Of a stretch of DNA of 64,000 nucleotides, positions 1 to 64,000 are shown one piece after another. Source of the DNA: a virus. The stretch's first letter is position 1, and each line of letters begins with the position of its first letter. The stretch covers positions 32,001-96,000 of the IMG/VR virus record IMGVR_UViG_3300032282_006300. One strand, given 5' to 3'. Under the pieces are notes generated by a model, which saw only the letters and a list, made by a program, of their open reading frames with translations, ran no database searches and was not told the origin of the DNA. The translations under genes and the position numbers were made by a program.

Positions 1-195
1 GATGAAAGTTCGCAGTTCATACGCACCATCATCACTGCTCAGGGCAAGCCCCAGAACATTGTCGCGCACATACAGGTTGCTGAACGCGCTGGCCAGCATG
101 GCAAACACTTCAGGCGTGTAGGTGCGTTCATTGTTGTCAATGGCAACAGCGAAGTCCACGACTGCCTGAACCTCTGAGTCGCTGTGGCTAATCAC
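1..195 (-). CDS. Hypothetical protein, 5' part only (possibly DUF4192-like)
   Basis: Not in ORF track. GTG at 195 after AAGGAG RBS, overlapping upstream stop; reads MISHSDSEVQAVVDFAVAIDNNERTYTPEVFAMLASAFSNLYVRDNVLG... and runs off the window. Confidence 0.6.
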   Translation of the reverse strand, partial: MISHSDSEVQAVVDFAVAIDNNERTYTPEVFAMLASAFSNLYVRDNVLGLALSSDDGAYELRTFI

Positions 196-362
196 ATTGA
201 CTCCTTAGCAAGTTGGATAGCGCGAACCATACCGCTTGCCCAGCCATCGTTGTATTGGATTTCCTCGTCCTCCAACTCGCCTTCCTCAGCCTCAGCCTTG
301 TCTAGCGCGGTCGTCTGGTCGTGTTCTGCCTGAAGGACTTTGATGAGTTCCTCAATGGTCAT
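192..362 (-). CDS. Small acidic hypothetical protein (56 aa)
   Basis: Not in ORF track. MTIEELIKVLQAEHDQ...QLAKESM; AAGGAAGGAAG RBS, (CAA)7 leader and repeated promoter upstream. Confidence 0.75.
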   Translation of the reverse strand: MTIEELIKVLQAEHDQTTALDKAEAEEGELEDEEIQYNDGWASGMVRAIQLAKESM

Positions 363-378
363 TGTCTTGCTTCCTTCC

Positions 379-399
379 TTGTTGTTGTTGTTGTTGTTG
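379..399 (-). repeat. (CAA)7 tract in 5' leader
   Basis: Seven TTG units on + strand between promoter and RBS. Confidence 0.85.
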
Positions 400-404
400 G
401 TCTT

Positions 405-452
405 ACTATTTCACACACTCTGGTCATTTCGGTGTATTGACCTCGGCGTGTC
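405..452 (-). promoter_or_regulatory. Early-type promoter copy 1: GACACGCCG-N2-GTCAATAC-N23-AATAGT
   Basis: Same architecture in five intergenic regions. Confidence 0.7.
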
Positions 453-473
453 GTGGACTTATTTCGGAAGGTG

Positions 474-507
474 TTGCCCCTGCCCAATGGCGGTCAGGCA
501 GGGGCAA
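474..507 (-). terminator. Hairpin after rIIB
   Basis: TTGCCCCTGCC...GGCAGGGGCAA 11-bp stem just after stop. Confidence 0.6.
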
Positions 508-511
508 GTAC

Positions 512-1348
512 CTATCCCTCCTCGTAGAAGTCAAACGAGTTCCAAGCCTCGTCCTCGTCCCAATCGTTGTCCCAAGCAGAGCCGTCAGACCCAAGCAAGG
601 GCACATAGTCAGGGTTGGCAATCTCAGCCAACACTTCATAGCGACAGGTACGCAACTTCTGGAAGTCGCAGTCGCGCGGAACGGATACAACATCGCGAGG
701 GTTGATTTTCACCTTGACCACGCGAGGTGCGAAGGTGGAGGCGTAGTCCCAAGTGCCAGCGTGGAGTCCGGTAGAACAGCCCTCAAAGGCGTTTGCGTTC
801 ACGCGATTGCGAGGCATTTCCACGATTGACCCAACAGAGTTCGGGACATTACCGTAGACGGTCTGACCATCTACGATTGCTTCCCCAGAGTGAACCGAGG
901 TGAGGTCGTCCCTCAGACCCTTGTAGGCGATAAAGTCACCGTCCTCAGTAATGGTGAAGTTCCGGTCGTTGAGCCAAGTGTAAAGTTGCTCACGACTGTT
1001 GCCATTACGGTTCTGGAGTACCTTCTCGTAGAAGTTCACGAGAGGCACGAAATCGTAGATACCCTGCTTCTGAAAGCGCGAGATTTGCGCCGACAAAGAG
1101 TTGTCCACGAGTTCACCATCAACATACACACGACCATCGCTGATTGAGATACGGTCGCTGACCTTCTCAAAGGCTTGTCGTGCTTGCTCGGCTAGGTCAA
1201 ACAAGCCAAACACTTGAGGGTCGTCCTTGATAACTCCCTCAATAATCTGCGCGAACGCAGGGTGATTGTTGGTGGCTGTGTAGACCTTGCCACCTTGTAG
1301 CACCGTAATGGCTGAGCCATTACCTGTGCTGATGAGTTCGTAAAGCAT
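512..1348 (-). CDS. rIIB: rIIB-like protein
   Basis: ITEDGDFIAYK, MPRNRV, CSTGLHAG, INPRDVVSVP.D...KLRTCRY motifs; adjacent to rIIA. Confidence 0.85.
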   Translation of the reverse strand: MLYELISTGNGSAITVLQGGKVYTATNNHPAFAQIIEGVIKDDPQVFGLFDLAEQARQAFEKVSDRISISDGRVYVDGELVDNSLSAQISRFQKQGIYDFVPLVNFYEKVLQNRNGNSREQLYTWLNDRNFTITEDGDFIAYKGLRDDLTSVHSGEAIVDGQTVYGNVPNSVGSIVEMPRNRVNANAFEGCSTGLHAGTWDYASTFAPRVVKVKINPRDVVSVPRDCDFQKLRTCRYEVLAEIANPDYVPLLGSDGSAWDNDWDEDEAWNSFDFYEEG

Positions 1349-1378
1349 TTCGTTTCCTTCCTTGTAGTTGTTAGTTCT

Positions 1379-1426
1379 AACTTACCATCTGGGACTGACA
1401 AACCGTGTATTGACGACCGGCGTGTC
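1379..1426 (-). promoter_or_regulatory. Early-type promoter copy 2, also matching the PafBC/RecA-NDp pattern TTGTCAGTC-N8-TAAGTT
   Basis: GACACGCCG-N3-GTCAATAC-N22-TAAGTT. Confidence 0.7.
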
Positions 1427-1437
1427 GTGAGAAGTTT

Positions 1438-1482
1438 CGGCAGGGCAGGTCAGGCAGGGAAGCCCTGACCTGCCCCTGACCG
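1438..1482 (-). terminator. Hairpin between rIIA and rIIB
   Basis: GGGCAGGTCAGG...CCTGACCTGCCC stem. Confidence 0.6.
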
Positions 1483-3519
1483 TCACTCGCTGGACTGCTG
1501 ACGCAGGGCATAGGAAGCGTTGAGGTAGATAACAAACTCAGCCCTGACGAGTTCACTATCGGTCACACGACCCAGCCAGATTTCGTTGAGCAGGGGATAA
1601 CTGTGAAGGCTGGTCTTGTAGTCGCTGACCAAAGACTCACCGATAGAGAACGAAAGCGTTCGTGCCAACTTGCGGAACTTGCTCACGACCTCACCGACCT
1701 TCTCATAGCAATCTTTCAGGTCGCGCAGTTCGTCAATGAACTGCTGGTCGTCTACCAATCCCTCTAGCGCGTCAGCGAGTTTGGCTGGCTGACCGAACGA
1801 GTTGTTATTGGAGTTGTAGAGAACAACCTCGCGCGATGTGAACGCTGTCAATGCTTCAGCATAGTCGCGCTTGATTGCTTGTTGGACTGTCAGAGCCAGA
1901 GGGTTCTCTCGCAAGAACTTGTCCTGACGGTTCTTGGCAACTTCCACGACCGCGTAGTTGTCCTCCACAAAATGCTCCACAATACGATTGCGCGAATAGC
2001 CACGGTACTCGTCATTGCTCAGTTCCGTTGGCGAGAAGTAGAGAACCTGCTTGCCAGCAAAGTCAATGCTGTCGGCTGGCATAAGCCCTCCGTTGTTGGT
2101 GACAAGTTCCCAATCCTTAGTGCGTGTTGGGGAGTTCGCGGTGGTCGTTCCAACAGATTGCTTGTGAACTTTGATTGCCTTGATTGTTGAGTAATCAACG
2201 GCAAGAACATTGACCCACTCGCCGACAAAGTTGGTGTCTGCGAATAAGTATTCCGTTGGAGCAGTTTCCAAAGCGAGCGTGTCCACATAAGCGTTCACTC
2301 TCTCAATGGTCGTGGCAGAAGGGTACGACTCACTGCTGTATCCGGTGACAAGAAGTACCTTGCCCAAGTCGCTCGCAATAATAGAACTTTGACGAGAGTT
2401 CTTACGACTACCGTAAGAAGGACTGAGTTGGTGGAGCAGGTAAGAATAACGGAACTGATTGGGCACAGTTTCGCCCCTGAACTCAAACCGCTTGTTGCTG
2501 TCCTCAATGTTGCGCGCAATCGCTCGCCATTGGGTCGCTTCCTCAAAGGCTTCTGCCTTGTTGTTAGCCCTTCCGACATCGGCATAGGCTTTATTGCGTG
2601 CGTTCTTGCGTGCGATGTTCACGAGTTCGGCAAGTCGCTTCTCGGTTCGGTCTGTCAAGTGTAGTTCCTCACGGCTTGGCACGAAGTTGAGTTCGCCCAT
2701 TGGAACTGTGAATACGACAAGGCAATCAAACCAACGGTTGAGTTCGTCTGCGATGTTGCGTGGAGCAGGGTAAGGCACTCCACCCATTACGAAGGTGTGC
2801 GCGCTAATCCTGTCGTCTACCGATTGCGCGCGCCAAGAACTCCAAGCAGGCAGGTTGGTAGCAACAATGGACACATCGTCAGTTCCGACTTCCTTGCCCT
2901 CCACCTTGACATTAGGTTCACCGTCAATCAAGACAGAACCGGACTCCCAGACAGAGAACAGTATCTTAGCCTTGCTTGCGAACTTGTTGTCCGGCTTGGC
3001 TGGGACAGTAATCTTGACTCCGTTGCGTTCGGTCGTGGAGGCGGTGTCCATCACCGACATAGTGCCAGCACCGTCAGTCTTGACTGAGATAAGTACCTCA
3101 GACTTCACACCGTCCTTCACAGCCGTCATAATGAACTGTGAGGCATAGGTCAGGGCAGACTTTGAGCCAAGACCGAGCATACCTGTTTGCTCATTGGACT
3201 CGCGCTTAGTGCTTGCTCCATAGCGTGAGTAGATAGCAGTAATGTCGTCAAGCGACAGCCCTAAGCCAAAGTCCTGAATAGTCAGGAACGGAGAGAGCGT
3301 GTTGGGGAGATTGACCTCAATGGGGGCAGGGTTGCCAGAGGCGATGTGAGAGTCGCGCGCGTTGCTGGAATACTCACGCAAGACTGCCATTTCGGGGTCG
3401 GAGTAGAGGTTGGTCAGAACGCTCATAATGTGAGCGAGCGAGTTCTGGTCAATGCTCATCTCAATGGACTCGCCCTCAAAGGTTGAGGACTTACGAATAC
3501 CTGTCTTTGCTGGTATCAC
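1483..3519 (-). CDS. rIIA: rIIA-like protein with N-terminal GHKL/HSP90-type ATPase domain
   Basis: LYSDPEMAVLREYSSNARDSH, IQDFGLGLS, YGASTK, GLGSKS, PSREEL; start moved to GTG 3519 behind GAAGGGAAG. Confidence 0.85.
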   Translation of the reverse strand: MIPAKTGIRKSSTFEGESIEMSIDQNSLAHIMSVLTNLYSDPEMAVLREYSSNARDSHIASGNPAPIEVNLPNTLSPFLTIQDFGLGLSLDDITAIYSRYGASTKRESNEQTGMLGLGSKSALTYASQFIMTAVKDGVKSEVLISVKTDGAGTMSVMDTASTTERNGVKITVPAKPDNKFASKAKILFSVWESGSVLIDGEPNVKVEGKEVGTDDVSIVATNLPAWSSWRAQSVDDRISAHTFVMGGVPYPAPRNIADELNRWFDCLVVFTVPMGELNFVPSREELHLTDRTEKRLAELVNIARKNARNKAYADVGRANNKAEAFEEATQWRAIARNIEDSNKRFEFRGETVPNQFRYSYLLHQLSPSYGSRKNSRQSSIIASDLGKVLLVTGYSSESYPSATTIERVNAYVDTLALETAPTEYLFADTNFVGEWVNVLAVDYSTIKAIKVHKQSVGTTTANSPTRTKDWELVTNNGGLMPADSIDFAGKQVLYFSPTELSNDEYRGYSRNRIVEHFVEDNYAVVEVAKNRQDKFLRENPLALTVQQAIKRDYAEALTAFTSREVVLYNSNNNSFGQPAKLADALEGLVDDQQFIDELRDLKDCYEKVGEVVSKFRKLARTLSFSIGESLVSDYKTSLHSYPLLNEIWLGRVTDSELVRAEFVIYLNASYALRQQSSE

Positions 3520-3571
3520 TTTGGAACTTCCCTTCGGTTGTTGTTGGTGACGGTCATCACCTTGTGCCCTA

Positions 3572-3620
3572 ATCATTACACGACAAACGCCGATACTCGT
3601 GGATTGAGTACCGGCGTGTC
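3572..3620 (-). promoter_or_regulatory. Early-type promoter copy 3
   Basis: GACACGCCG-N3-CTCAATCC-N23-AATGAT. Confidence 0.6.
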
Positions 3621-3630
3621 GCGGATTATT

Positions 3631-3993
3631 TCAGAACGAGTAGGTATTGACCTTCTCAACCGATTTCATACGAGCCTTCAGCACCTTCTCGTACTCCGAA
3701 CGCTCGTGATACACATAGCCACAGGAGTTGCCTGTGCCAACGAAGTAGAAGATTGTGGTGAAGCAGTTGTAAGGGTCACAGGCGTTGTCCATCTTCCACC
3801 TCAGACCCCCCATGTCGTCTACCCAAACATCGTCAATCGGGATACCGCAGGAGAAGTGATACACCTTCGCCAGATAGTCCTTCTTGACCCACCCTTTCGG
3901 GTTGAGCAGTCGCGCAGTCTTGGAGGCTTCCGTCAGGCTGGTGTTCTTTCCCCAGCGACCGTTTCCACCAATGACGACATAGAAATCAGACAT
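3631..3993 (-). CDS. Hypothetical protein
   Basis: 120-aa ORF with GGGGAG RBS and repeated promoter upstream. Confidence 0.7.
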   Translation of the reverse strand: MSDFYVVIGGNGRWGKNTSLTEASKTARLLNPKGWVKKDYLAKVYHFSCGIPIDDVWVDDMGGLRWKMDNACDPYNCFTTIFYFVGTGNSCGYVYHERSEYEKVLKARMKSVEKVNTYSF

Positions 3994-4041
3994 ACAATCA
4001 TCTCCCCTGTTGAGTTATGCCAGCACTTGCTGACAAGAACT

Positions 4042-4092
4042 AACTTAGCACCTCAGACCCCCGAAACCGTGTATTGACCGCTTCGGCGTGTC
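4042..4092 (-). promoter_or_regulatory. Early-type promoter copy 4
   Basis: GACACGCCG-N5-GTCAATAC-N23-TAAGTT with TGn extension. Confidence 0.7.
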
Positions 4093-4318
4093 GCCGGAAT
4101 AGAGATTTCCAACTATTTCCAAACTCTCGGCGTGTCGCTACAAGGGCTGTATGTAAATGCTCTGTAATCGCCTGAAACGATGTGGTTGGTATGGTTGGGT
4201 GGATACGGGGGGTAAGTGGCTCAAATCGCCTCCTACGGCTTCTAAAGACCATTGTCCCACATTGTTCCACTATGTCCGATTTGCTCTGCTCTGTTGAGTT
4301 ATGGCTTTCGCTACCTCA

Positions 4319-4367
4319 AGCATAGCATCACTTGACCCAAAATCTTGGTATTGACTCTCGGCGTGTC
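4319..4367 (-). promoter_or_regulatory. Early-type promoter copy 5
   Basis: GACACGCCG-N3-GTCAATAC-N23-TATGCT with TGn extension. Confidence 0.7.
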
Positions 4368-4654
4368 GTGAAAAGATTTATTTATTTTCGGCGTGTCGGT
4401 ACTTGATTTCGCGCCTCAAAAGAGTAAAGTTGAGTTTGGTGCCCAAAAACATTTATTCGTACAGGTGTTCTAATCCAACGACACTCTGTTGCCTCGGTTC
4501 CCTAACTCACCAGCCTAATGCCAAATGGGGCACTTGTCAAAGACCGACACGCGGTTTGGTAGGTGTTTATCATCACACTCAAATCGGCGTGTCTTGCCAA
4601 GATTTCAGGTATGGTTCGGCTATGGTGGTCGTGCCCACGAGCATAACCTACCTT

Positions 4655-4682
4655 ACTTGACATAATGTGTATTATCGGCGTG
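4655..4682 (-). other. dif-like XerC/XerD recombination site
   Basis: CACGCCGATAA-TACACA-TTATGTCAAGT: 11-6-11 layout with actinobacterial-type XerD arm. Confidence 0.8.
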
Positions 4683-4824
4683 AGCCACTACGAGTAGGAG
4701 GTCTAGGCACAAATGCCCTTCAGAAGCCCTGTAAGGCTCGCTGAGGGACTTACCCTCCTTCTGTAGGCAATCACCCTAGCCCTTACCTGTTAGGCGCTCA
4801 TGAAGCCATACAGAGCCTCCAAAT

Positions 4825-4951
4825 CTATCCACAGACCTCACGCCTGTATCCACAGGTTATCCACAGGTCGCAAGTTATCCACAGGTTATCCACAAGGTTG
4901 TCCACATTGTGGATAAAATCTGTGGATAACTTGTCCACAGCCTGTGGATAG
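4825..4951. promoter_or_regulatory. Cluster of 10 DnaA boxes
   Basis: TT(A/G)TCCACA perfect at 4857, 4875, 4886, 4898, 4931 (+) and 4908, 4921 (-); one-mismatch at 4825, 4846, 4943. Confidence 0.85.
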
Positions 4952-5056
4952 TGCCTGTCCGTTATGTCCGATTTGCCAGACACGGGGGGTCTCAGCGCCA
5001 GCCAGACCCGCGGGGAGCCATACCATACCCCTACCCCCGCCGCGCGCGTGGACCAT

Positions 5057-5275
5057 AGTCCGGTCCAGTCCGGTCCGTGAGCATGAGCATGACCGGTGTC
5101 AGTGAGCATGACCGAGTCCGGTGTCAGGGCTATAGTCCGATTTCAGTCCGGCGGTTCCCAAAAATAGTCCGAACTTAGTCCGAAGATCAGTCCGAAGCAT
5201 TTTTAAATAGTCCGGACCCATACATGTAAAAAGTCCTCGGCACATCTAGTCCGAAAATAGTCCGGCCATAGTCCG
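5057..5275 (+). repeat. Twelve AGTCCG direct repeats, mostly helically phased
   Basis: Starts 5057, 5067, 5115, 5134, 5145, 5166, 5177, 5189, 5209, 5248, 5259, 5270. Confidence 0.9.
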
Positions 5276-5370
5276 ACACAAGTACGCTCGCGTGACGCTC
5301 GCAACTTAATTCAACTTGTTCTCGCCGCCGACTCTTCTTGCACAGCGAACGTGTCCGTAGGCACAAAAAG

Positions 5371-5420
5371 ATGGTAGAAAGTGGTAGAAAGTGGTGCATG
5401 GTGGGGCTTTGTGGGACTTT
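5371..5420 (+). promoter_or_regulatory. MraZ-box-like array: five (A/G)TGG units at 10-bp period
   Basis: ATGGTAGAAA GTGGTAGAAA GTGGTGCATG GTGGGGCTTT GTGGGACTTT. Confidence 0.6.
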
Positions 5421-5575
5421 GCTATTAGATATCTGTTAGTGAACTATTGTCCCTATTCGCACGCTTGATTGTAAACGGTACGGGTAATCTTCCAAACACT
5501 ATCGTCCACATGAACGCTACTATGATGTCCATGAGGATATGATCAGGGTCAGATATGTTTTCTAGGAATTGTTCT

Positions 5576-6235
5576 TTACTGATCATAGGACTGATCGTAG
5601 GTGGGATCGTCTTTGATCTCCCGATAGATTCTTTGGTAATCCATCTTTTCTTTGTAATGTTTTTCACACTGGGGTTGTGTTTGACCACTTGTTGTTACAT
5701 AGTCTGCGAATCTTTTCTCAGGACATTGTGAGCATTTTGTTTGGCTCAATAGTTCACTGGCGACTTTTACGGCGATCCGCGGGGTCTTCCCCTGATATTT
5801 CCCTTCAAGGATCCCGTGTTCGCGCACATGCTCGCGGGCGCGGTTGATCGTATCCTCGTTGGGGTCTTCATGTTCTTCGGGGTCTTGATCAGTCCGTGAC
5901 CAGTCCGCGTGATTAGTCTTGTCCGGGTCGATGCCCTTGTAGGGCAAGGGGTGCTTTCCAGCAGAGTCATAAGCATGCGTGTCGTCGTGCGCGAAGTAGT
6001 GCGATGGGACCTCCATCTTGTCGCCATCGCTGTCTGTCAAGACCCACCCCATCGCCCCGAAACGAAGAGAAGGCTTCTCGCGGATCAGTGCGTGAGCGTA
6101 TTCAAGGCAATTGCCGTGCTGCCAGTCGCGCCAGCCGTGGAGGTTGTATCCTCGCTCTTGGTAGTCCTTCTCCCATTCCGCAGTTTCTAGGCTGTCTTCA
6201 TTGTTTTCAGCGACTTTGTACCATAGGTTAGCCAT
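5576..6235 (-). CDS. NLWYK-leader protein with papain/transglutaminase-like core and C-terminal Zn finger
   Basis: MANLWYKVA; GNCLEYAHAL...PSHYFAH...AYDSAG; CSQC..CEKH after RIAVKVA linker. Confidence 0.75.
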   Translation of the reverse strand: MANLWYKVAENNEDSLETAEWEKDYQERGYNLHGWRDWQHGNCLEYAHALIREKPSLRFGAMGWVLTDSDGDKMEVPSHYFAHDDTHAYDSAGKHPLPYKGIDPDKTNHADWSRTDQDPEEHEDPNEDTINRAREHVREHGILEGKYQGKTPRIAVKVASELLSQTKCSQCPEKRFADYVTTSGQTQPQCEKHYKEKMDYQRIYREIKDDPTYDQSYDQ

Positions 6236-6277
6236 TATTGTTCTCCGTTATATTGAAAATACACAAGTAAAATTGCT

Positions 6278-7000
6278 TTAAAATTTCCATCCGACGTCTT
6301 GTCCAACGTAAGGGCTTGGACTTAAATGATGATTAATCCGGTTTTTAATACAACTAGAGGCATCTGGATCTAAACAACCATTTTTTTCTGCAAGCGTTCC
6401 ATCAAAAAGACCATTGTAAAGATTTCCACAACGAAGGCATTCATGTTCCCAACCATAATGTGTTTGTACGGGAATATGAAGCGAACTTTTCCAACCCTGT
6501 GATATTGTGCTTTTTAATTCAAAATGCGATCCTGTTTCGGGATCCTTTTCGGATCCGTTGGACCTTAAAGGAGATTGTTGCGCTTCTGCTCCATGTAACC
6601 ATGAACCTAAACCTTGTGTATGTAGATACATGGCTGGTCCAGAATTGTCGTGTTTTAAAATTCCACAATTTATGCCAACTAGGCCACCGTCACCATAAAT
6701 ACCATGTTTTCCGTATATAATCCTATTGTCGTTATGATTATATACGGAACCTTCTTTAAGAATATCTGATACATGTTTTTCGCAATGGTGACAATAATCT
6801 GTTCTGTCATCCATCAATGTGCTTAAATTTTCGCCTTTTAATGTTTCGAAACCTTTATGTATATGGCTCAAATATAAAGAAGGGTTATAAATATGGCGCA
6901 AAGCGGGCGCATTGTGAAACCTACCAATTGCTGGGTTATTATTAAGTTCAGAAACCCAACTTGGTGTATCTGAAGCGACTTTGTACCATAAATTACTCAT
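6278..7000 (-). CDS. NLWYK-leader Cys/His-rich protein
   Basis: Start moved to ATG 7000 (MSNLWYKVA, TAATG overlap); CHHC and CLRC motifs. Confidence 0.75.
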   Translation of the reverse strand: MSNLWYKVASDTPSWVSELNNNPAIGRFHNAPALRHIYNPSLYLSHIHKGFETLKGENLSTLMDDRTDYCHHCEKHVSDILKEGSVYNHNDNRIIYGKHGIYGDGGLVGINCGILKHDNSGPAMYLHTQGLGSWLHGAEAQQSPLRSNGSEKDPETGSHFELKSTISQGWKSSLHIPVQTHYGWEHECLRCGNLYNGLFDGTLAEKNGCLDPDASSCIKNRINHHLSPSPYVGQDVGWKF

Positions 7001-7692
7001 TATTGCTCCTCGCCTTTGAAAAGATATAAACCATTCTTTTGGCGCCATTCTGCTTCTGATCCTAGAAGGGTCTCTAGATCTCCTGCGGTACCATAGGCTT
7101 TTGCTTGTTCGTCAGAAATGTGACCCCCGGGCCAAAGGTCTTTATGGTGAACATAATCTCGGGTTTCCTCTAAAGTATCTTTAAAAGCATGTGGGGTGAA
7201 TATGTCATGTGCAATACAAGAATCAGGATGCCCCGTCGCTTTTACCATTTTTAATTTGTGTTCTTGGCATTCTTTTTGTGAATGTGGTCTGGCGGGCAAT
7301 ATGCTTCCCATAACACAAGTAGGACATTCAACGCCATTTATGTTATTTTTTCTTAATTCTTGAAAAGAAATGGGTTTTTCAATTGATCCACCACGTGAAT
7401 GTTTTAGAAATTTTTCTTTACATTCGTCTCTATTGCAAATAAAAAATTCATGACCAGACCCATTTTTTGCTACGTGGGCAATTTTATCTTGAGGGCTTCT
7501 CAAATGTGAAATATTTTCCCAATATTTATTTGCATATATTGTACGTTGTTTAGTATTTAATTCTCCAGCAACATCAAAAAATTTAAATTTACCTTCAATA
7601 GGAGCAGGTTCATTATCTTCGGGCACCCTTAACCAGTCTGGTTCTCTCATATGGTCACCATAATCAGCAACTTTGTACCATAGGTTACTCAT
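7000..7692 (-). CDS. NLWYK-leader Zn-finger paralog
   Basis: MSNLWYKVA; SFQELR..CPTC..RPHSQKEC..AYGTAGDLE. Confidence 0.8.
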   Translation of the reverse strand: MSNLWYKVADYGDHMREPDWLRVPEDNEPAPIEGKFKFFDVAGELNTKQRTIYANKYWENISHLRSPQDKIAHVAKNGSGHEFFICNRDECKEKFLKHSRGGSIEKPISFQELRKNNINGVECPTCVMGSILPARPHSQKECQEHKLKMVKATGHPDSCIAHDIFTPHAFKDTLEETRDYVHHKDLWPGGHISDEQAKAYGTAGDLETLLGSEAEWRQKNGLYLFKGEEQ

Positions 7693-15713: not shown

Positions 15714-17807
15714 TTAAGCCTGATCTTCGTCTAGGTCAATATCTTCTCGGGTCAAGTGACGGCGCATACCTACCACCTTGGGGTCTCCGAACTTGCCTCT
15801 TGGCAAGGGATCGGAAGGTAACAATAAGCCAGATTCGTTGTAAATGGCGTCATTATTTTCTTCTAAAGGTGCTGGAATTTTGTAATGTTCCCTTGCAATC
15901 CCTCGCATACGGCCAGCCTGCTTGTACAAAACGGCCTGACTTGGCATACCAGCCCTCATCTCGTCTGACTCTTCTGGTCGCTGAGCAGGGGCATCATCTT
16001 GTTCTGCCTGCACTTCATCTTCAAGATTTGATGGAATAGTGTTCATCAAATCATCCTCAGTGGGAGCCAAGTTTGGCTGTATAGCATTGGGGTCCGTACC
16101 CAAAGTAGTAACCCTCGTGTTTTGCATTGCATCCGCAGATGGTCCAGCAGTGGGCTCAAAATCGGCTCGCAAGTCCATTGGAATAGGAAGACCGCGGTCG
16201 CGCAATGCCTGATACATAGCCTTGCGGGTTTCTTGTTCTGCAATAGCCAATTGCACTTGCTCTTCTTGGGTGCGCTCAACTTCTTCATCAAGATCAAAAG
16301 GAATATTGAGGAGGCGAGTTTTGATAGAGATAGGAACTCCAGCGGCCCGCAATTGCTCGTAAAAATCACGTTGGTTTTGTTCGTCGGACAGATTCATTGT
16401 CTTGAAACGAAGTTCGGGAATCAACAGTTTGGGTTGTTCAACGATACGCTCTTCGCCTGTTTCTTCGTCAATTTCAAGAACTTCTTCCATTTTGACGTAA
16501 CGCTTACCGTTGCGAACTTCATAATCAAAATGTTCTTGTGCCTCGGCAACAATCAGTGCACGACTACGGTAATGGTTTGCGATCATCTGCTGGTAAGAAG
16601 TAAGCAACTGGCTTACGAGGTCTCGGTTCAAAGCATCCGCCGCATATGTTTCACCAGCGGATGCACCAGAAAGCATGGTCTGGCTCAAACCAAACGACTG
16701 AAGAATACGTCCTTCTAGCCGGTCAAAATCTGCACTCATGTCGGGCATATTTTCGCGACCGAAAACAGATTCCATTTGGATACCAAAATGGTGAACCAAA
16801 ACGCGGAAGTCCGCGGCCAATGCTTGGTCAAGGGCTTCTTCAAAGTTACCCAAGTCGTCATCTGTTGGAATCCAAGGAACTGTTGTCCCCAAGTCTCCGG
16901 CACTTGCGCCCAATTTTGCAAGAATAAGCGGAGTGTAGAGTCGGTCGGCGATAGCATCTTGCGCGGCGTTAAGCATTTCTTCTTGCATAACCGCTCGCAT
17001 GGCACGCATCAAGATCGGCACGCCACGCTTGTTAAACGTATCTGCTTCAAATTTCATTTGTTTCAGCAACACATTGCTGACAGGCATCAATGCTCCATCA
17101 GAAGCATACTGAAGCAATTCTGGGTAATTCTGGATCAAACGTTCATATTCGTATGAAGGTGAGCGCTTTTGGATAATTTCACGAAGTGATTGAGGCAATT
17201 TGATGTATAGATGTGGATCTCGAGAAAAAGGACTGCGTTCAACTTCTACATCGTCAGGGTTGAGAAGTTCTTCATCTTCCCAGACACCAAGAGCCTCATT
17301 GAAAGAACCCAATGACATGGCTTCACCAACGGTCCAATATTGCTTTCCAATGTCAATCAGAAACTTATCGTAATTTAATCCATCTGGACTAAAAAAAAGA
17401 TCGGTATAAAATTCGGTGAGTTGCTCATCTTTACAAACCAACTCGGAACCGAGCAAAGGATATTTGGAGTAAATGTCCACGCAAGATGCAACAATTGGGT
17501 GAGTCAAGTAAAGCAGACGACAGAAGGCCCGGACCTTTTTAAGTTCTTCGTGCTTTTCCACCTCGTAAGGTAGGTTGTTTTGTTTCCAGTAAAACAGTGG
17601 GTCACGAGGACGACCTGTGGCAAAGGACAATTGTGATCCACCACGACCAGCACCCGATGTAGCAGAAGCAGTACGACGGTTTACTGCGCGGTTCTTTCGC
17701 ATCTCTGCAACTTCAGGATTGTCATCTGTAGTGCTTGTTCGACGAAAACTACCTAACGTTTTCATTACAGATTCATCATATGAAGACGGTTTGCTTTCGT
17801 CAGCCAT
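15714..17807 (-). CDS. Portal protein
   Basis: LYLTHPIVASCVDIYSKYP, LLNPDDVEV, RGVPILMRA, AQDAIADRLYTPLILAKLG; start moved to MADESK 17807. Confidence 0.8.
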   Translation of the reverse strand: MADESKPSSYDESVMKTLGSFRRTSTTDDNPEVAEMRKNRAVNRRTASATSGAGRGGSQLSFATGRPRDPLFYWKQNNLPYEVEKHEELKKVRAFCRLLYLTHPIVASCVDIYSKYPLLGSELVCKDEQLTEFYTDLFFSPDGLNYDKFLIDIGKQYWTVGEAMSLGSFNEALGVWEDEELLNPDDVEVERSPFSRDPHLYIKLPQSLREIIQKRSPSYEYERLIQNYPELLQYASDGALMPVSNVLLKQMKFEADTFNKRGVPILMRAMRAVMQEEMLNAAQDAIADRLYTPLILAKLGASAGDLGTTVPWIPTDDDLGNFEEALDQALAADFRVLVHHFGIQMESVFGRENMPDMSADFDRLEGRILQSFGLSQTMLSGASAGETYAADALNRDLVSQLLTSYQQMIANHYRSRALIVAEAQEHFDYEVRNGKRYVKMEEVLEIDEETGEERIVEQPKLLIPELRFKTMNLSDEQNQRDFYEQLRAAGVPISIKTRLLNIPFDLDEEVERTQEEQVQLAIAEQETRKAMYQALRDRGLPIPMDLRADFEPTAGPSADAMQNTRVTTLGTDPNAIQPNLAPTEDDLMNTIPSNLEDEVQAEQDDAPAQRPEESDEMRAGMPSQAVLYKQAGRMRGIAREHYKIPAPLEENNDAIYNESGLLLPSDPLPRGKFGDPKVVGMRRHLTREDIDLDEDQA

Positions 17808-18112
17808 TAAGACTCCAGACCAGAGGTATACATGTCCCAAGCCTTATGGCCCAGACTACGGATAACATTACCAAAGACACGACGATCTTCCCAATCAGGC
17901 CTACCGTCGTTTTGATACATCATTTTGACGTATTCAGTTAAATTGTCAGAACAAATGCCACACAACTGAATGTAGAAACCCGGCCCTCTTACAATGGCTT
18001 CCGCCGCGATTCCGTAAATGGAGGTTGCTACCGCAGAATCTAGGCGATATGGGTGCAAAACCATAGGCGTAGGCGAATGGAACTTAGATCCTTCGCATAG
18101 TTCGGAGGACAT
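17807..18112 (-). CDS. Hypothetical protein (possible Zn binding)
   Basis: C..H / CGIC; coupled to portal. Confidence 0.65.
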   Translation of the reverse strand: MSSELCEGSKFHSPTPMVLHPYRLDSAVATSIYGIAAEAIVRGPGFYIQLCGICSDNLTEYVKMMYQNDGRPDWEDRRVFGNVIRSLGHKAWDMYTSGLES

Positions 18113-18126
18113 TTCAATTTCCTGAC

Positions 18127-18759
18127 TTAGTTTTGACCCATGCGAGATGCTTTAACGGCCCTTAGCACCTCGGGTGAACGACCGCTAAATTCAATAGCAA
18201 GGTGTCGCAAATAATCTTCCTCACTCACCAAAACACCACTGGCGGTTTTGTAAGATTTTTTAGCAAGTTCTTCATCTTGTGGTTGAATATCGGGATTTTC
18301 TTCTTCCGCTTCTTCCTCGGATACATCTTCGGGATTAATAGGATCTTCTTGGCCCAAAGAGTCTTGTCCGTCCATTGCGGTGCCTTGGGTTGGTTCTGCG
18401 TTTGGCATACCGGGAATTTCTACGGGCACTCCATCAACTGTCTGCGGGAAAGCAGGATAAGAAGGTTGAAGGCGAACCATAAAGTTGATACCACAAAAAC
18501 CACATTCAACTGCCCCATCAGAACGGGCAGTTACCTGACCACTACCGCACATGGGGCAGTGAAAAATACGAAATTGGTCACCGCTATCGTGAGCCTGCAC
18601 CCTAATAGATGACATTGTTTTCCTTCCAGAACTCTTTGATGCCGAAACCATTCCGCCACGGGGACGCTCTAAACAAGCCGGACAAAGCATCTGATCGCCC
18701 GAACGACTGCGGGGTACGTACGGATCCATCTTGACTCCGCAATCATCACACAGCCTCAT
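18127..18759 (-). CDS. Zn-ribbon virion-region protein
   Basis: CDDC..CPAC, HCPMCGSGQV..ECGFC; GAGGAGG RBS. Confidence 0.75.
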   Translation of the reverse strand: MRLCDDCGVKMDPYVPRSRSGDQMLCPACLERPRGGMVSASKSSGRKTMSSIRVQAHDSGDQFRIFHCPMCGSGQVTARSDGAVECGFCGINFMVRLQPSYPAFPQTVDGVPVEIPGMPNAEPTQGTAMDGQDSLGQEDPINPEDVSEEEAEEENPDIQPQDEELAKKSYKTASGVLVSEEDYLRHLAIEFSGRSPEVLRAVKASRMGQN

Positions 18760-18772
18760 ATAGAGCCTCCTC

Positions 18773-18807
18773 TACCTTTTTGGAGCCGTTTAAGGTGATG
18801 CGACAGG
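18773..18807 (-). promoter_or_regulatory. Putative late promoter CCTGT-N26-GGTA
   Basis: Recurring motif. Confidence 0.6.
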
Positions 18808-19866
18808 GGTTTTGGGCTCGTTCAGGGCTTTCATGTACCAAGACATGTTTTCTTGCAATCTGGGGTCTTCAGGAAACAAGTCTAATGCTTTTTGACCATA
18901 GGATAGGGCCAGATCATGCGCACCGCAATTATGGGCGCATAAAGCCGCAATATCATAGATGTAGAAATTCCAGGCTTTATCTTCTGTGATGTATGCGGGG
19001 TGTTTAAAATCCATAGAAACTGCTCTATTGGCCATGCCAAGACCACATTGCCAACGACCTTCGTTGTAATACAATTCTGCCAATTCTACAAAAGGTTCTC
19101 TGCGGTCAGAAGTTTCTGCACAAGCCTTTAGTAACCAAGTTTCAGCATTGTTGGGTTCGCATTTGGCGAGCATAATCATTGATTCAGAACGTTCGTATGA
19201 CCAACCACCAAGGGTTAGATAACGTTTAAGTTCTTCGGCACATTCTTCAAAACGTTGAACATAAAATAATTCTCTGCCGTAATAAAAAGACATACGGGAA
19301 TCATCCGGCAAATCTTTTACTGCTTGTTCAAGCATAGGTAGGTAATTGCGGGGTTTGGTGCGATCTGGCATATGTTCGCTAATTACCTTACTGCTGGCCC
19401 TAATGCACGGTGTAACTTCAAGCATTTCGTGAATAGGCCAAACCCAACGTGAGCCGTGGCGAGCATGGATGTTTACACGTTCCCAACTTTGCAATGGCGT
19501 TCCATCGGGCAATTTGCTATTGATAAATAAATAACCAAATTGTGTGGCTTCTGGATTTTCTTCAATAGTTTTTTCTAATTCTTCTCGCCATCCTTCATGC
19601 AAAATTTCATCCATATCGACACTGAAACAAAAATCAACATCGTCGGGGATAAGGTTGAGCGCATCATTGCGTGCCTGATCAAATTTAAAAGTTTTATATT
19701 TTTTCTTATGAACCGTTACGCCAGAGGCTTTGGCAATTTTGACGGTATCGTCTTCTGAGCCTGTATCAAGAATTAAACGAACGTCTGCATCTTTTGCTGA
19801 TTCAGCCCAACGGGCAACATGCTTGGCTTCGTTTTTGGCTATTGAATATACAGCGATCTTTGGCAT
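18790..19866 (-). CDS. GT2 glycosyltransferase with TPR repeats
   Basis: IAKNE, LDTGSEDDT, F..ARN.AL, DMDE, W..PIHE; TPR-like C-terminus. Confidence 0.9.
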   Translation of the reverse strand: MPKIAVYSIAKNEAKHVARWAESAKDADVRLILDTGSEDDTVKIAKASGVTVHKKKYKTFKFDQARNDALNLIPDDVDFCFSVDMDEILHEGWREELEKTIEENPEATQFGYLFINSKLPDGTPLQSWERVNIHARHGSRWVWPIHEMLEVTPCIRASSKVISEHMPDRTKPRNYLPMLEQAVKDLPDDSRMSFYYGRELFYVQRFEECAEELKRYLTLGGWSYERSESMIMLAKCEPNNAETWLLKACAETSDRREPFVELAELYYNEGRWQCGLGMANRAVSMDFKHPAYITEDKAWNFYIYDIAALCAHNCGAHDLALSYGQKALDLFPEDPRLQENMSWYMKALNEPKTPVASP

Positions 19867-19900
19867 AACAACAGATCATAGTACCTTTATGGGATAAGGT

Positions 19901-20380
19901 CTAGTCTTCGTAGAAAGCGTCTCTAATAAGCACAGAAGCCGCGGTACGGACAACAGAATCGGCCTCTTCTTCATCCAATTGGCTCAATACTTCAATAAAA
20001 GATGGGTCTCTACGAATAAGACTTGCCACCAGAATCAAGGCATCTTCAGCGATATCTTGAAAAGCGGCTAGGTGGCCAGATTCGTGCATGGCATTTAAAA
20101 TTGCCGTTTCCCCACCCATGTCGTACACATCGCGAACAGCAAAAGCCGTCAAACCAGAAGTTTCCAGAGAGTCGTTCAAATCTGTGTCAATTGAACTGGT
20201 TGATTGCAAAGGCGAAAGATCGTGTAAAGCCACAGGAACAATCTGTCCTGCAGAAATACCATTTTCAAAAGAAATATGTGCTGTATTCGAAGACATCAAA
20301 AGGATGCGACCCTCATCACCAAGATTGAGTTCGCTGGTTGCATAACCTGTGTATGCTACCTTTTGTCCTTCGCGCAACAT
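19901..20380 (-). CDS. Hypothetical protein
   Basis: 159-aa ORF with AAGGA RBS. Confidence 0.7.
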   Translation of the reverse strand: MLREGQKVAYTGYATSELNLGDEGRILLMSSNTAHISFENGISAGQIVPVALHDLSPLQSTSSIDTDLNDSLETSGLTAFAVRDVYDMGGETAILNAMHESGHLAAFQDIAEDALILVASLIRRDPSFIEVLSQLDEEEADSVVRTAASVLIRDAFYED

Positions 20381-20388
20381 ATTAATCC

Positions 20389-21717
20389 TTATGGTTGTTG
20401 TTGTTGTTGTTGTTGGTTGTTTTGTTTTTGAGGAGGATTAAAACTTTTTGGAATTTTATTCAAAAGTGGTCCAGCACCAGGAAGCAAAACATTTACTCCA
20501 GTTTCGACCACTTTAGGAATTGCTCTTTTTACGGCTTGTTCAATTGGTCCATCAGGAGGAGAAGATGGCGGTTGAAAATTTAAAGAGTTGGCAAAACCTC
20601 CACCCAAGAAAGACATAGGGTATTCTGCCATCGCGGAAATAGCGATAACCCGTGCTTCTTTATCGCTTAAATGCGGATTGTCTTGAAGTACCTTTGCGGT
20701 AAAAAGCAACAAAGAAATTTTAGGCGACGAAGTGTCTGGTGAATTAGCACCACTAGAAGCAGGATTAAACATACCGGGCTGTCCCCCGCTCAGCCCGGGA
20801 TTTCTCATTTGGCGGTTAATTAATTCTGGATCACTTGATTCTAGCCCCATTGCGGGTGAGGTTCCGTTTCCGTAATTAGAAGAAGGACCTGCACTGCTTG
20901 GCAACATGCCATTATTGTATTGAATACTGGCTGGGGTGCTATTGGCACTAGACCTTTTATCAATAGTGCCCTGCTCTTCTAAGTCTCCAGAACCGCACAA
21001 AGGACATTTGCGAGGACCTTGTGGATTTTTTAAATCGTTAAAAGCGTCGTCTTCATCTTTATGATTACAATTTTTACATTTAAGTTCTACAACCATATCT
21101 GCTTTTTTTAAGATACCAACAGAGAATTTTGATGACAGGTATTCCCAACGACCGTTAGGTACATACACGCCATCTTCATCTTGTTCTGTGAGATGCACTT
21201 TTATCCTCGGGGCTTGTTCTGAAGGCTTTTGTTTTTTTGAAGGTGAAGGAGCCGGTTCAGATGTTTGTTGTGGTTGTTGTGGTGGTTGTGGTTTTTGTGG
21301 ACGTTGCACGTTTGTTTCTTTTTTTTTAGGTTTTCCCATCAATTCGTCAAATTTTTCAAAACCTTTTAGCAGTTTTTGATCTAAACCTTGAAAACCTTGC
21401 CAATGGTTTTCATTAAGTTCACCTTTGTGGTTTAAACGATTTTGTACCGTATTGATAATATTTTTTATATCTGCTGTGGTACCAGAAGCAGTTACACCAT
21501 CATTGTTTTCATTTAGTGGGCGAGTGCTTTCATCGTGGCAAGGACCACAAAAAACCATTTTGCCATTATCAATGGAGACACCACAACATTCTCCTGCATT
21601 CAAACCACAATTATCGCATTTTGGCGTAGGGTGTCCCGGCTCAACAAAATCTTGTTCGGCAGGTGAATGTCCGCACCGAGATTTGTTGGCTGTTTGAGAA
21701 CCATACTTATCGGCCAT
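20389..21717 (-). CDS. Modular Zn-finger/low-complexity protein with poly-Q tail
   Basis: CDNC..CGPC, CKNC..CPLC, Pro/Gln tracts. Confidence 0.7.
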   Translation of the reverse strand: MADKYGSQTANKSRCGHSPAEQDFVEPGHPTPKCDNCGLNAGECCGVSIDNGKMVFCGPCHDESTRPLNENNDGVTASGTTADIKNIINTVQNRLNHKGELNENHWQGFQGLDQKLLKGFEKFDELMGKPKKKETNVQRPQKPQPPQQPQQTSEPAPSPSKKQKPSEQAPRIKVHLTEQDEDGVYVPNGRWEYLSSKFSVGILKKADMVVELKCKNCNHKDEDDAFNDLKNPQGPRKCPLCGSGDLEEQGTIDKRSSANSTPASIQYNNGMLPSSAGPSSNYGNGTSPAMGLESSDPELINRQMRNPGLSGGQPGMFNPASSGANSPDTSSPKISLLLFTAKVLQDNPHLSDKEARVIAISAMAEYPMSFLGGGFANSLNFQPPSSPPDGPIEQAVKRAIPKVVETGVNVLLPGAGPLLNKIPKSFNPPQKQNNQQQQQQQP

Positions 21718-21719
21718 TA

Positions 21720-23462
21720 TTAACCCATATCGTTTTCAATTTGTGGATCGAAAGAACTAAGACGATGGGTACGTTGCCATCCCCATACAGGGTTGTAATA
21801 ACCATTTGGAGTATTTTTATGCACATGGTTCATAATATGTGTATGCGCGTGAACACCAAAAAAATCAGTAAGTTCTCGATGATCAGACGGTGATACGTTG
21901 TATTTCTTGTACATAGCAAGTTGGGGTTCGGTTGGTTCGTCGTTATAAGTTTCACTGATCGCGTGATCTTCAGAACAATCGTCCGCACCGGCCGTTTTAT
22001 TAAAATTTAGGCGACTGCTAGATTGGCTAGAAACTTTGAGCGACTTATAATCGCTGTGCAAGCGCTTGCTTGCGGCAACAGCCTCGTCACGGGTTTGGTG
22101 TGAGGAAAGAACATTGCCTGATTTCTTGTCAATGATTACCCACATGCCATTGCGCTTACGCACATTGCCAGCCGCGGTACGGCGTGAGGCAGTCTTGCGG
22201 GAGGCAGTGGTGCCCATTGGGTAAGAACGATCCGGGTGCGTGTGATCAGCATGGCCATCGTTGTGCATCTGATCGTGCAAATTTGCAATAGTCTCTTCGT
22301 GAGCACTGCCACGGTCTTCATCATCCTTAATAGACAAATCAGGCCCAGGAAGAAATTCAGTCCAAAGATTATGATCGTTCTCAATGTGCTGAACCATAGG
22401 GTGGCTTTCCACGTCGTCAGGATCAACCCCCCAGCCAAGGATGTTTGCGAGATACGGGCCTTCCTTGGGGGCATCATCCGAACCTGCAACCAGGAGAGGG
22501 TTGTCTTCTTCATCGCCTGGGTGCCAGTGGTCAATACTGCCATCGGCGTGCTCATTGTCATGTTTTTCTTTAAGCAATTGCCCGACATCAGTGCGTCCAC
22601 CATTACGCGCTTTGTATGCTGCGTCGTCATGAACTTGGCTCAAAATATCACCGGCACCATTGCCGTGATCTTCAACAAGGTGATCCATAGCCTCGTTAAT
22701 GTGGTGATCTTCAGCAGCGGTCTTGCGGGAGGACTGTGCACGCTTGTGATCACTCATACCACGTCCATCGCAACCTGGACAAGTGTTATCACCATGATTA
22801 ATCTCGCCATCTGTGGTACCTGTGCCATTACAAGAAATACAAGTCATATGGCCAGTCTTGCGAGCGGCAGTGGTGCTGTTGTCTTCTGATTGGCATTGAG
22901 GACAAACAAGATGTAGTTTTCCATCAAACGTGGTGTAATCTGACCAATTTTCTTTTTTGCCAGAGAACCCGCACTTATTACACTTAGCAGAAGACCCGTC
23001 ATCACCAGCGGTACGGCGTGAGGAAGTGGTGTTGCCTCTCTGCCTTTTGTCATATTCAGCAAAGGGGTCGGTGTCTTTGTATTCAGGCAAATTATTTTTA
23101 TTTGCGTGTTCTCCGAAAAACTCACAAGCCAAACATACATTTGGGTCTTCAGCATCGCATCCACAAGGGCAACTGCAAATACCGTTGTTTGCCAACTTGA
23201 CGTTACCGGCCTCAACCAGCATTTCCCAACGGTTACGCAAAGAAGCAGTAACTTCATCAAGAGGAACACCTGTGCTATCTGACAACTCCTGAATGCTCGC
23301 GGTGGCCAGCATTAGGCGACCTTCGAACTCATCGTTGGTCTGCGCCAGAGCAAGGTATTGCATGACACCAGTTGATGCCACACGGAGGTTAGCCTGAGCA
23401 ACTAGACGCGCTTCTGAATCGTAATCGCGTGAAGCCTCATCCCAAACGGAGTAGCCATCCAT
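21720..23462 (-). CDS. Modular virion-region protein with repeated SR[KR]TA linkers
   Basis: Cys and His cassettes separated by SSRRTAG, AARKTGH, SSRKTAA, ASRKTASRRTAA, FNKTAG. Confidence 0.75.
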   Translation of the reverse strand: MDGYSVWDEASRDYDSEARLVAQANLRVASTGVMQYLALAQTNDEFEGRLMLATASIQELSDSTGVPLDEVTASLRNRWEMLVEAGNVKLANNGICSCPCGCDAEDPNVCLACEFFGEHANKNNLPEYKDTDPFAEYDKRQRGNTTSSRRTAGDDGSSAKCNKCGFSGKKENWSDYTTFDGKLHLVCPQCQSEDNSTTAARKTGHMTCISCNGTGTTDGEINHGDNTCPGCDGRGMSDHKRAQSSRKTAAEDHHINEAMDHLVEDHGNGAGDILSQVHDDAAYKARNGGRTDVGQLLKEKHDNEHADGSIDHWHPGDEEDNPLLVAGSDDAPKEGPYLANILGWGVDPDDVESHPMVQHIENDHNLWTEFLPGPDLSIKDDEDRGSAHEETIANLHDQMHNDGHADHTHPDRSYPMGTTASRKTASRRTAAGNVRKRNGMWVIIDKKSGNVLSSHQTRDEAVAASKRLHSDYKSLKVSSQSSSRLNFNKTAGADDCSEDHAISETYNDEPTEPQLAMYKKYNVSPSDHRELTDFFGVHAHTHIMNHVHKNTPNGYYNPVWGWQRTHRLSSFDPQIENDMG

Positions 23463-23480
23463 AGTTATATTTCCTCTTCC

Positions 23481-26141
23481 TTAGTTTTCTTTGGTTACAA
23501 GAGAGATATTATCTTCAATTGCTTGACGGAAGTTGGCCAGACGGCGAGCACTCGTCAATTGTTGTGTTGCTGGCATTGAGACGTTGATCTCGGCATTAAT
23601 CACACCTTGACCAAAGGGCTCAACACCATTGTAGGGTGCAGGACCACCGGGACGAGCGGGATCAGTTCCTCCAGCGTTAGGACCATCGCGGCCCGGACCG
23701 TTAATGGGGGTTTCACCAACGGGGGAAGGTGTAGCGTCTGGAGCCATAGTGTCAAGGTCAGTTGACGTGGCACTCTCAACGCGAAGGTAAGCACCCTTCA
23801 TAATTCCACCTTGATCAGAAATGACCTTCAAGGAGAAATCTTTATGAAGTGCAATGCGCTGGCTAAACTCTGGATACTTGTTGGCTTGCTTGCGATGCTT
23901 GGCAACCCAAGCCTCTTGAGAACCAATGTTGTCAGAGATACCTGCGTACAGGCCAGCCTCAAACTCGGCAGAACCGGTGCGAACCAATGGCTTGCTTGCG
24001 TCCCATTTGCTTGCAAACTTGTAAGCCTTACGGAATTCAGGGTCCTGATTTGCATCTTCTGGAGTGAAAAGGCTAGAGGTGCGTTGCGCTTGTGCTTCGT
24101 CCAATTGCCTTTCTAGATCCTTGTTGTTTTCTGGTGCGTGTTTGGGAGATGGTGAATTTCCTCGCCAAATCTGGTCACTTTCATACCTTTGACTGTAAGG
24201 CAAAGTTTCATCATCAATATATTTGCCCGGACGATTAAGGTGCAATTTACTTACGTCGGTTGGAAGATCCGCGGCTGGACCTTTACGACGAAATGGGTTG
24301 CGACCAGCGGTACCACTCAAAAATGCCTGACCATTATCGCCACCGGCTGAGTAAGGCATGTCCTTGGGGTTACGCTCATCGCGTGCTTCGCCAATACCCT
24401 TTTGGTAACCTGCAACATAACCGGAGGAGAAAGCAAGACCACTTGATGCATCAGAGTAGGTAGGTGCATCACCATTGGCGCCATCAGCCATACCGGCCGC
24501 AAAACCAGCGGTGTACGAGCCACCCTGCTGAGGTTGTGGGGTAGTAGCAGGGGAATTTGCTACATCAGGTTGTGCAACTGCGTGAGGTGCATCGGAGTTA
24601 CCGTACATGTCAGCAGTTTTGCGAGAAGCCGTTGGCGGTGCTATGCCGTCGAGAAACGGTCCCCTGCAATCATCGCAACTCCACCTAGTTTGATTAGGAT
24701 TCCCATAAGAGATATAGACAGACGGTTTTGCCCCAGCGGCTCCACAATTGTCGCAAGTTGCTTCAGCAGCAGTCTTGCGGGAGGCGTTCTTGGGCGCGTT
24801 GACTTCAGCGGGAACCATACCCATGCCACCGCAATTACCGCAGGAGTTCTTGCCATCTTTAGTCTTTCCAGTGGCATCACAAGAACGGCAAGAAAAATCA
24901 GCGGGAGCAGCAATACGGCGAGAGCCGGTAAAACCAAATTCGTGTTGTCTACCCGGCAAATATCCGCGAAGGTGTTCGTTTATGTGGGCTTTGGCGTCCG
25001 CAACGCTTTCATGGTCGTGCTGATTTTGATCGTCGTGGGTATTTTCATTTCCCATAATTGTGAAAATACGATTGGGATCATCTCCACTTTGATAAATGTG
25101 ACCGAATGCAAAATTGCCATCTCTGTCTTTAGTCTCTGCGCTGTGTAAAAGTGGATCATCTCCACCATTTGGATCAATTCCACCCTCGTCATACCACTGA
25201 ATTTTAGCAGCAGTCTTGGTTGCGGCAACAGCCTTATCAATTGCTGCTGGTGCCGCCTGAGTAAAATCCTGATCATCAGCCTCTGGGTCCACAACCGGAC
25301 CGCCAAGCATCCAAGGGTAAGCAACTTCACCCGGAAGTGGGGTGGGCTTGGGCATGTTGTTGGGGTCAATGGTTTGAGCAATCTGATCCAAGGTGCTTGC
25401 GGCTTCACGCTGACGAAACTCATCCAAGTTGTAGGAGTGAGAAATGGCAACTGAAGTTACATTAGCAAAGTTAGCGGTTCCGCCACCGGGAACTGGGGGC
25501 CATTCTCCTTGGCCTTGTCCTCCACCAAGTTGCTCAATTTCAGCAAGCAATGGGTTGTTGTAAGTTCCCTCTTGCGCGACAGCCTGATCATTAATCGGGT
25601 GAACTGGGTCTTCAAAAGTGGGGAAGGTAGCCGCAGGGTATTCAGTAGCCTTGGGCATGTTATTGGGATCAATGAGTTGGTCAACCTGATCCAAGCCGGA
25701 TGCGGCTTCGCGGTTCAAGAATGCAACGTATTGCAAGAACGACTGCTCGGCGTCAGGTGCATAAACACCGTAAGTGCTGGCGGTACGACGAGCAATACCA
25801 CGGGCCTGCTCAACAAACTCTGGAACGTCATTTTTGACTTCGTCAGAGATGCGGTTGAACCACAATGATGCTTCAGCCATCACTGCTTGGTGATAGTTAT
25901 TGTCCTGAGTGTCGTCATCCATGCTCAACCAGTCGGTGGAGGCAGTGTGAAACTCGTGCACTCGCACGGGCGACAATGTCTGCTCTACAATCGCGCTGGT
26001 GAAGTCTAGACTTCGGTCTTCAGCGATGTTGCTGGCCTGACGAGCGTCAAGTGCTTCAAGTTCTGAAACCAAAGCGATCTGCTCAGCAAGAGATGATGCT
26101 TTTTGCAAGGATGCCATGATTTCGGCACGAGAGTTGTTCAC
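23481..26141 (-). CDS. Modular virion-region protein with REAAS duplication and SRKTA linkers
   Basis: REAAS.LDQ...IDPNNMPK twice; ATKTAA, GSRRIAA, ASRKTAA, ASRKTAD. Confidence 0.75.
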   Translation of the reverse strand: MNNSRAEIMASLQKASSLAEQIALVSELEALDARQASNIAEDRSLDFTSAIVEQTLSPVRVHEFHTASTDWLSMDDDTQDNNYHQAVMAEASLWFNRISDEVKNDVPEFVEQARGIARRTASTYGVYAPDAEQSFLQYVAFLNREAASGLDQVDQLIDPNNMPKATEYPAATFPTFEDPVHPINDQAVAQEGTYNNPLLAEIEQLGGGQGQGEWPPVPGGGTANFANVTSVAISHSYNLDEFRQREAASTLDQIAQTIDPNNMPKPTPLPGEVAYPWMLGGPVVDPEADDQDFTQAAPAAIDKAVAATKTAAKIQWYDEGGIDPNGGDDPLLHSAETKDRDGNFAFGHIYQSGDDPNRIFTIMGNENTHDDQNQHDHESVADAKAHINEHLRGYLPGRQHEFGFTGSRRIAAPADFSCRSCDATGKTKDGKNSCGNCGGMGMVPAEVNAPKNASRKTAAEATCDNCGAAGAKPSVYISYGNPNQTRWSCDDCRGPFLDGIAPPTASRKTADMYGNSDAPHAVAQPDVANSPATTPQPQQGGSYTAGFAAGMADGANGDAPTYSDASSGLAFSSGYVAGYQKGIGEARDERNPKDMPYSAGGDNGQAFLSGTAGRNPFRRKGPAADLPTDVSKLHLNRPGKYIDDETLPYSQRYESDQIWRGNSPSPKHAPENNKDLERQLDEAQAQRTSSLFTPEDANQDPEFRKAYKFASKWDASKPLVRTGSAEFEAGLYAGISDNIGSQEAWVAKHRKQANKYPEFSQRIALHKDFSLKVISDQGGIMKGAYLRVESATSTDLDTMAPDATPSPVGETPINGPGRDGPNAGGTDPARPGGPAPYNGVEPFGQGVINAEINVSMPATQQLTSARRLANFRQAIEDNISLVTKEN

Positions 26142-27643
26142 TGGTTCTCCTCTAGATCAAGCACTTGACGTGCTCTTTGGGCGATGGCTGAAGCCGTACG
26201 CCGATTGTTTTTGATTGCTGCTTTGTTAACTGATGGTGCGTCTGAAAATTTCAAACCACCCGCACCAGGAACTTTTTCTACGAAACCGCAAGTAGAACAT
26301 TTATAATCGTTTGCGCCTTTTTGCAATGTCATCATTGTACCATCACGAGGGCATTTTAACTCTTCGGCAGAAGGTTTGTTGGCGAGTGGATCATGTTGAC
26401 GGCCAAAAGGAATTACATTGCTGTTTCCACCCGGAATGCCTGTGCTAGGTAATTCAATTTGACTCATGTTGTAAGGATTACGTACAACTGTTCGATTTCG
26501 TTTTACGGGAGAAGAAGTTCCTGAATCTGTGTCCACGTAGGCTTCACCGCTTTGAGTTTCAAAAGAACGTGTACGGCGAATTTTTTCATTACCTTGGGTA
26601 ATTGGGTGGAGAATGTAATCTTGTGGTGTTAAATTTTGAACTTGAGTGGGGATCAAAGTCGCATTCTTGTTTGAGGAAGTGGCTTTGTTATTCGGAGTTT
26701 TACGAGCGCCGCGAAAATTGCGCATCATTGTATGATAGACATCGTCCGCAGCGTATCTTTTTTGCGAAGTCTCGTGCTCTTGGAACGGGCTTACGCGATG
26801 GTACTGTGTGCCTTTTGGACCTTCAACGGTAAAAACACCAGCCTTGTAACCGTAGGCTTTATTTCCAAAATCATTATCTGGAACGTGTTCGTGATAACTG
26901 ATATTGTGTTCAACGCCATCGGGACCAATAAATTGCATGGATTCCCCGTGTTGAAGCCCATGAATCTGTGTCCACGTAGGCAGTTTTGCCCACCAGGGAT
27001 TTTCATTTTCAGCAGTTTTGCGAGAAGCCTCGGTGTGCTCACCGCTTTGAACGTGGAGGTCTGGATCGTACCAATCGTCGTGACCATAGTGTTCGAAATA
27101 ATCTTTTCTGTTTGCTGAATACCACGGGGCGATAACTTCTTTTCCGCACGCAGAGCAACGTTCTCCCATTGGACCGGTAGAATCCCAAGATGCAATGGAA
27201 CCACATGATCCTTCGCATTCTTTAGTCTCTGGGCCGTGGCAATCGGTACAATAGATTTCTCCATCATGGGCGTAGCCTTTTAAGAATTTGTCAGACGCAG
27301 TTTTGCGAGAGCCGGTAAAACCCGGATCTTTTTCGCGGTCGTAGGGGCGGTCGGGAGTGCCTACTGCCGGGTCGTTTTTCGTGCAATTGTCGCACTTAGG
27401 AAAAGAACTATCTTCAGGCACGAGCATATTAGTCCCACAGTTAATACAACTACCGCGGACAGCAATTTTAGAATTAGCGAAAAAAATGTCATAAGCCGAC
27501 TTCTTTGCCATTTGCCGTCTAACCTTCTTCTGGTCGGTGGATGGATTACGCCTTACTTGGCTGTCAGAACCCCTCATAGGTTCTTGCTTCGGAGCGTCCT
27601 CATTACGAGAAACACCCTTTGGCTTTGCAGCCTCATACTGCAT
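26138..27643 (-). CDS. Modular Zn-finger protein with SRKTA linkers
   Basis: Start moved to MQYEAAK behind GGAGG; GSRKTAS, ASRKTAE, NRRTAS. Confidence 0.75.
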   Translation of the reverse strand: MQYEAAKPKGVSRNEDAPKQEPMRGSDSQVRRNPSTDQKKVRRQMAKKSAYDIFFANSKIAVRGSCINCGTNMLVPEDSSFPKCDNCTKNDPAVGTPDRPYDREKDPGFTGSRKTASDKFLKGYAHDGEIYCTDCHGPETKECEGSCGSIASWDSTGPMGERCSACGKEVIAPWYSANRKDYFEHYGHDDWYDPDLHVQSGEHTEASRKTAENENPWWAKLPTWTQIHGLQHGESMQFIGPDGVEHNISYHEHVPDNDFGNKAYGYKAGVFTVEGPKGTQYHRVSPFQEHETSQKRYAADDVYHTMMRNFRGARKTPNNKATSSNKNATLIPTQVQNLTPQDYILHPITQGNEKIRRTRSFETQSGEAYVDTDSGTSSPVKRNRTVVRNPYNMSQIELPSTGIPGGNSNVIPFGRQHDPLANKPSAEELKCPRDGTMMTLQKGANDYKCSTCGFVEKVPGAGGLKFSDAPSVNKAAIKNNRRTASAIAQRARQVLDLEENQ

Positions 27644-27667
27644 ATTAGGCCTCCACAATCAATCTCC

Positions 27668-27703
27668 TACCCTTTCAGGGGGTTTGTGCTAGATAGTGAC
27701 AGG
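27668..27703 (-). promoter_or_regulatory. Putative late promoter CCTGT-N27-GGTA
   Basis: Recurring motif. Confidence 0.6.
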
Positions 27704-27723
27704 GGCGACAACAAAGAGTTTTT

Positions 27724-28218
27724 TTATTGCACAGGACGACTTGAAGTTGCGACCCATACTATTGCCTGATTTCCATACCGAGTTAGCCTTCTTAAACCCG
27801 AATCTTGTATCCAGCCGTCTTTAACCAGCGTATTGCGTGCCCCGCTCGTACTTTGATGAGAACGGCTAATGGCGATCTCTATTTCATCATCCGTGGCCCC
27901 TTTGGAACCAGCATCTTGGATAGTATGAAAAACTTTTGCTCTAATGGTGCCCGATTTTCCAGAAAATAATGCCAAGGTCATTTGGGAAGTATCTGGATGA
28001 TTGGCAGATATCCAAGTTGCATCGTCTTGGGGCATCCTTGCGGATTTAACTATGGCTTGCATCAATTGCTTGTTTTGTGCACTGCCGTTCTTTGACGGAA
28101 TAGGTAAACCTTCCCAATAAGTCCCTGATGGGTCGTGGGCATGCATGCCAAAAGGATGGGCTGGCTTTGTACAAGCCATCCCATCCTGATCGGGGTTTGC
28201 CTCAGAACAGAGAATCAT
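27724..28218 (-). CDS. Winged-helix DNA-binding protein
   Basis: GATDDEIE...HQSTSGARNTLVKDGWIQDSG.RR.T..G..AIVW. Confidence 0.75.
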   Translation of the reverse strand: MILCSEANPDQDGMACTKPAHPFGMHAHDPSGTYWEGLPIPSKNGSAQNKQLMQAIVKSARMPQDDATWISANHPDTSQMTLALFSGKSGTIRAKVFHTIQDAGSKGATDDEIEIAISRSHQSTSGARNTLVKDGWIQDSGLRRLTRYGNQAIVWVATSSRPVQ

Positions 28219-28516
28219 CTTCCTCCATTGCTCGTTTCAGCAAATTTTGTAATTCGGGATCGTTGTCGTATTCATCCTGAGCGTGAACATAACCATGTTC
28301 TACATCAATGTCACGGTGGATGTCACGACGGAGCCGGGGCAAAATGTAACCCTTGAAAAAAATCTTGTAGCCAAGCCAAAGGAGCACAAAGTCAAAGACA
28401 ATGGTAAAAGTTAATTCGGCCAAAATGTGTGCAGGGTCAAAAGAAACACTGACATAGTCTTGCCAAATTGACATGTTGCTTTCGGTTTCTTGTACTAGCA
28501 TCGCTGTATTAATCAT
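28202..28516 (-). CDS. Membrane protein
   Basis: One TM; TTGACT-N17-TAAGTT 6 nt before ATG (leaderless-type). Confidence 0.65.
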   Translation of the reverse strand: MINTAMLVQETESNMSIWQDYVSVSFDPAHILAELTFTIVFDFVLLWLGYKIFFKGYILPRLRRDIHRDIDVEHGYVHAQDEYDNDPELQNLLKRAMEEDDSLF

Positions 28517-28553
28517 GTTTAAAACTTAATGCAAAATTTCTACAAAGTCAAGC

Positions 28554-28985
28554 CTATAGCCATTGAATATCGTTTAAATTGTCTACGCCATCTAGGGCCT
28601 GACGTGCAATATCTTCAGCCACCCAATCAGGGTCCATCAAAGCCGCAATTTCTTGCGAAATCAAGATAGCCATACCCGTGTCTAATTCGGTATCATATTT
28701 TAACGTAGCCAAACGGTTGGTTGCCAACCATGTTTGGAAATTGCAGATTTTATCTTCTAAATTATTTGAAATATTAAAATATTTAGGAATTTGTCCCAAA
28801 ATACCACTTGTTGGAATGATGGCATTTGATTCAGACAATACGATTGTTGGTTCACCAAGAATATCTAGAAAACGGTGGTAAATTTTATCAATCGTATTTA
28901 CACCAAACGGCAATTTAAAAGCAACGACCGACCATTCTGTACCATGCTCTTCACAAAAGTTTTTGCACAAACGATAGTCAATCAT
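28554..28985 (-). CDS. Hypothetical protein
   Basis: ORF with AGAGGA RBS. Confidence 0.65.
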   Translation of the reverse strand: MIDYRLCKNFCEEHGTEWSVVAFKLPFGVNTIDKIYHRFLDILGEPTIVLSESNAIIPTSGILGQIPKYFNISNNLEDKICNFQTWLATNRLATLKYDTELDTGMAILISQEIAALMDPDWVAEDIARQALDGVDNLNDIQWL

Positions 28986-28994
28986 AATTCCTCT

Positions 28995-29198
28995 TTACAA
29001 AATAATATCTGCCGAAGTCATTTTTTCACGCCATTCAGGGTTCGCCTGTTCATAAACATCGCGGGCTTTTACACTGATTGCTGAAGAAAATGATGCACAA
29101 GGTCCAGGGTGGTTTAAAGGAAGTTCACACCAATAGTTGTTGTGTTCTCCTGCGACACCTTCACGACAAGTTTTTTCTGGGTATTCGGCGGGCTTCAT
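28995..29198 (-). CDS. Small Cys/His protein
   Basis: C...CELPLNHPGPC; coupled start. Confidence 0.65.
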   Translation of the reverse strand: MKPAEYPEKTCREGVAGEHNNYWCELPLNHPGPCASFSSAISVKARDVYEQANPEWREKMTSADIIL

Positions 29199-29491
29199 TA
29201 ACTCTCCTCAATTTGCGATATTTGAGACAGTGGGTCCAACGGTTTTGAAACTATAACACCATCGTATTTGTATACTACACCCTGGATCTGAGTGATCAAA
29301 TTGGCAGGCAAATACTGTATTTGTGGGCTTAATTCTTCTGGCATCTCAATAATAACGAGAACGGGCCTATTTTGTTGTGGAATAACGTATTGGGGCCCAA
29401 AACAATCAAAAACATTTTCCAGAGCATAAATAGCCCTATTTGCGTCATTAAAGTTGTTGAAATATGCTTTAAAAATTCTGTTATTCATCAA
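29198..29491 (-). CDS. Hypothetical protein
   Basis: Packed operon ORF. Confidence 0.6.
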   Translation of the reverse strand: MMNNRIFKAYFNNFNDANRAIYALENVFDCFGPQYVIPQQNRPVLVIIEMPEELSPQIQYLPANLITQIQGVVYKYDGVIVSKPLDPLSQISQIEES

Positions 29492-29714
29492 TACCTCTCA
29501 GCAATTCAATTTCATCATCGGGAGAAAATGATTGTTTTTCGGTAACATCATTTGTTACAAAAGTAACGATAATCATGGATACGTGCCCTAAACTAGAATT
29601 GGCATTGTTAATATTGGTAACATAACTTCTACCAAAATCTGTTTTAATAACTTGACCTTTTTTAATATCGCCAGCAAGAATTATCAAAGGGGTTTGGCGT
29701 TCTTCAGACATCAC
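29481..29714 (-). CDS. Small SH3-like hypothetical protein
   Basis: AGDIKKGQVI pattern; packed ORF. Confidence 0.55.
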   Translation of the reverse strand: MMSEERQTPLIILAGDIKKGQVIKTDFGRSYVTNINNANSSLGHVSMIIVTFVTNDVTEKQSFSPDDEIELLRGIDE

Positions 29715-32700
29715 TGCGCCCCCTCTTTTTTATCAATACCAAAACGGGCATTTACAAGAGGTTGCCATAAACCTTTTTGATCTAAATATTTTTCGGCGGC
29801 ATTGCGGTAGTCAAAAACCCCGCGACCAGAAGGTTTGAATGCGCCCTTGCGAGATTCGTGGATAAATTCCCACAGTTGTCGGGCACGGCGGTTGCGGGAA
29901 GGTTCTGGCAACTTGAGAATGTTCTCAATTTCTACAGCCAATCCTTCAAAATAATACCATTCGCTTTGATTAAACTGGTGACCTTCTGGTGCCTCAATCG
30001 GTCGCACTGCCCATTCATCGTCAGTTAAATTATAAGCCGCGTAAGGTTTTAACACACTAATATCGTAAGAATGGGGATTGACGTAAAAAGTAGCAGACCA
30101 AGGGCCAACCTTAATTTTTCCACCAAATGGTTCACCGTTCCATTCCCATTCTGGAATGCCAATAAAAGGCACATTAAAATATGCTTCTTCAATGTTGCAG
30201 TGTTCGCGTAATTCTGCATTCATATGTGCAGAAATTTTTTCAGGAGACATTGTTGCAAATTGTGGATTGCTTTCAATCAAACCACCGTATTCAATTCCAA
30301 TCAAGGTATCAAGATCATCATTAAGATGGTATCCTTGAGATGCGCCGATTTCAGGATTTTTTACTGCGCTAGGATCTGCCCACCATTGGCTTACAGAAGA
30401 ACCGGCAATATAAACTTTACTCCAGTTTTTCCATTCTTTGTATTGGCTGTCCCATAATTCAGCAATACGGTTTATAATGGATTCACGAATTTCTGGGCGA
30501 ATCTTGTCATCTTCAAAAAGACGTGGATCTAGGCTACCAATAGTTGGCGCAAACAAGCGCTGGTTAGGTCGCCAAGAATCAAGGACTGCATTGCGTTCAT
30601 TTGCATTCTTAGAAGCATGTGGGTGAAGTGTTTTTACAAGGTGGTCATGCCACGCCCTGCCTTCACTTGTTTTACGATTTGAATGAATAGGTTTGGTGTC
30701 GGCTAAACCTAACATGTGTGCTTCGTGCGCTTTTGTAAGCATTGTAGTAGCGATACCGTGATATTGATATCCTGGATCTACTTCAATCCAATCAATCTCA
30801 CCTGGAGATAATTTAGAAAGATCGTCTCCATGTCGATCTGTCCATGATAATACTCCAATTTGTTCGTTATTATGATGGACAGTTATTCTATGAGAACCTC
30901 CCTTTTCCGGCGATTCTTTAAAGCGATATTCAATATTTTGTGGGTGAGGGGCATTACTCATATTTTGTGTATAAGTTTTATTTGCCTCATCTAAATTTTT
31001 TTGAAAATCTAAAAATGCATCTTCAGATTTACTTTTATAATACTCGTTTTCATGTTTATTTATTGCATTTTGAAGACGGGCATCTTCCTGTTTTTTAATA
31101 GTCAGGAAAGGATCTTCATCACTAGCAAAATGCTGGAGTAGGCTTAGGCTTGGAGGTAATGAAGACACCCACGCTTCACCGTCATCACTCAGGATATCTG
31201 AGTGCTGGGGTTTAGTAATTGCTCTACCAGAATAATGGGCATCGCGAGCCTTTTCCATCATTTTTGTAGCAATACCATGACGTTGATATTCATCATCCAC
31301 GTCAATGTTGCTGATTTCACCAGAAAAATAGCCAGAACTATATTTATCGTGGGTATCAGTCGCCCAACGAAGGTTGCCAACTTGTTTGCCATCATGGTTC
31401 GCAGTTACTTCATGCATGCTGCCAACCGTGCCAACAGCGCGATAAAACTTGTATTCTACGTTCATTGGGTGTGGTGCTTTTCGCATATTTTGTATATAAA
31501 TTTTGTATGCATTTGAAAATTCTTCATTAGAACCACGCTTTGCCGCATTAAGTTTAGCCTTTTCCTGCTTTTTAATCGTCAGAAAAGGATCTTCATCACT
31601 AGCAAAATGCTGGAGTAAGGAAGCCAAGGTGGGATTTTTTTCAACCATGCGGTCATACCATGCTTGACCTTGAGTGGTTTTGTGATCGGAATGTTCAATA
31701 CGTGTACTGGCATCACCAAATTCGTAAAATTCCCGAGCCTTTTTAATAAGATTAGTAGCAATGCCATGACGTTGGTATTCCGGGGTTACTTGGATGTGGC
31801 CAATTTCCCCAGGAAAAAGACTATGACGTGTTTTTTTTTCATCATTAGCCCAGCGAACATGACCAACTTCTTCGCCATTATGGTAAGCAGTTACTTGATG
31901 CATTTGGTTTCCACCATGTTCAGAACGTTTATTAAATTCGTATTCTACGTTCATTGGGTGTGGGGCTTTTCGCATATTTTGTATATAAATTTTGTATGCA
32001 TTTGAAAATTCTTCATCAGAGCCACGCCTTGCCGAATTAAGTTTGGCATCCTCTTGCTTCTTAATTTTCAAAAAAGAATCTTCATAACTGGCAAAATATT
32101 GTAGCAAGGAAGCCATCCTTGGGTCTTTTTCAACCATGCGCTGATGCCATGCACGGCCTTGATCGGTTTTGTCATCGGAATGTTCAGCGCGAGTACTGGC
32201 TTCACCGGATTCGTAAAATTCCCGAGCCTTCTTGACAAGATTAGTCGCAATGCCATGACGTTCGTAAACAGGAATTACGCCGACGTATCCAATTTCTCCA
32301 GGAAAAAGTTTACGATGTGTTTGTATTTGATCATTGGCCCAACGAATATGACCAACTTGTTCGCCATTATGGTGAGCAGTTACTGCATGCAATTGTTTTC
32401 CACCATGTTCAGAATATGAATGAAATTTGTATTCTACATTTTGTGGGTCGGGGGCATTTTGCATTTGGGTACTAAAACGACTTAAGGTAGCAAAACGTTT
32501 TCTTTTTTCACGGCGCACAATTTCGGCTCGGCCACTATTTTCGTGCTCGTCTTCCGCATCACCAATTTTATCGTTTGCAATTTTCCTGGCTTCATCTAAA
32601 GAATCGTTGGCCTTTTTCATAGCAATATCGTATTTTTTTGCGTGGGGATCAAAAACATTTTCTGCTGCAGCATAAGCAGCGTCCCGCTTGTCCCTGTGGG

Positions 32701-34036
32701 GTTGCAGTTCCGCCAATAGTGCCTCTTGGCGTGCATTGTAGGCTTGTTTATGTGGCTCAAGTTCGGCGTTGGCTTCATCCATTGCTTTGTTGTGCTTAAC
32801 TAAATAATCATCAAGGTTTTTATCAGCATTTGATTTTGCTTGATCAAGAATTTCTTTGTGCGGGCGAATTGCTTCCATTGCATCCGCAACGGCTTTTTTG
32901 TGTTCTGGACTATCTATAGAAAATGTTTGGTCAGCATGTCTTAGGGAACGACTAAATTTTTCTGAATGGGGGCCAAACGCAGCACCGGCGTTTCTTATTT
33001 TTGATTTGTGTTTATTTTCTTCATCAATACGTTCATTTTTGAGTTCTTCTGTTTTGATTGTGTGTGGTTTATATTTTTCAAAAGCCTCGTTTATTAGACC
33101 CATAATGCGATCTTCGTGCGGAGCAAATTCTTTATTAGCCTTTTCTATAGAATCCCACCATACCCCACGGTGAACACTTAATTTTTGGTCAATTTCGAAT
33201 TTGATTGGCCTTTGTTTTTCAAAAACAGCATCGTATTCGGCCCTAGCAGCATTTCTAGCCGATTTAAGGGGGCGCTCAGCCTCTTCAATAACCGCATCAT
33301 GCTTCTTATTGGCCCTATCCAACTCAAACTCGGCATTGGCCTTAGCCCGCAAGAAAGGATCTACACCTTCAGCAAAGAACTGGAACAGGTCGTTATCCGC
33401 AGCCTGGTAGAAGAAATCAACTACGCTGGCTTGAGCCTGGTTACGGCGCTTTACGGCACGAACAGAGCCATCGGAGCGTGCACTTACTTCTTGATTTTTT
33501 CCGCCTTTAAATGATATGTGATGCCAAGAAGGTTTCTCTCCCCAAAAACCAAACTCCCGAAAATCATCTGCATCAGTAAAAAGATCTTTGGCTTTTACAG
33601 TTGCACGAATTACGGGCCAATCATTCTTCGGATCTTCTTGCTTTCCGTGCTGGCGTGCATATTCTTTGCTAATAGAAACCCAATCTCCAGGTTTAATACC
33701 GTGATGTGCTTTTTCTGCGGGTAGCGATCGGTAAATGCGAATTTTTGTTTCAGGGTTATTGCGAATACGGCGCAAAATGTTGTGGGCTTCCCGGTTAGAC
33801 GGCTCACTCATGTCTGAGTAGTAATGTGGGTGGGTATAAACATTCGCTGGCACACCTTGGGTTAAGTCCCAGGCGGGGATGCCCCCTTCAGGATCTCCGG
33901 GCCGGTGTGCCCAACCATAAGAATTGTCGGCAGTTGCCTTAACCCGCAAAAAAGGATCTACACCTTCAGCAAAGAACTGGAACAAAGATGCGTGCATAAA
34001 CTCGGTCTGGCTAACCGTTTCATTCATCTGTTCCAT
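29711..34036 (-). CDS. Polyvalent protein: ART-like domain, coiled coil, four GNAT domains, Pol-beta-type nucleotidyltransferase
   Basis: IYR..GDWVS.S.EYA..H..EFG; four I..I.V...Y.RHGIAT motifs; IAGSS...DDLDTLI. Confidence 0.8.
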   Translation of the reverse strand: MEQMNETVSQTEFMHASLFQFFAEGVDPFLRVKATADNSYGWAHRPGDPEGGIPAWDLTQGVPANVYTHPHYYSDMSEPSNREAHNILRRIRNNPETKIRIYRSLPAEKAHHGIKPGDWVSISKEYARQHGKQEDPKNDWPVIRATVKAKDLFTDADDFREFGFWGEKPSWHHISFKGGKNQEVSARSDGSVRAVKRRNQAQASVVDFFYQAADNDLFQFFAEGVDPFLRAKANAEFELDRANKKHDAVIEEAERPLKSARNAARAEYDAVFEKQRPIKFEIDQKLSVHRGVWWDSIEKANKEFAPHEDRIMGLINEAFEKYKPHTIKTEELKNERIDEENKHKSKIRNAGAAFGPHSEKFSRSLRHADQTFSIDSPEHKKAVADAMEAIRPHKEILDQAKSNADKNLDDYLVKHNKAMDEANAELEPHKQAYNARQEALLAELQPHRDKRDAAYAAAENVFDPHAKKYDIAMKKANDSLDEARKIANDKIGDAEDEHENSGRAEIVRREKRKRFATLSRFSTQMQNAPDPQNVEYKFHSYSEHGGKQLHAVTAHHNGEQVGHIRWANDQIQTHRKLFPGEIGYVGVIPVYERHGIATNLVKKAREFYESGEASTRAEHSDDKTDQGRAWHQRMVEKDPRMASLLQYFASYEDSFLKIKKQEDAKLNSARRGSDEEFSNAYKIYIQNMRKAPHPMNVEYEFNKRSEHGGNQMHQVTAYHNGEEVGHVRWANDEKKTRHSLFPGEIGHIQVTPEYQRHGIATNLIKKAREFYEFGDASTRIEHSDHKTTQGQAWYDRMVEKNPTLASLLQHFASDEDPFLTIKKQEKAKLNAAKRGSNEEFSNAYKIYIQNMRKAPHPMNVEYKFYRAVGTVGSMHEVTANHDGKQVGNLRWATDTHDKYSSGYFSGEISNIDVDDEYQRHGIATKMMEKARDAHYSGRAITKPQHSDILSDDGEAWVSSLPPSLSLLQHFASDEDPFLTIKKQEDARLQNAINKHENEYYKSKSEDAFLDFQKNLDEANKTYTQNMSNAPHPQNIEYRFKESPEKGGSHRITVHHNNEQIGVLSWTDRHGDDLSKLSPGEIDWIEVDPGYQYHGIATTMLTKAHEAHMLGLADTKPIHSNRKTSEGRAWHDHLVKTLHPHASKNANERNAVLDSWRPNQRLFAPTIGSLDPRLFEDDKIRPEIRESIINRIAELWDSQYKEWKNWSKVYIAGSSVSQWWADPSAVKNPEIGASQGYHLNDDLDTLIGIEYGGLIESNPQFATMSPEKISAHMNAELREHCNIEEAYFNVPFIGIPEWEWNGEPFGGKIKVGPWSATFYVNPHSYDISVLKPYAAYNLTDDEWAVRPIEAPEGHQFNQSEWYYFEGLAVEIENILKLPEPSRNRRARQLWEFIHESRKGAFKPSGRGVFDYRNAAEKYLDQKGLWQPLVNARFGIDKKEGAQ
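30640..32460 (-). repeat. Four intragenic tandem GNAT repeats (~480-bp period)
   Basis: Near-identical DNA e.g. 31452-31526 vs 31941-32015 and 31107-31140 vs 31584-31617. Confidence 0.85.
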
Positions 34037-34070
34037 ACCCTTTCGGGGCCTAATATTAGGTGCTGACAGG
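34036..34070 (-). promoter_or_regulatory. Putative late promoter CCTGT-N26-GGTA
   Basis: Recurring motif; overlaps the first ATG, so the true start may be slightly downstream. Confidence 0.55.
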
Positions 34071-34095
34071 CTTATAATAGTTTCTGGGCAAAACG

Positions 34096-34138
34096 AGAGG
34101 GCTCCTGCAAGTCAATTCATTGACGAGAAGCCCTCTCT
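34096..34138 (-). terminator. Hairpin downstream of terminase
   Basis: GAGAGGGCT...AGCCCTCTC followed by GTTTT on minus strand. Confidence 0.5.
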
Positions 34139-34237
34139 ACCGCATTTAGGGGAACTCCCGCCAGAGATAGCGCCCTAAACCTCAACAACGCGGCTATAAC
34201 ATTATTATAGAGATATTTCAAAAATAGACAAATCGGG

Positions 34238-36235
34238 CTAATTTCGCCATCCGCGAGATGGGTTTCTGTTCTTACCTTTACCATCTTTACGATTAGAAGC
34301 AAATCCAGACATTGAAGACATTTTTTGGTTTTCGCTTAGATCGTTGCGCATTCTTCCAAACGGGTCAATACCTCCTTGGAGAGCCGCTGTTGGTCTAAAA
34401 TTAGCCATGTCTGCATGAAGAAAGTTGTTCACCTGTTCACCAATCAACACATGGATGCATTCTGTCATACAGTCTGCAATGTCTTTAGATTGAACTGGAC
34501 CGGCAGATGGGTGGTCAACTCGACCGTTTACCATTTGAAGGAATCGTAATTCTAACTCTGCCCGTTCATTGTAGGGGGCGTGAACCAATCCCAAGTTAAT
34601 CGCGGCCTTAGAGTTTTCTTTTACCTGCCAATCGTATTGGCGCGTTGCAGTTTTTTCAAAAACATTGATGCGTTTGGGAAGATTGCCATTACGAACCATT
34701 CTTTGAAGTTTTTGAATAGAAGATGTTGAGTTGTATTGGTCAAAAGTAAATTCTTCTGGATAAAATTTGGAAATAATATTGTTCCACAAAAAATCATCTA
34801 CATATTCGTAATCAATAATACCATCTTCAAAAGATGCGGGATCAAAATGTCCCAAAACGTCAAACACACAATGTTGACGACCTTCTTCGTCAATTTCTGC
34901 GTGTGCAATGGCGTAACCAAATTTGTCGTTAACCTTTGAAGGGTCGGCATGGCCCTTGTAATTGTAAATCAATAAACCGCTTGTTTGTTGAACAATTTCT
35001 GGAGGTCCGTATTTTTCGGGACGTTCATTCCACGGGCGGAAAATTTGAGTAACTTTATCTGGGTTCAAATAAGCGTCAATGGTTGCCGCAAATTTAGATT
35101 CACGTTCAACTGCAAAAGTTTCAGGATTGGCTAATTTAAGCCTTTCCATCTGCTCGTCGAATGCTTGAATGGCTCCACGCAGAGGCTTAAACTTTGGCGG
35201 TGGATCATTTTTGTAAATGTAATCTGGTGCATCTCCGTCAAACAAATAAGGAAACACATCTATTTCGTGGGCAATTTCCCAATCAACGTAAATGTCCCAA
35301 GAAGCCAATTGAACCATCATAATTTCTGGATATACAGGTTTTCCTCTTAAATCAATTTCTAAAGAGTTTTTGTAATTTTCGTAGAATTGACCCATCATCT
35401 GCCAAGGGCTGGATGGTTCAATAATGAACCCGTATTTACCGAATTGGTCAAGGGCGGGGGTAGAAGCCTGATAAACCTCTTCAGCAGACCTGTTAGCGCC
35501 AGAGTTGACAACGTGTGCCATCTCGTCAAAAGCCATCATAAAAGCCGTAGGACCACGACCGGCCATCAAAGTTGATTCTTTTGGCAAAATTTCAAAAGTG
35601 GCTATATCAAGATCTGTTTTGATTCCCTGAGTTTTAAGTTTTTTCATTCTTAATTCATCGTTGGGAGCATAGATACTTACCTTTTCAGCAAGCAAATTTG
35701 AAACATAAGGCCCAAAACAAGTAGAGCCGGTAATAACATTTGCTAGGTCCCGCCACACCGTTGCTTTTGCCTGATCACGCTTACCGGCGAAAACTAGACC
35801 CACCAGTTTCTTGTCTCGGTCAACACCAAAATGTGCTTGTGGGTCAGCATTTTGCATGTAATTCCATAAAACATATGCCATTGCTAGAGCCGCAATATGT
35901 CCTTTACCGGCACGACGGCCCATGACCAACAATACTTCACGAAACCACGGATAGCCCTGTTCCCGCAGGTAATTCATCCGTTTTACAATTCCGGGGACAA
36001 TACCGTTGTATCCCGTTTGCTTAAAGTTTGTTTCCCATTCGTTGATGACTTTGTAATCATATTCCGTCAAAAGGTCTGTACGAAGAAATATGATTTTTAA
36101 TAGCGTTGCTTGACGTGGATATAAATTGGGTCGATTTAGATAATCCGGACTAATTACAAAAGTAATTGGGTCGGGAACTTTTACGCCCGTAATCTTAATA
36201 TGGGCGTTTAATGCTTCGTTATCTAAAATACTCAA
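34238..36235 (-). CDS. terL: Terminase large subunit
   Basis: LYPRQ, Walker A GRRAGKG, Walker B AFDE, nuclease HADPS..D, TFDQYNS, KDIAD. Confidence 0.9.
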   Translation of the reverse strand: MSILDNEALNAHIKITGVKVPDPITFVISPDYLNRPNLYPRQATLLKIIFLRTDLLTEYDYKVINEWETNFKQTGYNGIVPGIVKRMNYLREQGYPWFREVLLVMGRRAGKGHIAALAMAYVLWNYMQNADPQAHFGVDRDKKLVGLVFAGKRDQAKATVWRDLANVITGSTCFGPYVSNLLAEKVSIYAPNDELRMKKLKTQGIKTDLDIATFEILPKESTLMAGRGPTAFMMAFDEMAHVVNSGANRSAEEVYQASTPALDQFGKYGFIIEPSSPWQMMGQFYENYKNSLEIDLRGKPVYPEIMMVQLASWDIYVDWEIAHEIDVFPYLFDGDAPDYIYKNDPPPKFKPLRGAIQAFDEQMERLKLANPETFAVERESKFAATIDAYLNPDKVTQIFRPWNERPEKYGPPEIVQQTSGLLIYNYKGHADPSKVNDKFGYAIAHAEIDEEGRQHCVFDVLGHFDPASFEDGIIDYEYVDDFLWNNIISKFYPEEFTFDQYNSTSSIQKLQRMVRNGNLPKRINVFEKTATRQYDWQVKENSKAAINLGLVHAPYNERAELELRFLQMVNGRVDHPSAGPVQSKDIADCMTECIHVLIGEQVNNFLHADMANFRPTAALQGGIDPFGRMRNDLSENQKMSSMSGFASNRKDGKGKNRNPSRGWRN

Positions 36236-36472
36236 TTAAATATCCTCCATGTTTTCAAGCATACCGGCAATGGACCAAGGGTTGGCAAAAGAGTTTGGTA
36301 CTCTATGTCCACAATCTTCAAATCTAACGACTCCTTGAACACCCAAAAATTCGTTATCATCCGTAAAGATGATTTCATTACAGACACCCATTTTACCAGA
36401 AAAGATTTCACAAATAGGGCAAAATTGTTCAGGTAAATCTAAAACAATGTATTCACCTGGAACAAGTGCCAC
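36236..36472 (-). CDS. Small Zn-ribbon protein
   Basis: CPIC...DCGH. Confidence 0.6.
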   Translation of the reverse strand: MALVPGEYIVLDLPEQFCPICEIFSGKMGVCNEIIFTDDNEFLGVQGVVRFEDCGHRVPNSFANPWSIAGMLENMEDI

Positions 36473-36481
36473 TTTGACCCC

Positions 36482-36901
36482 TTAATGATTGTGTGACTGC
36501 TTGGCCAATGCTTCCATCATTGCCTTGTCCGCCTTAATGATACCACCGGTACCAAGATCCAAAATGTCATTAGTGACCTCGTGAACCTGACGGTCTCGGT
36601 CAAACACAAATTTGTTTTCGGTACGACCTTTGATGACAATTTCAGGCATCTTAACTTCTGCCATGTTCGTTTCATACCAAAGAACATCTACAACAAAGCC
36701 AATTTCGTAGAAACGTTCTTTAATCTCACGCTGAAAAGAATCATATTCAATACTGCCTTGCGCTGTACGCGCTTTGAGCATATTCAAAATTTTTTCAATC
36801 TCGAGAATTTCAGTATCGTGGATGTCCATAGTTTTAGTGACATCGTCAGCACCGGCATATCCACCTTCTGGCGGGGTTTGACCTAAAATAGGGATATTCA
36901 T
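36482..36901 (-). CDS. Hypothetical protein
   Basis: 139-aa ORF, AAGGA RBS. Confidence 0.7.
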   Translation of the reverse strand: MNIPILGQTPPEGGYAGADDVTKTMDIHDTEILEIEKILNMLKARTAQGSIEYDSFQREIKERFYEIGFVVDVLWYETNMAEVKMPEIVIKGRTENKFVFDRDRQVHEVTNDILDLGTGGIIKADKAMMEALAKQSHNH

Positions 36902-36910
36902 TTAGTTTCC

Positions 36911-37636
36911 TTAACTTTCTATGATTTCTGCATCTTGGATTGGCTCAATTGCAACTATTTTTTGAGCCTGAGTAATTGCGTCTTGATTTAGTTTTTCTCG
37001 CAAAGCAAGCATGATTGGATGTTGCTCAATCTCTCGCCCGTATTCGGATAACATATCAATTGGAATATAGCGCATCGCTACATCCATGTGAACCATGAGA
37101 ACATCGCGCCAAACTTGAACGTCAACGTTTTCATCCATATCTTTGTCTAGTTGTTGAAGCAGTCGGGCCGCCGCAATAACTTCTGTAACTGAGGGTTCAG
37201 CGGTGCCGTCACGCAACATCTCATAGCCACGTTGAACAATCATCCGGGCTACAAGAGTTTTGTCTACAACAACGTCTTCATCTTCTGATAGATTTTGACC
37301 AATTGCCTCTCGGTGTTGATCAAGCATTGCTTGTCGCAATTCGTCGGTAAGAGACAAATGCTTATTTTTTCTGTGCGAAGCAATAGATTCCGCACTGGGA
37401 AAATCAATGGGGTCTTCCCCAGCAATGGTAGTGAAAGGCCTCAAGTGTCCTAAAATTGTCGGAGCAGACAATCCCGAAGCAAGTCCTTCTTCGATCTGGT
37501 CACGGTAAGGACTTTGACAAGTGTGGCATTGAGGCACACTTCTTTTGGTTTCATAAATACGATTGCCTGGAAGTGCTGTTCGCACTAAAGAATTGATTGT
37601 AAAATCTTCATCATCGCTCATTTTGATTAAGTCCAA
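36911..37636 (-). CDS. Zn/HTH protein, candidate terminase small subunit
   Basis: CHTC..R..IE..L..G.S...H...H then helical region; upstream of terL. Confidence 0.45.
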   Translation of the reverse strand: MDLIKMSDDEDFTINSLVRTALPGNRIYETKRSVPQCHTCQSPYRDQIEEGLASGLSAPTILGHLRPFTTIAGEDPIDFPSAESIASHRKNKHLSLTDELRQAMLDQHREAIGQNLSEDEDVVVDKTLVARMIVQRGYEMLRDGTAEPSVTEVIAAARLLQQLDKDMDENVDVQVWRDVLMVHMDVAMRYIPIDMLSEYGREIEQHPIMLALREKLNQDAITQAQKIVAIEPIQDAEIIES

Positions 37637-37950
37637 ATATCATAAGTAAATGAGCCCGCCGAATCGTAATCAACTTTTGTTGATTTTCTAGCGCCTCCGG
37701 GAACACCATCAACACTATTTAAATGAGGCTTTGTTCTGTTGATAGTTCGGTGGAACATGCCCGAACGAGTAGATGAATCTGGTGAACCACTACTTGTGTA
37801 AACTTCTTTTGATTTGCGGTTTTGTTCTTTCCACGGAGTCAAAATATCGCTTTTTGCACTCTGGCTGGTTACGCCTTCCAAAGATTCTTTAATCAAGCGA
37901 TTTGCTTCTTCTTCTAATTGGGGGTGGATACCTGAACGAACATAGTTCAT
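37627..37950 (-). CDS. Hypothetical protein
   Basis: Packed ORF. Confidence 0.65.
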   Translation of the reverse strand: MNYVRSGIHPQLEEEANRLIKESLEGVTSQSAKSDILTPWKEQNRKSKEVYTSSGSPDSSTRSGMFHRTINRTKPHLNSVDGVPGGARKSTKVDYDSAGSFTYDIWT

Positions 37951-38297
37951 AAGTTTACCTTTGCTTTTTCGGAATATCGAATAAGTTCTTTATTTTCGAT
38001 CATGACGCATAATCGTTTCAATCCATCGGTTGCATACATAGCAACAGGATTAGTATCTGATACACCCATCATTCGTGCGACTTCTTTTTCTTTGATATTT
38101 TCATAAAGAAAAAGTTCAATGGCTTCTTGTTGACGTGGCGCCAATCTGTCTCTGCACGAATAAATATACTGAACATCAAAAAGGCAATAATCTAAACCGT
38201 CAGGTCCCAGGATAACTTCCGGTACTTCAGAAGCCTCATACAACGATTCCCAAGATTGAAGATTTCTCAATAATTCTCTGAGAATTCTTACTTCCAC
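37947..38297 (-). CDS. Sigma-70 region-4-like HTH protein
   Basis: LAPRQQEAIELFLYENIKEKEVARMMGVS...V....GLKRL. Confidence 0.8.
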   Translation of the reverse strand: MEVRILRELLRNLQSWESLYEASEVPEVILGPDGLDYCLFDVQYIYSCRDRLAPRQQEAIELFLYENIKEKEVARMMGVSDTNPVAMYATDGLKRLCVMIENKELIRYSEKAKVNL

Positions 38298-38414
38298 TTG
38301 TTACCAGCGTCACCTTCCCTGGCTCCGTAAATTGATCCCCCTGTAGTCGGAGGTTGTGTATATCACTGTGCTAATACTAAGGGTAGTTCTACCTTTTACG
38401 CAAGGCGAGAAATA

Positions 38415-39083
38415 TCAATATGTCAACGTGTCTTTGAGCCTTTGTCCAAGAAGTTCTAAGATCCCAACAATGGCATCAGCCCTCTTGGAAAGAAGGGTTC
38501 TAAAAATGGCAAAATAACGTTCATCTTGAGAATAAAGACGGCCTTTTTGTGTGCGATCATCAACCGTCAAACGACCTTCAGGAATGCTAAAACCAAGAGC
38601 GAGCGCCTCTTCCCATTGAGCCTTTGCAAACATGGCTTCTCCCCACAAATCTGCAGAAGTTTGCTTCCATTCGAACAAACCTGTGGTAATCCTGAACAAG
38701 AAATTCTCTTTTTGCCGATCTGTTAAAACAGAATAATCTTCAATGTAAGATCCAGCATCGTTTCTTTTCCACACAGGCAGTCCATAACGATCTACAGTAA
38801 TTTCACCTGTTTCTGGATTGTATTCTTTTTCTCGGATCAGTTCCCAGACATCGTTCATCACAATAAAAGGTTCTGGCAATAATTTCAAAATCTGGGTATC
38901 CACGATGTTCTTTATATCATTGATTTTTTCCCGATCTTGGCCTCCCCAAGCGGTCCTCATACGAGAAAATCCCGGGGTTTTAAGTTCTTTGGTCTCGTCC
39001 TCGTGGACGCGAACTTCAGTTAGCCGATCTGATTCTTTTGAAATTTCGGCAACAACTTGGTCCATCGTTTTTTCATCGCTCAT
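38415..39083 (-). CDS. Hypothetical protein (helical C-terminus, possibly recombination mediator)
   Basis: 222-aa ORF in recombination cluster. Confidence 0.6.
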   Translation of the reverse strand: MSDEKTMDQVVAEISKESDRLTEVRVHEDETKELKTPGFSRMRTAWGGQDREKINDIKNIVDTQILKLLPEPFIVMNDVWELIREKEYNPETGEITVDRYGLPVWKRNDAGSYIEDYSVLTDRQKENFLFRITTGLFEWKQTSADLWGEAMFAKAQWEEALALGFSIPEGRLTVDDRTQKGRLYSQDERYFAIFRTLLSKRADAIVGILELLGQRLKDTLTY

Positions 39084-39609
39084 TTTTAACCCTTAGATCG
39101 TGTAAGTAAGTCAACCCTAGCATAACCGCATCCGAAGTGTGTTGGTTCCAGATTTTGGGTAAATTATTTTTGTCCAAACCCAGAATTTCTTCAACAGCCT
39201 TTTTAACTTCTGATTTGCTAGACCTAGTTTTTAGCCCAATTACCTTTTTTGCATGTGTATTAGAAACAGAAACAATTGGAATTTTTAATCCAATATTGTC
39301 TATCGCTTGATTGATCAAAAAAGCCGCGAGCAAAGACGATTCTGTTCTATATCCTCTAACCGCAGGCATCTCATAAATAATGGCGTCCACATTGTGTACG
39401 TGATCTGGTTCCATAAACCATTTATGAAGTTCGTTACCCAACTCTATGGCTCTTGCGATAGTAGAATCAAAACCTTTAAGTGGCTCAATTCTTTTAAAAA
39501 CTTCGGTATAAATCAATTTTGGTTGATCTTTATTTTCGATAATAGCGATGCCTGTATTGCCAAGGGTTTGATCGAAAGCGATTAACTTTCCTTTAGCAAA
39601 ATCATACAC
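39073..39609 (-). CDS. ruvC: RuvC-like Holliday junction resolvase
   Basis: IAFDQTLGNTG, IIYE, KK..G...SSK, DAV; start moved to GTG 39609. Confidence 0.75.
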   Translation of the reverse strand: MYDFAKGKLIAFDQTLGNTGIAIIENKDQPKLIYTEVFKRIEPLKGFDSTIARAIELGNELHKWFMEPDHVHNVDAIIYEMPAVRGYRTESSLLAAFLINQAIDNIGLKIPIVSVSNTHAKKVIGLKTRSSKSEVKKAVEEILGLDKNNLPKIWNQHTSDAVMLGLTYLHDLRVKNER

Positions 39610-40459
39610 GGTCAATGCTCCGAGTAATCTGTCGAATCTCGCAAGAAGAAGCGGCGCAATTTCGCGCTTCTTTGCTTTGAATTGCACAACAAGGCTCTGG
39701 GGGAACGCCCATCTTAACGTGGTCTCGCACTAAACGATATTTTTGTTCCGTAGCCAAAGCCACCTCTGGGTCATATTCAATATGAAATTCTTTAGTTGAC
39801 CACGGATAAGATGTGGTCATAAACAAAACAATAAAATTGGGTAGTTTGCTCATGCGCATGTATTCTTGAACCTGAGCATTATAAACTGGATACTTCTTTT
39901 TAAATGCCTCTATGTCGTTATCTGAAATCATTTCTAGAGACCTTGGGTTGGAAGATTTAAATTCAAATCCAGCATTCATCAGGGCTGGATTGACAATGCC
40001 ATCCATGTGTCCACGACTCATCAATTCATTATCTGCGACACCATGCTCGTAGCATTGACCCTTTTTCTTGCCAATATCCTTAGAGCAAGCAGGACACAGA
40101 CCTTCTTGTGGTGCCACCAATGCCCCACAGTCAAGCAACAATCGTTCCATAAAGGCGTGCATCATAGTTCCGATGGTGACAGACATACGACCTTCTGCCG
40201 AAAAGGGTTCTGGATCCCAATTCTCTCGTTCGGTGATGTAGTAATACAATTGCCTTGCGCCCATGAGTGGGTGAGTTGATGGGTGAAACCAGCCATCAAC
40301 ATGGCTTGCATCAAACTTCTTTTGTTTACGGGCCGGAATTTTCATTTCGAAAGATTCATACTCGCCCTTTTTTAACTGGGCAAGCAATAAGGGCGTAAGC
40401 ACCAAATTGTTGGATGTTTGGGAAATTAATTTGCGAAATGCTGGGCTTGGCTTTGTCAT
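39602..40459 (-). CDS. Cas4-like PD-(D/E)xK exonuclease
   Basis: FHPS, GTMMH, GHMDG, FEFKS, QVQEYM, C-terminal Cys cluster. Confidence 0.8.
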   Translation of the reverse strand: MTKPSPAFRKLISQTSNNLVLTPLLLAQLKKGEYESFEMKIPARKQKKFDASHVDGWFHPSTHPLMGARQLYYYITERENWDPEPFSAEGRMSVTIGTMMHAFMERLLLDCGALVAPQEGLCPACSKDIGKKKGQCYEHGVADNELMSRGHMDGIVNPALMNAGFEFKSSNPRSLEMISDNDIEAFKKKYPVYNAQVQEYMRMSKLPNFIVLFMTTSYPWSTKEFHIEYDPEVALATEQKYRLVRDHVKMGVPPEPCCAIQSKEARNCAASSCEIRQITRSIDRV

Positions 40460-40818
40460 TTTTCTACTCCATTAGCGCGGGCGATTAAAGCGGCGGCATC
40501 ATGGGCATCCATGACAACGAGGTCTAAACCGATATCTAGTCTTTCTGAATCGTACCATCTTAACGCGAGCATCGGACGTTCACCATGTGCTTGTTCTACG
40601 GCTTTTTCCCACATCTCCCGGGTCACACCAACGGACTTACCTAGCGTGCTCTTGCCGTCCCACGCAAAGGCAAATTCAACTTCCATGCGAGATGTACGGC
40701 CGTCCATTTGGTTGTGCCATTGATTGCCTGATCCACGAGTCTGACGACCACCAAGGAGACCTACAAGATCTTCTTCGTGCTTGTCTGACATACGCCTTTT
40801 CAATTTACTATCGCTCAT
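40456..40818 (-). CDS. Hjc-like PD-(D/E)xK resolvase/nuclease
   Basis: HE..L...LGG....GSG....MDG...DGKST; start moved to MSDSK 40818. Confidence 0.7.
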   Translation of the reverse strand: MSDSKLKRRMSDKHEEDLVGLLGGRQTRGSGNQWHNQMDGRTSRMEVEFAFAWDGKSTLGKSVGVTREMWEKAVEQAHGERPMLALRWYDSERLDIGLDLVVMDAHDAAALIARANGVEK

Positions 40819-41141
40819 TGAGCAACAACTTCCGCAACACCTTCTTGACAAAAAAACAAGGGTGATGATTTTTCTGTTGCTGGCCATAGCAAAACTTTCT
40901 GGCCTGGAACCAAACGTTCTCCGTGGCAAGCGCAATAAGCCTTGTGCGAAAGAGATGATGGGCTGTAGTTCATCCAGCGAGGAGGGTTGTTTTCATTGAT
41001 GGCCAAAGGCTCATCTTCAAATTCAATTTTGCTCTCTTTGTTGCTCAATTTACCAAAAGAATTAAACAAAAGGATAAAGGCAACAAAAGCCAAACTGGTG
41101 ACAACACCAAGCGCAAAACCGATCAGCGTATTATTCATCAT
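40815..41141 (-). CDS. Membrane-anchored Cys-containing protein
   Basis: N-terminal TM, CACH...FC. Confidence 0.6.
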   Translation of the reverse strand: MMNNTLIGFALGVVTSLAFVAFILLFNSFGKLSNKESKIEFEDEPLAINENNPPRWMNYSPSSLSHKAYCACHGERLVPGQKVLLWPATEKSSPLFFCQEGVAEVVAQ

Positions 41142-42225
41142 CTTCCTCTTCAAAAGAATTTTCAACATCGGGGATAACAGTATTACTCATGGTTTCAACC
41201 GCGGCTTTGCGAATTTCTTCCATGACATCAGGGTTGGCTCGCAAATAATCTTTAACTTTTGAAGCACCCTGAAATTTTTCTCCATTGGGCAAAGTAAGCC
41301 AAGTAGAGCCTTGAATAACGCCAGACAATTTACCAATAGTTACGGCCTCGTCTGCACGGTCAATTCCAATAGGGCCATATTCTTCAGTGTTTTGGTTGAT
41401 GATCCAAAACTCTGCTTTCTTACCCGGGGCTCCTACCTTTAACCGAGACACACGACCGGCTACAAGACGGCCAACAGCGATCTTGTCCCCATTGTCGTTA
41501 ATGTAAAGAGGTGTTTCTCCAGTGCCTCGCATTTCAACTTTGGCCGACGTTGCGTATTTAAGCGCCTTCGGACCGGCAGAAATATCTCCGCCCATACCTG
41601 AAAGGTTTGCTCGGTATTGGTTGATAAATACAACTGCGACATTTTCTTGACGAATCACAGGAGCAATCTTTTTTACCATTCGGGTAATAACCTGAGCATT
41701 GTTGCCCATAACTGCATCTTCTGCATTTTTGTCAAACGCTTTCTTGGATTCCATGCCTCCGATTGAATCAACAATGATCATGCTGAATAATCCTGAACGA
41801 CACATGCTACTGATCTGGTCTGACACATCTTCAGAATTGTCTGGATAAACGTGGAAAAAACGTTCGTCGGAAGTGTCAAGGCCATTTGCCTCAGCCCAAT
41901 CCCAATCAAAAGTCTGCTCCATGTCAATGTATCCGACAACCAGATTGGGACAGATTTTTTGAGCAGAAGCCATAGATGAAATTGCTAGGGTGGTTTTACC
42001 CACGCCCTCAACTCCAACAATTTCGCTAGAACGACCGCGCACCCATCCGCCTACGCGAAGGGCATAATCCAAAGACAAAGAACCTGTAGGAATTACATCG
42101 TAAGGTTTGACATGCTCTCGGCGCGTCACTCGTTGTTCACCGTAAGTCTTAATCATGTCCTCTCGAAACGAGGCCAGAGAATTCGGCTTCTTGTAAGGCG
42201 CTTTTTTGGGTTTAACTGGCGGCAT
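41131..42225 (-). CDS. recA: RecA/UvsX-like recombinase
   Basis: IPTGSLSLDYAL.VGG..RGR..EI.G.EGVGKTT, IIVDSI, FINQYR, ALKY. Confidence 0.95.
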   Translation of the reverse strand: MPPVKPKKAPYKKPNSLASFREDMIKTYGEQRVTRREHVKPYDVIPTGSLSLDYALRVGGWVRGRSSEIVGVEGVGKTTLAISSMASAQKICPNLVVGYIDMEQTFDWDWAEANGLDTSDERFFHVYPDNSEDVSDQISSMCRSGLFSMIIVDSIGGMESKKAFDKNAEDAVMGNNAQVITRMVKKIAPVIRQENVAVVFINQYRANLSGMGGDISAGPKALKYATSAKVEMRGTGETPLYINDNGDKIAVGRLVAGRVSRLKVGAPGKKAEFWIINQNTEEYGPIGIDRADEAVTIGKLSGVIQGSTWLTLPNGEKFQGASKVKDYLRANPDVMEEIRKAAVETMSNTVIPDVENSFEEEDDE

Positions 42226-45200
42226 ATTGTTCCTCTATTTTTAACGGCATCAATGATTGCATCGTTGCGCCTTTTTCGGTTTTCTTGATTTCAACCACAA
42301 AGAGTTCACCCTTTGTGAGGTATTGCTGGTATTGACGAAAATTTCCGGGGAAAATTGCAAAATCTACACTATCGGATTCTGTGTCTAATGTACAGAAAGC
42401 CATAGGATCGCCCTTGCTGGTCTTTGTGAAGGACACACGGGATAGTATGCCTCCCACCACGAAACTGCCTGTAAACGCCATCTGTGCCTTCTCAGCGGCA
42501 TCTCTGAGGACCGCCCTGTGTTCTGGATCAAAAACCTCAAATGGGGTACTCGTGAGATAGATGCCCAACAATTCTTCCTCAATGTGGCGAATCTCAACCT
42601 TTGAATAGTTGGACAGATCCTCAGCCAAAATCAAATCTGGCGCGGTGTAATTACGGCAAGCCAAAGAACAACGCTTAGGTGGGGCTTTGGGCTTTAAAAC
42701 CTTGCCATTTCTTGGGTTAACTGGTACTGGCTCCGATGCCCAATCAAAAGAGCAAGGAAGGTTGTGTTCGTTAAGAACATCTGATTTTGAAATACAACGC
42801 TTATCCAACCCAGCCTTTTTATCCTCAAGCATCTTTACCAGAGCGCGACGATTGGGTACGAGTGCGTCAAAAGCACCGATCTTGGCAAGCAGAAAACCAA
42901 CCGCGGAATTTGCGCCACTACGTTCCTCAAAATCTTCCCAAGAAAAATAGGGCTGGTTTTTTACAATATTTTCAACAGCGGCCGGTCCAATGCCTTTAAC
43001 TGAATCAATTCCATACAAAACAGAATTGCCAATGGCTCGAAAACCAGACTTGGACTGGTTAATGTCTGGTGGCAATACGTCAATGCCCAACTTCTGTGCC
43101 TCTTTGACAAATTCTGGAATACGGGTTTTATCAACCGTGCTGAACACACCGGAAAGAAATTCAATTGGGTAATTGTACTTTAGCCATGCGCACCAATATG
43201 CCAAAATCGCATATCCGTAAGCGTGGGCGCGATTAAACGAATATTTTGCAAACTCAGCCATCTGGCTCCAAAGAGCCTCGGCTTGAACTTTATTCATTCC
43301 ATTTTCTACAGCGCGGGAAACAAACTCTTTACCCGCGGCTTCTACTTCATCAACCTTCTTCTTACCGAGAATCTTGCGTACGCCGTCTGCCTCGTTAGAG
43401 TCATAGTTGGCAAGGATCATGCAAGTTTGCATAATGTCTTCTTGATAAATCAAAGCACCGTAAGTCTTTGACAAAACCTGAGCCAAACGTGGGTCTGGGA
43501 ACTCAACCGGGATATCTCCGTCCCTACGTTTTAAATACAAATCCGTCAATCCAGAATTCATCGGGCCCGGACGGACAAGCGTGATCAAGTCTGCAAGTTC
43601 TGCAAGATTGCACGGACGCATTTTTTTTGAATATTGGGTTCCTAGAGTGGTTTCAATCTGGAATAAACCCTTGGTTTGTCCCGCCGAAATCATTTCCCAA
43701 ACATCGGAATTTTCATACTCTTTTGCGCCCCACTTATCAAAATTGATAATTTCACCGTGGTTCTCTTTAATCAGGTCAATGGTTTCCTGCAACGTGTCTA
43801 GGCTTCGCAAAGTCAAAAGGTCAAACTTAATCAAACCCTGCTCTTCCAAAGCCTCCATGTCCCATTCAGCAACCATCTGGCCGTTTTCATCATCGCCATT
43901 ACGTAAAGGCAATGTTCCAGTCAAAGGCTCTTCGGTTGAAATAACGACACCTGCGGCGTGTTTGCCATAGGTCTTTAAACGGCCTACAAGAGCGTCAGAC
44001 ATATCAAAAAGTTCTGGATACTTCTGGCGGTACACAGACAACTCGGTCTCGTGTACGCTCCACAACTCGTCCCAAGGCAATCCCAAACCAGCAGTGCCAC
44101 GCTCTGCTTCTTCCACAAATTTAGAAAAAGCCTCAATGTCTGGAAAGTAATTGGAAGGCAAAGTGCTCTTTAACGCTCTGGCAACGTCTTTTACAACGCC
44201 CTTGCTCTTGAGCCTTAGATGGGTTCCAACGGTAACAACGTGGTCTTCTCCGTACCGACTGCTGACATAAGAAAGCAATTCGGCTTTTTTAGATGCAGGA
44301 AAGTCTACGTCAAAGTCTGGAAGGCTTGTTCGCCCTTCTGTCAAAAATCGCTCAAACAACAAGTCTGATTCGACTGGATCAATGCCTGTGATTCCCATCA
44401 AATAAGCAACCAACGAGCCACCGCCTGAACCACGGCCCGGCCCAACAAGAATGCCCTGCTCTTTTGCCCAACGACAATAATCTGCGACCATCAAAAAATA
44501 ACCACAAAAGTTCTTATCAATAAGTAACTTGGCTTCACGTTCAAAACGTTGAATGTAGATTTCTTGAGACTCTCGTTTGCCTTCGGTCTTCTTTTCCCAA
44601 GATTCTAAACACATATCTACTAAACGCTCAGCATCACGATCTGTTCCTCCGACCTTGGAGTAAGTAGGCGTGGTCTTCTTAGTTACCATCTTTGCTTCAC
44701 ACATATCAGCGATTCGCTGGGTGTTAGCAATAGCCTCGTCAACAGCATCTTGATCTAAATACGAAAGATTATTTCGCACTTCTTCTTCGGTTTGCAAATA
44801 TGCGTGCAAATCTTCGCCAAATAATTCTCGCTCGTCGTTTACATCCTTGTTTGTCTGACAAGCAATCCAAACATCGTGAGACTGCTTGTGTTCATGTGTT
44901 GGGTAATGGGAATCAACTACGGCCACTAAAGGAACCTTGAACTCCCTGCTTAAACCCACAAGTGCTTTATTGACTACAAACTGCTTTTCTAATTGGTTGG
45001 AATGAATTTCCAAATAAAGGCGATCATCAAAAATATTCAACAATCGGGCGAGATTTGCTCGCGTAGTATCTTCATCACCCGCCAGAATGGGAACACTCAA
45101 AGGTCCTCGCAAACAAGCAGTGGAAACAATGACGCCTTCTGAATGGCGTTCTAAAGTGTCCCAATCAATCCGAGGGCGGTAATAAAAACCTTCGCGGTAA

Positions 45201-45613
45201 CCTTCTGTTGACATAGCCCAAATATTTTGCAAACCAATTTGGTTCTGGGCCAATAAAATAAGATGCTGATATCCGTGTTGCAATTCCTTTTGTTGTTCCT
45301 TTTGCTTTTCTACTGCAATCTCGTGCTCACGCTTAGTGGCAAACTCTTTAACGGCAGGTCGCGGTAAAGGGCGAACAATACGGTCATTTACAAAATATGC
45401 CTCAATGCCAAAAATGGGCTTGAGGCCAAAACTGTCTGCAACTTTTTGCAATTGGGGGTGACCGGCGCATGTGCCGTGGTCTGTTATGGCAAAAGCATTC
45501 TGGCCGTTCTTTTTGACCTGCTCTGCGATCTCAGCAATTTTAGAAAGTCCATCAAGTGGACTGTATTCACTGTGAGTGTGAAGGTGTACGAAACTCATAT
45601 TCTCATCCATCAT
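42212..45613 (-). CDS. dnaE: DNA polymerase III alpha subunit
   Basis: FVHLHTHSEYS.LDG, GPGRGSGGGSLVAY, PDFDVDF, KHAAGVVI, YSFNRAH, OB fold. Confidence 0.97.
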   Translation of the reverse strand: MMDENMSFVHLHTHSEYSPLDGLSKIAEIAEQVKKNGQNAFAITDHGTCAGHPQLQKVADSFGLKPIFGIEAYFVNDRIVRPLPRPAVKEFATKREHEIAVEKQKEQQKELQHGYQHLILLAQNQIGLQNIWAMSTEGYREGFYYRPRIDWDTLERHSEGVIVSTACLRGPLSVPILAGDEDTTRANLARLLNIFDDRLYLEIHSNQLEKQFVVNKALVGLSREFKVPLVAVVDSHYPTHEHKQSHDVWIACQTNKDVNDERELFGEDLHAYLQTEEEVRNNLSYLDQDAVDEAIANTQRIADMCEAKMVTKKTTPTYSKVGGTDRDAERLVDMCLESWEKKTEGKRESQEIYIQRFEREAKLLIDKNFCGYFLMVADYCRWAKEQGILVGPGRGSGGGSLVAYLMGITGIDPVESDLLFERFLTEGRTSLPDFDVDFPASKKAELLSYVSSRYGEDHVVTVGTHLRLKSKGVVKDVARALKSTLPSNYFPDIEAFSKFVEEAERGTAGLGLPWDELWSVHETELSVYRQKYPELFDMSDALVGRLKTYGKHAAGVVISTEEPLTGTLPLRNGDDENGQMVAEWDMEALEEQGLIKFDLLTLRSLDTLQETIDLIKENHGEIINFDKWGAKEYENSDVWEMISAGQTKGLFQIETTLGTQYSKKMRPCNLAELADLITLVRPGPMNSGLTDLYLKRRDGDIPVEFPDPRLAQVLSKTYGALIYQEDIMQTCMILANYDSNEADGVRKILGKKKVDEVEAAGKEFVSRAVENGMNKVQAEALWSQMAEFAKYSFNRAHAYGYAILAYWCAWLKYNYPIEFLSGVFSTVDKTRIPEFVKEAQKLGIDVLPPDINQSKSGFRAIGNSVLYGIDSVKGIGPAAVENIVKNQPYFSWEDFEERSGANSAVGFLLAKIGAFDALVPNRRALVKMLEDKKAGLDKRCISKSDVLNEHNLPCSFDWASEPVPVNPRNGKVLKPKAPPKRCSLACRNYTAPDLILAEDLSNYSKVEIRHIEEELLGIYLTSTPFEVFDPEHRAVLRDAAEKAQMAFTGSFVVGGILSRVSFTKTSKGDPMAFCTLDTESDSVDFAIFPGNFRQYQQYLTKGELFVVEIKKTEKGATMQSLMPLKIEEQYAAS

Positions 45614-45620
45614 TAGTGGG

Positions 45621-45671
45621 GGCTAACCCTATCCCCGCAAGCATAACACACAAGCAGGGATAGGGGAAGCC
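45621..45671 (-). terminator. Hairpin between SSB and dnaE
   Basis: CCCTATCCC...GGGATAGGG. Confidence 0.5.
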
Positions 45672-45677
45672 TATCCA

Positions 45678-46625
45678 CTAATCAATTTCGGGGCGGTAGC
45701 CCTTCATGCGCTCGCGGATGCTGGCCAACTTGTCTGTGTCCACATCGTTGGTGGCTTCTACTTCTTCCGTTACGGAAACGACCACATCAACTGCAGGAGC
45801 AGGCTTGCTGGTAACAATGCCTCCGGGAACAAAATAGCGATCATAGTATTCATCGCTGGCGCGGTATCCGACAATCTCCGGCAAGGAAATCTTCTGTTCG
45901 GTCAAAGCGGTTTCGTAACGCTTCCAACCTTCAGATCCTGGCTTCAGTTTGCTTTCATCCTGGCGAATGAAAGTGTAAGAGGTGTCAATACTGCTACCGT
46001 CACGACGAACAATGAAATCGCGATCAAGAATAGATCCGGTTTCTTGGTAGATGGCATCAAGGTTCTTGAAAAAAGTACCCAAAGCCTGATTGATGACAAC
46101 AATGCGTGGTTCAATGCGAATCTCGCCAGAAGGCTTGCCATCTGGACCATAGACTTCTACTTCGCGCATTGCATCAGTAAACCCAATTGGCTTACCCTTC
46201 ATCTTTTCGCCACCGAGTTCTTCGGTGCCATCACCAAGTACACGCTCGCGAACAACAGCCAACGCCCAAATGCGGGACTTCGGCTTGGGAGTGTTGCCCC
46301 AATTGTCCTTGAGGTTATCTACGTTCTGGCAGATGTAGCACTCGTCGTAAATGCCATTGAATGCGCCATCAAGACGACACACAGAAGACATTGAAGACGG
46401 CCACTTGCCGGTGTAACCAGCAGGTGGGTTGGTGGTGGGAACAGACATGTGCATGTTCACGTTGATCAGTTCATCACCTTCGGTGATAAAACGCATACCT
46501 GTTGACTCGCCATCCTTCAGACTGAAGAACTCGAGTCGTGGTGAGAAAGACTTGGTTTTGGCGGACGAAGTCTGCGTAATACCTCGGTTGAAATTTGGTG
46601 CGGTTTCTAACTCAGTTGCGGTCAT
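45678..46625 (-). CDS. Single-stranded DNA-binding protein (gp32-like)
   Basis: FFSLKDGE...RF, H..C..C..C, RDF.V.R.G...DT.Y; acidic tail; location. Confidence 0.7.
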   Translation of the reverse strand: MTATELETAPNFNRGITQTSSAKTKSFSPRLEFFSLKDGESTGMRFITEGDELINVNMHMSVPTTNPPAGYTGKWPSSMSSVCRLDGAFNGIYDECYICQNVDNLKDNWGNTPKPKSRIWALAVVRERVLGDGTEELGGEKMKGKPIGFTDAMREVEVYGPDGKPSGEIRIEPRIVVINQALGTFFKNLDAIYQETGSILDRDFIVRRDGSSIDTSYTFIRQDESKLKPGSEGWKRYETALTEQKISLPEIVGYRASDEYYDRYFVPGGIVTSKPAPAVDVVVSVTEEVEATNDVDTDKLASIRERMKGYRPEID

Positions 46626-46657
46626 GATATTCCTTCATTTTTAGACAGATTGAATCA

Positions 46658-47554
46658 CTATTGGTTGTTGATTTGGATCAACTGACTGGCTGCCGTTGAT
46701 GCCATCTTCTCGTCAATCGTACCAGTAAAAAGGCTCTCTGACAAGAAGACTACCCAAACATTATTAACTTTTTTTATGGTCCAGTATGGGGCTTCAGCGT
46801 CTCCACGCCACCCTACACCAAAATGGAGGATAGCACCTTCTTTGACCAAATTGGCGTGGACGGCCCTTTGCCACAAGGCTAAGGGCTTTTCTATGATGGC
46901 AATGGATTTCCACAGATAATAAGCATAATCCCACCCTTCTTCAAAACCCTCAAATTCATCTTCAGGCTCATCGGGAGTTTCTTCTGTTTCGGAAACCTCT
47001 TCCGGCCCCTCAACGGGCTCTTCATCTTCAACGTCAAAACCTTGTTCGTTCAAGACATCTTTAGCGGAAACGTCTTGTCCGTCTTTTTGCCTTTTATTGG
47101 CTTCTTTTTGGGCGGCTTGTTTGATTTCTTCTTGGATGTATGGATCATTCATGTACCTTTGACCCAAAGGTGTGGCATCGTATTCACGACGAATTTCGGG
47201 ATTGATCAATTGCTTAAAAGCGTTTGTGATCATGGGTGAAGAATGTCCATTGATTTCAGTAAAAAATTCACGCAATTCTTTTTTTGTTGCGCGATAATTT
47301 TTAACACCCAACAAACCGTAATAACTATTTACGTCCCAAATGATTGTCGGGTGCAACATCAATTCAGTTACGGTAGAACAAGTTTCCGGCCCGTTGCCTA
47401 CCAACAAAGGATTGATGGTATGGCCAAGTACGATAGTGCTTTCTCTCGCACTACCGTAAGTTCCTTGATCTATATTTTTCTTGGAGCGACCATGTAACCA
47501 AGGTTCATAGGCGTCAATAAAATCTTCAAGATCAAGGGCGGGACGGAAACCCAT
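46658..47554 (-). CDS. Degenerate DnaJ-domain protein
   Basis: YYGLLGV...AT.KEL...AF..L..PE.RREYD; HPD absent. Confidence 0.7.
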   Translation of the reverse strand: MGFRPALDLEDFIDAYEPWLHGRSKKNIDQGTYGSARESTIVLGHTINPLLVGNGPETCSTVTELMLHPTIIWDVNSYYGLLGVKNYRATKKELREFFTEINGHSSPMITNAFKQLINPEIRREYDATPLGQRYMNDPYIQEEIKQAAQKEANKRQKDGQDVSAKDVLNEQGFDVEDEEPVEGPEEVSETEETPDEPEDEFEGFEEGWDYAYYLWKSIAIIEKPLALWQRAVHANLVKEGAILHFGVGWRGDAEAPYWTIKKVNNVWVVFLSESLFTGTIDEKMASTAASQLIQINNQ

Positions 47555-47679
47555 TAATCTTGCTCCTCAAACTTGTTTTCTTCAGAAAGTTCTGCCTCAT
47601 CTTTAGCAGTCCAATCTTTATCTGTCTTGGGCTCTTCTTCTTTAAGAATTTGGCCAGTTCCATGTTTACGCAACGCCAC
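47554..47679 (-). CDS. 41-aa acidic protein
   Basis: Not in ORF track. GTG after GGAGG; MALRKHGTGQILKEEEPK...; TAATG-coupled. Confidence 0.6.
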   Translation of the reverse strand: MALRKHGTGQILKEEEPKTDKDWTAKDEAELSEENKFEEQD

Positions 47680-48784
47680 GGTCAATCACCTCCGAACATT
47701 TTCCATTATGAACAATTTTCTCGCAAATGTGGCACAAAAGTTCTTTCGGCGGTTGCCAAACAGAATAAGGCAAAGCCAATTCAATCAAACCTTTGACCCA
47801 ATTTGTATCTAAGTCGGCGGGATCTGCGTTGTATGGATTATCTACGACAAGAACGTTTGTAAATGGAGCAAGTTTTTCTGCCATACCTTCTTTGCGGTAA
47901 CGACCTTTTCCTGAACCTTGTACGGCAGTCCATCCGGCTACATCGTTATCCATCCAGAGCACAACATTGGAAAATTTCTTCAATAGCCTAATCTGCTCAT
48001 TGCTTACAGATGCACCGAAAGTAGAAACAATGTTGGGGATCTCTGGATAATGGCGGATAACGCTCATGGGGGATTCAACTACCACCACGGTATCAAAAGT
48101 ATCGTCATAATTGAACAAAGTTTGTTCTTTGGGAAAATCTGGGCTATTGAGATACTTAGGCGTTCCGTCATCTAAAAGACGACGTGTTTGCCACCCAACA
48201 AGTTCTTTGTTCCAAATGTGGGGAATGATGATCCGCTCACTTGTTTTGTTGGCGCCCACACGGTAATCGTGCGCGTAACCAATCAAAAAATGTTTGTAAG
48301 TTTCTTCATCAATGCCACGACCCCCATCTTCAACTGGGTCTGTCATGTATGGGTGGATAAACATCCACGGTTCAAGAACCTTTTTTGAATAACGAGGAAT
48401 AGGTGCTTTTTCTTTTTTGTCTTCCGCGTACAGAGCATCAAACAATTTAAGCAAATCCGGCAACTCCATGACTTGCCCGTTAAGGCCCGTAGTCTTGTTA
48501 AACCATTCCCGCGCTTCAACAATTGTTTCGTGACGCAACGACGCAACAAACCAAAGCAGACTTCCACTAGCCTGACAACCAAGACACTTGTATGCCAACT
48601 TGTGGTAGTTGATTGATCCGGTCGGGTTCTTATCCTGATCTTTGTGTATGCCAAAAGGACAAGGAACGTGCATCTCGCCCTTATTGGTAATACGAACAAC
48701 AGGAATACTGAACTCTTCCAACAAAGTCTCGCAAAGAGTTTGCTTCTCGCTATCCGGTAAATTAACCGGAGCGAACACCTTCAT
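47666..48784 (-). CDS. dnaG: DNA primase
   Basis: CPF..H...C..C, RIIIP, PKYLNSP, TOPRIM VVVES / MDND.AG. Confidence 0.92.
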   Translation of the reverse strand: MKVFAPVNLPDSEKQTLCETLLEEFSIPVVRITNKGEMHVPCPFGIHKDQDKNPTGSINYHKLAYKCLGCQASGSLLWFVASLRHETIVEAREWFNKTTGLNGQVMELPDLLKLFDALYAEDKKEKAPIPRYSKKVLEPWMFIHPYMTDPVEDGGRGIDEETYKHFLIGYAHDYRVGANKTSERIIIPHIWNKELVGWQTRRLLDDGTPKYLNSPDFPKEQTLFNYDDTFDTVVVVESPMSVIRHYPEIPNIVSTFGASVSNEQIRLLKKFSNVVLWMDNDVAGWTAVQGSGKGRYRKEGMAEKLAPFTNVLVVDNPYNADPADLDTNWVKGLIELALPYSVWQPPKELLCHICEKIVHNGKCSEVIDRGVA

Positions 48785-48939
48785 TAGTTGTCCTTCGGCT
48801 CTTGTTCGGGCAGATACCCCTCATATTCGCTGATCGTACCGTATGGGTCAAACATCTCATTTTCATGGCAATCTAAGCACAACCCAAGGTCGTTCGTTCT
48901 GGATACTTTTCCGCACCCATCGCAATAGGGACGGCTCAT
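48784..48939 (-). CDS. Small Zn-finger protein
   Basis: MSRPYCDGC...CLDC behind GGAGG. Confidence 0.6.
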   Translation of the reverse strand: MSRPYCDGCGKVSRTNDLGLCLDCHENEMFDPYGTISEYEGYLPEQEPKDN

Positions 48940-51002
48940 GCTACAACCTCCGGTAATTCGATCAAACATACATCAGTGGTACAGAAAGCCTCTCCTATCG
49001 CTTCCTCAATCTTGTCGCCCTCATACAGGGCTGACATGTCTACGCGCTTTAGAGAGCCTTCTGAGGCCTCGTAAGAGGCACTATCTAGTTGTCCGTAAGG
49101 CAACTGAACGTAAGCCCCCTCCATCATCGGAAGGAATGAGATCGTCTTGAGTTGGCCGTCATGCATGTGCAGGAGCGTGCCGACGTGCTCACCTTCGGTT
49201 TCAGGGTCAAAGGAGACCGTTACCGAGACCGAGTTGTCTGACCAATAACGCTGAGCCAAGACTGCAAGGTTGGCCTTTTCAAAAATCGTTACATCCTTCT
49301 CGCTCCTCTTAGCCTTGGAGTGGATCGGAAAATAAGCGACCATTGTGTTTATGGGATCAGTTACGTCTGGCTCCAAATTGTACTTGGCCTTCTTCAAAGC
49401 CGCGACCAAAGGATCGTTGACACTCAAACGCATGGCTCGCAGGAAGTACTCTCCACCCGGAGACCAGTGGACTCCAGGGGATTCTCCAGCAAGGATGCTG
49501 ACGGTTCCCGAAGGCTTGACTGTCGTGACCTTGACGGACTCGCGAACGCACAGCCATTCGGAATAGGTCTTGTCGTAGTACCGAACTGTTTCATAGCCGG
49601 TATTCAGCCAGTTACGAAGTTCAGTCATTCCTCGGGCATCAGCAAAATTTGCAATACCTGAAGCGCTGGTTCCAATTCGACGGTTGCGTTGCATGATTGC
49701 ATTGGTCTTGTCCCAATGAGTCGGGAGCAAGGTAACGGTCTTGGCGTACATGAATGCGACCTTGAGGGTCTTCTTGTAATCGTCAAGATTCTCGTGACGG
49801 TTCAAGAACGTCTCCACAAGCGTACACATCTCGTAAGACTCTAAAGATTGTTCGGCGCAAGGATTGTAGCCAGCCACTCGAGCGTCTGCGTTCGTAGGAG
49901 GATCAATCAAACGACCATATTTACGAGATACGTCCATCCAGATAACACCGGGTTCACCGTTACGCTTGATTCCGTCAATGATTGGTGCAAGGTCTTGACC
50001 TACTCCAACTTCTACCGAGTTATTGGACATCCAACCCCAACTGCGTCGGTAATAAGACGGACCTTCTGAAACGTATTCGTAAGTATTCGGATCTTGCTGA
50101 CCGAAGTTTTTCAAATCCAAGAAATCTGGATCATCAATGGAGCCGATCAACAATTCGGCACTACGGCGAACGTTGCCAGAAACAACACACACACCAATCA
50201 AGTTTCCAATATCGGCAATATCGTTTCGCGTAAGCAATTGGCCTTCTCGTCCATCAAAAATATTGCAAATTTCATCGTGCAAACGCTTAAGAGGATCTGA
50301 GCCAGCGGCTGTTCCACCGAATGTTTTGATCGGTTCTCCGGCGGGGCGAATTAAGGTGTAGCCAAACCCAACTGGGTGCTTGCCGTGAACCAAATAAGAG
50401 TTGATTAGCAAACGGACGCTTTCTACCCAACCTTCGCGAGTGTCGGGGATTTCATAAATCTCTTTATCGCCTTCGGGCTTAAGAATTTCAAATTCGCGAT
50501 CAGCACCCTTGGCATCAAAACCAACACCAACACCAAGCATTGAGGCTTCCATCAAAAAGCAAAGAGGTTGCGCTGGGTCTAGACGAGTCATATCGCCTGT
50601 AGAAACAAAAGCGCAATTCTGGAGAGCCGCGGAATTCTTCTGTTCGTTAACCAACTCAGTACCCATGACCCAAAGACCACGACCGGGAGGAGTCCACTTA
50701 AACGAGAACAAACGCTCATAAGCATCTTGCGCAGTCTTCTGCGCCTTGTTGTCATTCCACGGAAGACGGTTCGTCTTAGCGTGATCTTTTTGAATGGAAA
50801 ACATTCCCTCAATTACACGACGACAAGTTTCATGCCAACGTTCCTTAGTTCCATCCGGTTTAATACGACTATACGTTCTGATAAACGTAATTTCTCCAAG
50901 ACTGTTTCCACCGGCGTCGGTGAAACCCCAATCCACTGGTCGTTCCGTATATGAATCAATAAAATTATCCGGAAGTGTAAAACTAAGAATCCCCGATGTC
51001 AC
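48936..51002 (-). CDS. nrdJ: Class II (B12-dependent) ribonucleotide reductase
   Basis: RTYSR, PPGRGLW, NCAF, GNVRRSAE, NPCAE, TTVKPSGT, C-terminal CTTDVC; start moved to GTG 51002. Confidence 0.95.
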   Translation of the reverse strand: MTSGILSFTLPDNFIDSYTERPVDWGFTDAGGNSLGEITFIRTYSRIKPDGTKERWHETCRRVIEGMFSIQKDHAKTNRLPWNDNKAQKTAQDAYERLFSFKWTPPGRGLWVMGTELVNEQKNSAALQNCAFVSTGDMTRLDPAQPLCFLMEASMLGVGVGFDAKGADREFEILKPEGDKEIYEIPDTREGWVESVRLLINSYLVHGKHPVGFGYTLIRPAGEPIKTFGGTAAGSDPLKRLHDEICNIFDGREGQLLTRNDIADIGNLIGVCVVSGNVRRSAELLIGSIDDPDFLDLKNFGQQDPNTYEYVSEGPSYYRRSWGWMSNNSVEVGVGQDLAPIIDGIKRNGEPGVIWMDVSRKYGRLIDPPTNADARVAGYNPCAEQSLESYEMCTLVETFLNRHENLDDYKKTLKVAFMYAKTVTLLPTHWDKTNAIMQRNRRIGTSASGIANFADARGMTELRNWLNTGYETVRYYDKTYSEWLCVRESVKVTTVKPSGTVSILAGESPGVHWSPGGEYFLRAMRLSVNDPLVAALKKAKYNLEPDVTDPINTMVAYFPIHSKAKRSEKDVTIFEKANLAVLAQRYWSDNSVSVTVSFDPETEGEHVGTLLHMHDGQLKTISFLPMMEGAYVQLPYGQLDSASYEASEGSLKRVDMSALYEGDKIEEAIGEAFCTTDVCLIELPEVVA

Positions 51003-52312
51003 AGTAGTATTGCCTCTCTCATAGCGTTGATAATTCCTTGTGGCGTTCGCCAATCCATTTCCCATGCTCGCAAATCTTCTCGCCTTGAAGCAAGAATTTG
51101 CAATGTTGCCTGAAAAACTTCTCTCTGTATATTACTCTGATAAAGCGAAAAAACCCAATCGGCGGCACGTTCAACTTCTGCGCCTTCCGCAAGCATATAC
51201 ATCTCAAACTTTCCTGTTTTTTCTGCGGCTTTAACACCTTCACGGTTGATCTGATGTGCTAAAACGCAAGGCATTTGATCTCGTCCTGTTGAGATGATTT
51301 GTTTTAACTCGCGCATAATGTCACCAATTACAACATGACGACTGCGGTTAGCATTCGGGTTTGGGTGTTCAACAAAAGTAAGTTGATCAATGATGAGACT
51401 TTGTGCTCCGAGAGTTTGTGCTTCACGGTACATAGATTCCGGCGTACGACGGCCGGGTTCTGGACTAATGATTCGCAAATTCTCTTTCAATTTTGGCAAT
51501 TCATCATTTTGATACCAACGTACTCGCTCTTTATCTTCAGCAGAAAGATTTCCTCGTTGCCAATCTCGGCTATTGAGGCCAAGAGCAAAACAAACCAAAC
51601 GGTCCACTGTCATTTCAATAGAGTTTTCCAAAGTAAACAAAGCCACAACCCGACCACGCATTGCCTCTTGCAAAGCAACGTAGTTCAAAAAGTAAGACTT
51701 GCCTGTTTTGGGCGGAGCCGCGACGACTGCGAGTTCTCCATCGTGAATTCCAAAAGTGTGAATGTCCACCAAAGGAATTCCAAAAGTTAAACCTCTGCTT
51801 GTGTTGCCTGCAATCTCTCGGCCTTCATAAAGGTTAAAACTCTCAGAAAAAATGTCTGCAAAATCCACACTGCGGTGACGAGGTTGCATATTCAAAGACA
51901 AATTCATCAAGCCGTCAATTTGCTCGTTGAGAACACGGATGCGATCAGGTGCCGAAGCAGAAGACATTGCCATAGCGGCGCTTTTTTGCCACTGCTGATA
52001 CGTGTAATGAACATACTGGCTCTTTAAATGGTCAATAGCCCATTCAATGTTGTCAACCTGTTCATTTTCTGCCGGTACTTCAATCTCTGCATCTTCAAGA
52101 TGTTGTTGCCAAACAGACATCAATGCGTTGCGAGAAGGTGCTTGTGTCCTACCTGATTCAAAGAAACGATCTAAAGACCAGGAAACTACGGGACGCAAGG
52201 CTTCAGTTGGGATGCACTCTAGATCCAAACCTTCTTTAACCAAAGACTCAAGGGAGTCAGTGTCAAAAAGGGATGCAACAAGGGCGACTTCAGCCGTATT
52301 GCTCATGCCCAC
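50999..52312 (-). CDS. dnaB: DnaB-like replicative helicase
   Basis: AAPPKTGKS, FTLEN, IIDQL, HQINR, E..AD. Confidence 0.92.
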   Translation of the reverse strand: MGMSNTAEVALVASLFDTDSLESLVKEGLDLECIPTEALRPVVSWSLDRFFESGRTQAPSRNALMSVWQQHLEDAEIEVPAENEQVDNIEWAIDHLKSQYVHYTYQQWQKSAAMAMSSASAPDRIRVLNEQIDGLMNLSLNMQPRHRSVDFADIFSESFNLYEGREIAGNTSRGLTFGIPLVDIHTFGIHDGELAVVAAPPKTGKSYFLNYVALQEAMRGRVVALFTLENSIEMTVDRLVCFALGLNSRDWQRGNLSAEDKERVRWYQNDELPKLKENLRIISPEPGRRTPESMYREAQTLGAQSLIIDQLTFVEHPNPNANRSRHVVIGDIMRELKQIISTGRDQMPCVLAHQINREGVKAAEKTGKFEMYMLAEGAEVERAADWVFSLYQSNIQREVFQATLQILASRREDLRAWEMDWRTPQGIINAMREAILL

Positions 52313-53166
52313 CTCAATGGTTCGACGATTTCGGGATTTTTGTTTTTCATTTCTTCGCTCATGGTTGCACGGAAATCTTTTCCAGTCATGCAGATAAAAT
52401 CAGAAGATCCTGTAAGCCTTGAAATGATGTGCTTCTTGTACTTCTGTTCTAACTGTTCTGGCCTTAAATTCGTGGTCATCAATGTTGGAAGACCTGAGTT
52501 AATACGATTCTGGATAACAATGTCAAGTCCATCAATGACTGAAGACTTTGAACGGTTCTCGGATTCAATACCAATGTCGTCAATAATGAGGACTTGGCAA
52601 CTTGCGGCTTTCTTATAAAACCAGTCTCGGTCTTCGGCATCGCTCCAACCTTCCGCAAATGCGTCAAGCATCCGCGTAAAGGGAAAGAAGTATCCATCAA
52701 AGCCATTGACCATCAAACCTTTAAGAATCAAAGTTGCCAACAAAGTTTTGCCAACTCCATTGTTTCCGTAAAGAATGAGTCCACGACCGTTAGAAACATT
52801 CGCGTGGCAATTTTCAAGATACTCTAAAGCCGCCTGAGCCGCTTCAACATCAACCGCCTTCAGATCAGACCAAGACTTCTTTTGGTAATCAACGCCGATA
52901 CCGGCATTGGTAAACCAAAGAGACAAAATCATTTGCTCTAGGCAGTTGCAGTTGTACTCCACAACTTCGCCTTCAACAAGAGTCTTGAACCAGCCCTTGC
53001 CACCACAGGTGAGGCAAGTCTGTGAACGAGAACACCAAAGGGATTGGTTTTTTCGTCGAAGTCGTTCAAGTTCTGGATCGGTAATGATTCGTACTGTGGG
53101 CGGGTTGGGTGGCAACGTAAGTCGCTCTGACACCGATTCTCCGTTCGTAGTTGTTTGGCGGAACAC
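52303..53166 (-). CDS. DnaC/IstB-like helicase loader ATPase
   Basis: CLTC..CNC, GNNGVGKT, LIIDDIG, TTNL, SRL, GKDFR. Confidence 0.88.
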   Translation of the reverse strand: MFRQTTTNGESVSERLTLPPNPPTVRIITDPELERLRRKNQSLWCSRSQTCLTCGGKGWFKTLVEGEVVEYNCNCLEQMILSLWFTNAGIGVDYQKKSWSDLKAVDVEAAQAALEYLENCHANVSNGRGLILYGNNGVGKTLLATLILKGLMVNGFDGYFFPFTRMLDAFAEGWSDAEDRDWFYKKAASCQVLIIDDIGIESENRSKSSVIDGLDIVIQNRINSGLPTLMTTNLRPEQLEQKYKKHIISRLTGSSDFICMTGKDFRATMSEEMKNKNPEIVEPLRWA

Positions 53167-53184
53167 TACAACACACTAACACAT

Positions 53185-53508
53185 TTATTCTTCAGCGCGT
53201 CCAAAAAACTCTTTTTCACAAAATTTCCAGAAAGGTTCTGCCACAGGAGTAACATTTTCAAGCGTTTCTCGGTCTTCTTGAAAAAGAAACTGGTTTGTAA
53301 TTTCTAATAGTTCTACGTTGGTTTTGTGAATTATGTGAGTCGTGCCACTTTTATTGACAACAAGCCAATTGTATGCATCCATGCCGGAAAGGTATCCCTC
53401 AAAGGCAGATCCTGATGTAAATTTAAATTTTATAAGTTGGCCTTCAATTGCGGCCCTAGCCATTTGCTTTTCTGAAACATACGAACCAGTTTTCTTAATA
53501 GCCACAAT
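53185..53508 (-). CDS. Sm/LSm-like fold hypothetical protein
   Basis: F.SG..FEGYL.G.D.Y..LV...IIHK.NV; start placed after the terminator (approximate). Confidence 0.55.
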   Translation of the reverse strand: MVAIKKTGSYVSEKQMARAAIEGQLIKFKFTSGSAFEGYLSGMDAYNWLVVNKSGTTHIIHKTNVELLEITNQFLFQEDRETLENVTPVAEPFWKFCEKEFFGRAEE

Positions 53509-53518
53509 CAAGCCTTTC

Positions 53519-53564
53519 AAAAAAAGACCCCGCATTATTCCGAGCCAGCGAGAATAATGCGGGG
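53519..53564 (-). terminator. Intrinsic terminator
   Basis: 13-bp stem CCCCGCATTATTC/GAATAATGCGGGG followed by T-run. Confidence 0.8.
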
Positions 53565-53632
53565 TAACGTTTATTCATTTACTCAATGACTGCGCCCAAT
53601 CGTAGTGGCGTTTTTATATTTTGTAAAATCGG

Positions 53633-54268
53633 TTAGTACCAATGGTGTGATTGCCAATGGGCAAAGGCTCCGCAAGGAGATCCATAACGACTTTTAATGT
53701 AACCCAAACCCCATTTGATTTGGGTAGCAGCATTAGTTCGCCAATCACTTCCTGCAGATGCCATCTTACTGCCCGGCAAAGATTGAGGAATACCGAAGGA
53801 TCCCCCATTAGGACTTCCTGAGCGGATACTCCAACCGGACTCGTGATACCAGAGTTTCTTCAAGCAGACCCATTGTCTGCCAGTCCAACCACGCTTGGAG
53901 GCCTGAGCCTTGCCGATGCGCTGATTCTTGCCACAAGCCTGAGTCCAGTCTTCCCAAGACTTACACTTGGAACGTGCCTTAGAATGGCTCTGTTGGCTTT
54001 TAACAGCCTTTTTAGAGACAGCCTTGTGCTTCTTAACCGGATTAGCCTTATTGGCCTTTTTCTTAACAACGACCGTTTTGGCCTTTACCTTTTTCTTTGG
54101 ATGCTTTTTTACCAGCACTTTATGAGCCCCCGCCGTAGCCTTGGGTGCTTGTGATACCTCTGGAGCAGGGGCTTTAGAACACCCTTGCAAGGCAATCACG
54201 GGAATTAAAAAAACCGTCGCTAAGAATCTAGCAACGGCTCGTTTGTTCGGCCTTGTATGGCTTACCAA
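53633..54268 (-). CDS. Lytic transglycosylase (SLT-like), probable lipoprotein
   Basis: CL..LW.HESGW, GIPQSLPG.KM, TQIKWGLGYIKSRYG.PC.A; ALQGC; start moved to TTG 54268 behind GGAAGGA. Confidence 0.85.
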   Translation of the reverse strand: MVSHTRPNKRAVARFLATVFLIPVIALQGCSKAPAPEVSQAPKATAGAHKVLVKKHPKKKVKAKTVVVKKKANKANPVKKHKAVSKKAVKSQQSHSKARSKCKSWEDWTQACGKNQRIGKAQASKRGWTGRQWVCLKKLWYHESGWSIRSGSPNGGSFGIPQSLPGSKMASAGSDWRTNAATQIKWGLGYIKSRYGSPCGAFAHWQSHHWY

Positions 54269-54354
54269 CTGTATATCCTTCCGTAGCAACCGTGGCGGCG
54301 ATTGCGGCGATGAGACACGTTGCTGGCTTGCAACACTCTCTTTACAAGAATCTA

Positions 54355-55245
54355 CTATACACCATTGCCCCACAATTTTCTTTCCAAAACTTTTTCTAGG
54401 GTTGTTTTCATGCCCCATTCGGACAAAAAAGACACATAACTGTCAAATAATATGGAATCTGGGGCCGTGGGGCTGAAATTTGGGATTTTGGGTAAATTTG
54501 GAATAAAATCGGCATTTCTTAGGTCAACAAGGGCTAAATTGGCCAATACTTGGTTTTTATGCTCAATAAAACGTTCATCTTCAATCTTGTTCAAATCTCC
54601 TGCAGATTCTTTCAACATTTTAACTGCTTTTTTTGTGCCAATACCTTTAATGCCGATCACGTTATCTGAAACATCTCCGGTAATTGACATTACCGCGGGA
54701 ACCCATTCCACCGGACAATTAAAAAATTCTTCTACGGTGTCTTGATCCCAGATTTCTGTTTTGGTGCTGGATGAAGACAGTCGTACTTGTTTTGTGCCAT
54801 CTGTCAATAATTGCAAATAATCTTTGTCATTTGAGACAATAATTATTTCAGCAGAATCTTTGTATGCTTTCCAATACCCAGCAATTACCTCATCGGCTTC
54901 TAAACCATCTATGGCAATTTGAGCAATATTGGCATACTCACAAAAAGTGTGGGCTAGTGAAAACGATGCTTGTTTTTTTGTATTAAAAGAATCAAAACTG
55001 TGTTCTGGAACTTCATTGCGATTGGCCTTGTAAGAAGCGTTTAATTGCGTTTTGTTCCTCTGACCTGCTCCATCCCAAATAATTGCCATATGGGTTGGTT
55101 TAAGTTCTCTTGCGTATTTGGTAACCGTGTTGATAAACACCGTTAAGGCTGATGTAGAAATGCCGTCAATTGACATTTTTGAATTCTCTGTGGCCATCAA
55201 TCCACGAATCAATACATTTGATCCATCAAATAGCAATAATTTCAT
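54355..55245 (-). CDS. 5'-3' exonuclease (PolI N-terminal/RNase H-like)
   Basis: LLFDG, YKANR, EADEVI, SNDKDYLQL, GDVSDN..GI.GIG.K.A. Confidence 0.92.
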   Translation of the reverse strand: MKLLLFDGSNVLIRGLMATENSKMSIDGISTSALTVFINTVTKYARELKPTHMAIIWDGAGQRNKTQLNASYKANRNEVPEHSFDSFNTKKQASFSLAHTFCEYANIAQIAIDGLEADEVIAGYWKAYKDSAEIIIVSNDKDYLQLLTDGTKQVRLSSSSTKTEIWDQDTVEEFFNCPVEWVPAVMSITGDVSDNVIGIKGIGTKKAVKMLKESAGDLNKIEDERFIEHKNQVLANLALVDLRNADFIPNLPKIPNFSPTAPDSILFDSYVSFLSEWGMKTTLEKVLERKLWGNGV

Positions 55246-55250
55246 TTTGC

Positions 55251-55862
55251 TTATGCATTTTGTGTTTGTGGTTGAAAATCATCGTATTTGGGTGGTGCGT
55301 CTTTGAACAAGATTTTTGCTTTGAATTGCGAAAACGCAAACAAAACCTTTTTTTCAAAATCTTCTAGAGACCCATCATTGTCAATGACAAAATCAAACAT
55401 ATCTTCTGGCAATCCCGCATCTGAAGCATGGGTATTGATAGGTCCGACATTTGGTCTGCGAATTTTGATATTTAGGCCCTTGAGCGTTGACACAGCCTCT
55501 ACCTCATTGGGAAAACGAACATCCGTAATCACAATGTCTTGGTCTGGGGTGACATTGCGAAGGGCGAGATGTACCCAGATGTTTTCATCAATGAGTTCTC
55601 TCCCCACTTCTGTACCAATTACTTGAAGAAGTCGTCTGACTTCAGAATAATTGACTTTTGCATTTTCCCAACCGATATCATCAACCACTTGGCGAACTGT
55701 AATTAATTCACCGTTGATAAAACCAACTACGGGGTTTAATCGGTAAATGGATTCCCTCAATACATCAGCAAATGCGATTCTTTGAAAACCAAATGAATCA
55801 ATCAAAAATTTGGCCATAGTATCTTTGCCTGATTGAGCAAAACCGTGGAGACCCAAGATCAT
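55251..55862 (-). CDS. Deoxynucleoside monophosphate kinase
   Basis: G.AQSGKDT, FAD.L, R.LLQ..GTE.GR, ITDVRFPNE, HASD. Confidence 0.9.
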   Translation of the reverse strand: MILGLHGFAQSGKDTMAKFLIDSFGFQRIAFADVLRESIYRLNPVVGFINGELITVRQVVDDIGWENAKVNYSEVRRLLQVIGTEVGRELIDENIWVHLALRNVTPDQDIVITDVRFPNEVEAVSTLKGLNIKIRRPNVGPINTHASDAGLPEDMFDFVIDNDGSLEDFEKKVLFAFSQFKAKILFKDAPPKYDDFQPQTQNA

Positions 55863-56233
55863 TCTTCTGTATCCTCTGGCTTATTCATAGCGGATTCAAT
55901 TTCTTCTTCGGACACGTTAGCAATTTCTAGGCCAATTGCAAATCCATCGGTCATGGAAGCAATTGTGGCAAAAGACATTGCGGAAAGAAATTCCGACATA
56001 TCTAAATTGTCCAAATCCATTTCTTGAATGGTCTGTTCAATAACTGCCAAATTGCGTTGAAAAGCAAAAGTAAAAAACGTTTCAATATCTACAGGAAAAG
56101 TATCCTTAGCGTTGGCGCCACGTTCATCAATCTTATCTGCCGTTAAGCAAAGTTTGACGAAATCTTTTGTTGAAAATTCAGGTTCTTCAAAAATTTCATC
56201 AATTGCGTTTGCAATATCTTTTTCGGTATTCAT
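55859..56233 (-). CDS. Acidic hypothetical protein
   Basis: Packed ORF. Confidence 0.6.
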   Translation of the reverse strand: MNTEKDIANAIDEIFEEPEFSTKDFVKLCLTADKIDERGANAKDTFPVDIETFFTFAFQRNLAVIEQTIQEMDLDNLDMSEFLSAMSFATIASMTDGFAIGLEIANVSEEEIESAMNKPEDTEE

Positions 56234-56607
56234 AATAACATCCCTGCTAGTTGGGCGTGTGTTTTAACCATCAAAACAATTTTGCCTAGCCTATCACCAT
56301 CAATATGACCGGCTTGAGCCAAGGCATGGCCCAACCTTTCAATATCGCCAATGGTAAATACTCGGTTCTTGTTTATCTGGCGAATAGCAAAAGGGCTTCC
56401 ATCTAACTTAAGTCCACCCTTTAGGTTTTCTTTCCAGAGCCACCAACGTAAAGTTGTTACAGGGACTCCAAAAAACGCTTCTGCCACCGTTCCGGTAGCA
56501 AAAACAAAATTGTTCTCTGCTACAGAGACAATCTCTGGAGTGATCCAGTAAGGCCGATTGTCTGGGGTCATGATTGATTGATTCACAACAACAATGTGAT
56601 CAGCCAT
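56230..56607 (-). CDS. MerR-like HTH protein
   Basis: VAEAFFGV...TLRWW...RVFTIGDIERL. Confidence 0.65.
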   Translation of the reverse strand: MADHIVVVNQSIMTPDNRPYWITPEIVSVAENNFVFATGTVAEAFFGVPVTTLRWWLWKENLKGGLKLDGSPFAIRQINKNRVFTIGDIERLGHALAQAGHIDGDRLGKIVLMVKTHAQLAGMLL

Positions 56608-56625
56608 TTTGACTCCTAAATAGTT

Positions 56626-56663
56626 GCGCCCCCTTGGATTCGGGGATTATCCAAGGGGAGCGC
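56626..56663 (-). terminator. Hairpin
   Basis: CCCCTTGGAT...ATCCAAGGGG. Confidence 0.5.
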
Positions 56664-56673
56664 AGTCTATAGT

Positions 56674-57390
56674 CTACTTCTTGGCCTTCCGAACCGTCAA
56701 TGAAGTAGATGCATTACCTCGCTTGGTAATGGATTTGATAATAGCAAGGCGTTCAGGCTTACTTGCAAGAGCCCTCAATGCCTTGTTTTCATCAAAAACT
56801 CGCTTCTCTTTGGTCATTGCAAGATAATCATCGCGCTCAATTTCTCCACTTTCCGCCATTTGTTCCAACAGGTCTGTATCCACAGAAACAGTGCCTTCTC
56901 GGTACTCACTGCTCCATTCTTGGACCGTACCTGCAATTGGAACTCTGTATGGTTGTTGTGGAGCACAAAGGATGTAATGGCCGTTGTTATCCAAATTGTT
57001 TGGATCGGCAATTCCTTTATTCTCTCCATCAATGTCAATGTGGTGGCGAATAGTTTCTGAGATCGCGGCATCACGATTTTTTAGAAGGTCTACAACTTGG
57101 CGTAGGGTCTCTCGTTCTTCATAGAGACTAGAGATTTCTTGTTCTTCCAAGATGCGACGTTCTGGGGGCATAACCACACCGAATACTGAAGGCAATTTTT
57201 TCAATGCTTCAACAAACTCTGGGGTAATACTCATTGGTGCAGGTACGGTGGGCACGTTATTTGCCGGTGCAATTACTTCGGTTTCTGAAGCAAAAATGGT
57301 GGCGATTTCTTTGATTGACTTGTTTTCTTGAACTGCAATTTTGGCACGCTTGAGCGATTCATCATTGAGAACAACAGTAGTTTCTGTCAT
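56674..57390 (-). CDS. Hypothetical protein
   Basis: 238-aa ORF, AAGGA RBS. Confidence 0.7.
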   Translation of the reverse strand: MTETTVVLNDESLKRAKIAVQENKSIKEIATIFASETEVIAPANNVPTVPAPMSITPEFVEALKKLPSVFGVVMPPERRILEEQEISSLYEERETLRQVVDLLKNRDAAISETIRHHIDIDGENKGIADPNNLDNNGHYILCAPQQPYRVPIAGTVQEWSSEYREGTVSVDTDLLEQMAESGEIERDDYLAMTKEKRVFDENKALRALASKPERLAIIKSITKRGNASTSLTVRKAKK

Positions 57391-57424
57391 GGTTTTTCCT
57401 TACTTTCTGGCGGTTGATATTCCC

Positions 57425-57447
57425 AGCCTATAACAAATGTCCGACAA
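57425..57447 (-). promoter_or_regulatory. PafBC/RecA-NDp-type promoter
   Basis: TTGTCGGAC-N8-TAGGCT. Confidence 0.6.
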
Positions 57448-57489
57448 GGGCAACTTTAATTATTTAGGCACATGTGTCATACTATATAC

Positions 57490-57660
57490 ATGCCCACTTA
57501 CGAATATCAATGCCTAGAGTGCAAACACCTCCAAGACCTTATCCGGTCAATTGCAAATCGGGACGAACCTGTTTCTTGCGAGGCTTGTTCAGGCAAAGCC
57601 GAAAGAATTTTATCTTCTCCCGGAATGGTCTGGGCACCTACTTCTGGTGGTTATAGGTAA
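57490..57660 (+). CDS. FmdB-family zinc-ribbon protein
   Basis: MPTYEYQCLEC.H...CEAC..AERILS; only convincing + strand gene. Confidence 0.85.
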   Translation: MPTYEYQCLECKHLQDLIRSIANRDEPVSCEACSGKAERILSSPGMVWAPTSGGYR

Positions 57661-57669
57661 AAATTGCAT

Positions 57670-57715
57670 AAAGAAGCGGTGCCAACCCATCCCGAAATGG
57701 CACCGCTTCTTTTTT
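57670..57715. terminator. Bidirectional terminator
   Basis: AAAGAAGCGGTGCCA...TGGCACCGCTTCTTT between convergent genes. Confidence 0.8.
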
Positions 57716-57724
57716 AATGCGAAC

Positions 57725-58468
57725 TTACACTTTGTACCGTGAGGTAACTCTGGAACCGCCTGCCAGAGAAGCGTAAGTCTTCGGGCCAACGACACCGTCG
57801 GCTGGCCACAACTTGGGACGTAGACGCTGGAATTTCTTCACATCGGCCACATCTTCTTTGGTCATAATTCCCGTAACAGGGTTTCCAAAAGCGGTCTGGA
57901 TAACCTTGACTGCGGTATTGTTACTGCCGACCTTAAACTTGTCTGCGCCGGGGTACTTAGGCAATGCAGGCTTAACCGCGGGCTTGGCCGGGGTAGGCTT
58001 GACAACTACTGGCTTTGCCGGTGCAGGTTTAGCGGGGGTTGGCTTGGCAACGGGCTTAGCAACAGGCTTGGGCTTAGCGGGTGCAGGAGCCGTGAACCAG
58101 TGAACCTTGCTTTGCTCAGCCTTCACCGTTTGCAAAATTGAGATATGCAAATGCTCGGTGTGTGGGCTTGCGCCAGTGTACTTTTCAGCCTTCCAGCCAC
58201 TCTTACGTGAATAGATCTTGCGATCAAAAATCACATAGTTGGCTGAAGGGTGCTTAGAAACTGCCTTGATAATTTCCTGAGCATCAACTCCGGGGAAAGT
58301 GATGTCAATGGCATTTACTGAATCACGAGAGTTCGGATTGTGATCTGATTTACGGGCGGCATGTGACGTATTGCCAATTGTGCCGTCAGATTTCTTGGAA
58401 CGATTTGGCCATTTCTTATTGACCTCGTTGCGGAATTGCACCAAAGACGGTGCGAGATGCCAACTCAT
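57725..58468 (-). CDS. Endolysin (Zn peptidase-like domain, PAKP linker, PG-binding domain)
   Basis: SDGTIG..H....SDHNP..AID, H.EHLHIS, FQR...ADGVVGPKT. Confidence 0.85.
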   Translation of the reverse strand: MSWHLAPSLVQFRNEVNKKWPNRSKKSDGTIGNTSHAARKSDHNPNSRDSVNAIDITFPGVDAQEIIKAVSKHPSANYVIFDRKIYSRKSGWKAEKYTGASPHTEHLHISILQTVKAEQSKVHWFTAPAPAKPKPVAKPVAKPTPAKPAPAKPVVVKPTPAKPAVKPALPKYPGADKFKVGSNNTAVKVIQTAFGNPVTGIMTKEDVADVKKFQRLRPKLWPADGVVGPKTYASLAGGSRVTSRYKV

Positions 58469-58704
58469 GCAGACTCGTCACCTTCGGTAGAAGCGTCTGT
58501 TTCAACGGCACCAATACCGTATGAGGTGTTGCCTGGATCAAGGTAGGCAACAATGGTGCGAATGGCGGTCAAAGCCGCAGAGATTGCGGCCGACTTGGCC
58601 CATCCAAAATCGTTGTTTGCGATTGCGCTCAATGGCACAAGAGCAATAAAAGCGGTAATAAAAGTCGTAGCGGCGCTACGTAGCAGTGAGGCAATGTTCG
58701 CCAT
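58465..58704 (-). CDS. Holin
   Basis: Two TM, overlaps endolysin start. Confidence 0.75.
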   Translation of the reverse strand: MANIASLLRSAATTFITAFIALVPLSAIANNDFGWAKSAAISAALTAIRTIVAYLDPGNTSYGIGAVETDASTEGDESA

Positions 58705-58774
58705 TTATCCATCCTTACAGTTGGGATATCTTATGTACCATCTTACATAAGTTCTTTTATAAATCCAATCGGGG

Positions 58775-59407
58775 TTAGTACCAGACGTTTTCTTGCTCAA
58801 ATTCAAACTTGTCTAGCCATCTTAGCCGATCAAATTGCAATTCTTCGCCTGTAGCCCCAATAACAAGTTCTACAAACTCTCCAATATTTTCTACTCTGCG
58901 GAACAAACCTTTTGCGTCCCTGTTCCAGCCACGGTCCACCAGAAAAGGAACGCTTCCGGATTCTTCCAACGTTTTGTAATTAAACGCATTGTCTTCAATA
59001 AAAGCGTCTGTTTTAATTAGCGCTTTGTTTTCACTAAACGTAAGAGAATGAAAAGGAATCTCGTGTTTAAGAATCCATTTCATTGTTGTTAAAGCCGCTT
59101 TTTTAGGGCGAGCGGTAATGATGTGGATTTTGTGACCGGCTTCGTACAAACGATTAATTTGGTTTGCGGCGTCATCTATCAAAGGTCCATTGTAAGCAAA
59201 ACCTTTAATAATTGCATCATCATGCAAATTTTCATAAGTTTCGTGATCAATACCCCATTCGGTAAAGAAATCATATTTAACTTCTAGACCATCAAAATCT
59301 TTGGGGATGTTGGGATCATTATTGTGTAAAAGATAATCGTAAAAAGACACGGCAAAATTATGAACTACGCCGTCAAGGTCTACCCCAATAGTGGCTAATG
59401 TTTTCAT
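58775..59407 (-). CDS. HAD-family 5'(3')-deoxyribonucleotidase
   Basis: IGVDLDGV, IITAR, K...D.FIED, WN; start moved to MKTLAT. Confidence 0.85.
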   Translation of the reverse strand: MKTLATIGVDLDGVVHNFAVSFYDYLLHNNDPNIPKDFDGLEVKYDFFTEWGIDHETYENLHDDAIIKGFAYNGPLIDDAANQINRLYEAGHKIHIITARPKKAALTTMKWILKHEIPFHSLTFSENKALIKTDAFIEDNAFNYKTLEESGSVPFLVDRGWNRDAKGLFRRVENIGEFVELVIGATGEELQFDRLRWLDKFEFEQENVWY

Positions 59408-59414
59408 CGTTTTC

Positions 59415-59954
59415 CTACTTTTGCTCGAACTTGAAATATTGAACAGGCCCTTTGACTCCTGGACTAAATTCAGAGGCGGCCTTAATTGCTTTTGTAACTC
59501 GTGATTTTGGTGCGGTTCCTTCTGTGCTAAATAAAGAACCAAGAGCCGAAGTGACTCCTCCGCCAATTGCGGCATAAGCATAAGGGGTTTCATAAACGCT
59601 GTAATCGTGGCATACAACAAACAAGCGACCCATTACGCCTACTAAAATTTCCGTTCCATCTTCCATTTTTTCTTCTGTGGCAACTCCTGCAAGATTATCT
59701 AACGTATCCGCAATAGATTGCACAAACTCTAAACACATAAACGAAGATAAATGTTGCGGAGAAGGTATTGGTGGCAATGAGACATTGTGTAGAACATTGA
59801 TGACCCGAATACTTTGCGAAACACCAATGATGTAATCCCCATTGATTGCAATTTTGGGGCTTACCATACTGACGGTAGAAGTGTCGTCGCTGACTTCAGA
59901 ATCTGATGCCATATGGATAACATCTTTATCTATGAGACCGACAATACAAGTCAT
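59415..59954 (-). CDS. HslV/proteasome-beta-like Ntn protease
   Basis: MTCIVG..MASDS...PK, AIGGG...ALG.L, A..F.PGV. Confidence 0.8.
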   Translation of the reverse strand: MTCIVGLIDKDVIHMASDSEVSDDTSTVSMVSPKIAINGDYIIGVSQSIRVINVLHNVSLPPIPSPQHLSSFMCLEFVQSIADTLDNLAGVATEEKMEDGTEILVGVMGRLFVVCHDYSVYETPYAYAAIGGGVTSALGSLFSTEGTAPKSRVTKAIKAASEFSPGVKGPVQYFKFEQK

Positions 59955-61330
59955 TACAACATCACCAAGTCTGACCAGCCAAATCTGTGACCCGCCCCAA
60001 CCAATACCGTTACGATTCCGTGCTTAGCACTATTGCCAAACGCGGCTTCAAAATATGTAGACCCGCCATCTAAAGATGGGGATTGGAACAATGTTGTTCC
60101 GCCAATATCTGAAATAAAACCGTGGTGCTTGTGTCCCATAAACATAACTTCCATACGGATATTCTTGTCGTACAAGAACATACCTCTTTGGTCACGAGCC
60201 CATTTTTCAATTCCACCCTTGGCTTTGTGACCATGAGTAAGTCCGCATTGAACACCCGAAAGATCAAAGAATGTCCACCACTCGTCGTGAGGAATGAACC
60301 ATTCAACTTGATCGGCAAGATTGCTTTCGTCAATCACTTCTTTGACCTGCTCGGCAATAATCAAATCGTAATTGTCCGAATCTGAGGTAAACGGGGCCGA
60401 ACCAATTCCTTGACGAATCTCACCGTGGTTGGATGGCGTGTAAACCTTCTTGATCGGAAGATCAAATTCCGCAAACATTCGCGTCTTGCGAATTTCTGAT
60501 TGACGGGCATAAGACATTTGGTTACGCAAAGTAGTGGTGGTTTTTGCTTGGCTGGGATAGTGACCAAAAATATTTTCAATCTTGTCTCCAGTTACCACAT
60601 CTGCAATGCATTCAATATTTACACCGCGGTGCAATAATTCTTTCAAACGATCATAACTTTTCTGAAGGGCTTCTTCTTCTCGTTTTTCAAGACCCTCAAT
60701 GCCACCTCCAGCACTTTTACCACCTTGCTCGTCACCTTGCACGTGTGCGTAAGTAACTTGAACACCAAGACCTGTTCCAAGAGTTTTTCGAATAAGAGGT
60801 TGCCAAGTTTTGGCTTCGTTAATTGCGTTTTCAATGTCTTCATCAAATCGGGCTTGATCAGGAACGATCCGAGCAAAACGTGCTTTGTACGACCAAAGCC
60901 AAACAACGTCACGATCACCATCTTCTGTTCTCTTAGAAGATTGCCATTTTGAAACCCTAACCGTGTCGTCCATAACCCTGAAAGTTTTGGAAGAAAGTCC
61001 AAAAAATTCCAGCAGGGGTGCAAAATCACCGTCAAGTTCTACAGGAATTTGTCCTACGCCAACCGAAAGTTCTCCTTCATCTCCGGTAATGGATACATAA
61101 GTATCTTGGCTCGGTCCTTCGTATTCACCAACAGGAACCTTTAATTCACCGAGATTATTTTTTTTGCGGTACTTACGTACCGAAGATTCTCCAACTTTAA
61201 AACCAAGTTTTTCAATTTTGTTCGCCACATCAACATGCCCCAAAGACATGTCTTCCAAGAAGTTTTTTATTGCTGGTTGATCATCTGCTAAATCCGAAAG
61301 CGAATAGTTGTTCCCAAGGGTAAATGTCAT
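59954..61330 (-). CDS. Metallophosphoesterase (Mre11-like) with N-terminal extension
   Basis: GD.Q.GK, GD..E, SNHGE, THGH, GHKHH, PSLDGGS. Confidence 0.8.
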   Translation of the reverse strand: MTFTLGNNYSLSDLADDQPAIKNFLEDMSLGHVDVANKIEKLGFKVGESSVRKYRKKNNLGELKVPVGEYEGPSQDTYVSITGDEGELSVGVGQIPVELDGDFAPLLEFFGLSSKTFRVMDDTVRVSKWQSSKRTEDGDRDVVWLWSYKARFARIVPDQARFDEDIENAINEAKTWQPLIRKTLGTGLGVQVTYAHVQGDEQGGKSAGGGIEGLEKREEEALQKSYDRLKELLHRGVNIECIADVVTGDKIENIFGHYPSQAKTTTTLRNQMSYARQSEIRKTRMFAEFDLPIKKVYTPSNHGEIRQGIGSAPFTSDSDNYDLIIAEQVKEVIDESNLADQVEWFIPHDEWWTFFDLSGVQCGLTHGHKAKGGIEKWARDQRGMFLYDKNIRMEVMFMGHKHHGFISDIGGTTLFQSPSLDGGSTYFEAAFGNSAKHGIVTVLVGAGHRFGWSDLVML

Positions 61331-61571
61331 AAAACAAATGGCCTTTCAATAGGACGGCGGTAAGGCAGAAATAAATCCTACCACTAGATGGACCAAATAA
61401 GCCAATTTTGCCAAAAAAAATACATAGCCAACAAGGTAGGCTACCTAGTAATAGTGATACGAGTTTATTTAGATAAAAACCATAATCATTTAACGGTTTA
61501 AACTACTCGGGGCCGATCCCCCCCAAACCCCCCACGCTAGACGCATAATCTAGGTTCAATTTTGGGTCTTG

Positions 61572-61892
61572 TCAACTCGAAAACGGATTTTCTTTTGGAA
61601 TTTCAGAAAGAGCCTTGGATCGTTCGGCACGAAGGCCCTCAACGGACTCTGAAACGAGTTTGTCAATTTGCTCTTCCGGAAGGGCTAAATTGAAGTTAAT
61701 TGAAACGCTTTGCGCTTTTTCACCAATCACAATTCCCGGAAGAGTAATTACTGTAATCAAGGCAGGAACGAATTGACCGACTTGGTTACCGGGTAAAACG
61801 GTAAGAGAAATTGCATATTCTGCATCTTCCCCCTGGGAATACTTGATTAAAGATGCTTCTACGGTTTTTGAAACTTTGTCTAGCAAGTTCAT
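61572..61892 (-). CDS. Hypothetical protein
   Basis: Start moved to MNLLDK (TAATG overlap). Confidence 0.65.
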   Translation of the reverse strand: MNLLDKVSKTVEASLIKYSQGEDAEYAISLTVLPGNQVGQFVPALITVITLPGIVIGEKAQSVSINFNLALPEEQIDKLVSESVEGLRAERSKALSEIPKENPFSS

Positions 61893-63469
61893 TATCTTCC
61901 ATATCTGTAGATTTGTAATGATTCTTTTCGGTTGGCCGCCGAAATATGATTTTCTCCAGCATCGGTGTCTCCAAGCAAGATATCCGTCTGGTCGTTTCTC
62001 TTGATCATTTTTTCGGCAATTACATCCTCTACTGTACCGTCTAGGAATAGGGTTAGACAAGTTACAGAAGGGGCTTTTGAGTCAATTCTGTGGATGCGGT
62101 CCAGCCTTTGGGTTCGGTTGGCAAAGGTCAGGGCTGATTCATATTCAATAACGTATGTGGCTTCTGGAAGGTTGATTCCCCGGGATCCAGCGTCAGATGT
62201 CAAAAAAATGGCTGGTTCTGGATCTGCCTTAAAAAGTTGGCGAGATTGTTGTTGTTGATTAATAGACATTTCCCCGTGGTTTATGTAAACCTTGTATCCA
62301 GCCTTGGTTAATTCTTTGTGGATATCTTTCAAAATGGATTGCCCAAAGAAAGTAAACACCACGGCTTTAGCCCCTTGGCCCTTGACGACCACGGAAAGAT
62401 AGTCCAAAAGTGCTTCCATTTTGGCTGAAGACGTGTTTTTAAAAATGTCTTCCCCGAATTCTTCAACCAACATTTTGGCAATCATTGAGCCTTCGGGATT
62501 TTCACTTCCGTAAAGCACGCTGGCCGGGTTGCCAGCAACTTGCCTGAGTACCGTCCAGAGGCCCTGTACGGGCTCCTCAGAGCCGTAACCGACCTGTTCG
62601 ACCATCTCGTACAGTTTACGTTGGTCGTCCTTCATTTGGATGTGTTGGGCCTCCTCAATGCGCTTGGGGAATTGCTCAATAATGTCTGGGTCAGTTTTAC
62701 GTTTGCGAATAAGCCCTTTTTGGACATTTCGGACAAATTCTGTAATTCGGACAGGTGCATAAGTTGGCCGACCAAATTGATCTCGGTTCAGAACATAAGT
62801 TTTTTCAAAATCTCCAATATTTGGTACTAAATCTGGCCGGACAATCCGCATTTGGTTGAAAGCGTCTTCGTAATCTCGCTCTAAAGGAGTGGCCGTCAAA
62901 CCAAGAACTCTTTGGTGAGGATTATTTTTACGTAACATTTTTACAATGTGATAATGGGCTTTATAAGTCGCGGCGGTACGTTTACGAAGTTTGGCAACCT
63001 CGTCATAAACTACAAACACGTTTTTTGTGATTAAATGGTCCAACAAAGCCGTGTTTTGAGCAGAGGTACCTCGTCTGCCAGGAGCCTTGTGAAAGTCCAC
63101 CAAATCGGCTTTGGCGGTCTCGTAGGTGGTAATAAGGACCTGTGGTAGCCCGTTTTTTTCTAATCGTTTTTGCCTACCCGCACCGTGGTGGATAGCAGAA
63201 GTCAATTGGGTAAATTTATCAAAATCTTCTTTCCATTCTGAGACCTTGTTTTTTTCAACAACCATCAAGACTAGGTCTATCTGGTTATCTTCAAAAAGCA
63301 TGGCACTTAGGCACATAGCGGCGTGAGATTTACCCGTGCCGGTATCCCAAACCATTAAGGCTGATTCCATTAGGTATGCCTTAGCAATACCTTCTTCTTG
63401 AAACGGATAAAGCCCAAGGTGCGAAAAATACAATGGATCACCCTGAGACACCGTGACACGTTCTGACAT
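61892..63469 (-). CDS. SNF2-family helicase
   Basis: LYPFQ, DTGTGKS, YDEV, LTATP, SAK, GINL, QRLDRIHR. Confidence 0.9.
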   Translation of the reverse strand: MSERVTVSQGDPLYFSHLGLYPFQEEGIAKAYLMESALMVWDTGTGKSHAAMCLSAMLFEDNQIDLVLMVVEKNKVSEWKEDFDKFTQLTSAIHHGAGRQKRLEKNGLPQVLITTYETAKADLVDFHKAPGRRGTSAQNTALLDHLITKNVFVVYDEVAKLRKRTAATYKAHYHIVKMLRKNNPHQRVLGLTATPLERDYEDAFNQMRIVRPDLVPNIGDFEKTYVLNRDQFGRPTYAPVRITEFVRNVQKGLIRKRKTDPDIIEQFPKRIEEAQHIQMKDDQRKLYEMVEQVGYGSEEPVQGLWTVLRQVAGNPASVLYGSENPEGSMIAKMLVEEFGEDIFKNTSSAKMEALLDYLSVVVKGQGAKAVVFTFFGQSILKDIHKELTKAGYKVYINHGEMSINQQQQSRQLFKADPEPAIFLTSDAGSRGINLPEATYVIEYESALTFANRTQRLDRIHRIDSKAPSVTCLTLFLDGTVEDVIAEKMIKRNDQTDILLGDTDAGENHISAANRKESLQIYRYGR

Positions 63470-63521
63470 GTCCTGATACTATCCCAAAACTTGCTATAAA
63501 CCAATTGCAATTAATGCAATA

Positions 63522-64000
63522 TTATGGTTGTGGAATTACCACCAAGGTTCGCCTTTGTATTGTTCTAGTCGCAGGATCGCTATTGTAATGAGCAAACGTT
63601 AAATTGTATGGAGCGTTTGGAGTTAATCCACTTTGATAATAAAGAACGCTACCTGCAGTAATGTAGGTTGCGTCTCCTGCAACGTCGGCATTAAGTGCGA
63701 TTCCATGATCTTCATTGGCGCTGGTAACTACAGTTCCAGAGTTGATAGTTGCCCCGGTTTTCAAAATCCAAGATAGGGCTGTCGCACCAGCAGAAGTAGC
63801 CTGCAATGTTCCAAAAACTTGAATGAGAACAATACCTGATGGGGGTGCTGTAAATGCCAAACCAATTGTTGATCCCGTGTCAGGAGACCTTGAATAACTT
63901 TGGTTTACAACGTTAATTGAGGCTAGAGATTGGTAACTAGATGCTCTGTAAACGCTGTCAATTTCCCCGGTTGCTCCGGTTGCTCCAGTTAGACCAGTTA
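63522..64000 (-). CDS. 3' end of collagen-repeat tail-fiber-like protein
   Basis: Frame open to window edge with TGLTGATGATG followed by beta-rich domain. Confidence 0.6.
   Translation of the reverse strand, partial: TGLTGATGATGEIDSVYRASSYQSLASINVVNQSYSRSPDTGSTIGLAFTAPPSGIVLIQVFGTLQATSAGATALSWILKTGATINSGTVVTSANEDHGIALNADVAGDATYITAGSVLYYQSGLTPNAPYNLTFAHYNSDPATRTIQRRTLVVIPQP

What the first reader, a model, noticed from the sequence alone, without database searches (positions are those of the whole stretch)
4040..5420. 1.4-kb non-coding island of host chromosome and cell-cycle protein sites
Seen in order: five GACACGCCG boxes (4084-4593), a dif-like 28-mer, ten DnaA boxes, twelve AGTCCG repeats, five 10-bp-spaced GTGG units. 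Known: actinobacterial WhiA recognises GACAC, XerCD acts at dif, DnaA binds TT(A/G)TCCACA, MraZ binds 10-bp-spaced GTGG/TGGG repeats. On a chromosome oriC and dif lie at opposite poles; here they are about 140 bp apart. Inference: either a DNA decoy that titrates host replication and division regulators, or a compact host-driven origin plus resolution module.
Basis: partly seen in the sequence, partly recalled or inferred. Interest (0 to 1): 0.85.

Follow-up and report, generated by a model that had tools for sequence, protein, structure and literature searches.

The report
Phage island docking host DnaA, XerCD
A gene-free stretch of an uncultured freshwater phage of actinobacteria carries textbook landing sites for two host chromosome proteins, the replication starter DnaA and the XerC/XerD chromosome-untangling enzyme, which the phage most likely borrows to copy and tidy up its own DNA circles.

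Summary
Window 3994-5575 is a gene-free gap in a 123.8-kb virus record whose genes almost all lie on the minus strand. It holds five CGGCGTGTC boxes, a 28-mer at 4655-4682, ten DnaA boxes in 127 bp, twelve co-oriented AGTCCG hexamers, and four GTGG plus one ATGG at an exact 10-bp period.

The 28-mer is a real actinobacterial dif-type site: 27 of 28 bases match the Frankia alni dif printed in Kono 2011. A WhiB gene and the portal and rIIA kin also point to an actinobacterial host. The five boxes are not island-specific. They belong to a 22-copy early-promoter cassette spread over 10 kb.

The phage has DnaB-like, DnaC-like and primase genes, but no recombinase, ParA or ParB.

Best reading (0.5): a cis-acting docking region where host DnaA starts replication and host XerCD cyclises or resolves phage circles. 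The decoy reading is unsupported.

The dif-plus-DnaA pairing recurs in unrelated viral contigs (3 of 16 other actinobacterial-type elements; 5 of 120 proteobacterial-type contigs). It is absent from five portal relatives.

Earlier notes of this scan describe similar DnaA-plus-dif islands on other phage DNA. My literature searches found no paper describing such a pairing in a tailed phage.

The parts
3994..5575 (.). Gene-free island between the 120-aa gene and the 219-aa gene
   Evidence: ORF list. No PHROG hit for 8 of 8 mechanical ORFs inside it. Covered at 95-99% identity by contigs of four other runs.
4084..4593 (-). Five GACACGCCG boxes (4084, 4128, 4359, 4389, 4585), the upstream elements of early-promoter cassettes read on the minus strand. 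Two pairs are spaced 44 and 30 bp.
   Evidence: There are 22 copies in the genome, 21 co-oriented, all at genome 26853-36585.
4042..4047 (-). -10-like TAAGTT of the cassette that drives the 120-aa gene (start codon at 3993)
   Evidence: Alignment of the 22 cassettes anchored on the box and the sequence itself.
4512..4540 (-). TTGACA-N17-TAGGCT promoter-like site on the minus strand, with no ORF behind it
   Evidence: Read. The consensus scan did not list it, so it is weak evidence.
4655..4682 (-). Actinobacterial dif-type XerC/XerD site: CACGCCGATAA / TACACA / TTATGTCAAGT
   Evidence: 27 of 28 bases match the F. alni dif printed in PMC3025954. About 3e-10 such matches are expected in the genome. 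Both arms recur on actinobacterial plasmids. Only the outermost bases vary between runs.
4825..4951 (.). Array of ten DnaA boxes: six on the + strand, then mixed orientation, mostly 10-13 bp apart
   Evidence: The three variable positions seen in other runs (4907, 4918, 4930) all fall between boxes.
5016..5125 (.). Short tandem repeats that vary in copy number between populations
   Evidence: Repeats D11 and D12. Insertions at 5025, 5067 and 5077 in other contigs.
5057..5275 (+). Twelve co-oriented AGTCCG hexamers, many in pairs 11 bp apart, with an unknown binding protein. A second array of nine lies outside the window at genome 30721-30935.
5371..5414 (+). ATGG followed by four GTGG at an exact 10-bp period (MraZ-repeat-like pattern)
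   Evidence: The published B. subtilis pattern is.
5418..5457 (.). Second least stable 40-bp stretch of the island (70% A+T; the least stable is 5549-5588), a weak candidate unwinding element
   Evidence: Nearest-neighbour stability scan. It is about 470 bp from the DnaA array, so this is not a strong case.
3631..3993 (-). 120-aa early gene of unknown function, the first gene downstream of the island
   Evidence: no family hit.
1483..3576 (-). rIIA-like gene
   Evidence: phrog_612, E 3e-87.
512..1348 (-). rIIB-like gene
   Evidence: phrog_609, E 6e-60.
5576..6235 (-). 219-aa gene upstream of the island, replaced or absent in the related populations
   Evidence: No contig cover at 5728-6115 in 4 of 4 runs (in X2, X3 and X7 the hole starts at 5631), and joints that bridge the stretch with other letters.

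Best explanation
The island is a cis-acting control region at the head of the phage's early-gene block, where host DNA proteins dock for the phage's own DNA metabolism.

Shown by sequence:
- a canonical actinobacterial XerC/XerD site (dif type);
- 142 bp away on its XerC-arm side, an oriC-grade array of ten DnaA boxes;
- two iteron-like arrays beside these (AGTCCG with pairs 11 bp apart, GTGG at 10 bp);
- on the other side, the first five copies of the early promoter cassette.

Inferred mechanism:
1. After entry, host XerCD recombines dif copies. This would cyclise a terminally redundant genome or reduce multimers and catenanes to monomer circles. P1 does both with Cre/lox, but here the recombinase is borrowed from the host.
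2. Host DnaA bound to the box array opens or marks the origin and recruits the phage's own DnaB-like helicase through its DnaC-like loader.
3. The AGTCCG and GTGG arrays bind further proteins that I could not identify. The GTGG array fits the MraZ repeat pattern.
For: 1. The dif-type site is real.
- 27 of 28 bases match the published F. alni seed. About 3e-10 such matches are expected by chance.
- The same arms sit in intergenic DNA of large actinobacterial plasmids. One search found 37 plasmid records, most of them Actinomycetota. I read four sites, which are 23-24 of 28 identical.
- The Nonomuraea record holds a site with an identical XerD arm.

2. The host is actinobacterial.
- The genome has a WhiB gene; among the 14 control genomes only Corynebacterium has the family.
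- The portal is about 42% identical to Mycobacterium and Rhodococcus phage portals, and rIIA about 31% to Streptomyces phage rIIA.

3. The DnaA array is dense and phased: ten boxes in 127 bp, and every perfect box of the window lies in it.

4. Gene content fits a borrowed-host-factor scheme.
- The phage has DnaB_C, IstB/AAA+ loader and DnaG-type primase genes.
- None of the proteins I scanned matched a replication-initiator family.
- It has no tyrosine or serine recombinase.

5. The island is kept in nature.
- It is covered at 95-99% identity in four runs from four studies.
- Variants touch only the two outermost dif bases and only the spacers between DnaA boxes.

6. The pairing recurs.
- 4 of 17 viral loci with the actinobacterial arms (3 of 16 distinct elements) have two or more DnaA boxes within 300 nt. 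The background is 0.54% of positions, giving P about 8e-5.
- 5 of 120 viral loci with gamma-proteobacterial arms do so (P about 5e-4).
- 7 of 119 DnaA-selected loci hold a dif-like site within 300 nt.
- One example (L355) lies on a 155-kb viral contig, directly upstream of a promoter and a gene.

7. A relative with 45% rIIA identity (L205) keeps four DnaA boxes in an intergenic gap of its early region.
Against: - No A+T-rich unwinding element adjoins the DnaA array; the nearest weak candidate is about 470 bp away.
- Cumulative GC skew shows no turn at the island.
- Five of 5 portal relatives (60-63% identity, 140-160 kb) have no dif-type site, no DnaA doublet and only 0-2 boxes genome-wide.
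- Two of 2 Streptomyces phages have no cluster.
- 0 of 148 rIIA-relative loci have a dif-type site. Only L205 has a DnaA cluster of three or more boxes: 0 of 70 viral loci and 1 of 78 metagenome loci, leaving out L202 and L203, the near-identical copies. So kin replicate without such a module.
- The gene content looks lytic, with UvsX-like recombinase, polymerase and rII genes, and a lytic phage does not obviously need dimer resolution.
- There is no ParA or ParB for a plasmid state.
- Most dif-bearing viral contigs lack DnaA boxes (115 of 120; 13 of 17).
- Four actinobacterial plasmid sites and the Nonomuraea site have no DnaA box in the 1.5-2 kb held on either side (0 of 5).
- The exact 28-mer, and the version that allows the F. 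alni base, gave 0 hits in the genome collection. I therefore could not confirm the published seed in a genome or name a host.
Confidence: 0.5

Rival explanations
1. Entry-pause or membrane-anchor signal like the proposed T5 injection-stop region. The island would mark the edge of the DNA that enters first, and membrane-bound DnaA (perhaps also XerCD) would hold the DNA there until early proteins are made.
For: In T5-like phages a large untranslated repeat region at the inner end of the first-step-transfer DNA carries eight ordered DnaA boxes, which are not thought to act in replication (Davison preprint, passages read). Here a 14.2-kb stretch (genome 22986-37185) has 0 GATC against 55 expected and is depleted of many other 4-bp palindromes. 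Its right edge falls inside the island. That stretch holds all 22 early promoter cassettes.
Against: The T5 model is itself an untested proposal. The physical ends of this genome are unknown, because the 83-bp end repeat of the record may be an assembly overlap. The model does not explain a complete dif-type site. This phage is not T5 kin.
Confidence: 0.15
2. Passive lysogeny or carrier state. The phage would use host XerCD to integrate reversibly at the host dif (IMEX style), or persist as a DnaA-driven episome, without an integrase of its own.
For: Gokushoviruses with a dif motif integrate through host XerC and XerD and have no integrase (PMC7062461, passages read). This phage has no tyrosine or serine recombinase. 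Some DnaA-plus-dif contigs resemble gokushovirus genomes.
Against: A 124-kb insert flanked by two good dif sites should be excised readily. No ParA or ParB was found. No host-phage joint was seen at 4655-4682 in contigs of four runs, though contigs drop rare forms. The exact site is in none of the species genomes scanned.
Confidence: 0.15
3. Decoy. Hundreds of replicating copies would soak up DnaA, XerCD and MraZ and so arrest host replication and division.
For: Several distinct host-factor motifs are packed into DNA without genes. No direct test was possible.
Against: One dif per genome is a poor sink. The phage has replication genes that would use a DnaA-marked origin. No parS, and only chance-level LexA and CRP matches, were found, so the list of host sites is shorter than proposed.
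Confidence: 0.07
4. Neutral mosaic. The sites would be leftovers of recombination with plasmids or other phages and would have no present function.
For: The module is absent from relatives. The surrounding block is richer in G+C than the rest of the genome (52.5% against about 43%).
Against: The sites are intact, phased and unchanged in four other populations, while neighbouring repeats and the adjacent gene vary. The pairing recurs in unrelated contigs.
Confidence: 0.05

Closest known systems
Chromosomal dif / XerCD dimer-resolution site of Actinomycetota (predicted; Kono et al. 2011, PMC3025954)
   Same: Same 11-6-11 layout. Both arms are identical to the printed F. alni site, 27 of 28 bases in all.
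   Different: It sits on a phage, 142 bp from a DnaA-box array. No FtsK-orienting polarity could be seen. No experimentally confirmed actinobacterial dif was available to that paper.
Plasmid-borne Xer sites (cer and psi type in enterobacteria, recalled; dif-like sites on actinobacterial plasmids)
   Same: A single host-type Xer core on an extrachromosomal replicon that has no recombinase of its own. As recalled for cer and psi, extra protein-binding DNA lies on the XerC side.
   Different: The flanking DNA holds DnaA boxes, not ArgR, PepA or ArcA sites. The four actinobacterial plasmid sites read here have no DnaA box within 2 kb.
Phage P1 lox-Cre (recalled, not read here)
   Same: One site that can both cyclise terminally redundant infecting DNA and resolve dimers of a phage circle.
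   Different: P1 encodes its own recombinase and is a plasmid prophage with partition genes. This phage has neither.
DnaA-box arrays of the T5 injection-stop region (Davison 2020 preprint, 10.1101/866236)
   Same: An ordered set of 8-10 DnaA boxes in a long untranslated, repeat-rich region at the edge of the earliest-expressed block of a phage of about 120 kb.
   Different: T5 boxes come in pairs 3 bp apart inside inverted repeats and have no dif beside them. The phages are unrelated.
Dif-motif-bearing phages that exploit host XerCD (CTX phi; enterobacterial gokushoviruses, PMC7062461)
   Same: A host-type dif motif in non-coding phage DNA and no phage integrase.
   Different: Those are small single-stranded DNA phages that integrate. 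This is a 124-kb tailed phage with a full replication gene set, and its XerD arm is canonical rather than degenerate.
Iteron origins with a distant second iteron cluster (P1 incC/incA, P4 ori/crr; recalled)
   Same: Two arrays of a short co-oriented repeat, 12 and 9 copies about 6.3 kb apart, with DnaA boxes beside one of them.
   Different: No Rep-type initiator was identified. The repeat is only 6-7 bp long, and binding is untested.

Membership tests
XerCD/dif-type recombination site | Two 11-bp arms around a 6-bp centre, with inner ATAA/TTAT symmetry and arms matching the host phylum's consensus | tested here: met
   Both arms (22 of 22 bases) and 27 of 28 bases overall match the printed F. 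alni site. The arms are shared with plasmid sites.
XerCD/dif-type recombination site | Bound and recombined by host XerC and XerD | not testable with these tools
   Needs binding and recombination assays. The host is unknown.
Chromosomal dif | Single site at the replication terminus, with polar FtsK-guiding motifs converging on it | tested here: not met
   The site lies on a phage. Recalled and published guide motifs are too rare to show any polarity.
IMEX (integrating element that exploits Xer) | Found integrated beside a host dif, flanked by two dif-like sites | tested here: inconclusive
   No joint at the site in contigs of 4 runs, and 0 genome hits for the exact site. Contigs cannot exclude rare junctions.
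DnaA-dependent origin (oriC type) | Cluster of consensus DnaA boxes with helical phasing | tested here: met
   Ten boxes in 127 bp, mostly 10-13 bp apart.
DnaA-dependent origin (oriC type) | Adjacent A+T-rich unwinding element | tested here: not met
   The array's flanks are not A+T-rich. The nearest low-stability patch is at 5418-5457.
DnaA-dependent origin (oriC type) | Initiation of replication mapped to the site | not testable with these tools
   GC skew is uninformative. Only contigs, not raw reads, could be laid.
Iteron-type plasmid or phage origin | Iterons plus a cognate Rep initiator gene nearby | tested here: inconclusive
   Two AGTCCG arrays are present. The neighbouring proteins that I scanned give no informative Pfam or PHROG match; the 56-aa ORF at genome 32192-32362 between the arrays was not scanned.
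T5-type injection-stop region | Ordered DnaA boxes in an untranslated repeat region at the inner end of the first-entering terminal repeat | tested here: inconclusive
   The boxes and repeat-rich untranslated DNA are present, and the palindrome-poor block ends here. The genome ends are unknown.
MraZ operator | Three or more GTGG-type repeats at a 10-bp period | tested here: met
   Four GTGG at 5381-5414, matching the B. subtilis pattern.
MraZ operator | Lies in the mraZ/dcw promoter and is bound by MraZ of the host phylum | not testable with these tools
   I found no actinobacterial MraZ motif and could not reach an actinobacterial mraZ promoter.
WhiA/WhiB-activated promoter | GACAC motif upstream of the -35 element of a sigma-A promoter | tested here: met
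   In the cassette consensus, GACAC starts 19 nt upstream of TTGACT. The published geometry is, and the phage has a WhiB gene.
WhiA/WhiB-activated promoter | Dependence on WhiA | not testable with these tools
   The conserved box is 9-10 nt long, longer than the 5-nt WhiA motif, so another protein may read it.
datA-like DnaA titration locus | A box cluster that lowers free or active DnaA without acting as an origin | not testable with these tools
   This needs an in vivo test.

The most novel reading that the evidence does not exclude
DnaA-box arrays beside phage dif sites may form a new composite recombination site, in which a DnaA filament serves as the accessory, architectural partner. It would let XerCD act on phage DNA away from the septum and FtsK, as ArgR/PepA do at cer and ArcA/PepA at psi.

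The supporting pattern is the geometry. In 9 of the 12 loci compared (this island included), boxes lie on the XerC-arm side, mostly 50-270 nt from the core. That is 8 loci in the table plus L292, where boxes lie 4 and 15 nt from the arm. Here the boxes lie 151-269 nt away. The two copies of one element (L283, L288) have them only on the XerD side, and L294 has one on each side.

If true, tailed phages of at least two phyla, and small single-stranded DNA phages, would share an undescribed way of driving a host recombinase with the host replication initiator.
Probability: 0.1. Interest if true: 0.9.

Novelty: new variant of a known kind. Interest (0 to 1): 0.66.

Why it matters
Host Xer sites are known on plasmids and on small integrating phages. 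DnaA boxes are known at P1 oriR (recalled) and in the T5 entry-stop region.

A large tailed phage with a complete host-type dif but no recombinase, set next to an oriC-grade DnaA array, did not turn up in print in my searches.

If the sites work, they show how a big phage of the hard-to-culture freshwater actinobacteria borrows two core host chromosome machines. The exact dif arms would also give a sequence-based clue to the host.

The recurrence of the pairing across phyla makes one question directly testable: do DnaA and XerCD cooperate on phage DNA?

Tried and rejected
- Close DNA relatives: megablast of 3900-5600 found nothing in the phage or plasmid collections.
- RNA genes: the window has no tRNA and no Rfam family.
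- Promoters and terminators: the consensus scan of 3500-6300 gave counts no higher than shuffles.
- Exact dif in genomes: the 28-mer, and the version with N at the one base that differs from F. alni, gave 0 hits in the species genome collection.
- Other host sites: recalled consensus motifs for parS, the actinobacterial LexA box and the CRP box gave no parS and only chance-level matches. One 2-mismatch LexA-like site lies at 4457, and there are two such sites in the genome.
- FtsK guide motifs were too rare for any polarity test.
- AGTCCG units as Xer half-sites (a lead from note e1-5742347): by eye the units lack the inner ATAA and share only about 5 of 11 bases with the XerC arm, so I rejected the idea. 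No call tested it.
- L292 as a relative: only its ribonucleotide reductase is similar (64-70% amino-acid identity), so I do not count it as kin.
- Contig depth is higher over the island than to its right in two runs. Depth of contigs cannot rank regions, so I draw nothing from it. It is only a reason to map raw reads.
- No RNA holder was listed among the sequencing runs, which says nothing about expression.
- No contig covers 5728-6115 in the four runs.
- Supplements of papers were closed. The dif tables in the additional files of Kono 2011 could bear on which hosts share this site.
Full report
**What the DNA is**

The window is bases 32001-96000 of a 123,830-bp virus record. The record's ends repeat 83 bp exactly, which may be no more than an assembly overlap.

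Almost all long ORFs lie on the minus strand. The window encodes:
- rIIA and rIIB;
- a portal, a weak large-terminase match and a DNA polymerase;
- a weak SSB-family match, a primase, ribonucleotide reductase, a DnaB-like helicase, a DnaC-like loader and a UvsX-like recombinase.

Pfam confirms DnaB_C, IstB/AAA+ and DnaG-type domains.

Three lines point to a phage of Actinomycetota:
- The portal is about 42% identical to those of Mycobacterium and Rhodococcus phages.
- rIIA is about 31% identical to that of Streptomyces phages of the Stanwilliamsviridae.
- The genome holds a WhiB-family gene at genome 2893-3105. Among 14 control genomes, only Corynebacterium has this family.

Near-identical DNA is held by 20 sequencing runs from 12 studies. 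One of them may be the source of this DNA, and most are labelled freshwater or lake water.

**The observation**

The gene-free stretch runs from 3994 to 5575. It lies between a 120-aa gene (3631-3993) and a 219-aa gene (5576-6235), both on the minus strand. Eight of 8 mechanical ORFs inside it have no PHROG hit.

Only one count needs correcting. The 10-bp-phased units are four GTGG plus one ATGG.

**The five boxes are promoter parts**

CGGCGTGTC occurs 22 times in the genome. Twenty-one copies lie on the + strand, and all 22 lie between genome 26853 and 36585.

Read on the minus strand and aligned on the box, the copies share a long cassette:
- an A-rich stretch;
- GACACGCCG;
- about 10 nt, then a TTGACT-like -35;
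- about 16 nt, then a TAAGTT or TATGTT -10;
- a conserved CAA-rich leader;
- a Shine-Dalgarno sequence;
- the start codon of a small gene.

The box at 4084 belongs to the promoter of the 120-aa gene. The other four have no ORF behind them, and two pairs (4128/4084 and 4389/4359) repeat a double-box layout also seen at genome 29106/29075 and 30302/30256.

So the left third of the island is simply the start of the early promoter array.

The published WhiA-WhiB structure places WhiA on a GACAC motif upstream of the -35, with variable spacing (PMC10243135, passages read). The cassette geometry is compatible with that, and the phage has a WhiB gene. But the conserved box is twice as long as the WhiA motif, and nothing here shows WhiA binding.

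**The dif-type site**

I first read the 28-mer on the wrong strand and thought it weak.

On that strand it reads CACGCCGATAA-TACACA-TTATGTCAAGT. Kono et al. 2011 print the F. alni dif that they used as the actinobacterial seed (PMC3025954, passages read). The two differ at one base of the central six.

About 3e-10 matches of 27 or more of 28 bases are expected in a genome of this size.

A blastn search with the site against plasmids found 37 records, most of them large plasmids of Arthrobacter, Gordonia, Rhodococcus, Mycobacterium and other Actinomycetota, mostly in unannotated DNA. The four sites I read share 23-24 of 28 bases, including both arm cores. An 11.85-Mb Nonomuraea record filed as a plasmid has a site with the identical XerD arm at 6.49 Mb.

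The same query found no comparable site in 50,697 phage records.

Against this, two scans of the species genome collection gave nothing. One used the exact 28-mer. The other allowed the F. alni base. I therefore could not confirm the printed seed in a genome or name a host.

The phage has no tyrosine recombinase and no serine recombinase. Any recombination at this site would have to be done by host enzymes.

**The DnaA array and the other repeats**

Ten boxes lie in 127 bp: six on the + strand, then alternating orientation, mostly one helical turn apart. All five perfect boxes of the 64-kb window are in this array.

The array has no A+T-rich neighbour. The least stable patches of the island are at 5418-5457 and 5549-5588. 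GC skew shows nothing at this position.

The AGTCCG hexamers are all co-oriented and often come in pairs 11 bp apart. A second array of nine copies lies 6.3 kb downstream in the direction of transcription, at genome 30721-30935, again in non-coding DNA.

Four GTGG at an exact 10-bp period match the MraZ-binding repeat pattern described for B. subtilis and other Firmicutes (preprint 10.1101/2022.02.09.479790, passages read). A triple of this pattern is expected 0.01 times in the window. I found no actinobacterial MraZ motif in the literature.

Other host sites proposed in a parallel note (parS, LexA, CRP) are absent or at chance level.

**Conservation**

A metagenome contig (L202) is 98.2% identical over window 1-5605 and keeps every element.

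Contigs from four further runs, from four studies, cover 3400-5600 at 95-99% identity. Across these:
- The dif-type site varies only at its two outermost bases (4655 and 4682).
- The three variable positions in the DnaA array all lie between boxes.
- The short tandem repeats at 5016-5125 gain and lose units.
- The 219-aa gene next door is replaced.

This is weak evidence for constraint, because divergence is low.

Farther out, the module disappears:
- No cluster of three or more boxes lies within 10 kb of rIIA in 70 of 70 viral loci.
- Among 78 further metagenome loci, only L205 (45% rIIA identity) has one. It has four boxes in a 390-nt gap about 7 kb upstream of rIIA, and no dif.
- Two Streptomyces phages have no cluster genome-wide.
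- Five portal relatives (60-63% identity, 140-160 kb, four of them complete) have no dif-type site, no box doublet and 0-2 boxes in all.

The module is therefore specific to this lineage.

**The pairing recurs elsewhere**

*Selected on actinobacterial dif arms.* Scanning 2.9 million viral contigs for the actinobacterial arms with any centre gave 17 loci.
- Four of them (three distinct elements) have two or more DnaA boxes within 300 nt. The background is 0.54% of positions in 2.2 Mb of unrelated phage loci, giving P about 8e-5.
- In one element, sampled twice as L283 and L288, seven boxes end 14 nt from the site.
- L292 has two boxes 4 nt from the XerC arm, then a long A-run.
- L294 has one box on each side, directly upstream of small terminase, HNH, large terminase and portal genes.

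*Selected on DnaA boxes.* Of 119 viral contigs chosen only for a DnaA doublet, 7 hold a dif-like site within 300 nt, mostly with proteobacterial arms. Parts of these resemble gokushovirus genomes.

*Selected on gamma-proteobacterial arms.* Of 120 contigs, 5 have two or more boxes nearby, giving P about 5e-4. One of them (L355) comes from a 155-kb viral contig. It has four boxes 38 nt from an E. coli-type site, a second pair of dif-like sites, and then a promoter and a gene.

*Geometry.* In 9 of the 12 loci compared, this island included, boxes lie on the XerC side, mostly 50-270 nt from the core. Eight of these are in the table. The ninth is L292, whose true site that script missed.

*Counter-evidence.* Most dif-bearing contigs have no boxes (13 of 17 and 115 of 120). 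Four actinobacterial plasmid sites and the Nonomuraea site have none in the 1.5-2 kb held on either side. The link is real but holds for a minority, and it seems to belong to phages rather than plasmids.

Earlier notes of this scan describe similar islands on other phage DNA (e1-5320133, e1-5730951). One of them gave me the lead to the T5 preprint.

**Context: a palindrome-poor early block**

Genome 22986-37185 has no GATC (55 expected) and no ATAT. It has 2 TCGA, 6 ACGT and 7 GGCC, each against 55-67 expected. AGCT is absent from the whole genome.

The right edge of this block falls inside the AGTCCG array. The block is also richer in G+C (52.5%) and holds all 22 promoter cassettes. This looks like DNA that must survive unprotected early in infection.

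**Reading**

I take the island to be a docking region used for the phage's own DNA metabolism. Host XerCD would cyclise or resolve phage circles, and host DnaA would mark an origin for the phage's helicase and loader.

The sites themselves are shown by sequence. Their use is inferred from three things: the phage's gene content, the role I assume for the Xer-type sites on plasmids, and the recalled example of P1 lox-Cre.

The main weaknesses are the missing unwinding element, the lytic-looking gene set, and the absence of the module from relatives.

A T5-like entry-pause role fits the position at the edge of the palindrome-poor block (Davison preprint, passages read). It rests on an untested model and leaves dif unexplained.

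Passive integration in the manner of gokushoviruses (PMC7062461, passages read) cannot be excluded.

The decoy idea has no support beyond the co-location of the sites.

**Literature**

Three searches found no paper describing a tailed phage that carries a host-type dif next to a DnaA array:
- 'DnaA boxes' + 'phage' + 'dif site' (13 papers, listing seen);
- 'XerD' + 'dif' + 'phage genome' + 'circularization' (listing seen, 16 hold the terms, 15 listed);
- 'phage T5' + 'injection stop' + 'DnaA'.

PMC8026635 (passages read) says that circular plasmid prophages usually carry their own XerCD-like recombinases, which this phage lacks. PMC3094311 and PMC3219685 (passages read) added nothing specific. 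Supplements were closed.

Noticed in passing
window 1-5185, running left beyond the window to genome 22986: A 14.2-kb block has 0 GATC (55 expected), 0 ATAT, 2 TCGA, 6 ACGT and 7 GGCC. AGCT is absent from the whole 123.8-kb genome. This suggests restriction avoidance in the earliest-exposed DNA.
   Followed up: partly
window 444-4593 and genome 26853-30530: Twenty-two copies of one promoter-plus-leader cassette, each ahead of a small early gene. The 5' leader is highly conserved and CAA-rich.
   Followed up: partly
genome 29263-29140 and 30450-30330 (left of the window): Two cassettes are followed by similar ORF-free sequence instead of a gene. These may be small RNAs.
   Followed up: no
window 5631-6206: No contig of four other runs covers most of the 219-aa gene next to the island (5728-6115 in all four). 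X2 and X7 bridge it with other letters, so it is a variable cassette.
   Followed up: no
genome 2893-3105 (left of the window): WhiB-family gene on the phage.
   Followed up: no
window 29711-34036: 1441-aa protein with matches to a ParB C-terminal domain and an acetyltransferase, like the polyvalent proteins of mobile elements.
   Followed up: no
L023, L044, L079, L085, L086: In viral contigs whose DnaA arrays resemble gokushovirus genomes (L044 was the one compared), the arrays flank a proteobacterial-type dif motif: about 90-134 nt away on the XerC side in all five, and 41-86 nt away on the XerD side in L023, L044 and L086. The gokushovirus paper I read does not mention DnaA.
   Followed up: partly
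H101, H104, H105 (Shigella and Klebsiella T7-like phages): DnaA-box arrays lie in unannotated DNA within about 200 bp of the genome ends of cultured phages of 40-46 kb.
   Followed up: no
L355:180-400: A 155-kb viral contig has four DnaA boxes, an E. coli-type dif and a second pair of dif-like sites, all just upstream of a promoter and a gene.
   Followed up: partly
genome 29098-29108 (left of the window): The box at genome 29106, read on the minus strand, runs on into a full 11-of-11 copy of the XerC arm of the phage's dif-type site, but no XerD arm follows. All 22 boxes share 7 bases with that arm.
   Followed up: no

Follow-up and report, generated by a model that had tools for sequence, protein, structure and literature searches.

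Putative head-cargo polyproteins assembled from exchangeable cassettes around a repeated S-R-[KR]-T-A linker in an uncultured lake phage

The capsid-targeting peptide of the internal head proteins of phage T4 is removed, and the motif of the T4 prohead protease gp21, which processes these proteins, ends in Glu; herpesvirus assemblins cut between Ala and Ser. In PMC3012670, the T4 internal proteins are described as diverse proteins sharing only a capsid-targeting sequence, with IPI, IPII and IPIII being fast-evolving small proteins that carry a short conserved peptide for prohead loading. The abstracts on the giant phages phiKZ and SPN3US report many head-internal proteins that are cut by one phage protease at a short consensus (PMC5694885, PMC10052503, PMC7411985). 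Polyvalent proteins of phages and conjugative elements, as characterized by Iyer et al. (2017, PMC5512222), consist of multiple modules, are encoded beside virion genes, and are predicted to accompany the DNA, with peptidases, some of them assemblin-like, setting them free.

The window analysed here (64,000 nucleotides) comes from the 124-kb genome of an uncultured lake phage, and its positions 21720-27643 form a head-gene stretch. Between the genes for the terminase (34238-36235) and the portal (15714-17840) lie four ORFs of 506, 886, 580 and 442 aa, all on the minus strand, which are most likely head-cargo polyproteins. The 506-aa ORF (26138..27658) opens with a TTG; the first-pass annotation ended it at 27643, which is the next ATG. 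It has a variable cassette region that runs from GSRKTA (residues 117-121) to the degenerate ARKTP / NKATS (318-328), and a conserved C-terminal part with NRRTAS at its end. The 886-aa ORF (23481..26141), which has 272 homologues, consists of a conserved N-domain (1-~300), three cassettes bounded by ATKTA (307-311) and SRKTA|DMYG (506-510), and a conserved C-domain (511-886). In the 580-aa ORF (21720..23462), a conserved helical N-domain (1-~88) is followed by Zn-ribbon, CxxCxGxG, His-rich and beta-beta-beta-alpha cassettes. Finally, the 442-aa ORF (20389..21717) is a gene of its own here and in the near-identical relative L053; in P0003, P0005 and P0006 its counterpart is part of a fusion, with an SSRKIG linker before it in the latter two. 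It is gene position alone that suggests the presence of the 506-, 886- and 580-aa proteins inside the capsid.

In these three ORFs the stretches between linkers are short and Cys-rich or His-rich, and had been proposed to be self-contained modules. Pfam searches with the three ORFs returned no family above the cut-off, only sub-threshold matches to Anti-TRAP (E 0.0022) and DnaJ CXXCXGXG (E 0.0027); PHROGs gave no family for them either, and the AlphaFold2 model of the 580-aa protein (mean pLDDT 42.9) is too poor for judging independent cassette folding. Their status as modules is thus upheld by the sequence pattern and by cassette exchange, but not by confident folds. The cassettes are mutually unrelated and exchangeable, and lie in one polypeptide beside virion genes.

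As strings of modules encoded between the terminase and portal genes, the three ORFs resemble polyvalent proteins. However, none of the hallmark domains of that class (MPTase, ART, kinases, GNAT, NTase, ParB) reaches the Pfam cut-off in them, and they contain no embedded peptidase. In PMC5512222, neither 'linker' nor 'zinc ribbon' appears in the main text (0 occurrences each), and no repeated inter-module linker is mentioned there. A neighbouring 1441-aa ORF, which carries repeated GNAT domains, fits the polyvalent class better than the three ORFs do.

All instances of the linker motif listed by the first-pass annotation were found, on the minus strand. The 580-aa ORF contains SSRRTAG (SRRTA, residues 148-152, 23007..23021), AARKTGH (the degenerate ARKTG, 200-204, 22851..22865, whose equivalent in P0003 is ASRRTA), SSRKTAA (SRKTA, 245-249, 22716..22730), ASRKTASRRTAA, and NFNKTAG (the variant NFNKTA, 486-491, 21990..22007); at residues 421-430 (22173..22202), SRKTA and SRRTA stand in tandem as an 'empty cassette' where L053 has one SRRTA. 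The 886-aa ORF contains ARRTAS (ARRTA, 25779..25793, within the conserved N-domain), ATKTAA (ATKTA, 307-311, 25209..25223, RRTA in L053), GSRRIAA (SRRIA, 407-411, 24909..24923), ASRKTAA (SRKTA, 454-458, 24768..24782), and ASRKTAD (24612..24626), whose SRKTA|D opens the conserved C-domain. Here A510-D511 is invariant in 19/19 aligned homologues, and the pattern A.G..[RHK][RK].A[SGE], which describes the ARRTA of the N-domain, is present in 61/150 family representatives. In the 506-aa ORF we find GSRKTAS (SRKTA, 117-121, 27296..27310), ASRKTAE (SRKTA, 212-216, 27011..27025), the degenerate ARKTP (318-322, 26693..26707), and NRRTAS (NRRTA, 26192..26206) close to the C-terminus. A reading of S-R-R-x as a twin-arginine (Tat) signal was ruled out, as no hydrophobic stretch follows the motif, and we know of no feature that would support a kinase, sortase or pupylation motif.

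Related motifs occur elsewhere on the same strand: NRRTA (NRRTAS) in the N-terminal extension of the portal (17667..17681), SYKTA (18241..18255; SLKTS in L003) in a 210-aa Zn-ribbon ORF (18127-18759), and SRKIA (14850..14864), along with FNKTS, in an 874-aa ORF (13026-15650). Moreover, five consecutive ORFs (5576..8986) start with a 9-residue leader, M[AS]NLWYK[VT][AS]. These five ORFs together with the linkers would be the counterpart of T4 IPI, IPII and IPIII as outlined in PMC3012670. However, T4 has a separate gene for each internal protein, with one N-terminal tag, whereas here the modules share one frame and the tag-like peptide lies between them; the motif is also basic-x-Ala here rather than Glu-ending. 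The other motifs include a REAASGLDQ repeat and, in the neighbouring polyproteins, a linker of a second class (L[LF]Q[FHY]FA) that lacks a basic residue and that we take to resemble the leader cleavage motif of the Prp / ribosomal-protein-L27 type; a search of the phage genome for the Prp cysteine protease (PF04327) gave no match at E <= 1. This second class appears to fall outside the single code for leader and linker that the first-pass annotation had proposed, and is not explained by it.

The exact motif SR[KR]TA is present in 8 copies genome-wide (150 greedy ORFs, 39,215 aa), all within the three ORFs (1,972 aa) and 0 in the remaining proteome, while residue shuffles of the three ORFs averaged 0.006 copies and never exceeded 1, none of 2000 reaching 8. 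For the looser [RK][TVI]A, the replication proteins are at chance level (14 observed vs 12.7 expected, z 0.4), whereas z rises to 8.1 in the three ORFs, 6.7 in the NLWYK array and 2.5 in the capsid-protease block; this enrichment agrees with the prediction that late and replication proteins would differ in this respect.

Among 42 distinct sites in the window and close relatives, a fuller linker, T-T-A-S-R-[KR]-T-A, emerges, conserved on its N-side only (positions -7 to 0), with R at -3 in 40/42 sites and R or K at -2 in 42/42; the residue right after it is variable, small or acidic. Such one-sided conservation, as read from these alignments, has the usual shape of a protease site. The codons for S, K, T and A vary synonymously between linker copies, and L003, at 65% GC, retains S-x-K-T-A between its own Zn ribbons, both of which point to selection on the linker peptide. 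High-GC relatives have just 0-2 copies of [STAGN]R[KR]TA per locus.

Whole cassettes are exchanged at linkers, both in L053 and in contigs of four other studies. In the comparison with L053, 4/7 break points fall on linkers and 3/7 off the listed ones. In the contigs of the four other runs, 22/35 break coordinates are <=7 nt from a linker core, where ~6.7% would be expected, and the remaining 13/35 are off the listed linkers; stretches without contig cover, such as 22314-22511 in all four runs, and the habitat labels of runs with small shares were left out as evidence. In the 506-aa ORF, the linker at residues 117-121 is a recurrent break point (runs X2, X3 and X4), the one at 212-216 is used in X2 and X4, and breaks at 26704 and 26713 touch the degenerate ARKTP in X3, X4 and X6. 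The proposal that indels and replacements start and end at linkers is therefore borne out for the majority of breaks. Exchange also crosses between genes: a 28-nt stretch around the SRKTA linker at residues 454-458 of the 886-aa ORF has a 96%-identical counterpart at a linker of the L053 gene of the 580 family, and contigs contain linker-to-linker joints between the 506-aa and 886-aa genes. Phages with ~99% identity in the flanking genes carry different cassettes, which makes the cassettes candidates for host-interaction or anti-defence functions.

A candidate enzyme lies outside the window. The N-terminal domain of a 1948-aa ORF matches phrog_18299, 'head maturation protease' (E 1.7e-20, residues 60-213), and is 36% identical to gp77 of Rhodococcus phage E3, 'prohead protease'. 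Its N-terminal leader reads M-x-x-K-x-A-[ST], with K4 and A6 invariant (5/5), and the protease domain is followed by ASKTA, KKGA or QKTA in 4/5, the fifth (L056) having SRKTA only further along; in mycobacteriophage Phabba no clean motif was found after the domain. The capsid protein, with an overall identity of 88-90%, has a variable N-terminus of 10-13 residues and then L[RK]G[RK][VI]A[KR]KSDDY in 5/5, and the N-terminal extension of the portal has [KR]-x-A adjoining a Gly-rich stretch in ~15/18 homologues (counted by eye). A module with the signature YGE[TQ].AP.DVDTLR here stands at the start of its own 243-aa ORF, preceded by a 9-residue leader that ends in RKFA; in four relatives and E3 it is internal, after SKLA, KTRA, RKLA, GKTA or RKQA. 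Together with the fusion of the 442-aa ORF, this suggests that linkers and gene boundaries are interchangeable. The occurrence of [KR]-x-A at the leader and C-boundary of the protease, in the capsid-protein leader and at the portal N-terminus lends indirect support to the link with the maturation protease, although the motif is low in information and its conserved instances could be structural.

Fold searches with the protease are a weak hint at best. Its AlphaFold2 model has a pLDDT of 43.5, and Foldseek ranks herpesvirus proteases first, though only with E 0.011 and a TM of 0.24. VIA-align on this low-confidence model gave the VZV protease at Z 5.5 and T4 gp21 at Z 4.4, within the noise range, with folate-binding domains outranking the viral proteases and all scores < Z 8; homology with gp21 is thus putative. 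No Pfam peptidase family matched the domain, and a sequence search against solved structures had 0 matches at E <= 10. The arrangement does resemble that of herpesvirus assemblin and HK97-type proteases, in that the protease stands at the front of a longer chain with scaffold-like parts in relatives, and the same short motif flanks the protease and its presumed substrates. A cut after Ala was an assumption of the first-pass annotation; the Ala-Ser cut of assemblins would be compatible with S, G or A following K-x-A, but the HK97-type protease of phage phi12 has Lys or Arg at P1, not Ala.

On balance, we lean slightly towards reading the linkers as sites at which the prohead protease frees packaged mini-proteins and which also serve as in-frame joints for recombination, an interpretation drawn from sequence comparison. 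Each polyprotein would pair a conserved anchoring domain with a variable string of small modules (Zn ribbons, CxxCxGxG fingers, one His-rich unit and a small beta-beta-beta-alpha module), each about 45-180 residues long. T-T-A-S-R-[KR]-T-A would be the form taken in the lake lineage by a [KR]-x-A site that the prohead protease recognizes throughout the clade; the chains would enter the prohead and be cut there into separate mini-proteins. As one and the same peptide is encoded at all joints, these would also serve as in-frame recombination points, and it is at them that wild populations swap, delete and move cassettes among the three genes. Cleavage, packaging, the scissile bond and the roles of the released modules are all presumptive parts of this scheme.

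A rather unlikely alternative is that the linker is an uncut flexible joint, kept uniform as a recombination site or short docking peptide, the proteins being intact beads-on-a-string chains. The clustering of break points at linkers, the 28-nt stretch shared by linkers of two different genes, the joints between the 506-aa and 886-aa genes, and the UvsX-like recombinase encoded by the phage are all compatible with it, and cleavage at linkers is inferential. However, a DNA-level joint would not account for a peptide that is kept while synonymous codons vary, nor for K-T-A persisting in the 65%-GC relative, whose DNA is dissimilar; moreover, the signature is also seen at the boundaries of the protease itself and, in separate proteins, 5-9 residues from the N-terminus, places where a recombination joint would have no role.

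Those same boundaries argue against cutting by another enzyme, such as a host protease preferring dibasic R-[KR] and acting in the infected cell after ejection instead of in the prohead. We consider this improbable: the near-invariant basic pair at -3 and -2 and the weak fold assignment of the phage protease would favour it, and the second linker class without basic residues may mean that more than one enzyme is involved, but single-Lys variants (NFNKTA, SYKTA, S-x-KTA of L003, NLWYKVA) occupy equivalent places, and a family search, limited to Prp PF04327, found no second protease gene. It is very unlikely that S-R-K-T-A, instead of being a processing site, serves internal head proteins as a repeated motif for binding nucleic acid or the portal. 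The motif is indeed basic, repeated, and conserved in the portal extension beside a Gly-rich stretch; however, just two of its conserved residues are basic, the uncharged T-T-A-S and T-A are equally strongly conserved, and module or gene boundaries and N-terminal leaders are unexpected places for a binding patch. As for chance or low-complexity composition, the shortness of the motif might invite it, but the count, the shuffles and the conservation of motif positions in relatives refute it, leaving a practically negligible probability.

Returning to the prohead-protease reading, a broader version seems to us doubtful: [KR]-x-A, as a single three-residue code, would govern all head-maturation cuts in the large-actinophage clade and, in the lake lineage, would have been multiplied into universal in-frame joints, the population trading a common pool of 45-100-residue zinc-ribbon mini-proteins among the three genes by linker-to-linker recombination, and the combinatorial set being packaged in the capsid, released by cutting and injected along with the DNA, diversifying like anti-defence genes. 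The ejection and inner-body proteins of phiKZ and SPN3US, as presented in the abstracts, are likewise cut at several sites, but they are large paralogues, unlike the unrelated Zn modules of 45-100 residues strung together here; no cassette exchange at cut sites figures in those descriptions, and both motif and lineage differ.

Scans of viral contigs with the 580-aa and 886-aa proteins singly gave no relative, and neither blastn nor tblastn against GenBank phages gave a match for the region or the 886-aa protein; the portal alone matched GenBank phages, namely Rhodococcus phage E3 and cluster C mycobacteriophages (41-44% identity). Our literature search, including passages of PMC5512222, found no published description of cassette polyproteins in which exchange is bounded by linkers. 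Were the linkers cut, a single gene would deliver many independent small proteins into the capsid, and the cutting signal would act as a standard connector that allows proteins to be reshuffled without loss of frame. Such an arrangement would offer phages a simple evolutionary means of replacing injected proteins rapidly, as well as a natural template for packing proteins of choice into phage heads. It would also make the processing code readable in a large group of actinobacterial phages, most of them uncultured, of which Rhodococcus phage E3 is a cultured relative.

Three adjacent minus-strand genes, coding for proteins of 506 aa (26138-27658), 886 aa (23481-26141) and 580 aa (21720-23462), are divided into cassettes by a repeated SR[KR]TA-type linker, and every instance of this motif listed in the first-pass annotation is indeed present. 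In the whole genome (150 greedy ORFs, 39,215 aa), we counted eight exact copies, four in the 580-aa ORF, two each in the 886-aa and 506-aa ORFs and none elsewhere; residue shuffles of the three ORFs gave a mean of 0.006 copies and a maximum of one, and none of 2000 reached eight. The looser form [RK][RK]TA occurs 12 times in the 150 ORFs: ten in the three ORFs, one in the portal and one in a helicase-like ORF. A logo over 42 distinct sites, taken from proteins of the window and the ten relatives closest to them, reads T-T-A-S-R-[RK]-T-A, then A/G/S/D, with conservation absent beyond, and the linker is thus conserved only N-terminally.

The virus record containing the window is 123,830 bp long with direct terminal repeats; GC content ranges from 0.40 to 0.53 along the window, and the minus strand carries almost all of its genes. 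In the direction of transcription, replication genes come first (DNA polymerase, primase, helicases and a UvsX-like recombinase), followed by the large terminase (34238-36235), a 1441-aa GNAT-repeat ORF (29711-34036, minus strand) and the 506-, 886-, 580- and 442-aa ORFs, in that order. A 210-aa Zn-ribbon ORF and a family 2 glycosyltransferase with TPR repeats (18790-19866, minus strand; phrog_13126, E 3e-100) separate the 442-aa ORF from the portal gene (15714-17840; phrog_2833, E 4e-158); the glycosyltransferase sits within the head-gene block and is about 99% conserved in the near-identical relative L053. By portal, Rhodococcus phage E3 and cluster C mycobacteriophages are closest among cultured phages (41-44% identity). 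Portal genes of three high-GC relatives (L034:14221-17514, L044:19163-22249 and L049:16987-19881) have insertions of about 240-390 residues past the N-terminal part, with an intein-like look and a Cys-x-x-G-E-T-like or Cys-N-T-P-like junction at their start.

Downstream of the portal are an 874-aa ORF (13026-15650, minus strand), five consecutive ORFs with a shared leader (5576-8986, minus strand), and rIIA-like and rIIB-like genes (512-3576, minus strand; phrog_612, E 3e-87, and phrog_609, E 6e-60), homologues that occur here in an actinophage-like genome. The 874-aa ORF has several Zn ribbons and, near residue 560, a CxC...CxH stretch like a SWIM finger; its middle (residues 431-603) is conserved among relatives (phrog_2940), and it is not the protease. 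The leader consists of nine residues, M[AS]NLWYK[VT][AS], immediately beyond which the sequences diverge.

The three polyprotein genes exchange cassettes at their linkers. The flanking genes of L053, a metagenome contig of 8 kb, are 98.6% identical to the window across 3.8 kb, and despite these near-identical flanks all three genes differ by entire cassettes. Window and contig share the sequence of the 886-aa gene up to the codons of A-A-[TKTA / RRTA]; past this point L053 has a single unrelated cassette against three in the window, and the sequences reunite at the first base of the SRKTA that precedes DMYG. The tandem SRKTA-SRRTA of the 580-aa ORF represents two linkers with nothing between them, where L053 has one. 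The expectation that replacements start and end at linkers was borne out for four of seven internal alignment ends in L053, which lie at linker cores, with three off them. At one linker of the window's 886-aa gene, 28 nt match a linker in the 580-family gene of L053 with 96% identity.

Contigs of four further public runs, one per study, were compared with the window. We took 35 break coordinates from tabulated joints, loose ends and pieces; they are non-independent, and a binomial figure would be indicative at best. Of these, 22 lie within 7 nt of 14 linker cores, zones that make up 6.7% of the stretch, and 13 lie off, five of these on the degenerate motifs ARKTP and NKATS, recognised post hoc. 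Breaks at linkers recur in three runs each at 22190, 24623/24627 and 27297-27311. One contig of run X4 has 297 other letters in place of the cassette between the two linkers of the 506-aa gene, and a second X4 contig has that very cassette immediately upstream of the C-domain of the 886-aa gene. When 16 proteins were cut in silico at linkers and the resulting 68 segments clustered, three clusters spanned different gene families.

The 580-aa protein has six relatives at E <= 0.001, all with the first ~90 residues in common, beyond which they differ in the set and order of Cys-rich modules, each ending with SR[KR]TA or a near variant. Its AlphaFold2 model is mostly below pLDDT 50; moderate confidence is reached only at residues 1-88, a helical N-domain, and 434-479, a beta-beta-beta-alpha module. 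Beyond the window, the genome has a Cys-rich ORF of 891 aa (genome 22394-25069, minus strand) with an ASLSEQVWDD... module that also occurs in P0005 and P0006, both of them 580-family proteins. This ORF has K-I-A, K-N-A and K-Q-A junctions as well as a stretch rich in Ala and Gly, and may represent a fourth cassette protein. Fifty related loci on viral contigs, with GC of 0.59-0.72, have only 0-2 copies each of [STAGN]R[KR]TA, which ties the many-cassette build to the low-GC lineage. L003 (GC 0.65), the closest of these loci, shares the window's gene order, and its own Zn ribbons are connected by S-S-K-T-A, V-K-T-A and G-K-T-A.

For the 886-aa protein we found 272 homologues, with conserved N- and C-terminal domains and a variable middle. 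Among the 150 representatives listed, 61 proteins have the site A.G..[RHK][RK].A[SGE], and 76 contain a repeat (116 copies) whose commonest residues are R-[RK]-E-[AG] followed by ASGL; in 58 matches at the C-domain start, anchored on an A-D pair, position -2 holds K 31 times and R seven times. The 886-aa ORF itself contains the 116-copy repeat twice (25698-25712 and 25395-25409), as the peptide REAAS[GT]LDQ...DP..xP.PTPLP, which begins basic-basic-x-Ala.

A 1948-aa ORF beyond the window carries the head-maturation protease as its first ~250 residues (phrog_18299, E 1.7e-20; 36% identity to E3 gp77). We compared this phage with four complete high-GC relatives (n=5). The protease starts with M-x-x-K-x-A-[ST], K4 and A6 being invariant in all five, and its conservation ends at P-A-D-P-T-A-x-F-x-G-V-D; about 30 residues or less past this end come ASKTA (window phage and L055), KKGA (L057) or QKTA (L058), and L056 has SRKTA only farther downstream. 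Among these phages, the major capsid proteins share 88-90% identity, with 10-13 variable N-terminal residues followed by L[RK]G[RK][VI]A[KR]KSDDY in 5/5, and a portal extension E-M-R-x-N-R-R-V-x-[RK]-[KR]-[TV]-A is present in about 15 of 18 homologues, counted by eye. A Zn-ribbon module that begins YGE[TQ].AP.DVDTLR, here a separate 243-aa ORF with a nine-residue leader ending RKFA, lies within the protease polyprotein of the four relatives and E3, preceded by SKLA, KTRA, RKLA, GKTA or RKQA; in E3, RKQA and then YGET come directly past the protease domain. Likewise, the 442-aa ORF is its own gene here and lies behind SSRKIG in P0005 and P0006.

A scaffold-like 292-aa protein, too, is encoded separately in this genome; in two of four relatives (L059, L060; G002, G004) it forms a C-terminal fusion with the protease polyprotein. 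Linkers of a second class, L[LF]Q[FHY]FA, contain no basic residue; five copies lie between the GNAT domains of the 1441-aa ORF, and two exact ones in the 1948-aa polyprotein (genome 12837-18683, i.e. L054:4837-10683, minus strand), where looser variants end HFA, FFS or KFA, including its final residues. A Prp gene is absent from the phage genome.

On the favoured reading, the prohead protease would recognise [KR]-x-A, and the linkers between cassettes would be copies of its site. The motif pattern is as expected under this reading, and is not proof of it. The initial reading of the linkers as maturation-protease sites finds partial support: the same [KR]-x-A recurs at protease, capsid and portal boundaries, but no clean motif was found past the protease domain of Phabba, a cultured cluster C2 phage. 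As had been anticipated for late versus replication genes, loose [RK][TVI]A does not exceed chance among replication genes (14 observed vs 12.7 expected) and is enriched elsewhere, with 16 vs 2.8 in the three ORFs, 8 vs 1.1 in the leader array, 10 vs 4.6 in the capsid-protease block and 23 vs 13.3 in the tail genes.

On balance we lean towards cleavage of the linkers by the prohead protease. It is rather doubtful that they are uncut recombination joints: codons vary between copies (Ser TCA/TCC/TCT, Lys AAG/AAA, Thr ACC/ACT/ACG, Ala GCT/GCC/GCG), and what the copies preserve is the peptide. Cleavage by another enzyme appears improbable. Should the prohead protease cut after Ala, this would be like herpesvirus proteases, which have Ala-Ser cleavage sites. 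A cut after Lys/Arg would instead be like the HK97-type protease of phage phi12, reported to have K or R at P1 (PMC8569155).

Comparable systems are known. T4 internal proteins are diverse and defence-related, with a capsid-targeting sequence as their sole common part (PMC3012670), a tag that the five-ORF leader resembles; in giant phages a single prohead protease processes many ejection proteins (PMC5694885, PMC10052503, PMC7411985); and polyvalent proteins were predicted by Iyer et al. to be freed by embedded peptidases, assemblin-like ones included (PMC5512222). Unlike in these systems, the modules here are very small putative zinc-binding units, one peptide serves as the universal joint inside three neighbouring genes, and cassette exchange at that joint is directly evidenced at the population level. 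Our literature search found no paper on small zinc-module cassettes with one shared joint and exchange there.

We file the three-ORF system as putative protease-processed head cargo. Cleavage after Ala would divide the 580-aa chain into pieces of 152, 52, 45, 176, 5, 61 and 89 residues, and the 886-aa chain into pieces of 121, 190, 100, 47, 52 and 376 residues.

What the first reader, a model, noticed from the sequence alone, without database searches (positions are those of the whole stretch)
29711..34036. 1441-aa polyvalent protein with its own module delimiter
Seen: [SD]L[FL]Q[FYH]FA..[VE]D[PS]FL recurs five times (DNA near 33970, 33370, 32090, 31600, 31120; 33951-33984 equals 33354-33387). 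It opens an ART-like domain, a coiled coil plus GNAT, and three further GNAT modules; a nucleotidyltransferase ends the protein. Known: phage polyvalent proteins combine such enzymes and are proposed to be delivered with the DNA. Inference: the delimiter is an internal targeting or cleavage signal, aromatic and ending in Ala like NLWYKVA, releasing several host-modifying enzymes.
Basis: partly seen in the sequence, partly recalled or inferred. Interest (0 to 1): 0.75.

Follow-up and report, generated by a model that had tools for sequence, protein, structure and literature searches.

The report
Phage effector polyprotein with repeated delimiter
A giant phage protein strings several host-modifying enzymes together, separated by one short conserved peptide that looks like a protease cutting mark, so the phage may load its head with a chain of enzymes and cut it into pieces.

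Summary
ORF 29711-34036(-) encodes 1441 aa, and the motif [SD]L[FL]Q[FYH]FA..[VE]D[PS]FL occurs five times at the stated places. Nowhere else in the window's six frames does its core occur.

The window lies in a complete 124-kb WhiB-carrying actinophage distantly related to Mycobacterium Bixzunavirus phages. The gene sits just after the large terminase, a slot also filled by a differently composed polyprotein in a GC-rich relative.

The motif core (S-L-Φ-Q-[HYF]-F-A) has these properties:
- It is conserved as peptide, not as DNA.
- It lies in low-confidence linkers in two AlphaFold models.
- It marks homology breakpoints between shuffled relatives.
- It bookends relatives at their very N and C termini.
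- It recurs six times in a second 1948-aa polyprotein of the same phage, which begins with the head-maturation protease domain. In metagenomic relatives that protease and this protein's modules are fused.

Best reading (about 0.5): a processing site cut in the prohead by the phage's own protease. Cleavage itself is not shown.

The core matches the Prp F|A site of L27 and phage 80α. Prp was not found in the phage, and no match above cut-off in 301 Actinomycetota genomes.

GNATs are confirmed. The ART-like and nucleotidyltransferase assignments remain tentative.

The parts
29711..34036 (-). ORF of the 1441-aa polyvalent protein (P0001)
   Evidence: An identical 1438-aa protein is on record in the protein collection (P0002).
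33947..33988 (-). Delimiter copy 1 (aa 17-30, SLFQFFAEGVDPFL), after a 16-aa leader
   Evidence: pLDDT below 50 in the model of aa 1-240; the alignment did not cover this flank.
33512..33904 (-). ART-like domain, also called 'ParB C-terminal domain' (aa ~45-175)
   Evidence: phrog_2579 E 2.1e-34. pLDDT above 90. R103 and S123 invariant, E161 near-invariant. PDB fold hits are ARTs but weak. 15 viral fold hits at E<=0.001, one named a large-polyvalent-protein-associated domain.
33350..33391 (-). Delimiter copy 2 (aa 216-229, DLFQFFAEGVDPFL)
   Evidence: pLDDT 51-57.
32537..33349 (-).
   Evidence: PH at aa 306, 324, 356, 392, 428, 446, 464; spacings 18, 32, 36, 36, 18, 18.
32117..32524 (-). GNAT module 1 (aa ~505-640)
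   Evidence: PF13527, aa 520-608.
32069..32110 (-). Delimiter copy 3 (aa 643-656, SLLQYFASYEDSFL)
31622..32068 (-). GNAT module 2 (aa ~657-805)
   Evidence: PF00583 best stretch aa 697-776.
31580..31621 (-). Delimiter copy 4 (aa 806-819, SLLQHFASDEDPFL)
   Evidence: pLDDT below 50 in the model of aa 790-990 (model residues 15-20 and 22-27).
31145..31579 (-). GNAT module 3 (aa ~820-964)
   Evidence: phrog_1249 aa 836-933. PF13880 aa 908-943. Core pLDDT 78-97.
31103..31144 (-). Delimiter copy 5 (aa 965-978, SLLQHFASDEDPFL)
   Evidence: pLDDT below 50 (model residues 174-183). The following DPFL starts the next helix. Here the alignment covers the motif.
30617..31102 (-). GNAT module 4 (aa ~979-1140)
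   Evidence: Fourth GNAT stretch counted by Pfam. Sequence read directly.
30602..30610 (-). K-N-A (aa 1143-1145) between GNAT4 and the last domain. Possible degenerate copy of a second boundary motif, [KR]TA.
   Evidence: At the same place relatives have SKTA, ERTA or HTA (by eye).
29714..30589 (-). C-terminal nucleotidyltransferase-like domain (aa ~1150-1441)
   Evidence: Invariant G126/S127 and D155/D157 of alignment A5. Atlas neighbours carry PF01909 in 52-65% of members, scores 0.84-0.87. No Pfam or PDB sequence hit.
34238..36235 (-). Large terminase directly upstream (context)
   Evidence: phrog_2 E 1e-7. 54% identical to the ORF that precedes polyprotein P0024 in the syntenic locus L129.

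Best explanation
The ORF is a hypervariable cargo polyprotein of a Bixzunavirus-like actinophage. It consists of an ART-like domain, a helical repeat region plus GNAT, three more GNATs and a nucleotidyltransferase-like domain.

The delimiter has two parts. The first is a flexible linker core, S-L-[LF]-Q-[HYF]-F-A. The second, D-P-F-L, caps the first helix of the next module.

The core is most likely a protease recognition and cleavage site. The polyprotein would enter the prohead and be cut there by the phage's own head-maturation protease, releasing separate enzymes that leave with the DNA.

Shown: the motif, its linker position, its peptide-level conservation, its bookend positions, its presence in the protease-led polyprotein, and the fusion of the protease with these modules in relatives.

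Inferred: packaging, cleavage, which protease acts, and the scissile bond.
For: (1) Two models put the motif core in their lowest-confidence segments, between well-folded cores. In the second model the C-terminal copy is covered by the alignment.

(2) The 11 copies in the phage differ at synonymous sites, for example Leu as TTG/CTG/TTA/CTA and Gln as CAG/CAA.

(3) The same phage has a 1948-aa protein (G000 12837-18683, outside the window) whose first ~240 aa match phrog_18299 'head maturation protease' at E 6.8e-22. That domain also matches ORFs annotated as head maturation protease in Dickeya and Erwinia jumbo phages. H85 and S143 are invariant in 31 relatives. The protein carries six motif copies, the last 13 aa from its end.

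(4) P0006 is 82.6% identical to that protease over aa 1-235 and 57.5% identical to P0001 aa 35-649 over its aa 693-1347. P0011 shows the same kind of fusion.

(5) Of 931 internal BLAST alignment endpoints among 13 relatives, 245 lie within 15 aa of a motif (26%). Random positions give 6.6%, maximum 8.7% in 500 draws.

(6) Of 81 distinct instances, 5 start at Met1 (MLEYFTA) and 10 stand 2-9 residues before the stop. The conserved positions run from -5 to +1 around the invariant Phe. This is the shape of a complete minimal protease site.

(7) Synteny: the gene follows TerL here and in L129, where a differently composed 2380-aa polyprotein bookended by the motif fills the slot.

(8) Iyer et al. 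2017 (PMC5512222, passages read) already propose that polyvalent proteins are processed into units by peptidases.
Against: - There is no direct evidence of cleavage or of virion location.
- The motif was not found in the capsid, scaffold-like or portal proteins of this phage. If the head protease cuts it, these polyproteins are its only substrates with this site.
- Among 43 loci with related proteases, only one (L085, 80% identical protease) has the motif in the protease-led ORF.
- In the 21 of 80 ART-domain loci that I examined, the giant ORFs lack the motif, apart from one loose match in L016.
- Among 70 further GNAT-module proteins of 500 aa or more, only 4 carry the strict pattern. The motif is therefore a sublineage feature.
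- Low pLDDT is not proof of disorder.
- The GNAT modules end after helix alpha-4 in the model, so a role of the motif as a missing last strand is not excluded.
- The relatives used are related to each other, so the breakpoint and enrichment counts are not independent events.
Confidence: 0.5

Rival explanations
1. The motif is a sorting or anchoring tag rather than a cut site. Each module would carry an aromatic peptide that docks onto the prohead core (protease, scaffold or capsid interior) or guides exit through the tail, and the polyprotein would stay intact or be cut elsewhere.
For: Bookend copies at the extreme termini would yield only 3-5-residue products if cut. Head-internal proteins of relatives end in acidic-L-F-[LFI] tails (14 ORFs). 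This phage's scaffold-like ORF ends in ADADLFLN and Catera gp94 ends in ASLFI. Four small paralogs carry an N-terminal M[SA]NLWYKVA tag.
Against: A tag does not need to sit between every pair of modules or to coincide with homology breakpoints. The conserved span, with a small residue right after the invariant Phe, looks like a scissile-bond signature. The two roles are not exclusive. In T4 the capsid targeting sequence is also cut off (recalled, not from a call).
Confidence: 0.2
2. The motif mimics the N-terminal extension of ribosomal protein L27 and is cut between Phe and Ala by a Prp-type cysteine protease of the host, as for the capsid and scaffold proteins of Staphylococcus phage 80α.
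For: PMC9405229 (passages and Table 1 read) gives the L27 motif as MLxx(D/N)LQ(F/L)F'A(S/H)KK, 80α capsid as ...KLNLQHF'ASNN and 80α scaffold as ...FNLQFF'ADQS. Copies 4 and 5 here read LLQHF-ASDE and copies 1 and 2 read LFQFF-AEGV. PMC5744158 (passages) notes the same motif on non-homologous proteins of other phages.
Against: PF04327 (Peptidase_Prp) gives no match in the complete phage genome. A recalled active-site pattern finds nothing either. The phage carries WhiB at 74.7 bits. Its portal, protease and capsid proteins resemble those of Mycobacterium, Gordonia and Rhodococcus phages. In a sample of 301 genomes of the phylum of a Sinomonas genome, 0 had a match above the cut-off and 1 had a sub-threshold match with an internal stop. 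[quoted passage not shown]
Confidence: 0.08
3. The motif is only a recombination or gene-fusion scar. A conserved junction sequence would let modules be swapped, and ORFs be split or fused, with no function for the peptide itself.
For: Homology breakpoints cluster at the motif. Copies 1 and 2 share 34 identical bases. Relatives start (Met at the -4 position) and stop at the motif. Module content differs greatly between syntenic phages.
Against: Synonymous positions vary freely between copies while the peptide is kept. The peptide is kept between a 44%-GC and 64-68%-GC phages, whose DNA cannot be alike. A scar would not keep a defined residue pattern over 81 distinct instances.
Confidence: 0.1
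4. The motif is a structural element of the modules, for example a strand that completes the truncated GNAT fold in cis or by swapping between neighbouring modules.
For: The modelled GNAT core stops after helix alpha-4 and lacks the usual last strands. The motif follows each of GNAT modules 1 to 3 directly.
Against: The motif also stands before and after the ART-like domain. It follows NUDIX and other non-GNAT modules, and a DUF7178 domain in the phage's second polyprotein. It stands at Met1 of several relatives. Both models give it pLDDT below 50 to 57.
Confidence: 0.07

Closest known systems
Polyvalent proteins of phages and conjugative elements (Iyer, Burroughs, Anand, de Souza, Aravind 2017; PMC5512222, abstract and passages read)
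   Same: Many unrelated effector domains (ART, GNAT and Pol-beta nucleotidyltransferase are all named there) in one phage protein next to virion genes. The paper proposes delivery with the DNA and proposes release of units by peptidases.
   Different: There the processing is ascribed to embedded zincin-like MPTase domains, or to assemblin-like peptidases at the C terminus. Here no MPTase is found. The candidate protease is N-terminal on a second polyprotein. A defined, repeated boundary peptide is present. I found no mention of such a delimiter in the passages read and did not read the whole paper or its supplements.
Prp cleavage motif of long L27 and of phage 80α capsid and scaffold proteins (PMC9405229 and PMC5744158, passages read)
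   Same: The core L-Q-[HF]-F-A-[SE] is nearly letter for letter the published (D/N)LQ(F/L)F'A(S/H). It is also used on non-homologous phage proteins.
   Different: The known sites are single and N-terminal (9-14 residues removed) and cut by a host cysteine protease of Firmicutes and allies. Here the sites are mostly internal and repeated. The phage is an actinophage. Prp was not found in the phage or in 301 sampled Actinomycetota genomes.
Head-internal and ejection proteins processed by the prohead protease: T4 internal proteins with a capsid targeting sequence (recalled), and SPN3US/phiKZ-type ejection proteins (PMC10052503, PMC7411985, PMC5694885; only the search-listing abstracts seen)
   Same: Proteins packed in the head with the DNA are cut by a phage prohead protease at a short consensus. 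The protease domain here matches ORFs annotated as head maturation protease or prohead core protease in jumbo phages.
   Different: The known motifs end in Glu ((L/I)xE, (S/A/G)xE; recalled) and remove propeptides from separate proteins. Here one peptide separates up to six enzyme modules in one chain. Its conserved part is aromatic. Acidic residues follow at +4/+5 in only 26-41% of instances.
Bixzunavirus (Mycobacterium cluster C) protease-led giant proteins, e.g. Catera gp94
   Same: Same protease domain (45% identity) at the N terminus of a protein of more than 1300 aa, just upstream of a gp95 homolog and the major head protein. Portal and capsid are homologous.
   Different: By eye, Catera gp94 has one QHFAEG stretch and several [KR]TA stretches. 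It does not have the repeated delimiter and has no GNAT or ART cargo in that protein.
Polyproteins of RNA viruses
   Same: One chain, several enzymes, and a repeated protease site between them. Iyer et al. draw the same analogy.
   Different: This is a dsDNA phage. The modules are effectors rather than replication proteins, and processing would take place inside the prohead.

Membership tests
Polyvalent protein (Iyer et al. 2017) | Several unrelated effector or catalytic domains in one polypeptide of a phage or conjugative element | tested here: met
   ART-like domain, 4 GNATs and an NTase-like domain in 1441 aa. The record is a complete virus genome with direct terminal repeats.
Polyvalent protein (Iyer et al. 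2017) | Late or virion gene context | tested here: met
   Directly downstream of TerL. Same slot in syntenic L129. Modules fused to the head-maturation protease in P0006 and P0011.
Polyvalent protein (Iyer et al. 2017) | Embedded peptidase (zincin-like MPTase in about 36% of members) | tested here: not met
   PF18818 gives no match in the phage genome. This feature is not obligatory for the class.
Prp substrate (long L27, 80α CP/SP) | Motif (D/N)LQ(F/L)F'A(S/H) | tested here: met
   LLQHF-AS, LLQYF-AS and LFQFF-AE, against the published motif and Table 1.
Prp substrate (long L27, 80α CP/SP) | A single site within the first ~15 residues | tested here: not met
   Only copy 1 (aa 17-23) is near the N terminus. 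Four copies are internal.
Prp substrate (long L27, 80α CP/SP) | A Prp (PF04327) protease in the host or phage | tested here: not met
   0 of 1 phage genome. 0 of 301 sampled genomes of the Sinomonas phylum above the cut-off, with 1 sub-threshold match. The host itself is unknown.
Substrate of a T4 gp21 / phiKZ gp175-type prohead protease | Phage encodes such a protease | tested here: met
   phrog_18299 E 6.8e-22. Matches ORFs annotated as head maturation protease or prohead core protease. Invariant H85 and S143. Pfam S78 gives no match.
Substrate of a T4 gp21 / phiKZ gp175-type prohead protease | Cleavage consensus ending in Glu (recalled) | tested here: inconclusive
   SDE, SYE or FAE follow the Phe in all five copies here. 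Acidic residues at +4/+5 occur in only 26-41% of the 81 instances.
Substrate of a T4 gp21 / phiKZ gp175-type prohead protease | Cleaved forms present in the virion | not testable with these tools
   Needs mass spectrometry of particles.
GNAT acetyltransferase | Pfam GNAT profile above cut-off and the acetyl-CoA loop | tested here: met
   PF00583 87.8 bits (cut-off 20.7), 4 stretches. ERHGIA, QRHGIA, QRHGIA and QYHGIA read in the sequence. The modelled core lacks the last strands.
ADP-ribosyltransferase (R-S-E type) | ART fold with an Arg / Ser / Glu triad | tested here: inconclusive
   R103 and S123 invariant, E161 near-invariant in 49 sequences. ARTs lead the PDB fold hits, but the best is E 0.015, TM about 0.2-0.3, and none reaches 0.001. 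PHROG names the domain 'ParB C-terminal domain'.
Pol-beta superfamily nucleotidyltransferase | hG[GS] ... DxD signature (recalled) and a profile match | tested here: inconclusive
   G126/S127 and D155/D157 are invariant in 5 sequences. Atlas neighbours carry PF01909, at scores below 0.9. No Pfam hit at E<=1. No PDB hit apart from a chance-level one at E 0.75.

The most novel reading that the evidence does not exclude
A lineage of large actinophages runs an RNA-virus-like polyprotein strategy inside the capsid. A portable 7-8-residue cut-and-sort peptide, convergent on the Prp F|A site of Firmicutes, defines exchangeable effector cassettes. These can be shuffled, fused to the head protease, or split into separate genes at the motif. 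Each cassette is released in the prohead and injected as an independent anti-host enzyme.
Probability: 0.35. Interest if true: 0.8.

Novelty: new variant of a known kind. Interest (0 to 1): 0.62.

Why it matters
Polyvalent proteins are thought to be a main route by which phages deliver counter-defence enzymes with their DNA. How one chain becomes several working enzymes is mostly conjecture.

A defined boundary peptide, shared with a protease-led polyprotein of the same phage, gives a concrete and testable processing rule. It also gives a way to predict mature products from sequence and a natural set of swap points that would explain the extreme mosaicism of these genes.

The near identity with the Prp site, in a host phylum where Prp was not found, raises a further question: either the specificity is convergent or an unrecognised protease with that specificity exists.

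A portable cleavage and packaging tag could also be used to load foreign proteins into phage heads.

Tried and rejected
- **Complex prediction.** I submitted the protease domain (alignment A6) with a 45-aa delimiter segment (alignment A7). The result was no verdict (score 0.01, mark 0.32) and counts neither way.
- **Close DNA relatives among cultured phages.** None by megablast. By tblastn, 181 records match only single domains and none covers 80% of the protein.
- **Loci searches with single proteins.** The C-terminal domain and P0024 found nothing in viral contigs.
- **Protease gene of the GC-rich syntenic phage.** I tried to reach it through L129, but the record is not held.
- **Relatives of a virus record.** These are not drawn. 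I went through genome-contig loci instead.
- **Pfam on the protease domain.** It gave only a chance-level hit and the PDB sequence search gave nothing. The assignment rests on PHROGs and on annotated phage records.
- **Alignments for the GNAT model.** A first alignment (A3) mis-placed the window's own overlapping rows. The rebuilt A4 still has two poor rows, so the model rests on about 11 informative rows.
- **Readings rejected on residue pattern alone, without a test.** These were a beta-clamp-binding or PIP-box motif, a 2A-type skipping peptide, a Nup98-type HF|S autoproteolysis site and a 3C-like LQ| site.
- **'AYDIFFAN' near the start of the 506-aa ORF 26138-27658.** It shares only FFA with the delimiter and I do not count it.
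- **Literature.** No paper in the library holds LLQHFA, LQHFAS, LFQFFA, MLEYFTA or NLWYKVA; LQFFAS occurs only in two Prp papers. A search for proteolysis data on Bxz1-type phages found nothing relevant in its listing. Supplements could not be read and might hold virion proteomics or domain tables that bear on this.

Full report
**1. The observation**

ORF 29711..34036 on the minus strand is open for 1441 codons from an ATG. The two 34-mers 33951-33984 and 33354-33387 are identical. The core L[FLIVM]Q[FYHW]F[AGS] occurs five times in all six frames of the window, always in this ORF.

Pfam finds GNAT in four stretches (PF00583, E 7.9e-25). PHROGs matches aa 32-168 to phrog_2579, named 'ParB C-terminal domain' (E 2.1e-34).

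**2. The phage**

The window is bases 32001-96000 of a 123,830-bp virus record with direct terminal repeats, rated complete.

- It has no close DNA relative among 50,697 phage records.
- Its portal (window 15714-17840) is 41-44% identical to those of Rhodococcus phage E3 and Mycobacterium Bixzunavirus phages.
- Its major capsid protein (G000 9373-10443) is 59.7% identical to Catera gp96.
- It carries a WhiB gene at 74.7 bits, a family that among the 14 control genomes rang only in Corynebacterium.

I therefore take the host to be an actinobacterium. This is an inference.

The ORF lies directly downstream of the large terminase (phrog_2). In the 68%-GC metagenomic locus L129 the upstream genes are collinear with this phage (TerL 54% identical). 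The same slot there holds a differently composed 2380-aa polyprotein, P0024.

**3. Relatives and the spread of the motif**

A word-indexed search returned 24 other proteins of 865-2424 aa. They share some modules with this one in different orders and mix them with NUDIX, ParB, cupin and other modules.

The same short peptide stands between their modules, as LLQHFA, LFQHFA, ILQHFA and, in GC-rich relatives, xLEYFTA and xxDYFG.

- A loose pattern occurs 86 times in 26 proteins, against 9.0 +/- 2.9 in 200 shuffles.
- Over all 170 proteins held, there are 81 distinct instances. The consensus is [SGA]-[LMIV]-[LF]-[QDE]-[HYF]-F-[AGT], followed by small and then often acidic residues.
- Five instances begin at Met1, where the Met takes the -4 hydrophobic position. 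Ten lie 2-9 residues before the stop.
- Of 931 internal BLAST endpoints between 13 relatives, 245 (26%) fall within 15 aa of a motif. Random positions give 6.6%, maximum 8.7% in 500 draws. The proteins are kin, so these are not independent events.

The motif is a sublineage trait:

- In the 21 of 80 loci with the ART-like domain that I examined, the giant ORFs lack it, apart from one loose match.
- Of 43 loci with a related protease, only L085 has it.
- Of 70 further GNAT-module proteins of 500 aa or more from the exhaustive search, 4 have the strict pattern. A fifth, P0145, has it only at its two ends.
- In the motif-less relatives a different short peptide, [KR]TA[AGS], is enriched: 43 occurrences against 6.5 +/- 2.5 in 19 proteins. 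By eye it stands at module boundaries.

**4. Peptide or DNA?**

The eleven copies in this phage use different synonymous codons for the conserved Leu, Gln and Ala. The peptide is also kept between a 44%-GC phage and 64-68%-GC phages. Selection therefore acts on the peptide. The 34-base identity of copies 1 and 2 is best read as a recent duplication or conversion.

**5. Structure**

*Model of aa 1-240* (49-row alignment). Residues about 45-175 have pLDDT above 90. Copy 1 is below 50 and copy 2 is at 51-57. The alignment did not cover these flanks.

*Model of aa 790-990* (14 rows, about 11 informative). The GNAT core has pLDDT 78-97. Both SLLQHFA copies sit in the only segments below 50 (model residues 15-20, 22-27 and 174-183). 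The C-terminal copy is covered by the alignment. The following D-P-F-L begins the first helix of the next module.

The delimiter is therefore a linker core plus a helix cap, not an integral GNAT element. One caveat remains: the modelled GNAT stops after helix alpha-4, so a strand role is not excluded.

Fifteen viral models match at E<=0.001, one of them named a large-polyvalent-protein-associated domain. R103 and S123 are invariant and E161 is nearly so. 'ART-like' is plausible but not established.

*The last domain.* It keeps GS and DxD invariant. It has Atlas neighbours with PF01909 at lead-level scores. It has no Pfam or PDB sequence match.

**6. A second polyprotein and the protease**

A genome-wide motif scan found a 1948-aa ORF at G000 12837-18683, outside the window, with copies at aa 632, 744, 919, 1095, 1537 and 1936.

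- Its first ~240 aa match phrog_18299 'head maturation protease' (E 6.8e-22) and its end matches DUF7178.
- The domain is 45% identical to the start of Catera gp94, which lies just upstream of gp95 and the major head protein. The arrangement here is equivalent.
- It matches ORFs annotated as head maturation protease or prohead core protease in Dickeya and Erwinia jumbo phages.
- H85 and S143 are invariant in 31 relatives, together with a Cys/His cluster.

The metagenomic protein P0006 joins this protease (82.6% identity over aa 1-235) to the ART-like, repeat and GNAT modules of the present protein (57.5% over 669 columns). P0011 is a similar fusion. This is the strongest link between the finding and head assembly.

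The phage has no Prp, no MPTase-PolyVal and no Pfam S78 match.

**7. Comparison with known systems**

*Prp.* The core is almost the published Prp site. PMC9405229 gives MLxx(D/N)LQ(F/L)F'A(S/H)KK for L27...KLNLQHF'ASNN for the 80α capsid protein and ...FNLQFF'ADQS for its scaffold (passages and Table 1). PMC5744158 states that Prp cuts between F and A. But Prp is reported for Firmicutes and allies. It is absent from this phage. In 301 genomes sampled from the phylum of a Sinomonas genome, none had a match above the cut-off and one had a sub-threshold match with a stop inside. Host Prp is therefore an unlikely agent, and the likeness would be convergent.

*Polyvalent proteins.* Iyer et al. 2017 (PMC5512222, passages) already propose that polyvalent proteins are delivered with the DNA and are processed by embedded peptidases. 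They describe assemblin-like peptidases at C termini. In the passages I read they do not describe a repeated boundary peptide.

*Print search.* No paper in the searchable library contains the motif strings.

**8. Mechanism and its uncertainty**

I propose that the chain is taken into the prohead and cut at the delimiters by the phage protease. The expected products are a 16-22-aa leader, the ART-like domain, the repeat region with GNAT1, GNAT2, GNAT3, and GNAT4 with the last domain. GNAT4 and the last domain may in turn be separated at K-N-A 1143-1145.

The scissile bond is open. Three candidates fit the data:
- F|A, as in Prp. This fits the span of conservation and the minimal bookend sites.
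- A|S, the herpesvirus assemblin rule (recalled).
- After the Glu of SDE, SYE or FAE, the T4/phiKZ rule (recalled).

Points against the proposal:
- There are no proteomic data.
- The motif was not found in the capsid, scaffold-like and portal proteins.
- Its phyletic spread is narrow.

The docking-tag reading is a serious rival and may be true as well. Head-internal proteins of relatives end in acidic-LF[LFI] tails, and four small paralogs carry an N-terminal M[SA]NLWYKVA tag.

**9. Verdict**

It is a new variant (a defined, portable module delimiter) of known kinds: polyvalent proteins and prohead-protease-processed head cargo.

Noticed in passing
window 5576-6235, 6278-7000, 7000-7692, 7689-8414 (minus strand): Four tandem ORFs of 219-241 aa each begin with M[SA]NLWYKVA followed by D, E or S. 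They are Cys- and His-rich and match no PHROG family. The shared 9-residue N-terminal tag looks like a targeting or propeptide signal.
   Followed up: partly
G000 12837-18683 (minus strand; outside the window; locus L002:12840-18683): A 1948-aa polyprotein: head-maturation protease domain, two paralogous modules that each start right after a delimiter, further modules, and DUF7178 at the end. It carries six delimiter copies, the last 13 aa from the stop.
   Followed up: yes
window 26138-27658 (minus strand); also P0027 and GC-rich relatives (L005, L008, L009, P0015-P0025): A second short peptide, [KR]TA[AGS], recurs. It is seen 3-4 times as RKTA/RRTA in the 506-aa Cys-rich ORF and right after the protease domain of the 1948-aa protein. 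In 19 giant relatives it occurs 43 times against 6.5 expected. It may be the boundary or cleavage motif of the motif-less relatives.
   Followed up: partly
window 32537-33349 (aa ~296-475 of the protein): An 18-residue repeat with an invariant Pro-His pair, seven copies at spacings of 18, 32 or 36 residues, in an Ala/Lys/Glu-rich region. A Pro every 18 residues argues for a helical repeat array rather than one long coiled coil.
   Followed up: partly
loci L087-L120 and G000 11071-11949: Scaffold-like and other head-internal ORFs of related phages end in an acidic stretch plus L-F-[LFI] (14 of 1478 ORFs scanned). This phage's 292-aa ORF ends in ADADLFLN and Catera gp94 ends in ASLFI. This may be a shared C-terminal capsid-binding tail.
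   Followed up: partly
proteins P0045, P0046, P0051, P0055, P0061, P0062, P0073, P0103, P0122 and others: Another group of multi-GNAT giant proteins begins with MSxWGLWGL or MSDLWGLHTA. Several of them end with NHPxH[IVT]P[AG]PW[DEA][NSQ]. This is a different pair of terminal tags in another lineage.
   Followed up: no
G000 2893-3105 (minus strand; locus L128): A WhiB-family gene (74.7 bits) in the phage, pointing to an actinobacterial host despite the 40-46% GC of most of the window.
   Followed up: yes
P0004, P0006, P0007, P0008, P0009, P0011 (GNAT modules): In relatives, some GNAT modules carry a CxxC...CxxC zinc-ribbon insertion (Pfam Zn_ribbon_8, weak) between strands. It is absent from the four modules here.
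   Followed up: no
window 18790-19866 (minus strand): A glycosyltransferase (phrog_13126 E 3.4e-100; GT2 plus TPR) sits among ORFs with no family match, between the terminase and the portal.
   Followed up: no
window 1-6000: GC is 50-53% in the first 6 kb against 39-46% in most of the rest of the window. I did not examine the cause.
   Followed up: no
aa 1-16 of the protein (window 33989-34036) and the N termini of P0003-P0009, P0012: The leader M-E-x-M-N-x-x-x-x-Q-x-x-F-M-H-A is conserved even in relatives where a different module, without the delimiter, follows it (P0008, P0012).
   Followed up: no
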